Below, one piece after another: positions 1 through 64,000 of a stretch of 64,000 bases of DNA. Location of the stretch: contig OZ024747.1 of assembly GCA_964016885.1 (NCBI GenBank), forward strand, positions 27,900,001 to 27,964,000, read 5' to 3'. Both the position numbers and the translations under genes were made by a program. The notes under the pieces were generated by a model. That model had not been told where the DNA came from. It did no database searches and saw only the letters and a program-made list of their open reading frames with translations. This stretch comes from Eledone cirrhosa (lineage: Eukaryota). Numbering within the stretch: the stretch's first letter is position 1; each line of letters starts with the position of its first letter.

Positions 1-939
1 AATTTATATTATTACAAATACATGACTGAAACTAAAAAAGTGCCCCAACTTGTGCCTACCTTACTATAGCCTGCCCTATAGTTGTTTAGATGCATAGTAT
101 AGGTAATATTACTGTAATTAATTGTGTTTTTGTTTACATTTGTTAAGAGATCAGTTGAATTTCTGCTACTGATACAGTATTTTGGATTCTAGCCGGAGTT
201 TCAAGTTCCTCAAAAGTAGTATCAATGTAATAGTCGATCCCATAAATTTAACCTTAAAAGAATGGTCTAAAAAATTCGACTTTTACATGAGTATATACAG
301 TAATTAATTTAACTGGACATCTAATTAATTAATTACAGAAGAAGTGTTTTATGGCCAGTTTCTCTGCTAGAGCAGGGATTAGTCTTGTGGGCTCCATGAT
401 CATGATAAACCATCTTCCTGATAAACCTAATTTAGTCACCTCTTACAATACACATATGACAAAAAACGCCCAGTCCACCCTCTTAGTCGTTTTGGTGCTA
501 TGATAAAAAGCACCCAGTCCACATAGTAATGTGGCTGGTGTTAGGAAGGACATTGAATTGTCTGATAACGCGACAACCCATCTAACCCATGCAATCATGG
601 AAAATGGACATTAAATGATGATGAACATATATATATATGTGTGTGTGTTTATATCTATGCCTTGTAACATAATGGATTGTCAAAAAGATATCAATAAAAT
701 AAGTACAAGACTTGAAAAAATAAGTACTAGGGTTGATATGGTGGCTAAAAATTAATAAAATTAACTAATTAAGAAGAAATCAGAACATGTATTTGTGTGA
801 TGTGCCTTGCCAACAGGAGCAATCCAAATTATATATTTCCCTATATTATGTATGACACAATACTAATGACTGCTGTAGTAAAGAATTGAATATATGTCTA
901 CATAGACAATGTGTCCAATGCTTTGGTTGGAGAGAAGGC

Positions 940-942
<3 letters not shown>

Positions 943-972
<30 letters not shown>
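943..972. repeat. (GA)n microsatellite
   Basis: Direct observation, in a DPH2 intron. Confidence 0.9.
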
Positions 973-976
<4 letters not shown>

Positions 977-984
977 GAACTCAC

Positions 985-1097
985 CTGCCATAGGATGTGT
1001 CTCCAAGAATAAATACTTTGGCAGAGACATTGCCATCGAGCCATGCTGCTATGGCAGCAGAATCGACCAAACATTCATCAGGAAACTGGAGTGACAC
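985..1097 (-). CDS. DPH2: DPH2 coding exon 3 (VSLQFPDECLVDSAAIAAWLDGNVSAKVFILGDTSYG-S)
   Basis: Matches the DPH2 N-terminal motif VALQFPD...FILGDTAYGSCC. Acceptor ttcccaccag|GTG, donor AG|gtgagt; 113 nt, phase 0 to 2. The next exon (CCVDE) was not found in the window. Confidence 0.92.
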
Positions 1098-1122
1098 CTG
1101 GTGGGAACAACATGAGGAAATG

Positions 1123-1290
1123 CTTACTACTAGATCTAATACCACTGCAACCATCATAACTACTACTACTACTAGCACTAACACCACTGTAACCATCATA
1201 ACTACAACAACTACTAACTACTATAGCCATGAATACTATTATTATAACTACTGTTACTAACTACTATTTCCACCAATACTAACTACTTTA
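1123..1290. repeat. Degenerate (ACT/ACC)n trinucleotide low-complexity tract
   Basis: actactact/accact runs; explains the poly-Thr and poly-Val ORFs. Confidence 0.85.
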
Positions 1291-1730
1291 GTAGTTTTTA
1301 GTATCTTAGACTAACCTACAATGTGTGCCCTTTCTTCACCCATCTGCCCATATACAATAATTTCAACTTACAATTTGGTAAGCTAATAATCCTAGTTTTT
1401 GACATTTCTTGTTCTGAGCACATTGTGAAACTCACCTATGCCATTTTACATAACTCAATCCAACCCTTGACACCACTTTTGATATTTCCACCATGCTGCT
1501 ACATGGCAAAGATGTTTAGCAATTTATTTATTGATTGCAGGAAATTATTTCATATTTATTCAATTACACTAATTTGAATAAAACTGTAATCCTTTAACGT
1601 TCAGTAATGCACCTCTCTGAAGTTTGCACTCTAGGTGATTGATTTATTGACTTTAATGTTAGTACCAGTCATACTAATGGGTTAATCATTTGTATTAGGT
1701 TGATAATTTGTATAGAATAGTTAGTCTTAC

Positions 1731-1908
1731 TCTCTGAAAGTCCTTGCTTATTATCCATTGCTGACATCTGAGGAGTTCGTACTTTTCAATAAGGTTGCTA
1801 CTGGATGCCAGGGATGTCTGAGATTCTTCAGAGAGATCTGGTTGGAATATTCCATCATTGGTACTGCTGAATGCCACAGGGATGAGGGATGTTGATGAAG
1901 TATTTTCA
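1731..1908 (-). CDS. DPH2: DPH2 coding exon 2 (ENTSSTSLIPVAFSSTNDGIFQ...NLIEKYELLRCQQWIISKDFQR)
   Basis: AFSS and YEL.R motifs resemble the DPH2 N-terminus. Acceptor ttttctatggcag|T, donor AGA|gtaaga; 178 nt, joins exon 3 in frame (FQR|VSLQFPD). Confidence 0.85.
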
Positions 1909-2113
1909 CTGCCATAGAAAACAACAATGAATTAATAAAAAGGTAAGGAAAGGAGCCATTAGAAAAAGCAAGGCATATGCTACCAAATTACAATCCTGTG
2001 TGAGTGTCAGTTGCAATTTTAGCTTCATATATATATATACATATATATAATAGTAGAACACTGGTGAGTTATATCTATAGTAGTAGAGCACTCAGTCCCT
2101 GGGACGAGTTTGG

Positions 2114-2255
2114 TAGAAGTAGTTCCACAACAGTTAGTTCACCATTACCAAGAACAATTGTTTCACCTTATTCGAATCATCTGAGCTGATGATCCGAATA
2201 AGGTGAAACAATTGTTCTCGGTAATGATGAACTAACTGTTGTGGAACTACTTCTA
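2114..2255. repeat. Fold-back inverted repeat (~67-bp arms) between TA microsatellites; likely Penelope-like retroelement terminus
   Basis: tagaagtagttccacaacagttagttcaccattaccaagaacaattgtttcaccttattcgaatcat pairs with 2189-2255 with about 3 mismatches. Confidence 0.85.
2181..2221 (+). ncRNA. Putative type I minimal hammerhead ribozyme motif
   Basis: CUGAG [CUGAUGA] UCC-GAAUAA-GGU [GAAA] C-AAUU-G UU CUCGG. Intact core boxes, stem I CUGAG/CUCGG, short stem II, palindromic stem III (AACAAUUGUU). Confidence 0.6.
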
Positions 2256-2540
2256 TATATATATATCATCAATATTTAAGCTCTATTTTCCATGCTTGCA
2301 TGGGTTAGACGACTGTAGGTTTACTTATGTTTTTAATTAATCTTTCGTCTTCCTGTTATTTCACATCCATATATCGATACATGCATACACGCTAGCTCGA
2401 AGTAGCTAGCCAGCAAATAATGTAGTGATAATTGCTGCTACAAGTTTATTACTCGAGGCTCAATGTACCAACAAGTGAATATTGTTATTGTAAAATAAAC
2501 ATTGTCAACATCACAATTCTGGCATTATTCTTTCTAGCAT

Positions 2541-2726
2541 AGGGCGGTGGATTGGCAGTATCAGTAGAGGGTCGGACGCCATGCTTTCCAGCATAGTTAT
2601 GTCCCTTTACGATCTGAGTTCAAATCCCACCGAGGTTCACTTGCCTTTCATCCTTACGGGGTCGATAAAATAAAGTACCAGTAATGCACTGGGTATGTTG
2701 CTGGTCTTGTGCCTAAAGTAGAGACA
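2541..2726 (+). mobile_element. tRNA-derived SINE (family A) with 17-bp target-site duplication
   Basis: B-box-like GAGTTCAAATCCC and central CCTTTCATCCTTACGGGGTCGATAAAAT. TSD attattctttctagcat at 2524-2540 and 2727-2743. Confidence 0.85.
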
Positions 2727-3797
2727 ATTATTCTTTCTAGCATTCATCCCGAAAAGAATACATTTATTCCCTTCAACCATGTCTTGCTCATACAGATATA
2801 TTTTTGACTTGGTTTTCTATGGTTAGATGCCCTTCATAATGCCAACCACATTTCAGCATGTAGAGTGAGCTTTTCTCGTGGCACCACCACTACCACTTTA
2901 CAGGGTGTCATGGCAACAGAACTGTGGTGGCCTCTGACTAAATTTCTCAAAAATAAATCTTTCCATTCCCTCCTCTTCTCACTATTTTTCGTTCTTATAT
3001 TTCTCATTTACATAATTAGTTGAGATTTCACCGATTACTTTAATGTACGTTGGCCAACCCCCAATGTACTAAAATGAACAGAACTTGTAGAACAAAGCCA
3101 CCAAGTCTGGTTTTTTGGCGAAGTCATTAACACCCAAACAAAATTTTGTTCCTGCAGAAAATCTATGACATTATTTTGATTTATATTATTCATCATCAAC
3201 ATGAAATTGGAACAAATCGAAAGTTATTAGGTAAACGAAAGTACAAGCGAATGGAATTAAACAACAATTAAAGTATTTTTTAAAACAATTGAATTATTTC
3301 TTTTAAAATTTCATTAGCACAATCGAATAAACCTACACCTTTGAAACGTATTTCTGCAAAATTTATTGGAAAAAAATAGGCATTATTAAGAAAGTTATAA
3401 GGAATCAATGTTTGGAGGTGTGAGCACAAAACTACAGTTAAGTCCTAATTTCTACGGTAATTTTTCTGGTTCGTTAACACAGTTAAAATACAAATTATAC
3501 CTTTATACCTTTACTGCCGATAATTAAATGTGTCGACACTTTTACAGTCGGTGTTAATTCAGACAGACATTTCTTAACAGCTGTTTTAAAAACTAACACC
3601 AAGTTTGTCTATTGTCTTTTTCAATTGTTTAGTCAGAAAAGGAAAGGCAATGTCTATGATCCCCTTCCAGAGGGCCTCCGAGGCTTGAGATCACCAGCAA
3701 GGCAGTCATAACAGCACTATAGGCCTCTGGGCAATGCAATGCAGTGGGGGGCTCTATATACAAAACTAAGGCACACTACATAGATTAGCATTGGAGC

Positions 3798-3837
<40 letters not shown>

Positions 3838-3944
3838 CTACAGAATATAAAAACATTGGGTCCCTGGGACACTGCCCAGCGTGTCTATGGTGTTAAACTG
3901 GAGAAAAGATTAAACTTACCACTCGAAATAAAATTTACCAGTCC

Positions 3945-4078
3945 CTCGATGGGCTTCCACACAATCTCCGCATACCAAATTTAGCTGACAAGATTTTGGT
4001 CGAAAACACTTGCCCAAGGTACCGCGTAGTGGGATCGAACTCGTAGTTATGAAGCAAACTTCTTAACTAGCAGCCGTG
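3945..4078 (-). mobile_element. tRNA-derived SINE fragment; related copy at 4785-4867
   Basis: Both share ccaaattt.gctga.aag, aaggtaccgcg.agtgggatcgaactc and agcaaacttcttaacta; B-box GAGTTCGATCCC on the minus strand. Confidence 0.65.
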
Positions 4079-4370
4079 TAAATAAATGTAACACAAGTCT
4101 ATCTTTACACAATGTCAAACACACGCAATTAATAAAAACAGAAATATAAGGTAGACTCTACGCGACGGCCATTCACCATGCTAGAAATAGTAGTCAATTT
4201 CCATTCAAATATATCGTAGTGCCTTCAAAAATGTAATTAGCTATTGGAAAACGTAGTTGTAGATATCTAAAATTAAAGAAGACAGTCATGGCCAGAATGC
4301 CGTTAATCAGAGGGAGCTGGGGGTCAAAACAAAAACAATGTAAAGCTAAAAGTATACAGAGGAGACGAAC

Positions 4371-4399
4371 CTGTCGTTTGATTCATAACAATCCACCAT
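4371..4399 (-). CDS. DPH2: Probable DPH2 first coding exon (MVDCYESND-S)
   Basis: ATG in aaagATGG context, 29 nt ending AG|gttcgt. The phase-2 end fits the single leading T of exon 2. No homology support for this short peptide. Confidence 0.55.
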
Positions 4400-4562
4400 C
4401 TTTACTGACATGTGGGTGATACATAACAGGAAGTGTGCAGTGCGCATGTATCAACAACTGTTGATAATTTAGGCGCCATTTACAAGAAGAGAACATTTGA
4501 AAGTATCATCTCGTCTCGCCTCTTCAGTTAGACATAATATTCAGCTGGAATTGATTGACGTT
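4400..4562. promoter_or_regulatory. Bidirectional promoter / 5' UTR region shared by DPH2 and SMC2
   Basis: 163 bp between divergent ATGs. Contains ETS-like ACAGGAAGTG (4426-4435), NRF1-like TGCGCATG (4441-4448), YY1-like GGCGCCATTT (4472-4481) and CHR-like TTTGAA (4496-4501). Confidence 0.6.
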
Positions 4563-4730
4563 ATGTATATTAAATCAATCGTTATTGATGGCTTCAAGTC
4601 ATATGCTCAACGGACAGAGATTAATGGATTCGATCGTCTATTCAATGCAATCACTGGCTTAAATGGAAGTGGTAAATCTAATATTTTAGATTCGATATGT
4701 TTCCTGCTCGGTATATCGAACTTATCGCAG
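4563..4730 (+). CDS. SMC2: SMC2 exon 1 ([14 protein letters not shown]...[25 protein letters not shown])
   Basis: SMC N-terminal Walker A; donor CAG|gtaagt; 168 nt. Confidence 0.97.
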
Positions 4731-6820
4731 GTAAGTATATATAAATATGTTTGTGTGTGTATAGGTTTGTTGTATATATTTCCGCCTACCAAATTTCGCT
4801 GATAAGGTACCGCGCAGTGGGATCGAACTCCTAGTTGCAAAGCAAACTTCTTAACTATACAGTCATGAAATGATATATGAATGTGTGTTTGTGAATATGT
4901 ATATATTTGTATATACAATAAAATATTGATGCAATTCCATTCAAGAACTCAACGTACCTTTTCTGCATAGGAAAGACGGAATATTTATAGAATAATGAAA
5001 TAAAAAGTAGTTCAGATGTTAAAATTCCTTTAGTGAAAGGTCGTTATATATATTTCGATGACAGCATATATCTGTTATATATATTACGATGACACGTAAT
5101 TCCGTGTTAAATCCAATGCTATGATATCATCAGACAGCTTCTTACACAATAAGGTTACTTTTATTATCCAAGTTCGAAGTGATAAGGGAACGGACGAACA
5201 CGATGCTTTTGAAGCGACCGTCCGTTCCCGTATGTGTGTATATATATACATTTGTATACACACACACTTTCCTTTGCGATTTTGACCACATATAAACACC
5301 TGTGCAATGACTTAACTCAGAATTAAATCTCCGTCACGATGTCATCAGTTCTTACTACAACTGTCAACATTAGTATTCGTTTCATTACACAATCACTTCG
5401 TACTGCTATATTCAGTTAGTCAATAAAAATATCTCAAATGTTATACATAACTATCGTCTTGTCTCCTTTGCAAAACTTCAGTTGGATGTTTTGTTTAGAT
5501 TTGGAATTAATTGTTTTTTATTTTATTGTTTTTATTATATTAATTTATGTAGTGTGGATCTGTTCTGGAGAAGTATTGCCTAAACCTCTTTAATATTTAT
5601 ATAAGCTATGGGTTCGATTTCTGAATCAGTTGATGCTTCATTTCACATTGCTTTTCAAGAGAGGACTCTAACCACCATAAATAAAACGCTTGAGAAACCT
5701 ATGAAATGCAATATTGTAAAAGGCCAGTTAAACCTATATGAGAGTGCACTGTAACAATAACATGATAGGACTGGAGCCTCTATCATTAAAACACCCAGCT
5801 AAACCTACATAGGTGTGAGCTGTGAATTTGATTTTCATAGCAAAATTACATTTATTTATATTTTAATGTTTGTTTTTCGTCAGAAATGTATATCTGTTCT
5901 ACACAATGCTTGTGTGTATGTCCCACAATTGTTATTTTGCCAGAAAGATTAAAAGCTAAGTAGACCTCAGCATGATTTGGCTCTTTATATTCTGAGATCA
6001 AACACTGTAGCAGTGATTTGATACTTCCAAGAAGCTGACCTTTGTGGCCTCATAGATAAGTTTACATTGTGAATGGGTTTTCAAGTTGCCAATATGTTTA
6101 AGATTTTGACATATTAAACGACCATCAGCTTGTTCTCGAGTTCCGGAGAGAAAAGATGGAATACTCATAAATAGCCTGCTCACAGAGTTCATATCGGCCA
6201 GCCAAAATTTGATATACCTCTCAGTTGCATGAGTGACCTTCATAGTCAAAAGAAATCATTACTGGTGGATCTTAAGCTGATATTTGGTCCTCACATATAT
6301 GGTACCTACAATTGGAATCATGACTGGCTAATAATATCTGTTTTGTACATGAACAATGTAGTGCAGATGAGGTGAGAGAAAAACTGGGTAAACAAAAATC
6401 AGACGTGAGCTAGTGAGAAGATGCATATGGATGACGCTCATTGAATAAAGACGTGCCAAGAGATTCCTGTGGTGAGAATTGATCTCAACATGTTGCCTCA
6501 CAGAGATGATCATAAAGAAATGCAGCATGTGGAGGGAAGCTGTACTGGAGAAGACTCGTCCAACCCATGGATGATGATAATGTCTGTGATAGCCTTGCAT
6601 GGACACCCTCTGTTCACAATGGTGTGGATATTCCCTGGTTGAAGCCAGTATATTGACACCATCATTATAATCATAACTGGCTGACAATATCTGCATAAAA
6701 TGTCTGATAGCCTTGCATGGGCAGCCTCTGTCCATGGATATTCACTGGTTGTATCTGGCTCTGCTCATCCTGGGTAAACACTGATGTAAGTACAAAGTAA
6801 TTAGAATCATCACTCTAGAT

Positions 6821-6966
6821 CAGAGTTTCCCAAACATTTTTGAATGTGGAACCCTTTTTTTTTTCAGAAACTTTTGGGGTGAACCCCAAAGTCTAATACT
6901 GTTATATGGTCATAATATAAATATACTCCTCTACTCTTTTCACGGAATCCAATTTGGGGGCCATTA
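6821..6966. mobile_element. hAT-type MITE with 8-bp TSD CTCTAGAT
   Basis: ctctagat at 6813-6820 and 6967-6974; termini cagagtttcccaaac ... tttgggggccatta form an imperfect TIR. An 8-bp NTCTAGAN TSD is typical of hAT/Charlie elements. Confidence 0.75.
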
Positions 6967-7013
6967 CTCTAGATACAAGTAATTACTGCTTCTGTATTGT
7001 TGATTTTCTTCAG

Positions 7014-7163
7014 GTTCGTGCTGCCAACCTTCAGGAGCTTGTCTACAAGAGTGGCCAAGCTGGAGTTACAAAAGCCACTGTCAGTATTGTGTTTGATAAT
7101 TCAGACAAGAAACATGGGCCATTAGGTTATGAACAATATGATGAAATCACTGTCACTAGACAG
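7014..7163 (+). CDS. SMC2: SMC2 exon 2 ([29 protein letters not shown]...ITVTRQ)
   Basis: SMC2-typical sequence; ttttcttcag| and |gtaagt; 150 nt. Confidence 0.97.
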
Positions 7164-7470
7164 GTAAGTGTTGGTTAATATATATTATCCAGTGCTGGAG
7201 AAAACTCGCCTGCCAGCATAAAAATGAGATCTCTTCACCTCCACCTTCTCAGCAACCCCCAAACCTCCACCACACCATATGTGTGTGCCGTAGGAAGTAA
7301 CTAAAACAATTGGGTACTAGGAAGGGATATGGTTGTAAAACATCACCACAAAAAAGATTCATGAGGGCCCTCAAAGTTAACCCTTGTTCTAGCAAGGAAA
7401 ATTGCTTTATAACCTTTAAAGAAGTATTGTACTGCTACTGTGCTATATTTTACTGTATTTCTCTCTTCAG

Positions 7471-7632
7471 GTTGTTATTGGTGGCCGTAATAAATACATG
7501 ATCAATGGTATGCCCGCTCAACATAACCGTGTCCAGGATCTCTTCCAGTCTGTCCAACTGAATGTCAACAACCCTCATTTTCTCATCATGCAAGGTCGGA
7601 TTACCAAAGTTCTCAACATGAAACCCCCTGAG
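7471..7632 (+). CDS. SMC2: SMC2 exon 3 ([13 protein letters not shown]...[24 protein letters not shown])
   Basis: Q-loop region; ctctcttcag| and |gtaagt; 162 nt. Confidence 0.97.
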
Positions 7633-8068
7633 GTAAGTTCAATTTATTTTTACTGTCATACACATTTAGTCATCTATGTCATACATTCACTATCATAGAC
7701 CATCATACATCATACATATACATATAGTCCTCTATATCCACTGTCCATGTTTCACTATCATACACCATTGCCCTTTTGATACCAAACTGCCTGAAACAAC
7801 TCTTAGGTCTACAACACAAAACTGTTTATTCTGAAATGTTTATATTTATCTAAAAACCTTCCATCATAATTTTATGTAAGAATCTTTATGTTCCAAACTC
7901 CAGATAACTAATGAGAACGTTATATTACTATATCCCTCCAAATTCTTGATTAATTAAAAAATTATTTGAAAATCATAGGCAGTATCTTTTAGAAATATGG
8001 TAACAAAAGATTTAGATTTGTACATGTGCTGTTTAACAATCTTCTGTTATTGTTCTATCACTGTTTAG

Positions 8069-8179
8069 ATTTTGTCAATGATTGAAGAAGCTGCAGGGAC
8101 ACGTTTATATGAAACCAAGAAGGAATCAGCCCAACGCACAATTGAGAGAAAAGATGCTAAACTGGCTGAGATTGAAACT
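8069..8179 (+). CDS. SMC2: SMC2 exon 4 ([18 protein letters not shown]...KLAEIET)
   Basis: Conserved IEEAAGT motif; tttag| and |gtaaat; 111 nt. Confidence 0.95.
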
Positions 8180-8963
8180 GTAAATATCTTGTTTGAATTT
8201 TGAAATGTTTTTTATTGTGTATCGAGGAGGGAAGGCAGTGTCTATGACACTTTGCAAGCTCTTCCATGGCTGATGGGCAAGAGGGATCCTGTACCGACCA
8301 AAACAATGTTAGCAAGACATTCTTGAAAAGTAGAAAATAGCACTGACTAAAAATACTGCAAATTTTCACAACAATCTATCCATTTGTACCATAAATATTT
8401 GAATAACAAACCTGTTTTTAGATATTTTCTGCTAAATCATCAAAAGATGTTAAATGCATGCAAAGATTTTCTGGTACTAAACTTAATATTAAAGTATGGG
8501 TTAGCATTAATAAGGGCATCTAGATGTAGCAAAACTGCCTCAAAAAAGTTTTCTTCAATCCATGACAGCATGGAAAACATGTAATAATGATGATGATGGT
8601 AAACTGAATATGTAATGGAAAAGTAAAGTGGTTGTTATTCAAATGGAGACAACATAAAGTTGAGAGGACCCTTTTGGTAATGCTGGGGCCATGATAAAAT
8701 GTACCCAGTACACTGTAAAGTGATACTGCTGGTGCCATGATAAAATGCACCTAGTACATTTTCTAAAGTGGTTGGTGCTAGGAAGGGCATTCAGCAACCA
8801 AAACTAGAACATATACGCAAGATGTGGTTTTCCAACCCATTTAGTCTTGGACTGTGGTAACCCATGCCAGTGGGGAAAATGAAGATAAAACTAGTGTAGA
8901 GATAGAGCTGTTTATGTTTATAATTCATGTTTAACAGACATTAAATGTTGTTGTTGCTGTTAG

Positions 8964-9101
8964 GTCTTGCGAGAAGACATTAACCCTACTCTAACCAAAT
9001 TAAGGGAAGAAAGATCATCATATCTGGAGTTCCAGAAAATCACCAGAGAACTAGAACATTTAACTAAACTCTACATTGCTTACCAATTTATGTGTGCAGA
9101 G
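8964..9101 (+). CDS. SMC2: SMC2 exon 5 ([25 protein letters not shown]...AYQFMCAE)
   Basis: Conserved [12 protein letters not shown]; gttag| and |gtaagg; 138 nt. Confidence 0.95.
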
Positions 9102-9539
9102 GTAAGGTTCTCTTCTTTGTTTTGTAAATCTCATTGAATTCATCTTTGTTTTTATTATAAAGATGTCTGGATGTATGTCTCTTTTTATGAATAAATATTA
9201 TTATATATATGGTTGGAAGGACTCTTTAGTTGTGTCAAAGACATGACAGCCCCCACAAGTGTTTGTGATCTACATGATAAACTCACATAGTACACTTTGT
9301 AAAGTGGTTGGCAATAAGGAGAGCATCCAGCCATAGAAAATGTGATCAGGATGACTTCAGTTGTTTAAAAAACATGGCAACCTCACTAGTGCTGGTGCCA
9401 TGATAAAATGCCCTTGCTAAAGTGCAAGAACATATGTAAAAATGATATGGGGTTCCAGTCCGTTTGAAAGGACAGTAGTTCAGCTTGCTCATGGGGAAAA
9501 TGGATTTAAATGATGATGATGAGTGAGATTGCATACATA

Positions 9540-10119
9540 CAGATACAACACTGATTCTCCTACAACTGATCGGTCACCATCTGTTTTCATTCAGACTTAA
9601 CCATCTCGCCAACTGCAATCCTGAGTGCCTCTTTGATCTCCATGTGTCTAACACACGTGGACATGCCTACAAGATAAGAAAACAGCACAGCTCCCATGAC
9701 TTTCGCAGACATTTTTTCACGCTCAGAGTTGCTGAAGCATGGAACAAACTGCCTGCGTCAATTGTTAGCTGCCGAGACACTGCATCCTTTAAGACACTCA
9801 TGCTTCCCGAAATACGCCAAAACTACACCTGATGTGCCTCTTCCATACACATGCACACATGTGTGTATCATGACTCGTGCACTGTTCATTTTACTGATGT
9901 TTGTGCATTGCCCTATGTACTGTACATGCACTTTTTTGATGGGTTGTGGTGCACCTGGGCACTGTGCACAATATTTCATTATTGTTATTGTTATTATATC
10001 ATGACTCATACACTGTTTATCTTCCTGACATTTGTACATTATTCTATGTACTATACATGCACCTTTGATGAGTTGTAGTGCACCTGAGCACTGTACACAA
10101 TAATTTCATTATTATTATA
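9540..10119 (+). mobile_element. 5'-truncated CR1/L2-type LINE 3' end
   Basis: ORF 9644-9832 TRGHAYKI...RRHFFTLRVAEAWNKLP...SFK matches the C-terminal motif of CR1-group ORF2. The 3' UTR is tandemly duplicated and ends in (ATT)n. Confidence 0.8.
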
Positions 10120-10650
10120 ACTATTGGTAGATATTTGAGTTTCCTGTGACCCACCAAGTTAATTAGGAGGTTACTGTATTGCATTAGATTTAATTTTAAA
10201 TAATTGTACTATCATAATTGTAAGTTGAAGTATAGGGAGAGTGTTTCTGACTTCATATGTTTCTCATGGATTATTATATAGTTCTGCAAAACAGATAATC
10301 TGACATTGGTTTGGAACAAGGACTGCCAAAACCTCATTGTTGTACTTGTGTGAGTGTGTATAGGTAGGTAAAACAACACAAATAGGACACGGGAGCAAGC
10401 CATTGAATAGCGTGGGAGTCTAAAGCAGGCAGACAGACAGAGATGTAGATAGATAGATAGAAAGAGAGATGTACATTTTTATTGTAATTGTTTAAAAGGT
10501 CCCAGTGTTCCTTCTGTGTGATTTGATCATCTCTCTCTCTCTCTATATATATATATAATGTGTGCTTTTCATTATTTTCACTCTTGTTTTACACAGTGGC
10601 TGAGATATTTATATTTGTAATGTAATATAATTTATTTCTGTTCCTTCTAG

Positions 10651-10728
10651 GATCGAAAGAAGAAATCTGTTGATGAAGTTGCAGAGATAACAGAAACCAT
10701 TGCTATATTGGCAGAAAGATCTAAAGCA
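10651..10728 (+). CDS. SMC2: SMC2 exon 6 (DRKKKSVDEVAEITETIAILAERSKA)
   Basis: ttccttctag| and |gtaagt; 78 nt, phase 0/0, coiled-coil-like. Confidence 0.85.
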
Positions 10729-10744
10729 GTAAGTTTCATGTATT

Positions 10745-10962
10745 GTGTGGCAATGGTTGTGGTGTGTAGTGAGTGGTGGTGTGTAGTGATGGAGGTGAGT
10801 GGTGGTCTGTAGTGATGGTGGTGTGTGGTGATGGAGGGAGGGAGGGAGTGGTGGTGTGTAGTAATGGAGGTAAATGGTGGTGTGTAGTGATGAAGGTGGT
10901 TGTGATAGCATTTTTGTTGGTGTAGTGGTTGTGATAGCATTATTGTTGATGGTGGTTGTGAT
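10745..10962. repeat. GGT/GTGTAGTGAT-rich degenerate tandem repeat
   Basis: Repeated ggtggtgtgtagtgat units immediately after the exon 6 donor. Confidence 0.75.
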
Positions 10963-11051
10963 GTCTTTACTTAGTCATTACTGTCAATATTTTGCTATAT
11001 ATTTCATTATCATTACTATTAACATTTAATATATTTTATTTAATTTTCCAG

Positions 11052-11114
11052 ATTGAAGAAGAAATAAAAGTTGTGAATCAACAGATTCAGGAATTGGAGT
11101 CTAGAAAAGAAAAC
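11052..11114 (+). CDS. SMC2: SMC2 exon 7 (IEEEIKVVNQQIQELESRKEN)
   Basis: ttttccag| and |gtaaga; 63 nt, coiled coil. Confidence 0.87.
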
Positions 11115-11970
11115 GTAAGAAAACACCACTTTCATAATATTGATGTCATATTAACCTATTTACAGGTGTTGTTGATAGATCTGTGGCACTGGTGGTTGAT
11201 TTATGACACTGTGTTTTGGTAGAGCTGTTCTACTAAAGACTGGGTAACAGGTAGCAATACACCCACCAGATATGGGGGTTAGTTACAATACAAGTGGGTT
11301 TCTGCCAGATGAATAAGCAACCCCAAACTAAACAGTGGTAAACTACTAGGATACAGTCCTCAGCTTGCCTGGGACGTCAGTAGACCCATCCAACCCTTGC
11401 TAACGGGGAAAGCAGACATTAAAATGATGCTTATGATGATATATATGTATGCAGTTGGTTATACACTATATTTTTTGCACGATTCTGATTTCAATACAAA
11501 GGAATAAAATTGTCCCCACTGTGCCAATACTAATACCAACAGCTTCAGATATCATCCTCACAGTAACGGTCTTCCATCATTAAACTTTACACTTCCTCAA
11601 TACTTTCCTCCATCTGTAGAAACCTGCTTTGCACATCAATTCGCCCCATAGGCCTCTGTTTTGGTTTTCTCAAGTTTAACACAAAATTTGTTGGCATAAC
11701 ATTGCACCATGTTTCCCTGAATCATGCCAGATGTTTACAGATCAGTGAATCAGATCACATTGGTTCCACCACTGCACTCCAACCCAGGCAGCTTGGAAGT
11801 TGTCAATTAGTAACTTTATATATATGTAAGTTTACTTCACCATGAAATAGCATTCTAATTGACTGATATTTAATGCCTCTCCTGAAATTTTCTCATCACT
11901 TATTGAACACACCTCATATATATACAGATATAGCTTTATTGAGATAACCATTGGTTAAATTATTTTGCAG

Positions 11971-12120
11971 GAAGCTGGGGCAGCTTTATCAAAGGTTCAG
12001 AAAGAACTTTCTGATGCTAATGTGGTCCATGCCAAAATCCACAGTGCTCTTGACAGTAAGAAGGAAAGTCTGAAAACTGAGGAGAAAAAGAAGAAATCTT
12101 TGATTAAACAAAAAGATGAT
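11971..12120 (+). CDS. SMC2: SMC2 exon 8 (EAGAALSKVQKELSDA...LIKQKDD)
   Basis: ttttgcag| and |gtaagt; 150 nt. Confidence 0.9.
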
Positions 12121-13005
12121 GTAAGTATGATGTTTATTAACCTTTTTGTTATATTTCTAATGAAAAACACCTGTCTATATGTAAGTTATAACCTTTCATT
12201 ATAATTTTATGTTGGAACCAGTTTTGTTATATTCCAAATAGCTTAACCATTGTTAAAATATTTCTAATGAAAGACACTGCATATAATTTTCAAATCATCT
12301 TGAAAATTATCAAGCTGGTGTTTGGGATGTAACAATACATTGGTTCCTATATAAAATGATGATGAAAGGTTTATACATAAAAATAATCTTTTTAAAATAA
12401 ACAGCTTCTGGAGGTTTGATGTCAAAAGTGTTAATGCAAGGGTTGAGCCCATGTCTTTTCCCATCTATTTTAATCACATTGTATGGACATTTTGTTCATT
12501 TACCAGTTCACATGCTGAAGGGGTTTTTTTCTGTTGTTTGGTCAGACTTGACAACAAGAGAATCTGAACAAATGCTTACAACAGATTAGAGTCTGTTAAA
12601 GCCACTCAAGAGGCTTGGTGTTAGATTTAAGCTAGTTGATGGGCAAAAATCTTCTACATTATCTCATTTCAGATAGCTGTCAGCTAGAATAGGTGCACAC
12701 CCAGATTAAGTGAGAATGTTAACTTCAATAGATTGGACTCATATTCAATGGGAGATTTTATCTCTCATCTGCTTAACACAAAGCAAAGATGAAGCATCAG
12801 GTCATATAAGCCCTTTAAGATTTTGGCTATATTTTTCTTATTTCTCAACCAGATAGTACTGCAGTTTAATATCACTAATGACTAAATCTTGGTTGTAAGT
12901 TCCAATTCCACTCTGAGCATCAGATTGTGTCAGAGCTTGAATTTCTGAGGTGAATGGGAGTTTAATTTAAAGTTGTTGTTTTTTTTATATAGGAAACTAA
13001 ATAAT

Positions 13006-13192
13006 TGTTTCTACGTTAGGCACAAGGCCAGCAAATACTCAGTGCATTACTGGTACTTTATTTTATCGACCCCGTAAGGATGAAAGGCAAAGTTAACCTC
13101 GGCGGGATTTGAACTCAGAATGGCAAGGGCCGTAACTCTATACGCCAAAGCATGGCGTCCGACCCTCTACCAATACTGCCAATCCACCGCCC
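13006..13192 (-). mobile_element. SINE family A copy with 18-bp TSD
   Basis: Reverse complement of the 2541-2726 element. TSD tataggaaactaaataat at 12988-13005 and 13193-13210. Confidence 0.88.
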
Positions 13193-13260
13193 TATAGGAA
13201 ACTAAATAATATGTTAATCTGTGTCATTTAATTGTTTAATTTTTTTTTCTATCTGCCCAG

Positions 13261-13450
13261 AATACCAAGACAATTGCTACACGAGAGAAAGATCTGGAAA
13301 ATATTCTAACTGCCACTGAGAAACTTCAAAAACAAAGTGTTGAGGATGCTGAAAATTTTGCTGCTGCTCAGAAACACTTCCATGCTGTCACTGCTGGTCT
13401 CTCTAGTAATGATGATGGAGAGGCTGCTACACTTAATGAACAACTCTTGA
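13261..13450 (+). CDS. SMC2: SMC2 exon 9 (NTKTIATREK...AAAQKHFHAVTAGLSSNDDGEAATLNEQLL)
   Basis: Conserved AV.AGLSSN.DG..ATL; cccag| and |gtaagt; 190 nt, ends phase 1. Confidence 0.93.
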
Positions 13451-13529
13451 GTAAGTAAACATTCTCATCATCATTTAATGTCTGCTTTTCAATGATGGCA
13501 TGAGTTAGACAAATTATCACAAACCAAGT

Positions 13530-14087
13530 CTAACGGTAATTATATACTTTGACAGCATAGTTGGTAGAATAAGAACAATATGGAAAAAGTTCAGGGAGCT
13601 ACTACCTCTATTGACATGTTTTCCCTCTACAAACAAAAGGCAAGCTGTAAGATACAAAGTGCAATGTTGTATGGAAGTGAAACATGAGCAGTAAATATAG
13701 AGGATATGCAAATGCTGGAGAGAAATGAAGTAAGCATGCTTCAATGGATGTGAGATATTAATGTGTATGAACAACAAAGCATAAATGAGCTGACATAGAA
13801 ACTGAGAATAAGAGGTAGTGTCAATAGGGAAGACTGTGCTAGTATGGACATGTAATGCATATAGGGTATGGCTTTTGAAGTAAAGAAGTGCCAAGAGTTC
13901 CCCGTTGAAGGAAACTGCAGTAAAGGAAAGCCAAAGAAAACTTTGGCAGAAGTCATGAGAGAAAATCTCAAAATGCTAAACTTCACAGAGATGACAAAGG
14001 AATACAATAAGTGGAGGGAAGTTGTGCTGAAAAAGACCTGTTCTATTCATGCTAGCATGGAGAAACAAACTTAAAAAGGATGATGAA
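13530..14087 (+). mobile_element. Degenerate RTE-type LINE 3' remnant
   Basis: Fragments WKKFRELLPLLT and VEGNCSKGKPKKT...KWREVV...HASMEK; GAT-type tail. Confidence 0.75.
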
Positions 14088-14120
14088 TACATAAATATAT
14101 ATATATTATTATATTTCCAG

Positions 14121-14175
14121 CTGCCAAGAATGATATCAGTAACAGTACCACAGAAATTAAACAGGCTGAAATGAG
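14121..14175 (+). CDS. SMC2: SMC2 exon 10 (AKNDISNSTTEIKQAEM)
   Basis: tttccag| and |gtcagt; 55 nt, phase 1 to 2. Confidence 0.9.
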
Positions 14176-14261
14176 GTCAGTAAGAGATTTATTAGTTTCT
14201 CTCCTTTGTTGATAAAATGAATTATCTTTCATATATATATATATATGTTTGTGTGTGTAAA

Positions 14262-14525
14262 GGCATATACATGGCTAAGTGGTTAGGGTGTTTGAGTCAC
14301 AATCGTAAGGTCATGAATTCAACTGTTACTCGGCTGGAGCAAATGAGTTGCATCTGTAATTCAAAGAGCCTGCAATGTTACACACAGTCATGCTGAATCT
14401 CCCTGAGAACTATGTTAAGGGTGCACATGTCTGAAATGCTCAGCTACTTGCACATTAATTTCCCGAGCTGGCTGTTCTATTGTTAAAACATTTGGAACAC
14501 TCATTGTGACCAATGGAGATCCAAC
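14262..14525 (+). mobile_element. Degenerate tRNA-derived SINE
   Basis: Head catggctaagtggttagggtg...aatcgtaaggtcatgaattcaa resembles the head of the 22083 SINE. Confidence 0.55.
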
Positions 14526-14938
14526 ATCTGTAGAGATAGATAACATGGTTAAATAGGTAAGGTGCTAGACTCCAGACTAATAGATCCTAAGTTAAAATGA
14601 GATGATGTTTTATGTATCTAAACCAGACACATTTGATGGTAGATATTCTGGAGAAAGACCAGTAAAGAACTGGTCAGCCATAGATAGATAGCTATGACCA
14701 AGGCTGGTCAGATAAGTTAGAAAGTAATCAAGTATGTTGAGGAATTTAGTAATATAATTAAATTTCTCATTATTAAGCTGGCGTTTGGATCAACTTAAAA
14801 TTATGATGGAAGGGTTTGGGATAAATAAAAACACCTTAAAATAAACAGCTTAATGTTGTAGAACCATGTGTAGTTTCAGGTAGGTTAGTATGAAATGGGT
14901 TAACTAACAGTAGTCTCTATCTTGTTTACGCTCCTCAG

Positions 14939-15059
14939 ATTGAAACACAGCCAAAGCATGTTGAAGACAAAATTACCGGAACTGAAGAAGACGGAACAGA
15001 GTTACAAAAAAGATGAACTTGAATTCAAAAAAATGCAGGACAGTCTTGCTAAACTTCAG
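14939..15059 (+). CDS. SMC2: SMC2 exon 11 (LKHSQSMLKTK...YKKDELEFKKMQDSLAKLQ)
   Basis: ctcctcag| and |gtaggg; 121 nt, phase 2 to 0. Confidence 0.9.
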
Positions 15060-15169
15060 GTAGGGCACATTTAAGTAGTATCATCATTGTCATTGTCACC
15101 ACTATCCAGATTATCATGGTCATTGTTGTCATCATCACCACAATTGATGGACTTGTGCCTAAATTAGAA

Positions 15170-16265
15170 ACCAGGTAGAAAGGCTGTGGTAAGGGAGCAA
15201 CCTGAGTTAATGGCAGAAACTGCAAAAAAAAGGGTCTCCTATAGCTGAACTGACACCTGGATGCAGCATCAAATACTGAAGTAGAGAAAGTTCTGAGAGA
15301 AATATGATCAGATGTGGTCCATATATCAAGAGGAAGGTAGTTTGCCAGTGTAGAGGTCCTCTTCAAAAAGTGAGGACTTTGTGCAACAACACTTCATGGT
15401 TCACTTTTGCAATGAAGAGTTTGTCCTCTTCCCCACACTTCTCATGGGGGATAGTCAGGTTAAGCAGATTAAGTGTCCTTCTAGGTTTGGACATCTGGTG
15501 TATTTTGGCTTTCATTGTCCTTGAGGAGAAGAACTGGTCTGGGATCAGTTTGGGTGTCATGCTTCAAGTGAAACCAGAAAATATGGAAAAAATCTCAGAC
15601 CTTATCCACCTGCCCTGTAGGGTTGAGGACAAAAAGCCCAAATGACATTTATGTGGTCCAGGAACTATGAATAATTTCCTGAAATCCCTGACCTAACTAC
15701 TACTGGAGCACTGCCAGTTCAAAATAAACTCTACATGCATGGAAGTGTTGTCAGTCAGATCTGTCCAATATACGTTCTGTGTGATGAAACCATTCTAATA
15801 ATAGATGCATTCATCCAGTGTCCATCCATTACTGATTTGTAGGATTTTGTTGAACAGTTGTCGCATGTAGGACAAATCTATCTAATGGCTGGTGCCATTG
15901 TGAAGATCACTGCCACCTTCCTTTGACTGGGAAGGACAAGCAGTTTTCCTATGTCTGGTGGAAAGGAAGGTGAGGGGAGTGTTGACTTTCAGTATTTTTG
16001 TTAAATAGGTGGGTGAATGGGCCTATTCTAGGTATGTGCCTGTCTGCTCAAGAGAACAGGAAAATGGCATGATGATTGGAGTGATCTCTGATCTGTGAGG
16101 TTCCTTAATTACCCATGGGTGGTGCTTCCCCATCTGTGGAATTCTGTTATTAATAGATTGTTACTTTAACTGTTTTTTTTGTTTAATTGTTTTATGGAAA
16201 CCCCCACTGTCCCTCTTCATTTGTATTGTTCTTAGTGTTTCGGCCCTAGTGGCCAATAAAGAAAT
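15170..16265 (+). mobile_element. Degenerate L1/Tx1-type LINE 3' remnant
   Basis: ~15707-15860 translates as ALPVQNKLYMHG...ICP...DETIL...AFIQCP, a decayed zf-RVT-like motif. T-rich 3' UTR with AATAAA at 16255-16260. The 5' boundary is approximate. Confidence 0.6.
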
Positions 16266-16298
16266 CATTGTTATTATTGCTACTACTGTTATTATTAG

Positions 16299-16417
16299 AC
16301 TGAATTAAAGAAGCTGAACTATGATGAGGAGAAGGTAAAGACCTTGTCTGCTGAGAGGAACCATTTGAGTCAAGAAGTCCAGAAACTCCAAGAGAAGGCA
16401 GAATTTCTGGAAGCTAA
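16299..16417 (+). CDS. SMC2: SMC2 exon 12 (TELKKLNYDEEK...KAEFLEA)
   Basis: Conserved KKLNY.E; attattag| and |gtatgt; 119 nt. Confidence 0.9.
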
Positions 16418-16885
16418 GTATGTCCACCATTGTCACTGCTGTTACTATAGCAACCACCTTTGGAGGAATTATCCGACTTCATGTGTTTGTTGAATATATG
16501 TACTATTCTTTTATCAAAGATTAAAAAAAAGACAGTGAAAGATGCTCTAAGAGAGAAACTGGATATGTTAAATGACAAGGATAAACTTGAGAGTGTTTGG
16601 AAGTCTTTGAAAGGTAGTTTGTTAGTTGTTGGTGATGTGTTAGGATGGGCAAAAGGGCCAAGACACTTGGAATCATGGAAGTGGTTCTTTTGGTGCCACT
16701 ACAAAAAGTGCCCAGTCCACACTAATGTGGTCATTACTGTGGCATGATAAAATGCACCCAGGCCACTCTGTAAATGTGTTTGGCCTTAGAAAGGACATCT
16801 AGCCCTAGAAAGAGGTTCGGATTTTTGCCTATTTCTCAAACATAAAATGGGGAGGGGGAGGTCGGCTTATATTCAAGTATATACA

Positions 16886-16929
<44 letters not shown>

Positions 16930-17120
16930 ATATACACATATGTATATATATATATATATTGTGCAGATTACTCAGTAATTTTGTTGATTACTGGAGGTGG
17001 CACCAATATGAGCACTCAATGCTATAGCAGTATGTATATATGAAGTATGATGTAATGAAGTTTCACTTTAAATGTTTGATTGTATATCAGCTGTTATATA
17101 TATGTTTGAATGTTTTGTAG

Positions 17121-17259
17121 ATTCCCTCACCTAAACTTCCAATATAAAGACCCTGAGAGAGGATTTAACCGAAAAGCTGTCCATGGACTTCTCTGTAAAT
17201 TGGTCAGGATAAAATCTCCAGAGACTGGGACAGCCCTGGAAGTTGTGGCAGGAAATAAG
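17121..17259 (+). CDS. SMC2: SMC2 exon 13, hinge start (FPHLNFQYKDPE...TALEVVAGNK)
   Basis: Hinge motifs F.YKDPE and TALE.VAG; ttttgtag| and |gttagt; 139 nt. Confidence 0.95.
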
Positions 17260-18037
17260 GTTAGTTCTTCAGAATTTATTTGATTTAATATGTCTGACTC
17301 TTGCCCACATGGATAAACGGATGTTAAACAATGACATACATACACACACGTCCTAACTACGATTTTCCCAGAGTTTTTTCTGTGTAACTGCAGGGTTCTG
17401 TGAAAAAAATCTCATTTTCCATGAGATGGGTTCCGTTCAATAAAATTTTATTAAAAAATTATATATGAATAAATTCTCTCTCTAACAATTTTTCTTTTAT
17501 GTAATCAACCATAATAATATGCCATGTGTGTTTGTATATTTATATATATCTCTGTCTGTAACTCTTTAAAATGTACTCACAAACATACATATATGGACAA
17601 TGCATTTCTTATTTCAGTCATGTTACAATAAGAAGTCTGCTTTCCAATAACAATGTCCTAGGTTAGAACCCAGGATATTGTGTTAGAAACCCTACATTTG
17701 TCTCTGAAAATAATTATTTCTTCAAAGTTATTCATACATTTAATCCACCCTGTATATCATTTGTACATATATGTTGAATGTTTATGTAATTATATCCCGA
17801 TATAAATTAAAATATGATTTTCATCTTTAATTACATGCACATAGTAATCAACATAAACCGTTAGTTTATCAAAATGCAAATTTCACAGTTTTTATGAATG
17901 TTCACATATTCAATAATGCTGGTATATACAGCAAACCAATCCTCGACTCCAAAAATTAAATTCATTCAATGTTATTGCTGTCATTATTGACTGCAGAGGT
18001 CCTTTAGTTGTTAATAATTATTTCTGTTATATTCCAG

Positions 18038-18184
18038 TTGTATAATATTGTTGTTGACAATGAAATTGTTGGCAAGAAACTTGTTCAGAATGGTCAGTTG
18101 AAGAGACGTTACACTATAATTCCATTGGACAAAATTATCTCTTCGAAGATTAATCCTGATATTGTCAAGAAAGCTGAAGGCCTG
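18038..18184 (+). CDS. SMC2: SMC2 exon 14 (LYNIVVDNE...LKRRYTIIPLDKI...KAEGL)
   Basis: Hinge motifs; ttccag| and |gtatgt; 147 nt. Confidence 0.96.
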
Positions 18185-18617
18185 GTATGTATTAGTGGTA
18201 TAGATGGTGATGATGGTGTAGTAATAATGTGGTGGTGTGATGGTGAGATAGTGATGTAGTGGTGGTGGAGTGGAAGTAATATAGCAGATGTGAAGGTATG
18301 ATGTTCAAACCAGCCATAACTGGCCCCTCATACTGACTTTAAGGTATTGTTCTCAAAATAAATAATATCAAAATCTTGAATATATAATAGTAAATATAGA
18401 GTAATGTGAATGTTAAAGGGTTAAATATATTTTTTTTATTGTTTCAAATGTTTATAATTATCAAACTTTATGTCATTGTCAATAAAAAATACAACTCTTA
18501 ACACCTACCACATTAATAAGATATTCTTGAAAAGTATAAAATAATACTGTGGCTGAATTACATGAAAAATTAAAGTATCAGTTAATTAAAAATTTAATTA
18601 ATCTCATTAATATATAG

Positions 18618-18822
18618 GTTGGCAAAGAGAATGTGCACACTGCCCTGTCATTGATTGGTTACGAAAAGCAACTGACTGCTGCTATGGAATATGTGTTTGG
18701 TACCAGTTTTGTCTGTAAAAATATGGAAGTGGCTAAAAATGTCACCTTTCATTCTGCCATCATGAAAAGAAGTATAACCCTTGATGGGGATTCTTTCAAC
18801 CCTGCAGGAACCCTCACTGGAG
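18618..18822 (+). CDS. SMC2: SMC2 exon 15 (VGKENVHTALSLI...AMEYVFG...TLDGDSFNPAGTLTG)
   Basis: Hinge glycine motif; tatatag| and |gtaaat; 205 nt. Confidence 0.96.
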
Positions 18823-19831
18823 GTAAATGGTTCTCTCTCTCTGTATTTTTTTAATGTGTTTTGAACTTCTCTAATTGAAAAAAATGTTAAGTTACTGACC
18901 TTACATTTAGGGAAACACAGTAAAGTGTTCATCTTGGAGTTTTCTTATTTAGCTTAGTGTGGTAGTGGTTTTTATGTGATCTGATGTGAGTTTATTCAGT
19001 CATGCTATTGTATACTACTAAACCTTGTATTGCCACTACAGCTGTGTTAACAAAATATATTCTACTACTCATATACAATAATCATTTTAAAGCCATCTCC
19101 CCTGCTAAAACAGGAGTTAGCCTTGTAGGTCCCATGACAGGCTTCTCTACTTTACCCTTTCTTCTCTGCCCCCCCCCCCCCCCCCTTGAGGTTTCATTTA
19201 CACCTCCATCTTTTGCCATATCTTTTTTGAGTTTTCCCTTTCTCTACCTCCATTCACATTCATTTCTATCACTCCTCTCACTGAATCACTTTCATCCTTT
19301 TTCAACACATTACCTCACCATCTCATTCCAGTTCTCTTTACAACATTCATTACTGGTTCTACTCCCCTCGCCCATTTACTTTTATTTTTCAACACAAGAC
19401 CCAATCATGTCACTCCATTTCTCTTCACATTACTCATCGTTGGCTCTAAACTTATAATCCTCTACAATTCATTGTTTATTTTCCTCTCCCTCTGCAATAC
19501 TCTGCTCATCTATTGCATCATATGAACAGGTAAATCTGGCAAAGTCTTAGACACTTTGATATTTTACCACCACAGATAACTTGGTAATGGTACACAGTGA
19601 AATAAAAGTGGACCACAACTTGGAGATTGTTCAAAGTATTTGTAGTAGAAGTAAATGAATGAAGTAGACTATGTTTGAGTACATAAGGCCACACAGATGG
19701 AGTGTGATACAACACAGACACATGCATTCTATCCTTGTCTGTATAGCCGCATTAGGGATGATGATTAATATATATCATCATGTATACATTTTTATAATAT
19801 ATATCATATATGTGTGTTTTTTTTTCCTTAG

Positions 19832-19967
19832 GTTCTCGTCCTCAAAATAGCTCCGTCCTGCTGAAGTTACAAGAACTGACCCAAGTGGAGAAAGAATTGT
19901 CAGATAAAAGGATCATTCTCACTAAATTAGAAACGGAACTGAATGCCTTACAGAAAATGTCTGGAAT
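19832..19967 (+). CDS. SMC2: SMC2 exon 16 (SRPQNSSVLLKLQEL...LQKMSG)
   Basis: tttccttag| and |gttagt; 136 nt, phase 1 to 2. Confidence 0.9.
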
Positions 19968-21015
19968 GTTAGTGTCTTGTTATTATTTTCACAGTTATAT
20001 TCCAGAGAATACTTTGGAAATTATGCATGAGCTTGTATAGACATTTACCCAGGGTTTGTTCTGTCAGCTTCAACCAGTGAATACCCACAACATTATAAAT
20101 AGAAGCCACCCATGTATGTCTTATGTCTACCCAAGATAGGCTGAGCTGGCTCTAGCCATTGCATCCATAGTGTTGAAGACAGGCCATCACAGACATCTGA
20201 CATGTTGTCAGCCAGTCACAATTCCAATGGTAGACACCATATATGCCAGTTCCAACCAGAGTATCCATACCAATTCAAACAGACCACCCATGCATGGCAA
20301 TCACTGACATCTGATACAGATGTTAGCTAGTCATAATTCCAGTAGTAGAAACCACATATGTAAGGGCCAGATACTTTCCCCTCCACATTAATAAACCATA
20401 AACCTTTGAATAATTTATGCTTTATTAATGTGGAAGGCAGAATTGGTATGGTTGACAACAAATAGCCTTAATGTAGCTATATCCTGTCATGTATTTGTCT
20501 TACCCTGTCATGTATTTGTCTTACCATTTCCCTCTCTATTTCCTTCTGTCATGCAGTTTGATAAGTAAAATGATGATTGAGGTTTTTTAAAGTGTGTATA
20601 TTTATCTAAAAACCTTCCATCAAAATGTTATGCAAGATCCTTTGTTAAGTTATTCCAAACACCAATTTATTAATGAGAAAGTCGTGTTTTTTTTTTATAT
20701 TGCTAATCCTTAATTTTTTATTTTTTAAATAATTTGAAAATCATAGGCTGTGTATTTCATTATAAACATAGTAACGGAAGGGTTAATGATATTTGTATTG
20801 ATGATGATGATGGTGGTGGTGATGATTCTAGGTACAATACTCAAATGGTAGTGGTATTTGAGTTGTGTAAACCCTAAACCAAAGCGGTGGTGGTGGTATT
20901 ATAATATTGCAGGTATAATAAACTGGTGGTAGTAGTGGGGGTGATGGTGTTGGTGTAATATTCAAGTACAATAAAGTGTTGGCGATGGTGGTAACAGTGT
21001 TATGTAATATTTCAG

Positions 21016-21140
21016 GTACCATAAAGTAAAGAGTGAGTTTGAGTTGAAACAACATGAAACTGAATTATTGAAAACCAGACTGGAGCAGACAACACATCAT
21101 CAACAGTTGGAAGAGATAAATGGACTGGAGAAAACTATTG
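21016..21140 (+). CDS. SMC2: SMC2 exon 17 (YHKVKSEFELKQHE...HHQQLEEINGLEKTI)
   Basis: atttcag| and |gtcagt; 125 nt, phase 2 to 1. Confidence 0.9.
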
Positions 21141-21319
21141 GTCAGTATACTCTCTATCTCTCAACCTAGCTCTCCTTCCACCTTTCTACCCCCCTCTCTA
21201 CTAGAGAAAATTATTGGTCGGTGATACATAAACTTGTATAAATTTGAAAAGAACACATTAAAAAAAAAATTCGGGAACTTAATGTAATTATTTTTCCTAT
21301 GAATTACAACTTTTGGTCC

Positions 21320-21362
<43 letters not shown>

Positions 21363-21445
21363 ATAATAATAAATTTGAAGACTAAAATCCAAAGAGGGCT
21401 CGATAAGGATAAATATATATCAAATATATAAGCACCGTAGAGCAA

Positions 21446-21822
21446 ATATTTACTAAAATAACAAATTAAAGTTTAAGCAAAGAATCGCTGCTTTCACCCT
21501 TAACGGGATCTTCTGAAACTAACAAAGTCAATCTGTAAACGCAGAAGTGGATATTTCAAAAAACGTTGCAACCGGAGGAAGACAGGAAGACGATACTTTG
21601 GTTCGTGGAAACGTTCGCTATGCAGATAAGTAATTTACTTATTTGCATAGCGAACGTTTCCACGAACCAAAGTATCGTCTTCCTGTCTTCCTCCGGTTGC
21701 AACGTTTTTTGAAATATCCACTTCTGCGTTTACAGATTGACTTTGTTAGTTTCAGAAGATCCCGTTAAGGGTGAAAGCAGCGATTCTTTGCTTAAACTTT
21801 AATCTGTTATTTTAATAAATAT
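21446..21822. repeat. Long near-perfect palindrome (~187-bp arms, centre ~21634) between TA microsatellites
   Basis: 21446-21632 is the reverse complement of 21636-21822 with about 3 mismatches. Confidence 0.93.
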
Positions 21823-22082
21823 ATATATATATATAAATCATCATCATCATCAACGTTTAACGTCCGTGTTCCACGCTTGCATGGGTTTGGACGGGGGTAG
21901 TCCCACTTGAGGCAAGAGTGATTGTCTTGCTCGCATAGGACTGTCTGGCAGGTTTTCTACAGTTGGATGCCCTTCCTAACACCAACCACATTTACAGTGT
22001 GGGTCTATAAATGAAAAATATAGAAATTGTTGTAGCGAGAAGCTAACAGTATTCCATAACATATATATATATATATATATAT

Positions 22083-22407
22083 GGAGGCACATGGCTTAGT
22101 GGTTAGAGCATTGGCCTTGCAATCGAAAGGTTGTGAGTTCAATTCTCAGACCGGGTGATGTGTTGTTTTCTTGAGCAAGACACTTTATTTCACATTGCTC
22201 CAGTTTACTCAGCTGTAGAAATGAGATGATAGGGACTGGGGTCCATATCATTCCACGGCAAAAAAGCACCCAGCACTCACTGTAAATGAGGTTGGTGTTA
22301 GGAAGGGCATCCAGCTGTAGAAATCAAGCCAAAATCAGTTCCCGTCCCACCCTTGCAAGCAGGGAAAATGCAGACGTAAAATGAAATGATGATGATGATG
22401 ATGATGA
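22083..22407 (+). mobile_element. Full-length tRNA-derived SINE (family B) with (GAT)n tail
   Basis: A-box-like TGGCTTAGTGG, B-box-like GAGTTCAATTCTC, body ttgagcaagacacttt and aggaagggcatccagctgtagaaa, tail gatgatgat. Confidence 0.85.
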
Positions 22408-22758
22408 TTTCATTTTACGTCTGCTTTTTCCCTGCTTGCAAGGAAGGGCATCCAGCTGTAGAAATCAACCCAAGAACTGATTTTGGCTTGATTTCTACAG
22501 CTGGATGCCCTTCCTAGCACCAACCTCATTTACAGTGAGTGGTGGGTGCTTTTTTGCCGTGGCACCTCCACGACCACTTTGCAGTGGAATGATATGGACC
22601 CCAGTCCCTATCATCTCATTTCTACAGCTGAGTAAACTGGAGCAATGTGAAATAAAGTGTCTTGCTCAAAGAAACAACACATCACCCAGTCTGAGAATTG
22701 AACTCACAACCTTTCGATTGCAAGGCCAATGCTCTAACCACTAAGCCATGTGCCTCCA
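22408..22758 (-). mobile_element. Inverted duplicate of the adjacent family B SINE
   Basis: Near-identical reverse complement of 22083-22387, tail-to-tail around the GAT run. Confidence 0.88.
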
Positions 22759-23035
22759 TATATGTATAGTATATTTGATAATATACAGTATGTTTAATTA
22801 AAAACATTTTGAAGACCATTCGCTATGAATTTTAAAGTAGTGACTATGTCACTTATTCTCGGCAAAAACAAAGGGGAGTACAGTCCTGTTTCTTGCTCGT
22901 TAGCGGTTATCAAGACTACTTACCCCTTCACTTCTGCCTGATTGCTTACTGATCTGTTTGATTGGGTATTGATTTGTCTGATTGGTTATTCATCTATATG
23001 ATTAGTTATTGATCCCTGTGGTTGGTTGTTTTCAG

Positions 23036-23229
23036 AGGAACAGAAAGCCATTGTCCAGACTGCAGAAGAGGTGAACAAGAAAGCTAAAGAAAAGGTGAAA
23101 GATCTTGATTATAAAATAAAAAATGCTGATAAAATCCGTGAAAATGAATTGAAACAAGCTGAAGCTAACGTGAACAAGATCCAGAAACAGATGCAGAGCT
23201 CTAGTAAATTGATGAAGGAAAAACAACAG
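23036..23229 (+). CDS. SMC2: SMC2 exon 18 (EQKAIVQTAEE...KIKNADKIRENELK...MKEKQQ)
   Basis: ttttcag| and |gtgggt; 194 nt, phase 1 to 0. Confidence 0.92.
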
Positions 23230-23976
23230 GTGGGTTTCTACAGTTTTTTAGTGCAGAGGTGACAGATCTTTCAAGTAAATGAAAATATTTCATCCAGTTC
23301 ACTAGATTCATTTCACATGCTCTGGTAGAAATATTTTCATTTTACACATATTTTTATGTTTTTATACATATATTTATTCTACCAAGTGTCTTCTCTTTTC
23401 ACCATATCTTATTTGCCTTGTTCTGTTTGTGTCATCATCATCATTTAACCCCTGTTTTCCAAGCTGACATGGGTTGGATGGATTGTCATGGGACTAGATG
23501 AGTCAGAGAATCATATTTGGCTTGGTTTCTATGACTGGATGCCCTTCCTAATGTCAACCACTTTACAGTGTACTGGGTTTGTTTTAGCATGACACCAACA
23601 CTTCCATTTTTCAAAGCGTACTGGTTGTATTTATTGTGGCACCAGCACTACCACTTTACTGAGTGTACTGGGTGCATATAAAAACCTCCCATTATAAATT
23701 TTAAATGCCAGCTTAATATTACTAAATTGACTAATTTCAAAATGATTTGAAAATCATAGGCAGTGTCTTTCAATAAAAATATGGTAAAAAAAGGGTTAAA
23801 GATTTGAGAACTACCGTATTTCTTGGCGCCGAAGACGCTTCGTCCTTGAGGACACACCATAATTTTGGAGGTTGATAAAATAAAGCACCACTTGGATCAA
23901 TTCAATCGACTTTCCCCTCTCCCAAATTGTTGGCCTTGTGCCTTAATCAGAAGCCACTATTATTATTATTATTATT

Positions 23977-24165
23977 AGGGTGGTTGATTGACACAATCAT
24001 TAGTGTATTGGATGAAATGCAATGCAATATTTCGTTATAGCTCTCTATGTTCTGCTTTCAAATCCCACCAAGGTCAGCTTTACCTTTCTTCCTTTCAGGG
24101 GGTCAATAAAATAAAGTAGTATTGGGGTTGGTATAATCGACTTTCCACTTCCACTCAAAATTATT
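23977..24165 (+). mobile_element. Older, diverged SINE family A copy
   Basis: Shares ttcaaatcccacc.aggt and cctttc.tcctttc.gggggtc.ataaaataaagta with 2541-2726. Confidence 0.65.
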
Positions 24166-24184
24166 ACTACTACTGTTGTTGTAG

Positions 24185-24328
24185 CTTATTGATACAGTGA
24201 AACTTGAGATTGTTGAACTGAAGAAAGAGGTGTCTAGCTATGAGGAACAATTGAAAACTGTTGAAGATGTGATTACCACCTATACTAATGAGTTGAAGGA
24301 AGTTGAGGAAAAGTTAACCATATGTCAG
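24185..24328 (+). CDS. SMC2: SMC2 exon 19 (LIDTVKLEIVELKKEVSSYEEQL...LTICQ)
   Basis: ttgtag| and |gtaggt; 144 nt. Confidence 0.9.
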
Positions 24329-24643
24329 GTAGGTTATAGTAACCCTTTCATGTAGCCTGCACTGCATTGTTTATTTATGTGACAGAAAAATGTTTATATT
24401 TGTGATATGACAGTGTTTACATACCTGTGACATGACAGTGTTAACATATCTGTGACATGACAGTACTGTTCCTTTTTGTGACAGGCTGATGTTATATATG
24501 TGTGTGTGTGACATGACTGCATTTACATATCTGACAAGGCAATTTTATTTATATATGTGACGTGACTGTTGTTTATATATCTGGGACAGGGCAATGTTAA
24601 CATTTGTGATGTGACAGGCATGTGTTGTTTCTATTTGTGGCAG

Positions 24644-24838
24644 GCATCTGTAAAAGAGGCACAAGAGAATGTAAATAAGCAGAAGGCGCTATTGAACGCC
24701 TGTACCAATGAAATACGAGCTGCTAACAGAAGTCTGAAAAATCTCCAAGATAAGGCAAATAAAATTGAACTTGAGAACAAGGAATTGGAACATAAACGCA
24801 GCAAGTTACAGAAGGAATCTAAAGACACAACATCACAG
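24644..24838 (+). CDS. SMC2: SMC2 exon 20 (ASVKEAQENVNKQK...KELEHK...DTTSQ)
   Basis: tttgtggcag| and |gtaagt; 195 nt. Confidence 0.92.
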
Positions 24839-24888
24839 GTAAGTCACTGTGTCTCCTGGTGGATAGGGTTCCTTTTTTTTACAATCGT

Positions 24889-25510
24889 TAATCCTTTTGA
24901 TGCCAAGCCACTTGAAAAAAATGCCCCTGGTTCTGTACTACAAAACTTATGTAAGAAACTTTATGTTCCAAACATAAGCTTGATAATGAGAAAGTTATTT
25001 TACTAGATCCCTCCAAATTCTTGATTATTTTCTAAATTGTATGAAAATCATATTGTCTTGTTAAAACTATAGTAATGAATGGGTTATGGTTGTTCAGTGT
25101 CTTATGATGAGGCTGTAATAATATTAGATGTAGCAGCTTTTTAACAAGAGTATCAGAATGTATAACATATAGTACTTTGGTCTGGTATAGTATAACACCA
25201 GATTATAGAACTTACAGTATTTAGGTTTGATATAGTACAGCACTAAACTGTATAATAGTATTTAACCATTTCATTTTCATATTTCTAATGAAAGGTACTT
25301 TCTAAGATTTTTCAAATAATTTTTTAAATAATCAATAATTTTTAGGGATTTAGTAATGTAGCTAACTTTCATATGATTAAACTGGTGTTTGGAACATAAT
25401 TTACCAAAGGTTCTTATATAAAATTATTATAGAAACTTTGTAGATAAATATAGACACTTTAAGTTTTGTGACAATAGAATGGGGGACAGTTTGATATCAG
25501 ATGGGTTAAC
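24889..25510. mobile_element. Copies of a TTAA-bounded (piggyBac-like) MITE family; related fragments near 7770-8010, 12243-12446, 14740-14903, 20590-20785 and 23680-23800
   Basis: Recurrent motifs aaaaccttccatca, ttccaaacaccag, tttgaaaatcatagg and ends ttaa-cc(c)ttt ... gggttaa. Confidence 0.55.
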
Positions 25511-25777
25511 CTTTTTATGGCAGTATTTCTAATGAACAGCACTCTATTTCACTTAATTAATGAGGAAGTTTGAGGGAATTACCAAAATTATTATTACTAA
25601 GATAGTTAACTTAACATGTGATTCTTATATAAAATTATGTTGGAAAATCTTAATTAAAAATAGGAACCCTCTAAAATTTTATTGAATTAAAGCTAGTTGT
25701 TATCAAGTGTTAACGACTAGGTGACATACCTTCACTAAGAAACCATATCAATGTGTTTGTGTATCTTTGTTAAACAG

Positions 25778-25978
25778 GTTGAAAACTGGCTGAAGAAATA
25801 CGTGTGGATTGTTGATGAGAAGAAGTTCTTTGGTAAACCAAACACAGAATATGACTTTACTGTTAATGACCCAGTTGCTGCTGAACAGAGGATTCATTCG
25901 TTAATGGAAATTAAAGACAAGTTGGGTCACAACATCAACATGCGGGCCATGAATATGTTAGAGAAGGCAGAGGAAGAG
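25778..25978 (+). CDS. SMC2: SMC2 exon 21 (VENWLKKYVWI...FGKPNTEYDF...NINMRAMNMLEKAEEE)
   Basis: Conserved WI..E...FG.PN..YDF and N.NMRAMN; aaacag| and |gtgggt; 201 nt. Confidence 0.96.
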
Positions 25979-26364
25979 GTGGGTATTTGAGGCAAACTTC
26001 TTTGGTGTTGGGCCTCTTTTTTCCTTCTCCTTTTTTTCTCTTTCCTTTGGAGTGAATCATCAACTACAACATGTATTGAGTACTCTTTCTGTCATTTGTA
26101 TTTCTAAAAGTAAATGTGTGGGTATAAATATATGTATGTATACATACACAAATTTTTATATGCTTATATGAGATAAAAAAAGAAAGAGTAAGAAAGTTTT
26201 ATTCTATGTTTCCGTGTTGTAATGTAATGATTGTCTACCCAGCGTAATGACTTGATGGCTAATGCATTAATTGTCTTTTCAGTGTAATGATCTGATTGTT
26301 AATGTTATGTCTTCCTTTTGCATTGGTCTGATGACTAATGTAATGTCTTTCCCATGTAATAATC

Positions 26365-26790
26365 TCATCATCATTACTGTTTTTATGTCTGTATTTTCAT
26401 GGTTGCATGGGTGGGACGGGTCCTTTTCAGCACAATTTGAGATCAGCTCTCACCACCTCTGCTCAGATCTTCCTTGGTCTACCTCTACTGTGGCTTCCTT
26501 CTACTGAGATTTCCTTAGTTACTTCATTTGTCTCCAGGCTACTGATGCCCTCTGCAGTCACTGCCCATGTTCCACTGCTAAGCAGCATCACACTTTGCAT
26601 ACAGGTATCATACAGTTCTTTTGTATGTAGGGAGAAACCTTTTGTTGTCAACAGTGGGAGTAGCTCTCTAAACTTCCTTCATTCCATCCTATCCTTATTC
26701 TAGCTATTATGCTCTCAGAGCATCTTCCTCCACTGCTAATTAGGTCACCTAGATAGCAGAAGCTATCAACCACTTCTATGAATCCTTCCT
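26365..26790 (-). mobile_element. Degenerate RTE-type LINE 3' remnant interrupting the old end of the 36-bp satellite
   Basis: ORF 26463-26651 TKGFSLHTKELYDTCMQSVMLLSSGTWAV...VEGSHSRGRPRKI; same family as 13530-14087. Confidence 0.75.
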
Positions 26791-26914
26791 GTGATTGAAA
26801 AAGGTTTATATCCTTGACGCTCTTCCCCCCGATTACCCCTTCTACAATGGCTAATATAATGATTATCTACCCAGAGTAATGATCTGATAGCAAAAGTAAT
26901 GATTGTCTTTTTAA

Positions 26915-29900
26915 TGTAATGATCTGATGGCTAATGTTATGACATCCCAGTGTAATGATCTGATAGCTAATGTTATGACATCCTGGTGTAATGATCTAAT
27001 GGCTAATGTTATGACATCCTGGTGTAATGATCTAATGGCTAATGTTATGACATCCTGATGTAATGGCTAATGTTATGACATCTTGGTGTAATGATCTGAT
27101 GGCTAATGTTATGACATCTTGGTGTAATGATCTGATGGCTAATGTTATGACATCTTGGTGTAATGATCTAATGGCTAATGTTATGACATCCTGGTGTAAT
27201 GATCTAATGGCTAATGTTATGACATCCTGATGTAATGGCTAATGTTATGACATCCTGGTGTAATGATCTAATGGCTAATGTTATGACATCCTGGTGTAAT
27301 GATCTAATAGCTAATGTTATGACATCCTGGTGTAATGATCTAATGGCTAATGTTATGACATCCTGGTGTAATGATCTAATGGCTAATGTTATGACATCCT
27401 GGTGTAATGATCTAATGTTATGACCTCTTGGTGTAATGATCTAATGGCTAATGTTATGACATCCTGGTGTAATGATCTAATGGCTAATGTTATGACATCC
27501 TGGTGTAATGATCTAATGTTATGACCTCTTGGTGTAATGATCTAATGGCTAATGTTATGACATCCTGGTGTAATGATCTAATGGCTAATGTTATGACATC
27601 CTGGTGTAATGATCTAATGGCTAATGTTATGACATCCTGGTGTAATGATCTAATGGCTAATGTTATGACATCTTGGTGTAATGATCTAATGGCTAATGTT
27701 ATGACATCCTGGTGTAATGATCTAATGGCTAATGTTATGACATCTTGGTGTAATGATCTGTTATGACATCCTGGTGTAATGATCTAATGGCTAATGTTAT
27801 GACATCCTGGTGTAATGATCTAATGGCTAATGTTATGACATCCTGGTGTAACGATCTAATGGCTAATGTTATGACATCCTGGTGTAATGATCTAATGGCT
27901 AATGTTATGACATCCTGGTGTAATGATCTAATGTTATGACCTCTTGGTGTAATGATCTAATGGCTAATCTTATGACATCCTGGTGTAATGATCTAATGGC
28001 TAATGTTATGACATCCTGGTGTAATGATCTAATGGCTAATGTTATGACATCCTGGTGTAATGATCTAATGGCTAATGTTATGACATCCTGGTGTAATGAT
28101 CTAATGGCTAATGTTATGACATCCTGGTGTAATGATCTAATGTTATGACCTCTTGGTGTAATGATCTAATGGCTAATGTTATGACATCCTGGTGTAATGA
28201 TCTAATGGCTAATGTTATGACATCCTGGTGTAATGATCTAATGGCTAATGTTATGACATCATGGTGTAATGATCTAATGGCTAATGTTATGATATCCTGG
28301 TGTAATGATCTAATGTTAAGACCTCTTGGTGTAATGATCTAATGGCTAATGTTATGACATCCTGGTGTAATGATCTAATGGCTAATGTTATGACATCCTG
28401 GTGTAATGATCTAATGGCTAATGTTATGACATCCTGGAGTAATGATCTAATGTTATGACCTCTTGGTGTAATGATCTAATGGCTAATGTTATGACATCCT
28501 GGTGTAATGATCTAATGGCTAATGTTATGACATCCTGGTGTAATGATCTAATGGCTAATGTTATGACATCCTGGTGTAATGATCTAATGTTATGACACCC
28601 TGGTGTAATGATCTAATGTTATGACATCCTGGTGTAATGATCTAATGGCTAATGTTATGACATCTTGGTGTAATGATCTAATGGCTAATGTTATGACATC
28701 TTGGTGTAATGATCTAATGGCTAATGTTATGACATCCTGGTGTAATGATCTAATGTTATGACATCCTGGTGTAATGATCTAATGGCTAATGTAATGACAT
28801 CCTGGTCTAATGATCCAATGTTATGACATCCTGGTGTAATGATCTAATGGCTAATGTTATGACATCTTGGTGTAATGATCTAATGGCTAATGTTATGACA
28901 TCCTGGTGTAATGATCTAATGTTATGACATCCTGGTGTAATGATCTAATGGCTAATGTTATGACATCTTGGTTTAATGATCTAATGTTATGACATCCTGG
29001 TGTAATGATCTAATGGCTAATGTTATGACATCCTGGTGTAATGATCTAATGGCTAATGTTATGACATCCTGGTGTAATGATCTAATGGCTAATGTTATGA
29101 CATCCTGATGTAATGATCTAATGGCTAATGTTATGACATCTTGGTGTAATGATCTAATGGCTAATGTTATGACATCCTGGTGTAATGATCTAATGTTATG
29201 ACCTCTTGGTGTAATGATCTAATGGCTAATGTTATGACATCCTGGTGTAATGATCTAATGTTATGACATCCTGGTGTAATGATCTAATGGCTAATGTTAT
29301 GACATCCTGGTGTAATGATCTAATGGCTAATGTTATGACATCCTGGTGTAATGATCTAATGGCTAATGTTATGACATCCTGGTGTAATGATCTAATGGCT
29401 AATGTTATGACATCTTGGTGTAATGATCTAATGGCTAATGTTATGACATCCTGGTGTAATGATCTAATGTTATGACCTCTTGGTGTAATGATCTAATGGC
29501 TAATGTTATGACATCCTGGTGTAATGATCTAATGGCTAATGTTATGACATCTTGGTGTAATGATCTAATGTTATGACATCCTGGTGTAATGATCTAATGG
29601 CTAATGTTATGACATCCTGGTGTAATGATCTAATGGCTAATGTTATGACATCCTGGTGTAATGATCTAATGGCTAATGTTATGACATCCTGGTGTAATGA
29701 TCTAATGTTATGACCTCTTGGTGTAATGATCTAATGGCTAATGTTATGACATCCTGGTGTAATGATCTAATGGCTAATGTTATGACATCCTGGTGTAATG
29801 ATCTAATGTTATGATCTCTTGGTGTAATGATCTAATGGCTAATGTTATGACATCCTGGTGTAATGATCTAATGGCTAATGTTATGACATCCTGGTGTAAT

Positions 29901-32900
29901 GATCTAATGGCTAATGTTATGACATCCTGATGTAATGGCTAATGTTATGACATCTTGGTGTAATGATCTGATGGCTAATGTTATGACATCTTGGTGTAAT
30001 GATCTAATGGCTAATGTTATGACATCCTGGTGTAATGATCTAATGGCTAATGTTATGACATCCTGATGTAATGGCTAATGTTATGACATCCTGGTGTAAT
30101 GATCTAATGGCTAATGTTTTGACAACCTGGTGTAATGATCTAATGGCTAATGTTTTGACAACCTGGTGTAATGATCTAATGGCTAATGTTATGACATCCT
30201 GGTGTAATGATCTAATGGCTAATGTTATGACATCCTGGTGTAATGATCTAATGGCTAATGTTATGACATCCTGGTGTAATGATCTAATGGCTAATGTTAT
30301 GACATCCTGATGTAATGGCTAATGTTATGACATCTTGGTGTAATGATCTAATGGCTAATGTTATGACATCTTGGTGTAATGATCTAATGGCTAATGTTAT
30401 GACATCCTGGTGTAATGATCTAATGGCTAATGTTATGACATCCTGATGTAATGGCTAATGTTATGACATCCTGGTGTAATGATCTAATGGCTAATGTTTT
30501 GACAACCTGGTGTAATGATCTAATGGCTAATGTTATGACATCCTGGTGTAATGATCTAATGGCTAATGTTATGACATCATGGTGTAATGATCTAATGGCT
30601 AATGTTATGACATCCTGGTGTAATGATCTAATGTTATGACCTCTTGGTGTAATGATCTAATGGCTAATGTTATGACATCCTGGTGTAATGATCTAATGGC
30701 TAATGTTATGACATCCTGGTGTAATGATCTAATGGCTAATGTTATGACATCCTGGTGTAATGATCTAATGTTATGACCTCTTGGTGTAATGATCTAATGG
30801 CTAATGTTATGACATCCTGGTGTAATGATCTAATGGCTAATGTTATGACATCCTGGTGTAATGATCTAATGTTATGACATCCTGGTGTAATGATCTAATG
30901 GCTAATGTTATGACATCCTGGTGTAATGATCTAATGGCTAATGTTATGACATCCTGGTGTAATGATCTAATGGCTAATGTTATGACATCTTGGTGTAATG
31001 ATCTAATGTTATGACATCCTGGTGTAATGATCTAATGGCTAATGTAATGACATCCTGGTGTAATGATCCAATGTTATGACATCCTGGTGTAATGATCTAA
31101 TGTTATGACATCTTGGTGTAATGATCTAATGGCTAATGTTATGACATCCTGGTGTAATGATCTAATGGCTAATGTTATGACATCTTGGTGTAATGATCTA
31201 ATGTTATGACATCCTGGTGTAATGATCTAATGGCTAATGTTATGACATCCTGGTGTAATGATCTAATGGCTAATGTTATGACATCCTGGTGTAATGATCT
31301 AATGGCTAATGTTATGACATCCTGGTGTAATGATCTAATGGCTAATGTTATGACATCCTGGTGTAATGATCTAATGGCTAATGTTATGACATCCTGGTGT
31401 AATGATCTAATGGCTAATGTTATGACATCTTGGTGTAATGATCTAATGGCTAATGTTATGACATCCTGGTGTAATGATCTAATGTTATGACCTCTTGGTG
31501 TAATGATCTAATGGCTAATGTTATGACATCCTGGTGTAATGATCTAATGGCTAATGTTATGACATCCTGGTGTAATGATCTAATGGCTAATGTTATGACA
31601 TCTTGGTGTAATGATCTAATGTTATGACATCCTGGTGTAATGATCTAATGGCTAATGTTATGACATCCTGGTGTAATGATCTAATGGCTAATGTTATGAC
31701 ATCCTGGTGTAATGATCTAATGGCTAATGTTATGACATCTTGGTGTAATGATCTAATGGCTAATATTATGACATCTTGGTGTAATGATCTAATGTTATGA
31801 CATCCTGGTGTAATGATTTAGTGGCTAATGTTATGACATCCTGGTGTAATGATCTAATGGCTAATGTTATGACATCCTGGTGTAATGATCTAATGGCTAA
31901 TGTTATGACATCTTGGTGTAATGATCTAATGTTATGACATCCTGGTGTAATGATCTAATGGCTAATGTTATGACATCCTGGTGTAATGATCTAATGTTAT
32001 GACCTCTTGGTGTAATGATCTAATGGCTAATGTTATGACATCCTGGTGTAATGATCTAATGGCTAATGTTATGACATCCTGGTGTAATGATCTAATGGCT
32101 AATGTTATGACATCTTGGTGTAATGATCTAATGGCTAATGTTATGACATCCTGGTGTAATGATCTAATGTTATGACATGCTGGTGTAAATGATCTAATGG
32201 CTAATGTTATGACATCCTGGTGTAATGTTCTAATGTTATGACATCCTGGTGTAATGATCTAATGGCTAATGTTATGACATCTTGGTGTAATGATCTAATG
32301 GCTAATGTTATGACATCCTGGTGTAATGATCTAATGTTATGACATCCTGGTGTAATGATCTAATGGCTAATGTTATGACATCTTGGTGTAATGATCTAAT
32401 GTTATGACATCCTGGTTGGCTAATGTTATGACATCCTGGTGTAATGATCTAATGGCTAATGTTGACATCCTGGTGTAATGATCTAATGGCTAATGTTATG
32501 ACATCCTGGTGTAATGATCTAATGGCTAATGTTATGACATCTTGGTGTAATGATCTAATGGCTAATGTTATGACATCTTGGTGTAATGATCTAATGTTAT
32601 GACATCCTGGTGTAATGATCTAATGGCTAATGTTATGACATCCTGGTGTAATGATCTAATGGCTAATGTTATGACATCCTGGTGTAATGATCTAATGGCT
32701 AATGTTATGACATCCTGGTGTAATGATCTAATGGCTAATGTTATGACATCTTGGTGTAATGATCTAATGGCTAATGTTATGACATCCTGGTGTAATGATC
32801 TAATGTTATGACATCCTAGTGTAATGATCTAATGGCTAATGTTATGACATCTTGGTGTAATGATCTAATGTTATGACATCCTGGTGTAATTATCTAATGG

Positions 32901-33328
32901 CTAATGTTATGACATCCTGGTGTAATGATCTAATGGCTAATGTTATGACATCCTGGTGTAATGATCTAATGGCTAATGTTATGACATCTTGGTGTAATGA
33001 TCTAATGGCTAATGTTATGACATCCTGGTGTAATGATCTGATGGTTAATGTTATGACCTCTTGGTGTAATGATCTGATGGTTAATGTTATGACATCATTG
33101 TGTAATGATCTGATTGCTAATGTTATGAGATCCTGTGTAATGATCTAATGGCTAATGTTATGACCTCTTGGTGTAATGATCTGATGGTTAATGTTATGAC
33201 CTCTTGGTGTAATGATCTGATGGTTAATGTTATGACATCATTGTGTAATGATCTGATTGCTAATGTTATGAGATCCTGTGTAATGATCTGATGGCTAATG
33301 TTATGTTATGTAATGATTGTTTCCCCAG
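26915..33328 (+). repeat. 36-bp satellite TGTAATGATCTAATGGCTAATGTTATGACATCCTGG with interspersed 29-bp deletion variants (roughly 185 units)
   Basis: Direct observation. Homogeneous core, degenerate edges, further decayed copies at 26222-26362 and 26847-26914. Confidence 0.97.
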
Positions 33329-33454
33329 TGTAATGATCTGATGAATAAAAGGAAAATAGTTTTAAATGACAAGATGAAGATTGCTCAAGTTATTGCTGAG
33401 CTGGATGAAATGAAAAAAGAAGCCCTGAAGAAGGCCTGGGAGCAGGTTAATAAG
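33329..33454 (+). CDS. SMC2: SMC2 exon 22 (CNDLMNKRKIVLNDKMKI...LDEMKKEALKKAWEQVNK)
   Basis: Conserved IV.NDK.KI...LD..K..AL..AW..VNK; tttccccag| and |gtaaga; 126 nt, sandwiched between two satellites. Confidence 0.96.
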
Positions 33455-33504
33455 GTAAGAACATACTATGGTTGTAATACTTTGTACGGGGTATTGGAGA
33501 TGTG

Positions 33505-36500
33505 GGATGTACAGTTATGATATTGGTGTACTGGGATGTTGTTGGGTGTAGAATGAAGGTACTATAGAACTGATGATGTTGTTGGGTGTACAGTCAGGAT
33601 ATTGGTATACTGGGGTTGTTGTTGGGTGTACTGGGGATGTTGTGTGGTGTACTGGGAATATTGTGGGGTGTATAATCAGGATATTGGTGTACAGTCAGGA
33701 TATTGGTGTACTGGGGTGTTGTGGAGTGTATAGTCAGGATATTTGTGTACTGGGGATGTTGTGTGGTGTACAGTCAGGATATTGGTGTACTGGGGATGTT
33801 GTGTGGTGTACAGTCAGGATATTGGTGTACTGGGGATGTTGTGTGGTGTACAGTCAGGATATTGGTGTACTGGGGATGTTGTGGAGTGTATAGTCAGGAT
33901 ATTGGTGTACTGGGGTGTTGTGTGGTGTATAGTCTGGATATTGGTGTACTGGGATGTTGTGTGGTGTATAGTCAGGATATTGGTGTACTGGGGTGTTGTG
34001 GAGTGTATAGTCAGGATATTGGTGTACTGGGGTGTTGTGGAGTGTATAGTCAGGATATTGGTGTACTGGGGATGTTGTGTGGTGTACAGTCAGGATATTG
34101 GTGTACTGGGGTATTGTGGAGTGTATAGTCAGGATATTGGTGTACTGGGGTGTTGTGGAGTGTATAGTCAGGATATTGGTGTACTGGGGATGTTGTGTGG
34201 TGTACAGTCAGGATATTGGTGTACTGGGGATGTTGTGTGGTGTACAGTCAGGATATTGGTGTACTGGGGTGTTGTGGAGTGTATAGTCAGGATATTGGTG
34301 TACTGGGGTGTTGTGGAGTGTATAGTCAGGATATTGGTGTACTGGGGTGTTGTGGAGTGTATAGTCAGGATATTGGTGTACTGGGGATGTTGTGTGGTGT
34401 ACAGTCAGGATATTGGTGTACTGGGGATGTTGTGGAGTGTATAGTCAGGATATTGGTGTACTGGGAATATTGTGGGGTGTATAATCAGGATATTGGTGTA
34501 CTAGGGATGTTGTGTGGTGTATAGTCAGGATATTGGTGTACTGGGGTGTTGTGGAGTGTATAGTCAGGATATTGGTGTACTGGGGTGTTGTGTGGTGTAT
34601 AGTCAGGATATTGGTGTACTGGGGATGTTGTGTGGTGTATAGTCAGGATATTGGTGTACTGGGGATGTTGTGTGGGGTACAGTCAGGATATTGGTGTACT
34701 GGGGTGTTGTGGAGTGTATAGTCAGGATATTGGTGTACTGGGGATGTTGTGGAGTGTATAGTCAGGATATTGGTGTACTGGGGTGTTGTGGAGTGTATTG
34801 TCAGGATATTGGTGTACTGGGGTGTTGTGGAGTGTATAGTCAGGATATTGGTGTACTGGGGATGTTGTGGAGTGTATAGTAAGGATATTGGTGTACTGGG
34901 GATGTTGTGTGGTGTACAGTCAGGATATTGGTGTACTGGGGATGTTGTGTGGTGTACAGTCAGGATATTGGTGTACTGGGGTGTTGTGGAGTGTATAGTC
35001 AGGATATTGGTGTACTGGGGTGTTGTGGGGTGTATAGTCAGGATATTGGTGGACTGGGAATGTTGTGGAATGTATAGTCAGGATATTGGTGTACTGGGAA
35101 TGTTGTGGAGTGTACAGTCAGGATATTGGTGTACTGGGGTGTTGTGGGGTGTATAGTCAGGATATTGGTGGACTGGGAATGTTGTGGAGTGTATAGTCAG
35201 GATAGGATATTGGTGTACTGGGGTGTTGTGGAGTGTATAGTCAGGATATTGGTGTACTGGGAATGTTGTGGAGTGTATAGTCAGGATATTGGTGTACTGG
35301 GGATGTTGTGGAGTGTATAGTCAGGATATTGGTGGACTGGGGATGTTGTGTGGTGTATAGTCAGGATATTGGTGTACTGGGGATGTTGTGGAGTGTATAG
35401 TCAGGATATTGGTGTACTGGGGATGTTGTGGAGTGTATAGTTAGGATATTGGTGTACTGGGGATGTTGTGGAGTGTACAGTCAGGATATTGGTGTACTGG
35501 GGATGTTGTGGAGTGTATAGTCAGGATATTTGTGTACTGGGGATCTTGTGGAGTGTATAGTCAGGATATTGGTGTACTGGGGATGTTGTGGAGTGTACAG
35601 TCAGGATATTTGTGTACTGGGGATGTTGTGGAGTGTATAGTCAGGATATTGGTGTACTGGGGTGTTGTGGAGTGTATAGTCAGGATATTGGTGTACTGGG
35701 GTGTTGTGGAGTGTATAGTCAGGATATTGGTGTACTGGGATATTGTGGGGTGTATAGTCAGGATATTTGTGTACTGGGGATGTTGTGGAGTGTATAGTCA
35801 GGATATTGGTGTACTGGGGATGTTGTGGAGTGTATAGTCAGGATATTGGTGTACTGGGATATTGTGGAGTGTATAGTCAGGATATTTGTGTACTGGGGAT
35901 GTTGTGGAGTGTATAGTCAGGATATTGGTGTACTGGGGATGTTGTGTGGTGTATAGTCAGGATATTGGTGTACTGGGGTGTTGTGGGGTGTATAGTCAGG
36001 ATATTGGTGTACTGGGGATGTTGTGGAGTGTATAGTCAGGATATTGGTGTACTGGGGATGTTGTGGAGTGTATAGTCAGGATATTGGTGTACTGGGGTGT
36101 TGTGGAGTGTATAGTCAGGATATTGGTGTACTGGGGTGTTGTGGGGTGTATAGTCAGGATATTGGTGTACTGGGGATGTTGTGGAGTGTATAGTCAGGAT
36201 ATTGGTGTACTGGGGATGTTGTGGAGTGTATAGTCAGGATATTGGTGTACTGGGGTGTTGTGGAGTGTATAGTCAGGATATTGGTGTACTGGGGTGTTGT
36301 GTGGTGTATAGTCAGGATATTGGTGTACTGGGGTGTTGTGTGGTGTATAGTCAGGATATTGGTGTACTGGGGATGTTGTGTGGTGTATAGTCAGGATATT
36401 GGTGTACTGGGGATGTTGTGTGGGGTACAGTCAGAATATTGGTGTACTGGGGTGTTGTGGAGTGTATAGTCAGGATATTGGTGTACTGGGGATGTTGTGG

Positions 36501-39500
36501 AGTGTATAGTCAGGATATTGGTGTACTGGGGTGTTGTGGAGTGTATTGTCAGGATATTGGTGTACTGGGGTGTTGTGGAGTGTATAGTCAGGATATTGGT
36601 GTACTGGGGATGTTGTGGAGTGTATAGTAAGGATATTGGTGTACTGGGGATGTTGTGTGGTGTACAGTCAGGATATTGGTGTACTGGGGATGTTGTGTGG
36701 TGTACAGTCAGGATATTGGTGTACTGGGGTGTTGTGGAGTGTATAGTCAGGATGTTGGTGTACTGGGGTGTTGTGGGGTGTATAGTCAGGATATTGGTGG
36801 ACTGGGAATGTTGTGGAATGTATAGTCAGGATATTGGTGTACTGGGAATGTTGTGGAGTGTACAGTCAGGATATTGGTGTACTGGGGTGTTGTGGGGTGT
36901 ATAGTCAGGATATTGGTGGACTGGGAATGTTGTGGAGTGTATAGTCAGGATATTGGTGTACTGGGGTGTTGTGGGGTGTATAGTCAGGATATTGGTGTAC
37001 TGGGGTGTTGTGGGGTGTATAGTCAGGATATTGGTGTACTGGGGATGTTGTGGAGTGTATAGTCAGGATATTGGTGGACTGGGGATGTTGTGGAGTGTAT
37101 AGTTAGGATATTGGTGTACTGGGGATGTTGTGGAGTGTATAGTTAGGATATTGGTGTACTGGGGATGTTGTGGAGTGTATAGTCAGGATATTGGTGTACT
37201 GGGGATGTTGTGGGGTGTATAGTTAGGATATTGGTGTACTGGGGATGTTGTGGAGTGTATAGTCAGGATATTGGTGTACTGGGGATGTTGTGGAGTGTAT
37301 AGTTAGGATATTGGTGTACTGGGGATGTTGTGGAGTGTACAGTCAGGATATTGGTGTACTGGGGATGTTGTGGAGTGTATAGTCAGGATATTTGTGTACT
37401 GGGGATCTTGTGGAGTGTATAGTCAGGATATTGGTGTACTGGGGATGTTGTGGAGTGTACAGTCAGGATATTTGTGTACTGGGGATGTTGTGGAGTGTAT
37501 AGTCAGGATATTGGTGTACTGGGGTGTTGTGGAGTGTATAGTCAGGATATTGGTGTACTGGGGTGTTGTGGAGTGTATAGTCAGGATATTGGTGTACTGG
37601 GATATTGTGGGGTGTATAGTCAGGATATTTGTGTACTGGGGATGTTGTGGAGTGTATAGTCAGGATATTGGTGTACTGGGGATGTTGTGGAGTGTATAGT
37701 CAGGATATTGGTGTACTGGGATATTGTGGAGTGTATAGTCAGGATATTTGTGTACTGGGGATGTTGTGGAGTGTATAGTCAGGATATTGGTGTACTGGGG
37801 ATGTTGTGTGGTGTATAGTCAGGATATTGGTGTACTGGGGTGTTGTGGGGTGTATAGTCAGGATATTGGTGTACTGGGGATGTTGTGGAGTGTATAGTCA
37901 GGATATTGGTGTACTGGGGTGTTGTGGAGTGTATAGTCAGGATATTGGTGTACTGGGGTGTTGTGGGGTGTATAGTCAGGATATTGGTGTACTGGGGATG
38001 TTGTGGAGTGTATAGTCAGGATATTGGTGTACTGGGGATGTTGTGGAGTGTATAGTCAGGATATTGGTGTACTGGGGTGTTGTGGAGTGTATAGTCAGGA
38101 TATTGGTGTACTGGGGTGTTGTGTGGTGTATAGTCAGGATATTGGTGTACTGGGGTGTTGTGTGGTGTATAGTCAGGATATTGGTGTACTGGGGATGTTG
38201 TGTGGTGTATAGTCAGGATATTGGTGTACTGGGGATGTTGTGTGGGGTACAGTCAGGATATTGGTGTACTGGGGTGTTGTGGAGTGTATAGTCAGGATAT
38301 TGGTGTACTGGGGATGTTGTGGAGTGTATAGTCAGGATATTGGTGTACTGGGGTGTTGTGGAGTGTATTGTCAGGATATTGGTGTACTGGGGTGTTGTGG
38401 AGTGTATAGTCAGGATATTGGTGTACTGGGGATGTTGTGGAGTGTATAGTAAGGATATTGGTGTACTGGGGATGTTGTGTGGTGTACAGTCAGGATATTG
38501 GTGTACTGGGGATGTTGTGTGGTGTACAGTCAGGATATTGGTGTACTGGGGTGTTGTGGAGTGTATAGTCAGGATGTTGGTGTACTGGGGTGTTGTGGGG
38601 TGTATAGTCAGGATATTGGTGGACTGGGAATGTTGTGGAATGTATAGTCAGGATATTGGTGTACTGGGAATGTTGTGGAGTGTACAGTCAGGATATTGGT
38701 GTACTGGGGTGTTGTGGGGTGTATAGTCAGGATATTGGTGGACTGGGAATGTTGTGGAGTGTATAGTCAGGATATTGGTGTACTGGGGTGTTGTGGGGTG
38801 TATAGTCAGGATATTGGTGTACTGGGGTGTTGTGGGGTGTATAGTCAGGATATTGGTGTACTGGGGATGTTGTGGAGTGTATAGTCAGGATATTGGTGGA
38901 CTGGGGATGTTGTGGAGTGTATAGTTAGGATATTGGTGTACTGGGGATGTTGTGGAGTGTATAGTTAGGATATTGGTGTATTGGGGATGTTGTGGAGTGT
39001 ATAGTCAGGATATTGGTGTACTGGGGATGTTGTGGGGTGTATAGTTAGGATATTGGTGTACTGGGGATGTTGTGGAGTGTATAGTCAGGATATTGGTGTA
39101 CTGGGGATGTTGTGGAGTGTATAGTCAGGATATTTGTGTACTGGGGATGTTGTGGAGTGTATAGTCAGGATATTTGTGTACTGGGGTGTTGTGGAGTGTA
39201 TAGTCAGGATATTGGTGTACTGGGATATTGTGGGGTGTATAGTCAGGATATTTGTGTACTGGGGATGTTGTGGAGTGTATAGTCAGGATATTGGTGTACT
39301 GGGATGTTGTGGAGTGTATAGTCAGGATATTTGTGTACTGGGGATGTTGTGTGGTGTATAGTCAGGATACTGGTGTACTGGGGTGTTGTGGGGTGTATAG
39401 TCAGGATATTGGTGTACTGGGGATGTTGTGGAGTGTATAGTCAGGATATTGGTGTACTGGGGTGCTGTGGAGTGTATAGTCAGGATATTGGTGTACTGGG

Positions 39501-42500
39501 GATGTTGTGGAGTGTATAGTCAGGATATTGGTGTACTGGGGTGTTGTGTGGTGTATAGTCAGGATATTTGTGTACTGGGGATGTTGTGGAGTGTATAGTC
39601 AGGATATTGGTGTACTGGGGATGTTGTGGAGTGTATAGTCAGGATATTGGTGTACTGGGATATTGTGGAGTGTATAGTCAGGATATTTGTGTACTGGGGA
39701 TGTTGTGGAGTGTATAGTCAGGATATTGGTGTACTGGGGATGTTGTGGAGTGTATAGTCAGGATATTGGTGTACTGGGATATTGTGGAGTGTATAGTCAG
39801 GATATTGGTGTACTGGGGATGTTGTGGAGTGTATAGTCAGGATATTGGTGTACTGGGATGTTGTGGAGTGTATAGTCAGGATATTGGTGTACTGGGGATG
39901 TTGTGGAGTGTATAGTCAGGATATTGGTGTACTGGGATATTGTGGAGTGTATAGTCAGGATATTTGTGTACTGGGGATGTTGTGGAGTGTATAGTCAGGA
40001 TATTGGTGTACTGGGATGTTGTGGAGTGTATAGTCAGGATATTGGTGTATAGTCTGGATATTGGTGTACTGGGATGTTGTGTGGTGTATAGTCAGGATAT
40101 TGGTGTACTGGGGTGTTGTGGAGTGTATAGTCAGGATATTGGTGTGCTGGGGTGTTGTGGAGTGTATAGTCAGGATATTGGTGTACTGGGGATGTTGTGT
40201 GGTGTACAGTCAGGATATTGGTGTACTGGGGTGTTGTGGAGTGTATAGTCAGGATATTGGTGTACTGGGGATGGTGTGGAGTGTATAGTCAGGATATTGG
40301 TGTACTGGGGATGGTGTGGAGTGTATAGTCAGGATATTGGTGGACTGGGGATATTGTGGAGTGTATAGTCAGGATATTGGTGTACTGGGGATGTTGTGGA
40401 GTGTATAGTCAGGATATTGGTGTACTGGGGATGTTGTGGAGTGTATAGTCAGGATATTGGTGTACTGGGATGTTGTGGAGTGTATAGTCAGGATATTTGT
40501 GTACTGGGGATGTTGTGGAGTGTATAGTCAGGATATTGGTGTACTGGGGATGGTGTGGAGTGTATAGTCAGGATATTGGTGTACTGGGGATGTTGTGTGG
40601 TGTACAGTCAGGATATTGGTGTACTGGGGATGTTGTGTGGTGTACAGTCAGGATATTGGTGTACTGGGGTGTTGTGGAGTGTATAGTCAGGATATTGGTG
40701 TACTGGGGTGTTGTGGAGTGTATAGTCAGGATATTGGTGTACTGGGGTGTTGTGGAGTGTATAGTCAGGATATTGGTGTACTGGGGATGTTGTGTGGTGT
40801 ACAGTCAGGATATTGGTGTACTGGGGAAGCTGTGTGGTGTACAGTCAGGATATTGGTGTACTGGGGTGTTGTGTGGTGTACAGTCAGGATATTGGTGTAC
40901 TGGGGTGTTGTGTGGTGTACAGTCAGGATATTGGTGTACTGGGGATGTTGTGGAGTGTATAGTCAGGATATTGGTGTACTGGGAATATTGTGGGGTGTAT
41001 AATCAGGATATTGGTGTACTAGGGATGTTGTGTGGTGTATAGTCAGGATATTGGTGTACTGGGGTGTTGTGGAGTGTATAGTCAGGATATTGGTGTACTG
41101 GGGTGTTGTGGTGTGTATAGTCAGGATATTGGTGTACTGGGGTGTTGTGCGGCTGTATAGTCAGGATATTGGTGGACTGGGGATGTTGTGTGGTGTATAG
41201 TCAGGATATTGGTGTACTGGGGATGTTGTGTGGTGTATAGTCAGGATATTGGTGTACTGGGGTGTTGGGGGGTGTATAGTCAGGATATTGGTGTACTGGA
41301 GTGTTGTGGGATGTATAGTCAGGATATTGGTGTACTGGGGTGTTGTGGAGTGTATAGTCAGGATATTGGTGTACTGGGGTGTTGTGGAGTGTATTGTCAG
41401 GATATTGGTGTACTGGGGTGTTGTGGAGTGTATTGTCAGGATATTGGTGTACTGGGGATGTTGTGTGGTGTATAGTCAGGATATTGGTGTACTGGGATGT
41501 TGTGGAGTGTATAGTCAGGATATTGGTGTACTGGGGTGTTGTGGAGTGTATAGTCAGGATATTGGTGTACTGGGGTGTTGTGTGGTGTATAGTCAGGATA
41601 TTGGTGTACTGGGGTGTTGTGTGGTGTATAGTCAGGATATTGGTGTACTGGGGATGTTGTGTGGTGTACAGTCAGGATATTGGTGTACTGGGGTGTTGTG
41701 GAGTGTATATTCAGGATATTGGTGTACTGGGGATGTTGTGGAGTGTATAGTCAGGTTATTGGTGTACTGGGGTGTTGTGGAGTGTATTGTCAGGATATTG
41801 GTGTACTGGGGTGTTGTGGAGTGTATAGTCAGGATATTGGTGTACTGGGGATGTTGTGGAGTGTATAGTAAGGATATTGGTGTACTGGGGATGTTGTGTG
41901 GTGTACAGTCAGGATATTGGTGTACTGGGGATGTTGTGTGGTGTACAGTCAGGATATTGGTGTACTGGGGTGTTGTGGAGTGTATAGTCAGGATATTGGT
42001 GTACTGGGGTGTTGTGGGGTGTATAGTCAGGATATTGGTGGACTGGGAATTTTGTGGAGTGTATAGTCAGGATATTGGTGTACTGGGAATGTTGTGGAGT
42101 GTACAGTCAGGATATTGGTGTACTGGGGTGTTGTGGAGTGTATAGTCAGGATATTGGTGTACTGGGAATGTTGTGGAGTGTATAGTCAGGATATTGGTGT
42201 ACTGGGGATGTTGTGGAGTGTATAGTCAGGATATTGGTGTACTGGGGATGTTGTGGAGTGTACAGTCAGGATATTGGTGTACTGGGGATGTTGTGGAGTG
42301 TATAGTTAGGATATTGGTGTACTGGGGATGTTGTGGAGTGTACAGTCAGGATATTGGTGTACTGGGGATGTTGTGGAGTGTATAGTCAGGATATTTGTGT
42401 ACTGGGGATGTTGTGGAGTGTATAGTCAGGATATTGGTGTACTGGGGATGTTGTGGGGTGTATAGTCAGGATATTGGTGTACTGGGGATGTTGTGGGGTG

Positions 42501-45500
42501 TATAGTCAGGATATTGGTGTACTGGGGATGTTGTGGAGTGTATAGTCAGGATATTGGTGTACTGGGGATGTTGTGGGGTGTATAGTTAGGATATTGGTGT
42601 ACTGGGGATGTTGTGGAGTGTATAGTTAGGATATTGGTGTACTGGGGATGTTGTGGAGTGTATAGTCAGGATATTGGTGTACTGGGGATGTTGTGGAGTG
42701 TATAGTCAGGATATTTGTGTACTGGGGATGTTGTGGAGTGTATAGTCAGGATATTGGTGTACTGGGGTGTTGTGGAGTGTATAGTCAGGATATTGTGGAG
42801 TGTATAGTCAGGATATTTGTGTACTGGGGATGTTGTGGAGTGTATAGTCAGGATATTGGTGTACTGGGGTGTTGTGGAGTGTATAGTCAGGATATTGGTG
42901 TACTGGGATATTGTGGAGTGTATAGTCAGGATATTGGTGTACTGGGATGTTGTGGAGTGTATAGTCAGGATATTGGTGTACTGGGATGTTGTGGAGTGTA
43001 TAGTCAGGATATTGGTGTACTGGGATATTGTGGAGTGTATAGTCAGGATATTTGTGTACTGGGGATGTTGTGGAGTGTATAGTCAGGATATTGGTGTACT
43101 GGAATGTTGTGGAGTGTATAGTCAGGATATTGGTGTACTGAGGATGTTGTGGAGTGTATAGTTAGGATATTGGTGTACTGGGGATGTTGTGGAGTGTATA
43201 GTCAGGATATTGGTGTACTGGGATATTGTGGAGTGTATAGTCAGGATATTGGTGTACTGGGATGTTGTGGAGTGTATAGTCAGGATATTGGTGTACTGGG
43301 GATGTTGTGGAGTGTATAGTCAGGATATTGGTGTACTGGGATATTGTGGAGTGTATAGTCAGGATATTTGTGTACTGGGGATGTTGTGGAGTGTATAGTC
43401 AGGATATTGGTGTACTGGGATGTTGTGGAGTGTATAGTCAGGATATTGGTGTACTGGGGATGTTGTGGAGTGTATAGTCAGGATATTGGTGTACTGGGAT
43501 ATTGTGGAGTGTATAGTCTGGATATTTGTGTACTGGGGATGTTGTGGAGTGTATAGTCAGGATATTGGTGTACTGGGGATGTTGTGTGGTGTATAGTCAG
43601 GATATTGGTGTACTGGGGATGTTGTGTGGTGTATAGTCAGGATATTGGTGTACTGGGGTGTTGTGGGGTGTATAGTCAGGATATTGGTGTACTGGGGATG
43701 TTGTGGAGTGTATAGTCAGGATATTGGTGTACTGGGGATGTTGTTGAGTGTATAGTCAGGATATTGGTGTACTGGGGTGTTGTGGAGTGTATAGTCAGGA
43801 TATTGGTGTACTGGGGATGTTGTGGAGTGTATAGTCAGGATATTGGTGTACTGGGGTGTTGTGTGGTGTATAGTCAGGATATTTGTGTACTGGGGATGTT
43901 GTGGAGTGTATAGTCAGGATATTGGTGTACTGGGGATGTTGTGGAGTGTATAGTCAGGATATTGGTGTACTGGGATATTGTGGAGTGTATAGTCAGGATA
44001 TTGGTGTACTGGGATATTGTGGAGTGTATAGTCAGGATATTTGTGTACTGGGGATGTTGTGGAGTGTATAGTCAGGATATTGGTGTACTGGGATGTTGTG
44101 GAGTGTATAGTCAGGATATTGGTGTACTGGGGTGTTGTGGAGTGTATAGTCAGGATATTGGTGTACTGGGATGTTGTGGAGTGTATAGTCAGGATATTGG
44201 TGTACTGGGGATGTTGTGGAGTGTATAGTCAGGATATTGGTGTACTGGGATGTTGTGGAGTGTATAGTCAGGATATTGGTGTACTGGGATATTGTGGAGT
44301 GTATAGTCAGGATATTTGTGTACTGGGGATGTTGTGGAGTGTATAGTCAGGATATTGGTGTACTGGGATATTGTGGAGTGTATAGTCAGGATATTTGTGT
44401 ACTGGGGATGTTGTGGAGTGTATAGTCAGGATATTGGTGTACTGGGGATGTTGTGGAGTGTATAGTCAGGATATTGGTGTACTGGGATATTGTGGAGTGT
44501 ATAGTCAGGATATTGGTGTACTGGGGATGTTGTGGAGTGTATAGTCAGGATATTGGTGTACTGGGGATGTTGTGGAGTGTATAGTCAGGATATTGGTGTA
44601 CTGGGATGTTGTGGAGTGTATAGTCAGGATATTGGTGTACTGGGGATGTTGTGGAGTGTATAGTCAGGATATTGGTGTACTGGGGATGTTGTGGAGTGTA
44701 TAGTCAGGATATTGGTGTACTGGGATGTTGTGGAGTGTATAGTCAGGATATTTGTGTACTGGGGATGTTGTGGAGTGTATAGTCAGGATATTGGTGTACT
44801 GGGGATGGTGTGGAGTGTATAGTCAGGATATTGGTGTACTGGGGATGGTGTGGAGTGTATAGTCAGGATATTGGTGTACTGGGGATGGTGTGGAGTGTAT
44901 AGTCAGGATATTGGTGGACTGGGGATATTGTGGAGTGTATAGTCAGGATATTGGTGTACTGGGGATGTTGTGGAGTGTATAGTCAGGATATTGGTGTACT
45001 GGGATGTTGTGGAGTGTATAGTCAGGATATTGGTGTACTGGGGTGTTGTGGAGTGTATAGTCAGGATATTGGTGTACTGGGATGTTGTGGAGTGTATAGT
45101 CAGGATATTGGTGTACTGGGATGTTGTGGAGTGTATAGTCAGGATATTGGTGTACTGGGGATGTTGTGGAGTGTATAGTCAGGATATTGGTGTACTGGGG
45201 ATGTTGTGGAGTGTATAGTCAGGATATTGGTGTACTGGGATGTTGTGGAGTGTATAGTCAGGATATTGGTGTACTGGGGTGTTGTGGAGTGTATAGTCAG
45301 GATATTGGTGTACTGGGATATTGTGGAGTGTATAGTCAGGATATTGGTGGACTGGGGATATTGTGGAGTGTATAGTCAGGATATTGGTGTACTGGGGATA
45401 TTGTGGAGTGTATAGTCAGGATATTGGTGTACTGGGATGTTGTGGAGTGTATAGTCAGGATATTGGTGTACTGGGGATGTTGTGGAGTGTATAGTCAGGA

Positions 45501-48500
45501 TATTGGTGTACTGGGATGTTGTGGAGTGTATAGTCAGGATATTGGTGTACTGGGGATGTTGTGGAGTGTATAGTCAGGATATTGGTGTACTGGGATGTTG
45601 TGGAGTGTATAGTCAGGATATTTGTGTACTGGGGATGTTGTGGAGTGTATAGTCAGGATATTGGTGTACTGGGGATGTTGTGGAGTGTATAGTCAGGATA
45701 TTGGTGTACTGGGGATGTTGTGGAGTGTATAGTCAGGATATTGGTGTACTGGGGATGGTGTGGAGTGTATAGTCAGGATATTGGTGTACTGGGGTGTTGT
45801 GGAGTGTATAGTCAGGATATTGGTGTACTGGGGATGTTGTGGAGTGTATAGTCAGGATATTGGTGCATTGGGGTGTTGTGGGGTGTATAGTCAGGATATT
45901 GGTGCACTGGGGATGTTGTGGAGTGTATAGTCAGGATATTGGTGTACTGGGATATTGTGGAGTGTATAGTCAGGATATTTGTGTACTGGGGATGTTGTGG
46001 AGTGTATAGTCAGGATATTGGTGTACTGGGATGTTGTGGAGTGTATAGTCAGGATATTTGTGTACTGGGGATGTTGTGGAGTGTATAGTCAGGATATTGG
46101 TGTACTGGGGATGGTGTGGAGTGTATAGTCAGGATATTGGTGTACTGGGGATATTGTGGAGTGTATAGTCAGGATATTGGTGTACTGGGGTGTTGTGGAG
46201 TGTATAGTCAGGATATTGGTGTACTGGGGATGTTGTGGAGTGTATAGTCAGGATATTGGTGTACTGGGATGTTGTGGAGTGTATAGTCAGGATATTTGTG
46301 TACTGGGGATGTTGTGGAGTGTATAGTCAGGATATTGGTGTACTGGGATGTTGTGGAGTGTATAGTCAGGATATTTGTGTACTGGGGATGTTGTGGAGTG
46401 TATAGTCAGGATATTGGTGTACTGGGATGTTGTGGAGTGTATAGTCAGGATATTTGTGTACTGGGGATGTTGTGGAGTGTATAGTCAGGATATTGGTGTA
46501 CTGGGGATGGTGTGGAGTGTATAGTCAGGATATTGGTGTACTGGGGATGGTGTGGAGTGTATAGTCAGGATATTGGTGTACTGGGGTGTTGTGGAGTGTA
46601 TAGTCAGGATATTGGTGTACTGGGGATGTTGTGGAGTGTATAGTCAGGATATTGGGGTGTTGTGGGGTGTATAGTCAGGATATTGGTGTACTGGGGATGT
46701 TGTGTGGTGTATAGTCAGGATATTGGTGTACTGGGGTGTTGTGGAGTGTATTGTCAGGATATTGGTGTACTGGGGATATTGTGGAGTGTACAGTCAGGAT
46801 ATTGGTGTACTGGGGTGTTGTGTGGTGTATAGTCAGGATATTGGTGTACTGGGGTGTTGTGGAGTGTATTGTCAGGATATTGGTGTACTGGGGATATTGT
46901 GGAGTGTACAGTCAGGATATTGGTGTACTGGGGTGTTGTGTGGTGTATAGTCAGGATATTGGTGTACTGGGGATGTTGTGTGGTGTATAGTCAGGATATT
47001 GGTGTACTGGGGTGTTGTGGAGTGTATTGTCAGGATATTGGTGTACTGGGGATATTGTGGAGTGTACAGTCAGGATATTGGTGTACTGGGGTGTTGTGTG
47101 GTGTATAGTCAGGATATTGGTGTACTGGGGATGTTGTGGAGTGTATAGTCAGGATATTGGTGTACTGGGGATGTTGTGGAGTGTATAGTCAGGATATTGG
47201 TGTACTGGGGTGTTGTGTGGTGTATAGTCAGGATATTGGTGTACTGGGGATGTTGTGTGGTGTATAGTCAGGATATTGGTGTACTGGGGTGTTGTGGAGT
47301 GTATAGTCAGGATATTGGTGTACTGGGGTGTTGTGGAGTGTATAGTCAGGATATTGGTGGACTGGGGATGTTGTGTGGTGTATAGTCAGGATATTGGTGT
47401 ACTGGGGATGTTGTGGAGTGTATAGTCAGGATATTGGTGTACTGGGGATGTTGTGGAGTGTATAGTCAGGATATTGGTGTACTGGGGATGTTGTGGAGTG
47501 TATAGTCAGGATATTGGTGTACTGGGGATGTTGTGGAGTGTATAGTCAGGATATTTGTGTACTGGGGATGTTGTGGAGTGTATAGTCAGGATATTGGTGT
47601 ACTGGGGTGTTGTGGAGTGTATAGTCAGGATATTGGTGTACTGGGATATTGTGGAGTGTATAGTCAGGATATTGGTGTACTGGGATGTTGTGGAGTGTAT
47701 AGTCAGGATATTGGTGTACTGGGATGTTGTGGAGTGTATAGTCAGGATATTGGTGTACTGGGATATTGTGGAGTGTATAGTCAGGATATTTGTGTACTGG
47801 GGATGTTGTGGAGTGTATAGTCAGGATATTGGTGTACTGGAATGTTGTGGAGTGTATAGTCAGGATATTGGTGTACTGAGGATGTTGTGGAGTGTATAGT
47901 TAGGATATTGGTGTACTGGGGATGTTGTGGAGTGTATAGTCAGGATATTGGTGTACTGGGATATTGTGGAGTGTATAGTCAGGATATTGGTGTACTGGGA
48001 TGTTGTGGAGTGTATAGTCAGGATATTGGTGTACTGGGGATGTTGTGGAGTGTATAGTCAGGATATTGGTGTACTGGGATATTGTGGAGTGTATAGTCAG
48101 GATATTTGTGTACTGGGGATGTTGTGGAGTGTATAGTCAGGATATTGGTGTACTGGGATGTTGTGGAGTGTATAGTCAGGATATTGGTGTACTGGGGATG
48201 TTGTGGAGTGTATAGTCAGGATATTGGTGTACTGGGATATTGTGGAGTGTATAGTCTGGATATTTGTGTACTGGGGATGTTGTGGAGTGTATAGTCAGGA
48301 TATTGGTGTACTGGGGATGTTGTGTGGTGTATAGTCAGGATATTGGTGTACTGGGGATGTTGTGTGGTGTATAGTCAGGATATTGGTGTACTGGGGTGTT
48401 GTGGGGTGTATAGTCAGGATATTGGTGTACTGGGGATGTTGTGGAGTGTATAGTCAGGATATTGGTGTACTGGGGATGTTGTGGAGTGTATAGTCAGGAT

Positions 48501-51500
48501 ATTGGTGTACTGGGGTGTTGTGGAGTGTATAGTCAGGATATTGGTGTACTGGGGATGTTGTGGAGTGTATAGTCAGGATATTGGTGTACTGGGGTGTTGT
48601 GTGGTGTATAGTCAGGATATTTGTGTACTGGGGATGTTGTGGAGTGTATAGTCAGGATATTGGTGTACTGGGGATGTTGTGGAGTGTATAGTCAGGATAT
48701 TGGTGTACTGGGATATTGTGGAGTGTATAGTCAGGATATTGGTGTACTGGGATATTGTGGAGTGTATAGTCAGGATATTTGTGTACTGGGGATGTTGTGG
48801 AGTGTATAGTCAGGATATTGGTGTACTGGGATGTTGTGGAGTGTATAGTCAGGATATTGGTGTACTGGGGTGTTGTGGAGTGTATAGTCAGGATATTGGT
48901 GTACTGGGATGTTGTGGAGTGTATAGTCAGGATATTGGTGTACTGGGGATGTTGTGGAGTGTATAGTCAGGATATTGGTGTACTGGGATGTTGTGGAGTG
49001 TATAGTCAGGATATTGGTGTACTGGGATATTGTGGAGTGTATAGTCAGGATATTTGTGTACTGGGGATGTTGTGGAGTGTATAGTCAGGATATTGGTGTA
49101 CTGGGATATTGTGGAGTGTATAGTCAGGATATTTGTGTACTGGGGATGTTGTGGAGTGTATAGTCAGGATATTGGTGTACTGGGGATGTTGTGGAGTGTA
49201 TAGTCAGGATATTGGTGTACTGGGATATTGTGGAGTGTATAGTCAGGATATTGGTGTACTGGGGATGTTGTGGAGTGTATAGTCAGGATATTGGTGTACT
49301 GGGATGTTGTGGAGTGTATAGTCAGGATATTGGTGTACTGGGGATGTTGTGGAGTGTATAGTCAGGATATTGGTGTACTGGGGATGTTGTGGAGTGTATA
49401 GTCAGGATATTGGTGTACTGGGATGTTGTGGAGTGTATAGTCAGGATATTTGTGTACTGGGGATGTTGTGGAGTGTATAGTCAGGATATTGGTGTACTGG
49501 GGATGGTGTGGAGTGTATAGTCAGGATATTGGTGTACTGGGGATGGTGTGGAGTGTATAGTCAGGATATTGGTGTACTGGGGATGGTGTGGAGTGTATAG
49601 TCAGGATATTGGTGGACTGGGGATATTGTGGAGTGTATAGTCAGGATATTGGTGTACTGGGGATGTTGTGGAGTGTATAGTCAGGATATTGGTGTACTGG
49701 GGATGTTGTGGAGTGTATAGTCAGGATATTGGTGTACTGGGATGTTGTGGAGTGTATAGTCAGGATATTTGTGTACTGGGGATGTTGTGGAGTGTATAGT
49801 CAGGATATTGGTGTACTGGGGATGGTGTGGAGTGTATAGTCAGGATATTGGTGTACTGGGGATGTTGTGGAGTGTATAGTCAGGATATTGGTGTACTGGG
49901 GATGTTGTGGAGTGTATAGTCAGGATATTGGTGTACTGGGATGTTGTGGAGTGTATAGTCAGGATATTTGTGTACTGGGGATGTTGTGGAGTGTATAGTC
50001 AGGATATTGGTGTACTGGGGATGGTGTGGAGTGTATAGTCAGGATATTGGTGTACTGGGGATGGTGTGGAGTGTATAGTCAGGATATTGGTGGACTGGGG
50101 ATATTGTGGAGTGTATAGTCAGGATATTGGTGTACTGGGGATGTTGTGGAGTGTATAGTCAGGATATTGGTGTACTGGGGATGTTGTGGAGTGTATAGTC
50201 AGGATATTGGTGTACTGGGGATGTTGTGGAGTGTATAGTCAGGATATTGGTGTACTGGGGATGTTGTGGAGTGTATAGTCAGGATATTGGTGTACTGGGA
50301 TGTTGTGGAGTGTATAGTCAGGATATTGGTGTACTGGGGTGTTGTGGAGTGTATAGTCAGGATATTGGTGGACTGGGGATATTGTGGAGTGTATAGTCAG
50401 GATATTGGTGTACTGGGGATATTGTGGAGTGTACAGTCAGGATATTGGTGTACTGGGGTGTTGTGTGGTGTATAGTCAGGATATTGGTGTACTGGGGTGT
50501 TGTGGAGTGTATTGTCAGGATATTGGTGTACTGGGGATATTGTGGAGTGTACAGTCAGGATATTGGTGTACTGGGGTGTTGTGTGGTGTATAGTCAGGAT
50601 ATTGGTGTACTGGGGATGTTGTGTGGTGTATAGTCAGGATATTGGTGTACTGGGGTGTTGTGGAGTGTATTGTCAGGATATTGGTGTACTGGGGATATTG
50701 TGGAGTGTACAGTCAGGATATTGGTGTACTGGGGTGTTGTGTGGTGTATAGTCAGGATATTGGTGTACTGGGGATGTTGTGGAGTGTATAGTCAGGATAT
50801 TGGTGTACTGGGGATGTTGTGGAGTGTATAGTCAGGATATTGGTGTACTGGGGTGTTGTGTGGTGTATAGTCAGGATATTGGTGTACTGGGGATGTTGTG
50901 TGGTGTATAGTCAGGATATTGGTGTACTGGGGTGTTGTGGAGTGTATAGTCAGGATATTGGTGTACTGGGGTGTTGTGGAGTGTATAGTCAGGATATTGG
51001 TGGACTGGGGATGTTGTGTGGTGTATAGTCAGGATATTGGTGTACTGGGGATGTTGTGGAGTGTATAGTCAGGATATTGGTGTACTGGGGATGTTGTGGA
51101 GTGTATAGTCAGGATATTGGTGTACTGGGGATGTTGTGGAGTGTATAGTCAGGATATTGGTGTACTGGGGATGTTGTGGAGTGTATAGTCAGGATATTTG
51201 TGTACTGGGGATGTTGTGGAGTGTATAGTCAGGATATTGGTGTACTGGGGTGTTGTGGAGTGTATAGTCAGGATATTGGTGTACTGGGATATTGTGGAGT
51301 GTATAGTCAGGATATTGGTGTACTGGGATGTTGTGGAGTGTATAGTCAGGATATTGGTGTACTGGGATGTTGTGGAGTGTATAGTCAGGATATTGGTGTA
51401 CTGGGATATTGTGGAGTGTATAGTCAGGATATTTGTGTACTGGGGATGTTGTGGAGTGTATAGTCAGGATATTGGTGTACTGGAATGTTGTGGAGTGTAT

Positions 51501-54500
51501 AGTCAGGATATTGGTGTACTGAGGATGTTGTGGAGTGTATAGTTAGGATATTGGTGTACTGGGGATGTTGTGGAGTGTATAGTCAGGATATTGGTGTACT
51601 GGGATATTGTGGAGTGTATAGTCAGGATATTGGTGTACTGGGATGTTGTGGAGTGTATAGTCAGGATATTGGTGTACTGGGGATGTTGTGGAGTGTATAG
51701 TCAGGATATTGGTGTACTGGGATATTGTGGAGTGTATAGTCAGGATATTTGTGTACTGGGGATGTTGTGGAGTGTATAGTCAGGATATTGGTGTACTGGG
51801 ATGTTGTGGAGTGTATAGTCAGGATATTGGTGTACTGGGGATTGTTGTGGAGTGTATAGTCAGGATATTGGTGTACTGGGATATTGTGGAGTGTATAGTC
51901 TGGATATTTGTGTACTGGGGATGTTGTGGAGTGTATAGTCAGGATATTGGTGTACTGGGGATGTTGTGTGGTGTATAGTCAGGATATTGGTGTACTGGGG
52001 ATGTTGTGTGGTGTATAGTCAGGATATTGGTGTACTGGGGTGTTGTGGGGTGTATAGTCAGGATATTGGTGTACTGGGGATGTTGTGGAGTGTATAGTCA
52101 GGATATTGGTGTACTGGGGATGTTGTGGAGTGTATAGTCAGGATATTGGTGTACTGGGTGTTGTGGAGTGTATAGTCAGGATATTGGTGTACTGGGGATG
52201 TTGTGGAGTGTATAGTCAGGATATTGGTGTACTGGGGTGTTGTGTGGTGTATAGTCAGGATATTTGTGTACTGGGGATGTTGTGGAGTGTATAGTCAGGA
52301 TATTGGTGTACTGGGGATGTTGTGGAGTGTATAGTCAGGATATTGGTGTACTGGGATATTGTGGAGTGTATAGTCAGGATATTGGTGTACTGGGATATTG
52401 TGGAGTGTATAGTCAGGATATTTGTGTACGGGGATGTTGTGGAGTGTATAGTCAGGATATTGGTGTACTGGGATGTTGTGGAGTGTATAGTCAGGATATT
52501 GGTGTACTGGGGTGTTGTGGAGTGTATAGTCAGGATATTGGTGTACTGGGATGTTGTGGAGTGTATAGTCAGGATATTGGTGTACTGGGGATGTTGTGGG
52601 AGTGTATAGTCAGGAATATTGGTGTACTGGGATGTTGTGGAGTGTATAGTCAGGATATTGGTGTACTGGGATATTGTGGAGTGTATAGTCAGGATATTTG
52701 TGTACTGGGGATGTTGTGGAGTGTATAGTCAGGATATTGGTGTACTGGATATTGTGGAGTGTATAGTCAGGATATTTGTGTACTGGGGATGTTGTGGAGT
52801 GTATAGTCAGGATATTTGGTGTACTGGGGATGTTGTGGAGTGTATAGTCAGGATATTGGTGTACTGGGATATTGTGGAGTGTATAGTCAGGATATTGGTG
52901 TACTGGGGATGTTGTGGAGTGTATAGTCAGGATATTGGTGTACTGGGATTGTTGTGGAGTGTATAGTCAGGATATTGGTGTACTGGGGATGTTGTGGAGT
53001 GTATAGTCAGGATATTGGTGTACTGGGGATGTTGTGGAGTGTATAGTCAGGATATTGGTGTACTGGGATGTTGTGGAGTGTATAGTCAGGATATTTGTGT
53101 ACTGGGGGATGTTGTGGAGTGTATAGTCAGGATATTGGTGTACTGGGGATGGTGTGGAGTGTATAGTCAGGATATTGGTGGGACTGGGGATGGTGTGGAG
53201 TGTATAGTCAGGATATTGGTGTACTGGGGATGGTGTGGGAGTGTATAGTCAGGATATTGGTGGACTGGGGATATTGTGGAGTGTATAGTCAGGATATTGG
53301 TGTACTGGGGATGTTGTGGAGTGTATAGTCAGGATATTGGTGTACTGGGGATGTTGTGGAGTGTATAGTCAGGATATTGGTGTACTGGGATGTTGTGGAG
53401 TGTATAGTCAGGATATTTGTGTACTGGGGATGTTGTGGAGTGTATAGTCAGGATATTGGTGTACTGGGGATGGTGTGGAGTGTATAGTCAGGATATTGGT
53501 GTACTGGGGATGTTGTGGAGTGTATAGTCAGGATATTGGTGTACTGGGGATGTTGTGGAGTGTATAGTCAGGATATTGGTGTACTGGGATGTTTGTGGAG
53601 TGTATAGTCAGGATATTTGTGTACTGGGGATGTTGTGGAGTGTATAGTCAGGATATTGGTGTACTGGGGATGGTGTGGAGTGTATAGTCAGGATATTGGT
53701 GTACTGGGGATGGTGTGGAGTGTATAGTCAGGATATTGGTGGACTGGGGATATTGTGGAGTGTATAGTCAGGATATTGGTGTACTGGGATGTTGTGGAGT
53801 GTATAGTCAGGATATTGGTGTACTGGGGATTGTTGTGGAGTGTATAGTCAGGATATTGGTGTACTGGGGATGTTGTGGAGTGTATAGTCAGGATATTGGT
53901 GTACTGGGGATGTTGTGGAGTGTATAGTCAGGATATTGGTGTACTGGGATGTTGTGGAGTGTATAGTCAGGATATTGGTGTACTGGGGATGTTGTGGAGT
54001 GTATAGTCAGGATATTGGTGTACTGGGGATATTGTGGAGTGTATAGTCAGGATATTGGTGTACTGGGGATATTGTGGAGTGTATAGTCAGGATATTGGTG
54101 TACTGGGATGTTGTGGAGTGTATAGTCAGGATATTGGTGTACTGGGGATGTTGTGGAGTGTATAGTCAGGATATTGGTGTACTGGGGATGTTGTGGAGTG
54201 TATAGTCAGGATATTGGTGTACTGGGATGTTGTGGAGTGTATAGTCAGGATATTGGTGTACTGGGGTGTTGTGGAGTGTATAGTCAGGATATTGGTGTAC
54301 TGGGATGTTGTGGAGTGTATAGTCAGGATATTGGTGTACTGGGATGTTGTGGAGTGTATAGTCAGGATATTGGTGTACTGGGGATGTTGTGGAGTGTATA
54401 GTCAGGATATTGGTGTACTGGGGATGTTGTGGAGTGTATAGTCAGGATATTGGTGTACTGGGGATGTTGTGGAGTGTATAGTCAGGATATTGGTGTACTG

Positions 54501-57500
54501 GGGTGTTGTGGAGTGTATAGTCAGGATATTGGTGTACTGGGATATTGTGGAGTGTATAGTCAGGATATTGGTGGACTGGGGATATTGTGGAGTGTATAGT
54601 CAGGATATTGGTGTACTGGGATATTGTGGAGTGTATAGTCAGGATATTGGTGTACTGGGATGTTGTGGAGTGTATAGTCAGGATATTGGTGTACTGGGGA
54701 TGTTGTGGAGTGTATAGTCAGGATATTGGTGTACTGGGATGTTGTGGAGTGTATAGTCAGGATATTGGTGTACTGGGGATGTTGTGGAGTGTATAGTCAG
54801 GATATTGGTGTACTGGGATGTTGTGGAGTGTATAGTCAGGATATTTGTGTACTGGGGATGTTGTGGAGTGTATAGTCAGGATATTGGTGTACTGGGGATG
54901 TTGTGGAGTGTATAGTCAGGATATTGGTGTACTGGGGATGTTGTGGAGTGTATAGTCAGGATATTGGTGTACTGGGGATGGTGTGGAGTGTATAGTCAGG
55001 ATATTGGTGTACTGGGGTGTTGTGGAGTGTATAGTCAGGATATTGGTGTACTGGGGTGGTTGTGGAGTGTATAGTCAGGATATTGGTGTACTGGGGATGT
55101 TGTGGAGTGTATAGTCAGGATATTGGTGCATTGGGGTGTTGTGGGGTGTATAGTCAGGATATTGGTGCACTGGGGGATGTTGTGGAGTGTATAGTCAGGA
55201 TATTGGTGTACTGGGATATTGTGGAGTGTATAGTCAGGATATTTGTGTACTGGGGATGTTGTGGAGTGTATAGTCAGGATATTGGTGTACTGGGATGTTG
55301 TGGAGTGTATAGTCAGGATATTTGTGTACTGGGGATGTTGTGGAGTGTATAGTCAGGATATTGGTGTACTGGGGATGGTGTGGAGTGTATAGTCAGGATA
55401 TTGGTGTACTGGGGATATTGTGGAGTGTATAGTCAGGATATTGGTGTACTGGGGTGTTGTGGAGTGTATAGTCAGGATATTGGTGTACTGGGGATGTTGT
55501 GGAGTGTATAGTCAGGATATTGGTGTACTGGGATGTTGTGGAGTGTATAGTCAGGATATTTGTGTACTGGGGATGTTGTGGAGTGTATAGTCAGGATATT
55601 GGTGTACTGGGGATGTTGTGGAGTGTATAGTCAGGATATTTGTGTACTGGGGATGTTGTGGAGTGTATAGTCAGGATATTGGTGTACTGGGATGTTGTGG
55701 AGTGTATAGTCAGGATATTTGTGTACTGGGGATGTTGTGGAGTGTATAGTCAGGATATTGGTGTACTGGGGATGGTGTGGAGTGTATAGTCAGGATATTG
55801 GTGTACTGGGGATGGTGTGGAGTGTATAGTCAGGATATTGGTGTACTGGGGTGTTGTGGAGTGTATAGTCAGGATATTGGTGTACTGGGGATGTTGTGGA
55901 GTGTATAGTCAGGATATTGGGGGTGTTGTGGGGTGTATAGTCAGGATATTGGTGTACTGGGGATGTTGTGTGGTGTATAGTCAGGATATTGGTGTACTGG
56001 GGTGTTGTGGAGGTGTATAGTCAGGATATTGGTGTACTGGGGTGTTGTGGAGTGTATAGTCAGGATATTGGTGGACTGGGGATGTTGTGTGGTGTATAGT
56101 CAGGATATTGGGTGTACTGGGGATGTTGTGGAGTGTATAGTCAGGATATTGGTGTACTGGGGATGTTGTGGAGTGTATAGTCAGGATATTGGTGTACTGG
56201 GGATGTTGTGGAGTGTATAGTCAGGATATTGGTGTACTGGGGATGTTGTGGAGTGTATAGTCAGGATATTTGTGTACTGGGGATGTTGTGGAGTGTATAG
56301 TCAGGATATTGGTGTACTGGGGTGTTGTGGAGTGTATAGTCCAGGATATTGGTGTACTGGGATATTGTGGAGTGTATAGTCAGGATATTGGTGTACTGGG
56401 GATGTTGTGGAGTGTATAGTCAGGATATTGGTGTACTGGGATGTTGTGGAGTGTATAGTCAGGATATTGGTGTACTGGGATATTGTGGAGTGTATAGTCA
56501 GGATATTTGTGTACTGGGGATGTTGTGGAGTGTATAGTCAGGGATATTGGTGTACTGGAATGTTGTGGAGTGTATAGTCAGGATATTGGTGTACTGAGGA
56601 TGTTGTGGAGTGTATAGTTAGGATATTGGTGTACTGGGGATGTTTGTGGAGTGTATAGTCAGGATATTGGTGTACTGGGATATTGTGGAGTGTATAGTCA
56701 GGATATTGGTGTACTGGGATGTTGTGGAGTGTATAGTCAGGATATTGGTGTACTGGGGATGTTGTGGAGTGTATAGTCAGGATATTGGTGGTACTGGGAT
56801 ATTGTGAGTGTATAGTCAGGATATTGTGTACTGGGGATGTTGTGGAGTGTATAGTCAGGATATTGGTGTACTGGGATGTTGTGGAGTGTATAGTCAGGAT
56901 ATTGGTGTACTGGGGGATGTTGTGGAGTGTATAGTCAGGGATATTGGTGTACTGGGATTTTGTGGAGTGTATAGTCCTGGATATTTGGTGTTACTGGGGA
57001 TGTTGTGGAGTGTATAGTCAGGATATTGGTGTACTGGGGATGTTGTGTGGTGTATAGTCAGGATATTGGTGTACTGGGGATGTTGTGTGGTGTATAGTCA
57101 GGATATTGGTGTACTGGGGTGTTGTGGGGTGTATAGTCAGGATATTGGTGTACTGGGGATGTTGTGGAGTGTATAGTCAGGATATTGGTGTACTGGGGAT
57201 GTTGTGGAGTGTATAGTCAGGATATTGGTGTACTGGGGTGTTGTGGAGTGTATAGTCAGGATATTGGTGTACTGGGGATGTTGTGGAGTGTATAGTCAGG
57301 ATATTGGTGTACTGGGGTGTTGTTGTGGTGTATAGTCCAGGATATTTGTGTACTGGGGATGTTGTGGAGTGTATAGTCAGGATATTGGTGTACTGGGGAT
57401 GTTGTGGAGTGTATAGTCAGGATATTGGTGTACTGGGATATTTGTGGAGTGTATAGTCAGGATATTGGTGTACTGGGGATATTGTGGAGTGTATAGTCAG

Positions 57501-60500
57501 GATATTTGTGTACTGGGGATGTTGTGGAGTGGTATAGTCAGGATATTGGTGTACTGGGATGTTGTGGAGTGTATAGTCAGGATATTGGTGTACTGGGGTG
57601 TTGTGGAGTGTATAGGTCAGGATATTGGTGTACTGGGATGTTGTGGAGTGTATAGTCAGGATATTGGTGTACTGGGGATGTTGTGGAGTGTATAGTCAGG
57701 ATATTGGTGTACTGGGATGTTGTGGAGTGTATAGTCAGGATATTGGTGTACTGGGATATTGTGGAGTGTATAGTCAGGATATTTGTGTACTGGGGAATGT
57801 TGTGGAGTGTATAGTCAGGATATTGGTGTACTGGGATATTTGTGGAGTGTATAGTCAGGATATTTGTGTACTGGGGATGTTGTGGAGTGTATAGTCAGGA
57901 TATTGGTGTAACTGGGGATGTTGTGGAGTGTATAGTCAGGATATTGGTGTACTGGGATATTGTGGAGTGTATAGTCAGGATATTGGTGTACTGGGGATGT
58001 TGTGGAGTGTATAGTCAGGATATTGGTGTACTGGGGATGTTGTGGAGTGTATAGTCAGGATATTGGTGTACTGGGGGATGTTGTGGAGTGTATAATCAGG
58101 ATATTGGTGTACTGGGGATGTTGTGGAGTGTATAGTCAGGATATTGTGTACTGGGATGTTGTGGAGTGTATAGTCAGGATATTTGTGTACTGGGGATGTT
58201 GTGGAGTGTATAGTCAGGATATTGGTGTACTGGGGATGGTGTGGAGTGTATAGTCAGGATATTGGTGTACTGGGATGGTNNNNNNNNNNNNNNNNNNNNN
58301 NNNNNNNNNNNNNNNNNNNNNNNNNNNNNNNNNNNNNNNNNNNNNNNNNNNNNNNNNNNNNNNNNNNNNNNNNNNNNNNNNNNNNNNNNNNNNNNNNNNN
58401 NNNNNNNNNNNNNNNNNNNNNNNNNNNNNNNNNNNNNNNNNNNNNNNNNNNNNNNNNNNNNNNNNNNNNNNNNNNNNNNTTGGTGTACTGGGGATGTTGT
58501 GGAGTGTATAATCAGGATATTGTGTTGTACTGGGGATGTTGTGGAGTGTATAGTCAGGATATTGGTGTACTGGGATGTTGTGGAGTGTATAGTCAGGATA
58601 TTTGTGTACTGGGGATGTTGTGGAGTGTATAGTCAGGATATTGGTGTACTGGGGATGGTGTGGAGTGTATAGTCAGGATATTGGTGTACTGGGGATGGTG
58701 TGGAGTGTATAGTCAGGATATTGGGTGTACTGGGGATGGTGTGGAGTGTATAGTCAGGATATTGGTGGACTGGGGGATATTGTGGAGTGTATAGTCAGGA
58801 TATTGGTGTACTGGGGATGTTGTGGAGTGTATAGTCAGGATATTGGTGTACTGGGGATGTTGTGGAGTGTATAGTCAGGATATTGGTGTACTGGGATGTT
58901 GTGGAGTGTATAGTCAGGATATTTGTGTACTGGGGATGTTGTGGAGTGTATAGTCAGGATTATTGGTGTACTGGGGATGGTGTGGAGTGTATAGTCAGGA
59001 TATTGGTGTACTGGGGATGTTGTGGAGTGTATAGTCAGGATATTGGTGTACTGGGGATGTTGTGGAGTGTATAGTCAGGATATTGGTGTACTGGGATGTT
59101 GTGGAGTGTATAGTCAGGATATTTGTGTACTGGGGATGTTGTGGAGTGTATAGTCAGGATATTGGTGTACTGGGGATGGTGTGGAGTGTATAGTCAGGAT
59201 ATTGGTGTACTGGGGATGGTGTGGAGTGTATAGTCAGGATATTGGTGGACTGGGGATATTGTGGAGTGTATAGTCAGGATATTGGTGTACTGGGGATGTT
59301 GTGGAGTGTATAGTCAGGATATTGGTGTACTGGGGATGTTGTGGAGTGTATAGTCAGGATATTGGTGTACTGGGGATGTTGTGGAGTGTATAGTCAGGAT
59401 ATTGGTGTACTGGGGATGTTGTGGAGTGTATAGTCAGGATATTGGTGTACTGGGGATGTTGTGGAGTGTATAGTCAGGATATTGGTGTACTGGGGTGTTG
59501 TGGAGTGTATAGTCAGGATATTGGTGGACTGGGGATATTGTGGAGTGTATAGTCAGGATATTGGTGTACTGGGGATATTGTGGAGTGTATAGTCAGGATA
59601 TTGGTGTACTGGGATGTTGTGGAGTGTATAGTCAGGATATTGGTGTACTGGGGATGTTGTGGAGTGTATAGTCAGGATATTGGTGTACTGGGGATGTTGT
59701 GGAGTGTATAGTCAGGATATTGGTGTACTGGGATGTTGTGGAGTGTATAGTCAGGATATTGGTGTACTGGGGTGTTGTGGAGTGTATAGTCAGGATATTG
59801 GTGTACTGGGATGTTGTGGAGTGTATAGTCAGGATATTGGTGTACTGGGATGTTGTGGAGTGTATAGTCAGGATATTGGTGTACTGGGGATGTTGTGGAG
59901 TGTATAGTCAGGATATTGGTGTACTGGGGATGTTGTGGAGTGTATAGTCAGGATATTGGTGTACTGGGATGTTGTGGAGTGTATAGTCAGGATATTGGTG
60001 TACTGGGGTGTTGTGGAGTGTATAGTCAGGATATTGGTGTACTGGGATATTGTGGAGTGTATAGTCAGGATATTGGTGGACTGGGGATATTGTGGAGTGT
60101 ATAGTCAGGATATTGGTGTACTGGGGATATTGTGGAGTGTATAGTCAGGATATTGGTGTACTGGGATGTTGTGGAGTGTATAGTCAGGATATTGGTGTAC
60201 TGGGGATGTTGTGGAGTGTATAGTCAGGATATTGGTGTACTGGGATGTTGTGGAGTGTATAGTCAGGATATTGGTGTACTGGGGATGTTGTGGAGTGTAT
60301 AGTCAGGATATTGGTGTACTGGGATGTTGTGGAGTGTATAGTCAGGATATTTGTGTACTGGGGATGTTGTGGAGTGTATAGTCAGGATATTGGTGTACTG
60401 GGGATGTTGTGGAGTGTATAGTCAGGATATTGGTGTACTGGGGATGTTGTGGAGTGTATAGTCAGGATATTGGTGTACTGGGGATGGTGTGGAGTGTATA

Positions 60501-63500
60501 GTCAGGATATTGGTGTACTGGGGATGGTGTGGAGTGTATAGTCAGGATATTGGTGTACTGGGGTGTTGTGGAGTGTATAGTCAGGATATTGGTGTACTGG
60601 GGATGTTGTGGAGTGTATAGTCAGGATATTGGTGCATTGGGGTGTTGTGGGGTGTATAGTCAGGATATTGGTGCACTGGGGATGTTGTGGAGTGTATAGT
60701 CAGGATATTGGTGTACTGGGATATTGTGGAGTGTATAGTCAGGATATTTGTGTACTGGGGATGTTGTGGAGTGTATAGTCAGGATATTGGTGTACTGGGA
60801 TGTTGTGGAGTGTATAGTCAGGATATTTGTGTACTGGGGATGTTGTGGAGTGTATAGTCAGGATATTGGTGTACTGGGGATGGTGTGGAGTGTATAGTCA
60901 GGATATTGGTGTACTGGGGATATTGTGGAGTGTATAGTCAGGATATTGGTGTACTGGGGTGTTGTGGAGTGTATAGTCAGGATATTGGTGTACTGGGGAT
61001 GTTGTGGAGTGTATAGTCAGGATATTGGTGTACTGGGATGTTGTGGAGTGTATAGTCAGGATATTTGTGTACTGGGGATGTTGTGGAGTGTATAGTCAGG
61101 ATATTGGTGTACTGGGATGTTGTGGAGTGTATAGTCAGGATATTTGTGTACTGGGGATGTTGTGGAGTGTATAGTCAGGATATTTGTGTACTGGGGATGT
61201 TGTGGAGTGTATAGTCAGGATATTGGTGTACTGGGGATGGTGTGGAGTGTATAGTCAGGATATTGGTGTACTGGGGATGGTGTGGAGTGTATAGTCAGGA
61301 TATTGGTGTACTGGGGATGTTGTGGAGTGTATAGTCAGGATATTGGGGTGTTGTGGGGTGTATAGTCAGGATATTGGTGTACTGGGGATGTTGTGTGGTG
61401 TATAGTCAGGATATTGGTGTACTGGGGTGTTGTGGAGTGTATTGTCAGGATATTGGTGTACTGGGGATATTGTGGAGTGTACAGTCAGGATATTGGTGTA
61501 CTGGGGTGTTGTGTGGTGTATAGTCAGGATATTGGTGTACTGGGGATGTTGTGTGGTGTATAGTCAGGATATTGGTGTACTGGGGTGTTGTGGAGTGTAT
61601 TGTCAGGATATTGGTGTACTGGGGATATTGTGGAGTGTACAGTCAGGATATTGGTGTACTGGGGTGTTGTGTGGTGTATAGTCAGGATATTGGTGTACTG
61701 GGGATGTTGTGGAGTGTATAGTCAGGATGTTGGTGTACTGGGGATGTTGTGGAGTGTACAGTCAGGATATTGGTGTACTGGGGTGTTGTGGAGTGTATAG
61801 TCAGGATATTGGTGTACTGGGAATGTTGTGGAGTGTATAGTCAGGATATTGGTGTACTGGGGATGTTGTGGAGTGTATAGTCAGGATATTGGTGTACTGG
61901 GGATGTTGTGGAGTGTACAGTCAGGATATTCGTGTACTGGGGATGTTGTGGAGTGTATAGTTAGGATATTGGTGTACTGGGGATGTTGTGGAGTGTACAG
62001 TCAGGATATTGGTGTACTGGGGATGTTGTGGAGTGTATAGTCAGGATATTGGTGCACTGGGGATGTTGTGGAGTGTATAGTCAGGATATTGGTGTACTGA
62101 GGATGGTGTGGAGTGTATAGTCAGGATATTGGTGTACTGGGGATGTTGTGGAGTGTATAGTTAGGATATTGGTGTACTGGGGATGTTGTGGAGTGTATAG
62201 TCAGGATATTGGTGCATTGGGGTGTTGTGGGGTGTATAGTCAGGATATTGGTGTACTGGGGATGTTGTGGAGTGTATAGTCAGGATATTGGTGGACTGGG
62301 GATGTTGTGTGGTGTATAGTCAGGATATTGGTGTACTGGGGATGTTGTGGAGTGTATAGTCAGGATATTGGTGTACTGGGGATGTTGTGGAGTGTATAGT
62401 CAGGATATTGGTGTACTGGGGATGTTGTGGAGTGTATAGTCAGGATATTGGTGTACTGGGGATGTTGTGGAGTGTATAGTCAGGATATTTGTGTACTGGG
62501 GATGTTGTGGAGTGTATAGTCAGGATATTGGTGTACTGGGGTGTTGTGGAGTGTATAGTCAGGATATTGGTGTACTGGGATATTGTGGAGTGTATAGTCA
62601 GGATATTGGTGTACTGGGATGTTGTGGAGTGTATAGTCAGGATATTGGTGTACTGGGATGTTGTGGAGTGTATAGTCAGGATATTGGTGTACTGGGATAT
62701 TGTGGAGTGTATAGTCAGGATATTTGTGTACTGGGGATGTTGTGGAGTGTATAGTCAGGATATTGGTGTACTGGAATGTTGTGGAGTGTATAGTCAGGAT
62801 ATTGGTGTACTGAGGATGTTGTGGAGTGTATAGTTAGGATATTGGTGTACTGGGGATGTTGTGGAGTGTATAGTCAGGATATTGGTGTACTGGGATATTG
62901 TGGAGTGTATAGTCAGGATATTGGTGTACTGGGATGTTGTGGAGTGTATAGTCAGGATATTGGTGTACTGGGGATGTTGTGGAGTGTATAGTCAGGATAT
63001 TGGTGTACTGGGATATTGTGGAGTGTATAGTCAGGATATTTGTGTACTGGGGATGTTGTGGAGTGTATAGTCAGGATATTGGTGTACTGGGGTTTTGTGG
63101 AGTGTATAGTCAGGATATTGGTGTACTGGGGATGTTGTGGAGTGTATAGTCAGGATATTGGTGTACTGGGATATTGTGGAGTGTATAGTCTGGATATTTG
63201 TGTACTGGGGATGTTGTGGAGTGTATAGTCAGGATATTGGTGTACTGGGGATGTTGTGTGGTGTATAGTCAGGATATTGGTGTACTGGGGATGTTGTGTG
63301 GTGTATAGTCAGGATATTGGTGTACTGGGGTGTTGTGGGGTGTATAGTCAGGATATTGGTGTACTGGGGATGTTGTGGAGTGTATAGTCAGGATATTGGT
63401 GTACTGGGGATGTTGTGGAGTGTATAGTCAGGATATTGGTGTACTGGGGTGTTGTGGAGTGTATAGTCAGGATATTGGTGTACTGGGGATGTTGTGGAGT

Positions 63501-64000
63501 GTATAGTCAGGATATTGGTGTACTGGGGTGTTGTGTGGTGTATAGTCAGGATATTTGTGTACTGGGGATGTTGTGGAGTGTATAGTCAGGATATTGGTGT
63601 ACTGGGGATGTTGTGGAGTGTATAGTCAGGATATTGGTGTACTGGGATATTGTGGAGTGTATAGTCAGGATATTGGTGTACTGGGATATTGTGGAGTGTA
63701 TAGTCAGGATATTTGTGTACTGGGGATGTTGTGGAGTGTATAGTCAGGATATTGGTGTACTGGGATGTTGTGGAGTGTATAGTCAGGATATTGGTGTACT
63801 GGGGTGTTGTGGAGTGTATAGTCAGGATATTGGTGTACTGGGATGTTGTGGAGTGTATAGTCAGGATATTGGTGTACTGGGGATGTTGTGGAGTGTATAG
63901 TCAGGATATTGGTGTACTGGGATGTTGTGGAGTGTATAGTCAGGATATTGGTGTACTGGGATATTGTGGAGTGTATAGTCAGGATATTTGTGTACTGGGG
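33505..64000 (+). repeat. 40/39-bp satellite GTATAGTCAGGATATTGGTGTACTGGGGATGTTGTGGAGT (>30 kb, roughly 770 units), SMC2 intron 22
   Basis: Direct observation. Begins degenerate about 50 nt after the exon 22 donor and runs off the window end. Confidence 0.97.
58280..58479. other. Assembly gap (200 N)
   Basis: Run of exactly 200 N inside the satellite. Confidence 0.99.

What the first reader, a model, noticed from the sequence alone, without database searches (positions are those of the whole stretch)
26222..33343. Intronic satellite born from the exon-22 splice-acceptor junction, with the AG lost
Seen: the real junction is gattgtttccccAG|TGTAATGATCTGATG (CNDLM). The satellite unit is ...gacatcctGG|TGTAATGATCTAATG..., i.e. 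the first 15 nt of the exon preceded by a disabled acceptor. Decayed edge copies keep the ancestral form: gattgtctacccAG|cgtaatgacttgatg (~26230), ttgtcttttcAG|tgtaatgatctgatt (~26271), gattatctacccAG|agtaatgatctgat (~26861) and gacatcccAG|tgtaatgatctgata (26941). Together they form a gradient from junction-like to homogenised units. Inference: a tandem duplication spanning the 3' splice site was amplified about 185-fold, and only an AG-less variant could expand in an essential gene.
Basis: partly seen in the sequence, partly recalled or inferred. Interest (0 to 1): 0.8.

Follow-up and report, generated by a model that had tools for sequence, protein, structure and literature searches.

The report
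Satellite born from a splice acceptor
In an octopus-like animal's SMC2 gene, a 6.4-kb intronic repeat of about 180 units is a copy of the gene's own intron-exon boundary, likely made by a small local duplication that later expanded, and the idea that it could expand only after losing its splice signal is plausible but unproven.

Summary
Intron 21 of a single-copy octopod SMC2 gene carries about 180 units (mostly 36 nt) found nowhere else in the 3-Gb assembly. Old 40-nt copies match the true acceptor region (-20..+20) at 30-33 of 40 bases. The exon start is conserved in other animals, so the exon came first; a spliced contig uses the true acceptor. Refinements: the unit holds 20, not 15, exon bases and keeps an Ala codon that other octopods have and this exon lost; a relative has the old copies but no sign of the large array; the last unit supplies the only branch-point-like motifs before the true acceptor. 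The selection claim is unproven. For: the true acceptor is weak, decoy use gives stops, the relative damaged three decoy acceptors. Against: four old copies keep AG (one outscores the true site), new AGs are not depleted in the array, and junction copies (8 of 184) are rarer than ordinary intronic duplications (10%). It is the acceptor-side mirror of known donor-spanning minisatellites (F7, CBS, LMNB2): a new variant of a known kind.

The parts
4563..25978 (+). SMC2 coding exons 1-21 (exon 21 = 25778-25978)
   Evidence: open frame, GT-AG at every intron; 86-87% identical to Octopus SMC2, 83-84% to Argonauta; one match of exon 21 in G000
26223..26374 (+). old junction copies 1-4 (40, 40, 36, 36 nt); AG kept at 26241-42 and 26281-82, lost in copies 3 and 4
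   Evidence: copies 1-3 also present in organism B
26375..26845 (-). fragment of a high-copy dispersed repeat that splits the old copies; minus-strand frames read like a decayed LINE reverse transcriptase (RTE-type label recalled, not tested); ends approximate
   Evidence: depth of thousands and more in all four runs; translation
26855..26970 (+). old copies 5-7 (40, 40, 36 nt), a 116-nt block duplicate of 26223-26338; copy 7 is the AG-bearing 36-mer closest to the array unit
   Evidence: 91 of 116 identical; tree puts copy 7 at zero length beside the array group, weak support
26971..33028 (+). homogenised array of AG-less 36- and 29-nt units; one unit regained AG at 32818-19
   Evidence: collapsed depth 570-780 against 6.8 in run X1
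33029..33298 (+). older 3'-edge units, all without AG at the junction position; the last unit's exon-like part (33279-33298) holds branch-point-like motifs with A at -38 and -31 of the true acceptor
33309..33348 (+). true intron 21 / exon 22 junction, -20..+20, the source of the unit; AG at 33327-28
   Evidence: spliced contig in run X4 joins exon 21 to it
33329..33454 (+). SMC2 coding exon 22 (CNDLMNKRK...VNK)

Best explanation
The array is a locus-specific minisatellite whose unit is a copy of the SMC2 exon-22 splice-acceptor region (-20..+20), likely born by a short tandem duplication, reshaped while at low copy number, and likely amplified to about 180 AG-less units only in this lineage. 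Steps: (1) duplication of 40 nt, with 3 nt shared at its ends (shown: unit anatomy; inferred: slippage); (2) more copies, a 4-nt deletion to 36 nt, a 116-nt block duplication and a LINE-like insertion (shown in sequence; order inferred); (3) loss of the pyrimidine run and of the AG in the exon-near copies (shown; cause inferred: probably helped by weak selection against decoys within exon-definition range, about 45%, otherwise drift); (4) slippage or unequal exchange amplified one AG-less variant after the split from organism B (inferred from contig depth). The true acceptor keeps being used, likely because it alone lies near a strong donor and because the last unit places branch-point-like motifs at -38 and -31.
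For: Unit equals junction: 30-33 of 40 against a best background of 22. Exon is older: CNDLM in three Octopus, CKDLM in Argonauta, YNDLM in decapods and Actinia. Unit bases +16..+18 read Ala in 138 of 186 exon-start copies, the residue of O. vulgaris, O. sinensis and Argonauta, where this exon has Asn. Locus-specific: 115 of 115 exact hits here; other arrays found reach only 66-73% and have 20- and 30-nt units. True acceptor used. Old copies shared with organism B, large array not seen there (depth 25-32 against 18-25 single copy; X1 570-780 against 6.8). No decoy has a donor above 4.0 bits within 350 nt (true donors: 5th percentile 5.6; exon 22: 10.7). Local tandem duplication is common in these introns (10% of 3049 probes).
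Against: Absence of the array in B rests on one sample's short-read contigs at 80% likeness; a more diverged array would be missed. The unit tree is almost unresolved (12 of 13 inner branches open). Branch-point motifs are only modestly enriched in this genome (YTNAY 57 of 90 against a mean of 40.7; CTAAY 8 against 4.7). Short motifs of 14-15 nt are shared with unrelated arrays on C10 and C9.
Confidence: 0.85

Rival explanations
1. Strict selection: any AG-bearing unit is a lethal decoy in an essential gene, so only an AG-less variant could be amplified.
For: True acceptor is weak (5th percentile of 92), and natural AG-bearing units score only about 2 bits lower; each unit carries branch-point-like motifs (310 CTAAY in the array); all five AG-bearing decoys lead to a stop within 14-74 codons; all units within 300 nt of the exon lack the junction AG; in organism B 5 of 12 changes in three old copies fall at -4..-1 (P=0.004, zone chosen after looking). 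Globin experiments cited in PMC1557585 used only the proximal copy of a duplicated site.
Against: 4 of 7 old copies keep AG and copy 2 outscores the true site (+2.9 against -0.1); AG-making variants 5 against 4.1 expected; exon-17 and exon-20 acceptor copies mostly keep AG within 30-260 nt of their exons; B against the window lineage is P=0.068, AG alone P=0.118; B's exon-22 contig ends at -10, as a perfect AG-bearing copy would make it.
Confidence: 0.25
2. Pure drift: the AG was lost like any other base, and the variant that expanded was a chance founder.
For: The array unit differs from the junction at about half of its intron-side positions (10 of 20 aligned match), so loss of a 2-nt AG needs no special cause; no depletion of new AGs; arrays of many kinds are everywhere in this genome.
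Against: Clustering of B's changes at the acceptor core; several separate routes of AG loss among exon-near and old copies; junction copies are rarer than intron-interior copies, 8 of 184 against 10% (P=0.004), as purifying selection would give.
Confidence: 0.45
3. A dispersed satellite landed in the intron and resembles the exon start by chance, or donated the exon's first bases.
For: Arrays on C10 and C9 share 14-15-nt motifs with the unit.
Against: No exact 32-mer elsewhere; those arrays have other periods and 66-73% identity; 33 of 40 match to the junction; exon residues conserved to a cnidarian.
Confidence: 0.03
4. The array is an assembly artefact.
For: The best DNA runs may be the source of the assembly; the neighbouring array has a 200-N gap.
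Against: Short-read contigs collapse at about 100-fold depth on the unit; units carry structured variants; no N in the array.
Confidence: 0.02

Closest known systems
Junction-spanning minisatellites of human F7 IVS7 (37 bp), CBS IVS13, LMNB2, interferon-inducible 6-16 and PDGF intron 4 (PMC1557585; passages and Discussion read)
   Same: A tandem unit straddles an exon-intron boundary and is reiterated in the adjacent intron; the authentic site stays the main one; in CBS a substitution in the second repeat is reported (title in the reference list) to prevent alternate splicing.
   Different: Those are donor-side, 5-25 copies, with pseudo-sites largely intact; this one is acceptor-side, about 180 copies and 6.4 kb, and the amplified unit has lost AG and pyrimidine run.
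Internal tandem repeats at exon-intron boundaries (De Grassi and Ciccarelli, PMC2812944; passages read)
   Same: Variable tandem repeats at boundaries arise from local duplication.
   Different: There they create new introns or alternative forms in recent paralogs; here a single-copy gene keeps its protein colinear and the copies stay intronic.
CBS 844ins68 (PMC4296076, passages read; that it duplicates the intron 7/exon 8 acceptor is recalled, the passages say only that it makes an alternative splice site)
   Same: Duplication across an acceptor leaves two competing AGs.
   Different: One extra copy, polymorphic, not amplified.
Lineage-specific intronic VNTR expansion such as TRACT in CACNA1C (PMC13131567; abstract and outline read)
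   Same: Kilobase-scale intronic array of about 30-nt units with internal variants, thought to grow through perfect tracts.
   Different: Nothing in what I read ties TRACT to a splice junction.

Membership tests
Junction-spanning minisatellite (F7/CBS/LMNB2 type) | repeat unit spans an exon-intron boundary of the host gene | tested here: met
   30-33 of 40 to -20..+20
Junction-spanning minisatellite (F7/CBS/LMNB2 type) | head-to-tail copies in the adjacent intron, ending at the true junction | tested here: met
Junction-spanning minisatellite (F7/CBS/LMNB2 type) | single locus | tested here: met
   115 of 115 exact hits here; one search scored only 15 candidates, so diverged arrays may be missed
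Junction-spanning minisatellite (F7/CBS/LMNB2 type) | authentic splice site is the one mainly used | tested here: met
   one spliced contig; rare decoy use not testable, X4 showed no cover on exon 21
Junction-spanning minisatellite (F7/CBS/LMNB2 type) | reiterated site is a donor with the invariant dinucleotide kept | tested here: not met
   acceptor side; AG in 5 of the upstream copies only
Junction-spanning minisatellite (F7/CBS/LMNB2 type) | copy number varies among individuals (VNTR) | not testable with these tools
   only contigs of one sample and a RAD-seq run without cover of the units
Dispersed satellite DNA family | same unit in arrays at several unlinked loci | tested here: not met
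Intron gain by tandem genomic duplication (model recalled) | the duplication creates a new intron using splice sites in the copies | tested here: not met
   exon 21 joins the last copy and the protein is colinear with relatives; intron positions in relatives not seen

The most novel reading that the evidence does not exclude
Acceptor-born repeats obey a distance rule that donor-born ones do not: copies near the exon must lose the acceptor core, the AG-less survivor can then expand without limit, the expansion itself pushes older AG-bearing decoys out of range and frees them from selection, and the terminal unit, made of fossil exon sequence, has become the working branch point of an essential gene.
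Probability: 0.22. Interest if true: 0.68.

Novelty: new variant of a known kind. Interest (0 to 1): 0.42.

Why it matters
The birth of most satellites cannot be traced because the source sequence is lost. Here the source is a conserved exon boundary, the intermediate copies survive, a relative gives a time point, and the unit seems to preserve a codon that the exon has since changed. It offers a ready-made test of how 3' splice-site choice limits which repeats may grow in introns, the mirror of the F7 donor case, and it shows one way octopod introns grow (two arrays make up 73 of the gene's 98 kb). If the AG loss is only drift, it is a tidy case study of an ordinary process.

Tried and rejected
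Sequencing-run search: no RNA holder listed on record; run X4 gave a spliced contig but no cover on exon 21, so decoy use was not tested; the RAD-seq run X6 did not cover the units. Tree of 16 natural units: unresolved except for the array group at 89/92. Depletion of AG-making variants: none. Preference of duplications for junctions: rejected in this sample; outside SMC2 3 of 136 probes reached 16/22 against 0.7 expected (P=0.034), only one of them (a myosin donor on C6) looks like a real junction copy. 24 of 92 candidate introns were dropped as unresolved or low-scoring, which biases the set against weak acceptors. The myosin homolog search was swamped by duplicated-exon proteins. In-frame use of a 36-nt unit as an extension of exon 22: rejected, every AG-bearing copy meets a stop. 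Origin of the intron-22 40-mer from a junction: no in-register match at the exon-22 donor (12/22, control level; 15/22 at the exon-23 acceptor, control maximum 16). Earlier findings of the scan: none. Ten literature searches showed no acceptor-side array of this kind and nothing on this locus; the library lacks most subscription papers, and no supplements were read.

Full report
Setting. The window is G000:C7:27900001-27964000 in a 3.0-Gb assembly. Twenty-two GT-AG exons between 4563 and 33454 give an open 1039-residue frame; three more exons beyond the window close it at 1175 residues. The protein is 86-87% identical to SMC2 of three Octopus species, 83-84% to Argonauta and 75% to Sepia, so the host is an octopod. 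Exon 21 has one match in the assembly. That SMC2 is essential is established knowledge, not tested here. Intron 21 is 7350 nt and intron 22 about 67 kb; the other 22 introns are 0.3-2.3 kb.

Observation. TRF gives 185.8 copies of 36 nt at 26915-33305; anchoring gives 179 units, 130 of 36 nt and 33 of 29 nt. Four old 40-nt copies match the true junction from -20 to +20 at 33, 30, 31 and 31 of 40 positions, while the best match in 18,425 nt of introns 1-20 is 22. A 32-nt piece of the unit has 115 exact hits in the genome, and the window holds 115. A looser DNA search gave 93 matches from 15 scored candidates: 43 here, 48 in an array on C10 and 2 on C9, at 66-73% identity. Those arrays have 20- and 30-nt units and share only 14-15-nt motifs; I judge this chance in a genome full of such arrays, an estimate and not a computed control.

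Direction and splicing. The exon starts CNDLM in three Octopus species, CKDLM in Argonauta and YNDLM in decapods and Actinia, so the exon is older than the repeat. In run X4 a 4798-nt contig covers 33327-33455, preceded by the end of exon 21 and followed by the start of exon 23: the true acceptor is used. X4 is not on record as RNA and belongs to the same study as the best DNA holder; contigs drop rare forms, and X4 showed no cover on exon 21, so rare decoy use is untested.

Anatomy of the unit. The old units are exactly 20 intron bases plus 20 exon-like bases. Positions +16..+20 have one form in 138 of 186 exon-start copies; it differs from the present exon at two bases, both in codon 6, and reads Ala. 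O. vulgaris, O. sinensis and Argonauta have Ala there, O. bimaculoides Val, this exon Asn. The repeat therefore likely preserves the older codon; relatives' DNA was not seen. Block 26223-26338 (40+40+36) is repeated at 26855-26970 (91 of 116), with a high-copy dispersed repeat between them that translates like a decayed LINE (RTE label recalled). Copy 7 (26935-26970) is a 36-mer that still has AG and is the nearest natural form to the array unit (tree support is weak). AG is present in copies 1, 2, 5 and 7 and in one interior unit (32818); units of the 3' edge keep the exon-like base at +12 but have no junction AG.

Age. Organism B (run X5, one sample, contigs; 6 listed differences in the 201 nt of exon 21) has contigs over the old copies, but depth there is 25-32 against 18-25 for single-copy DNA, whereas run X1 of the window's organism shows 570-780 against 6.8. 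The old copies predate the split; the large array likely does not. B's exon-22 contig ends about 10 nt upstream of the junction. In X1 the matching contig ends exactly at the first repeated 30-mer on the right and at the first 15-copy 30-mer on the left, passing over 30-mers of 2-4 copies. A 30-mer from -10 would end at +20, the unit's end, so B likely holds a copy identical to its junction from -10 to +20, AG included. This is inference from one contig end.

Selection on the AG, for. With a matrix from 92 acceptors the true site scores -0.1 bits (5th percentile); natural AG-bearing units score -2.5 and -1.9. All five AG-bearing decoys meet a stop within 14-74 codons. The array holds 310 CTAAY motifs, and the only YTNAY motifs 18-40 nt before the true acceptor (-38, -31) lie in the last unit's exon-like part, while copy 1, which keeps the old upstream intron, has none in that zone (19-37 nt is the usual distance in a passage of PMC10078293). 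In B, 5 of 12 changes I class as B-derived in copies 1, 2 and 5 fall at -4..-1, two of them in the AG (P=0.004), while the window keeps all three AGs, now 6.4-7.1 kb from the exon. I chose that zone after looking, two of the 12 are ambiguous, and only 40 of 428 difference rows were shown.

Selection on the AG, against. Copy 2 keeps AG and scores +2.9, above the true site. Among 26 distinct substitutions in 163 of the 179 units, 5 make an AG against 4.1 expected. B against the window lineage gives P=0.068, the AG alone P=0.118. Decayed copies of the exon-17 acceptor keep AG in 2 of 3, and the decayed repeat before exon 20 carries 8 AGs, one scoring 4.6 against 5.6 for the true site. The intron-22 array has 4752 AGs, scoring up to 0.6. 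No decoy has a donor above 4.0 bits within 350 nt, against 10.7 for exon 22, so exon definition alone may silence distant copies. Branch-point motifs are only modestly enriched in this genome (YTNAY 57 of 90 against a mean of 40.7).

Is it general? I resolved 68 of 92 candidate introns in 13 myosin and chaperonin genes and added SMC2's 24. A 22-nt junction probe had a copy of at least 16/22 in its own intron for 4 of 92 acceptors and 4 of 92 donors, against 0.5 and 0.4 expected from other introns; but 10% of 3049 intron-interior probes had such a copy, and 1 of 184 exon-interior probes. Five of the 8 are in SMC2, one of them the finding itself and one probably chance; of the 3 of 136 elsewhere only a myosin donor with two GT-bearing copies looks real. 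Junction copies are thus an under-represented share of a very common local duplication process, not a special mechanism.

Comparison. PMC1557585 (passages and Discussion read) lists F7, CBS, LMNB2, 6-16 and PDGF as genes with minisatellites whose first unit spans an exon-intron boundary, all at donors, where scanning favours the authentic upstream site. PMC2812944 (passages) reports boundary repeats that make new introns. PMC4296076 (passages) and PMC13131567 (abstract and outline) are looser parallels. Ten searches (listings only, apart from the five papers named) showed no acceptor-side array of this size. The locus works like those minisatellites but fails their donor-side, site-kept feature.

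Verdict. Real feature, origin well supported (0.85), strict AG-selection claim unproven (0.25; a weaker distance-limited form about 0.45). New variant of a known kind; interest 0.42.

Noticed in passing
window 33503-64000, running on to about 100,400 (L011-L014): Intron 22 is about 67 kb and almost wholly a 40-nt satellite (about 1680 copies, GC skew +0.77, one 200-N gap at 58280); its unit resembles intron sequence just after the exon-22 donor, also seen in organism B, but not the exon.
   Followed up: partly
window 20820-21030: Three decayed copies of the exon-17 acceptor junction, interleaved with GGT-type microsatellite; two keep AG (best 18/22).
   Followed up: partly
window 21129-21230: One copy of the exon-17 donor junction 76 nt downstream, GT kept (16/22).
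   Followed up: partly
window 24375-24655: Decayed 25-nt repeat running into the exon-20 acceptor; eight upstream AGs, one scoring close to the true site.
   Followed up: partly
L147 about 2960-3100 (G000:C6, myosin gene): Two copies of a donor junction with GT kept, interleaved with a CAT microsatellite, 50 and 109 nt into the intron.
   Followed up: partly
window 26375-26845: High-copy LINE-like fragment on the minus strand inside the old copies.
   Followed up: partly
window 33329-33331: Octopods have Cys at the first residue of exon 22 where decapods and a cnidarian have Tyr.
   Followed up: no
L028-L030 (G000:C10:52603001-52633000): Six unrelated tandem arrays abut one another within 24 kb, the last a 20-nt unit in about 819 copies.
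   Followed up: no
window 21520-21800 and 2100-2250: Long inverted repeats (seen by eye) in introns or upstream, possibly MITE-like elements.
   Followed up: no
L113-L117 (G000:C27, muscle myosin heavy chain): Several duplicated, apparently mutually exclusive exons, and a 192-nt tandem duplication that starts at an exon end.
   Followed up: no
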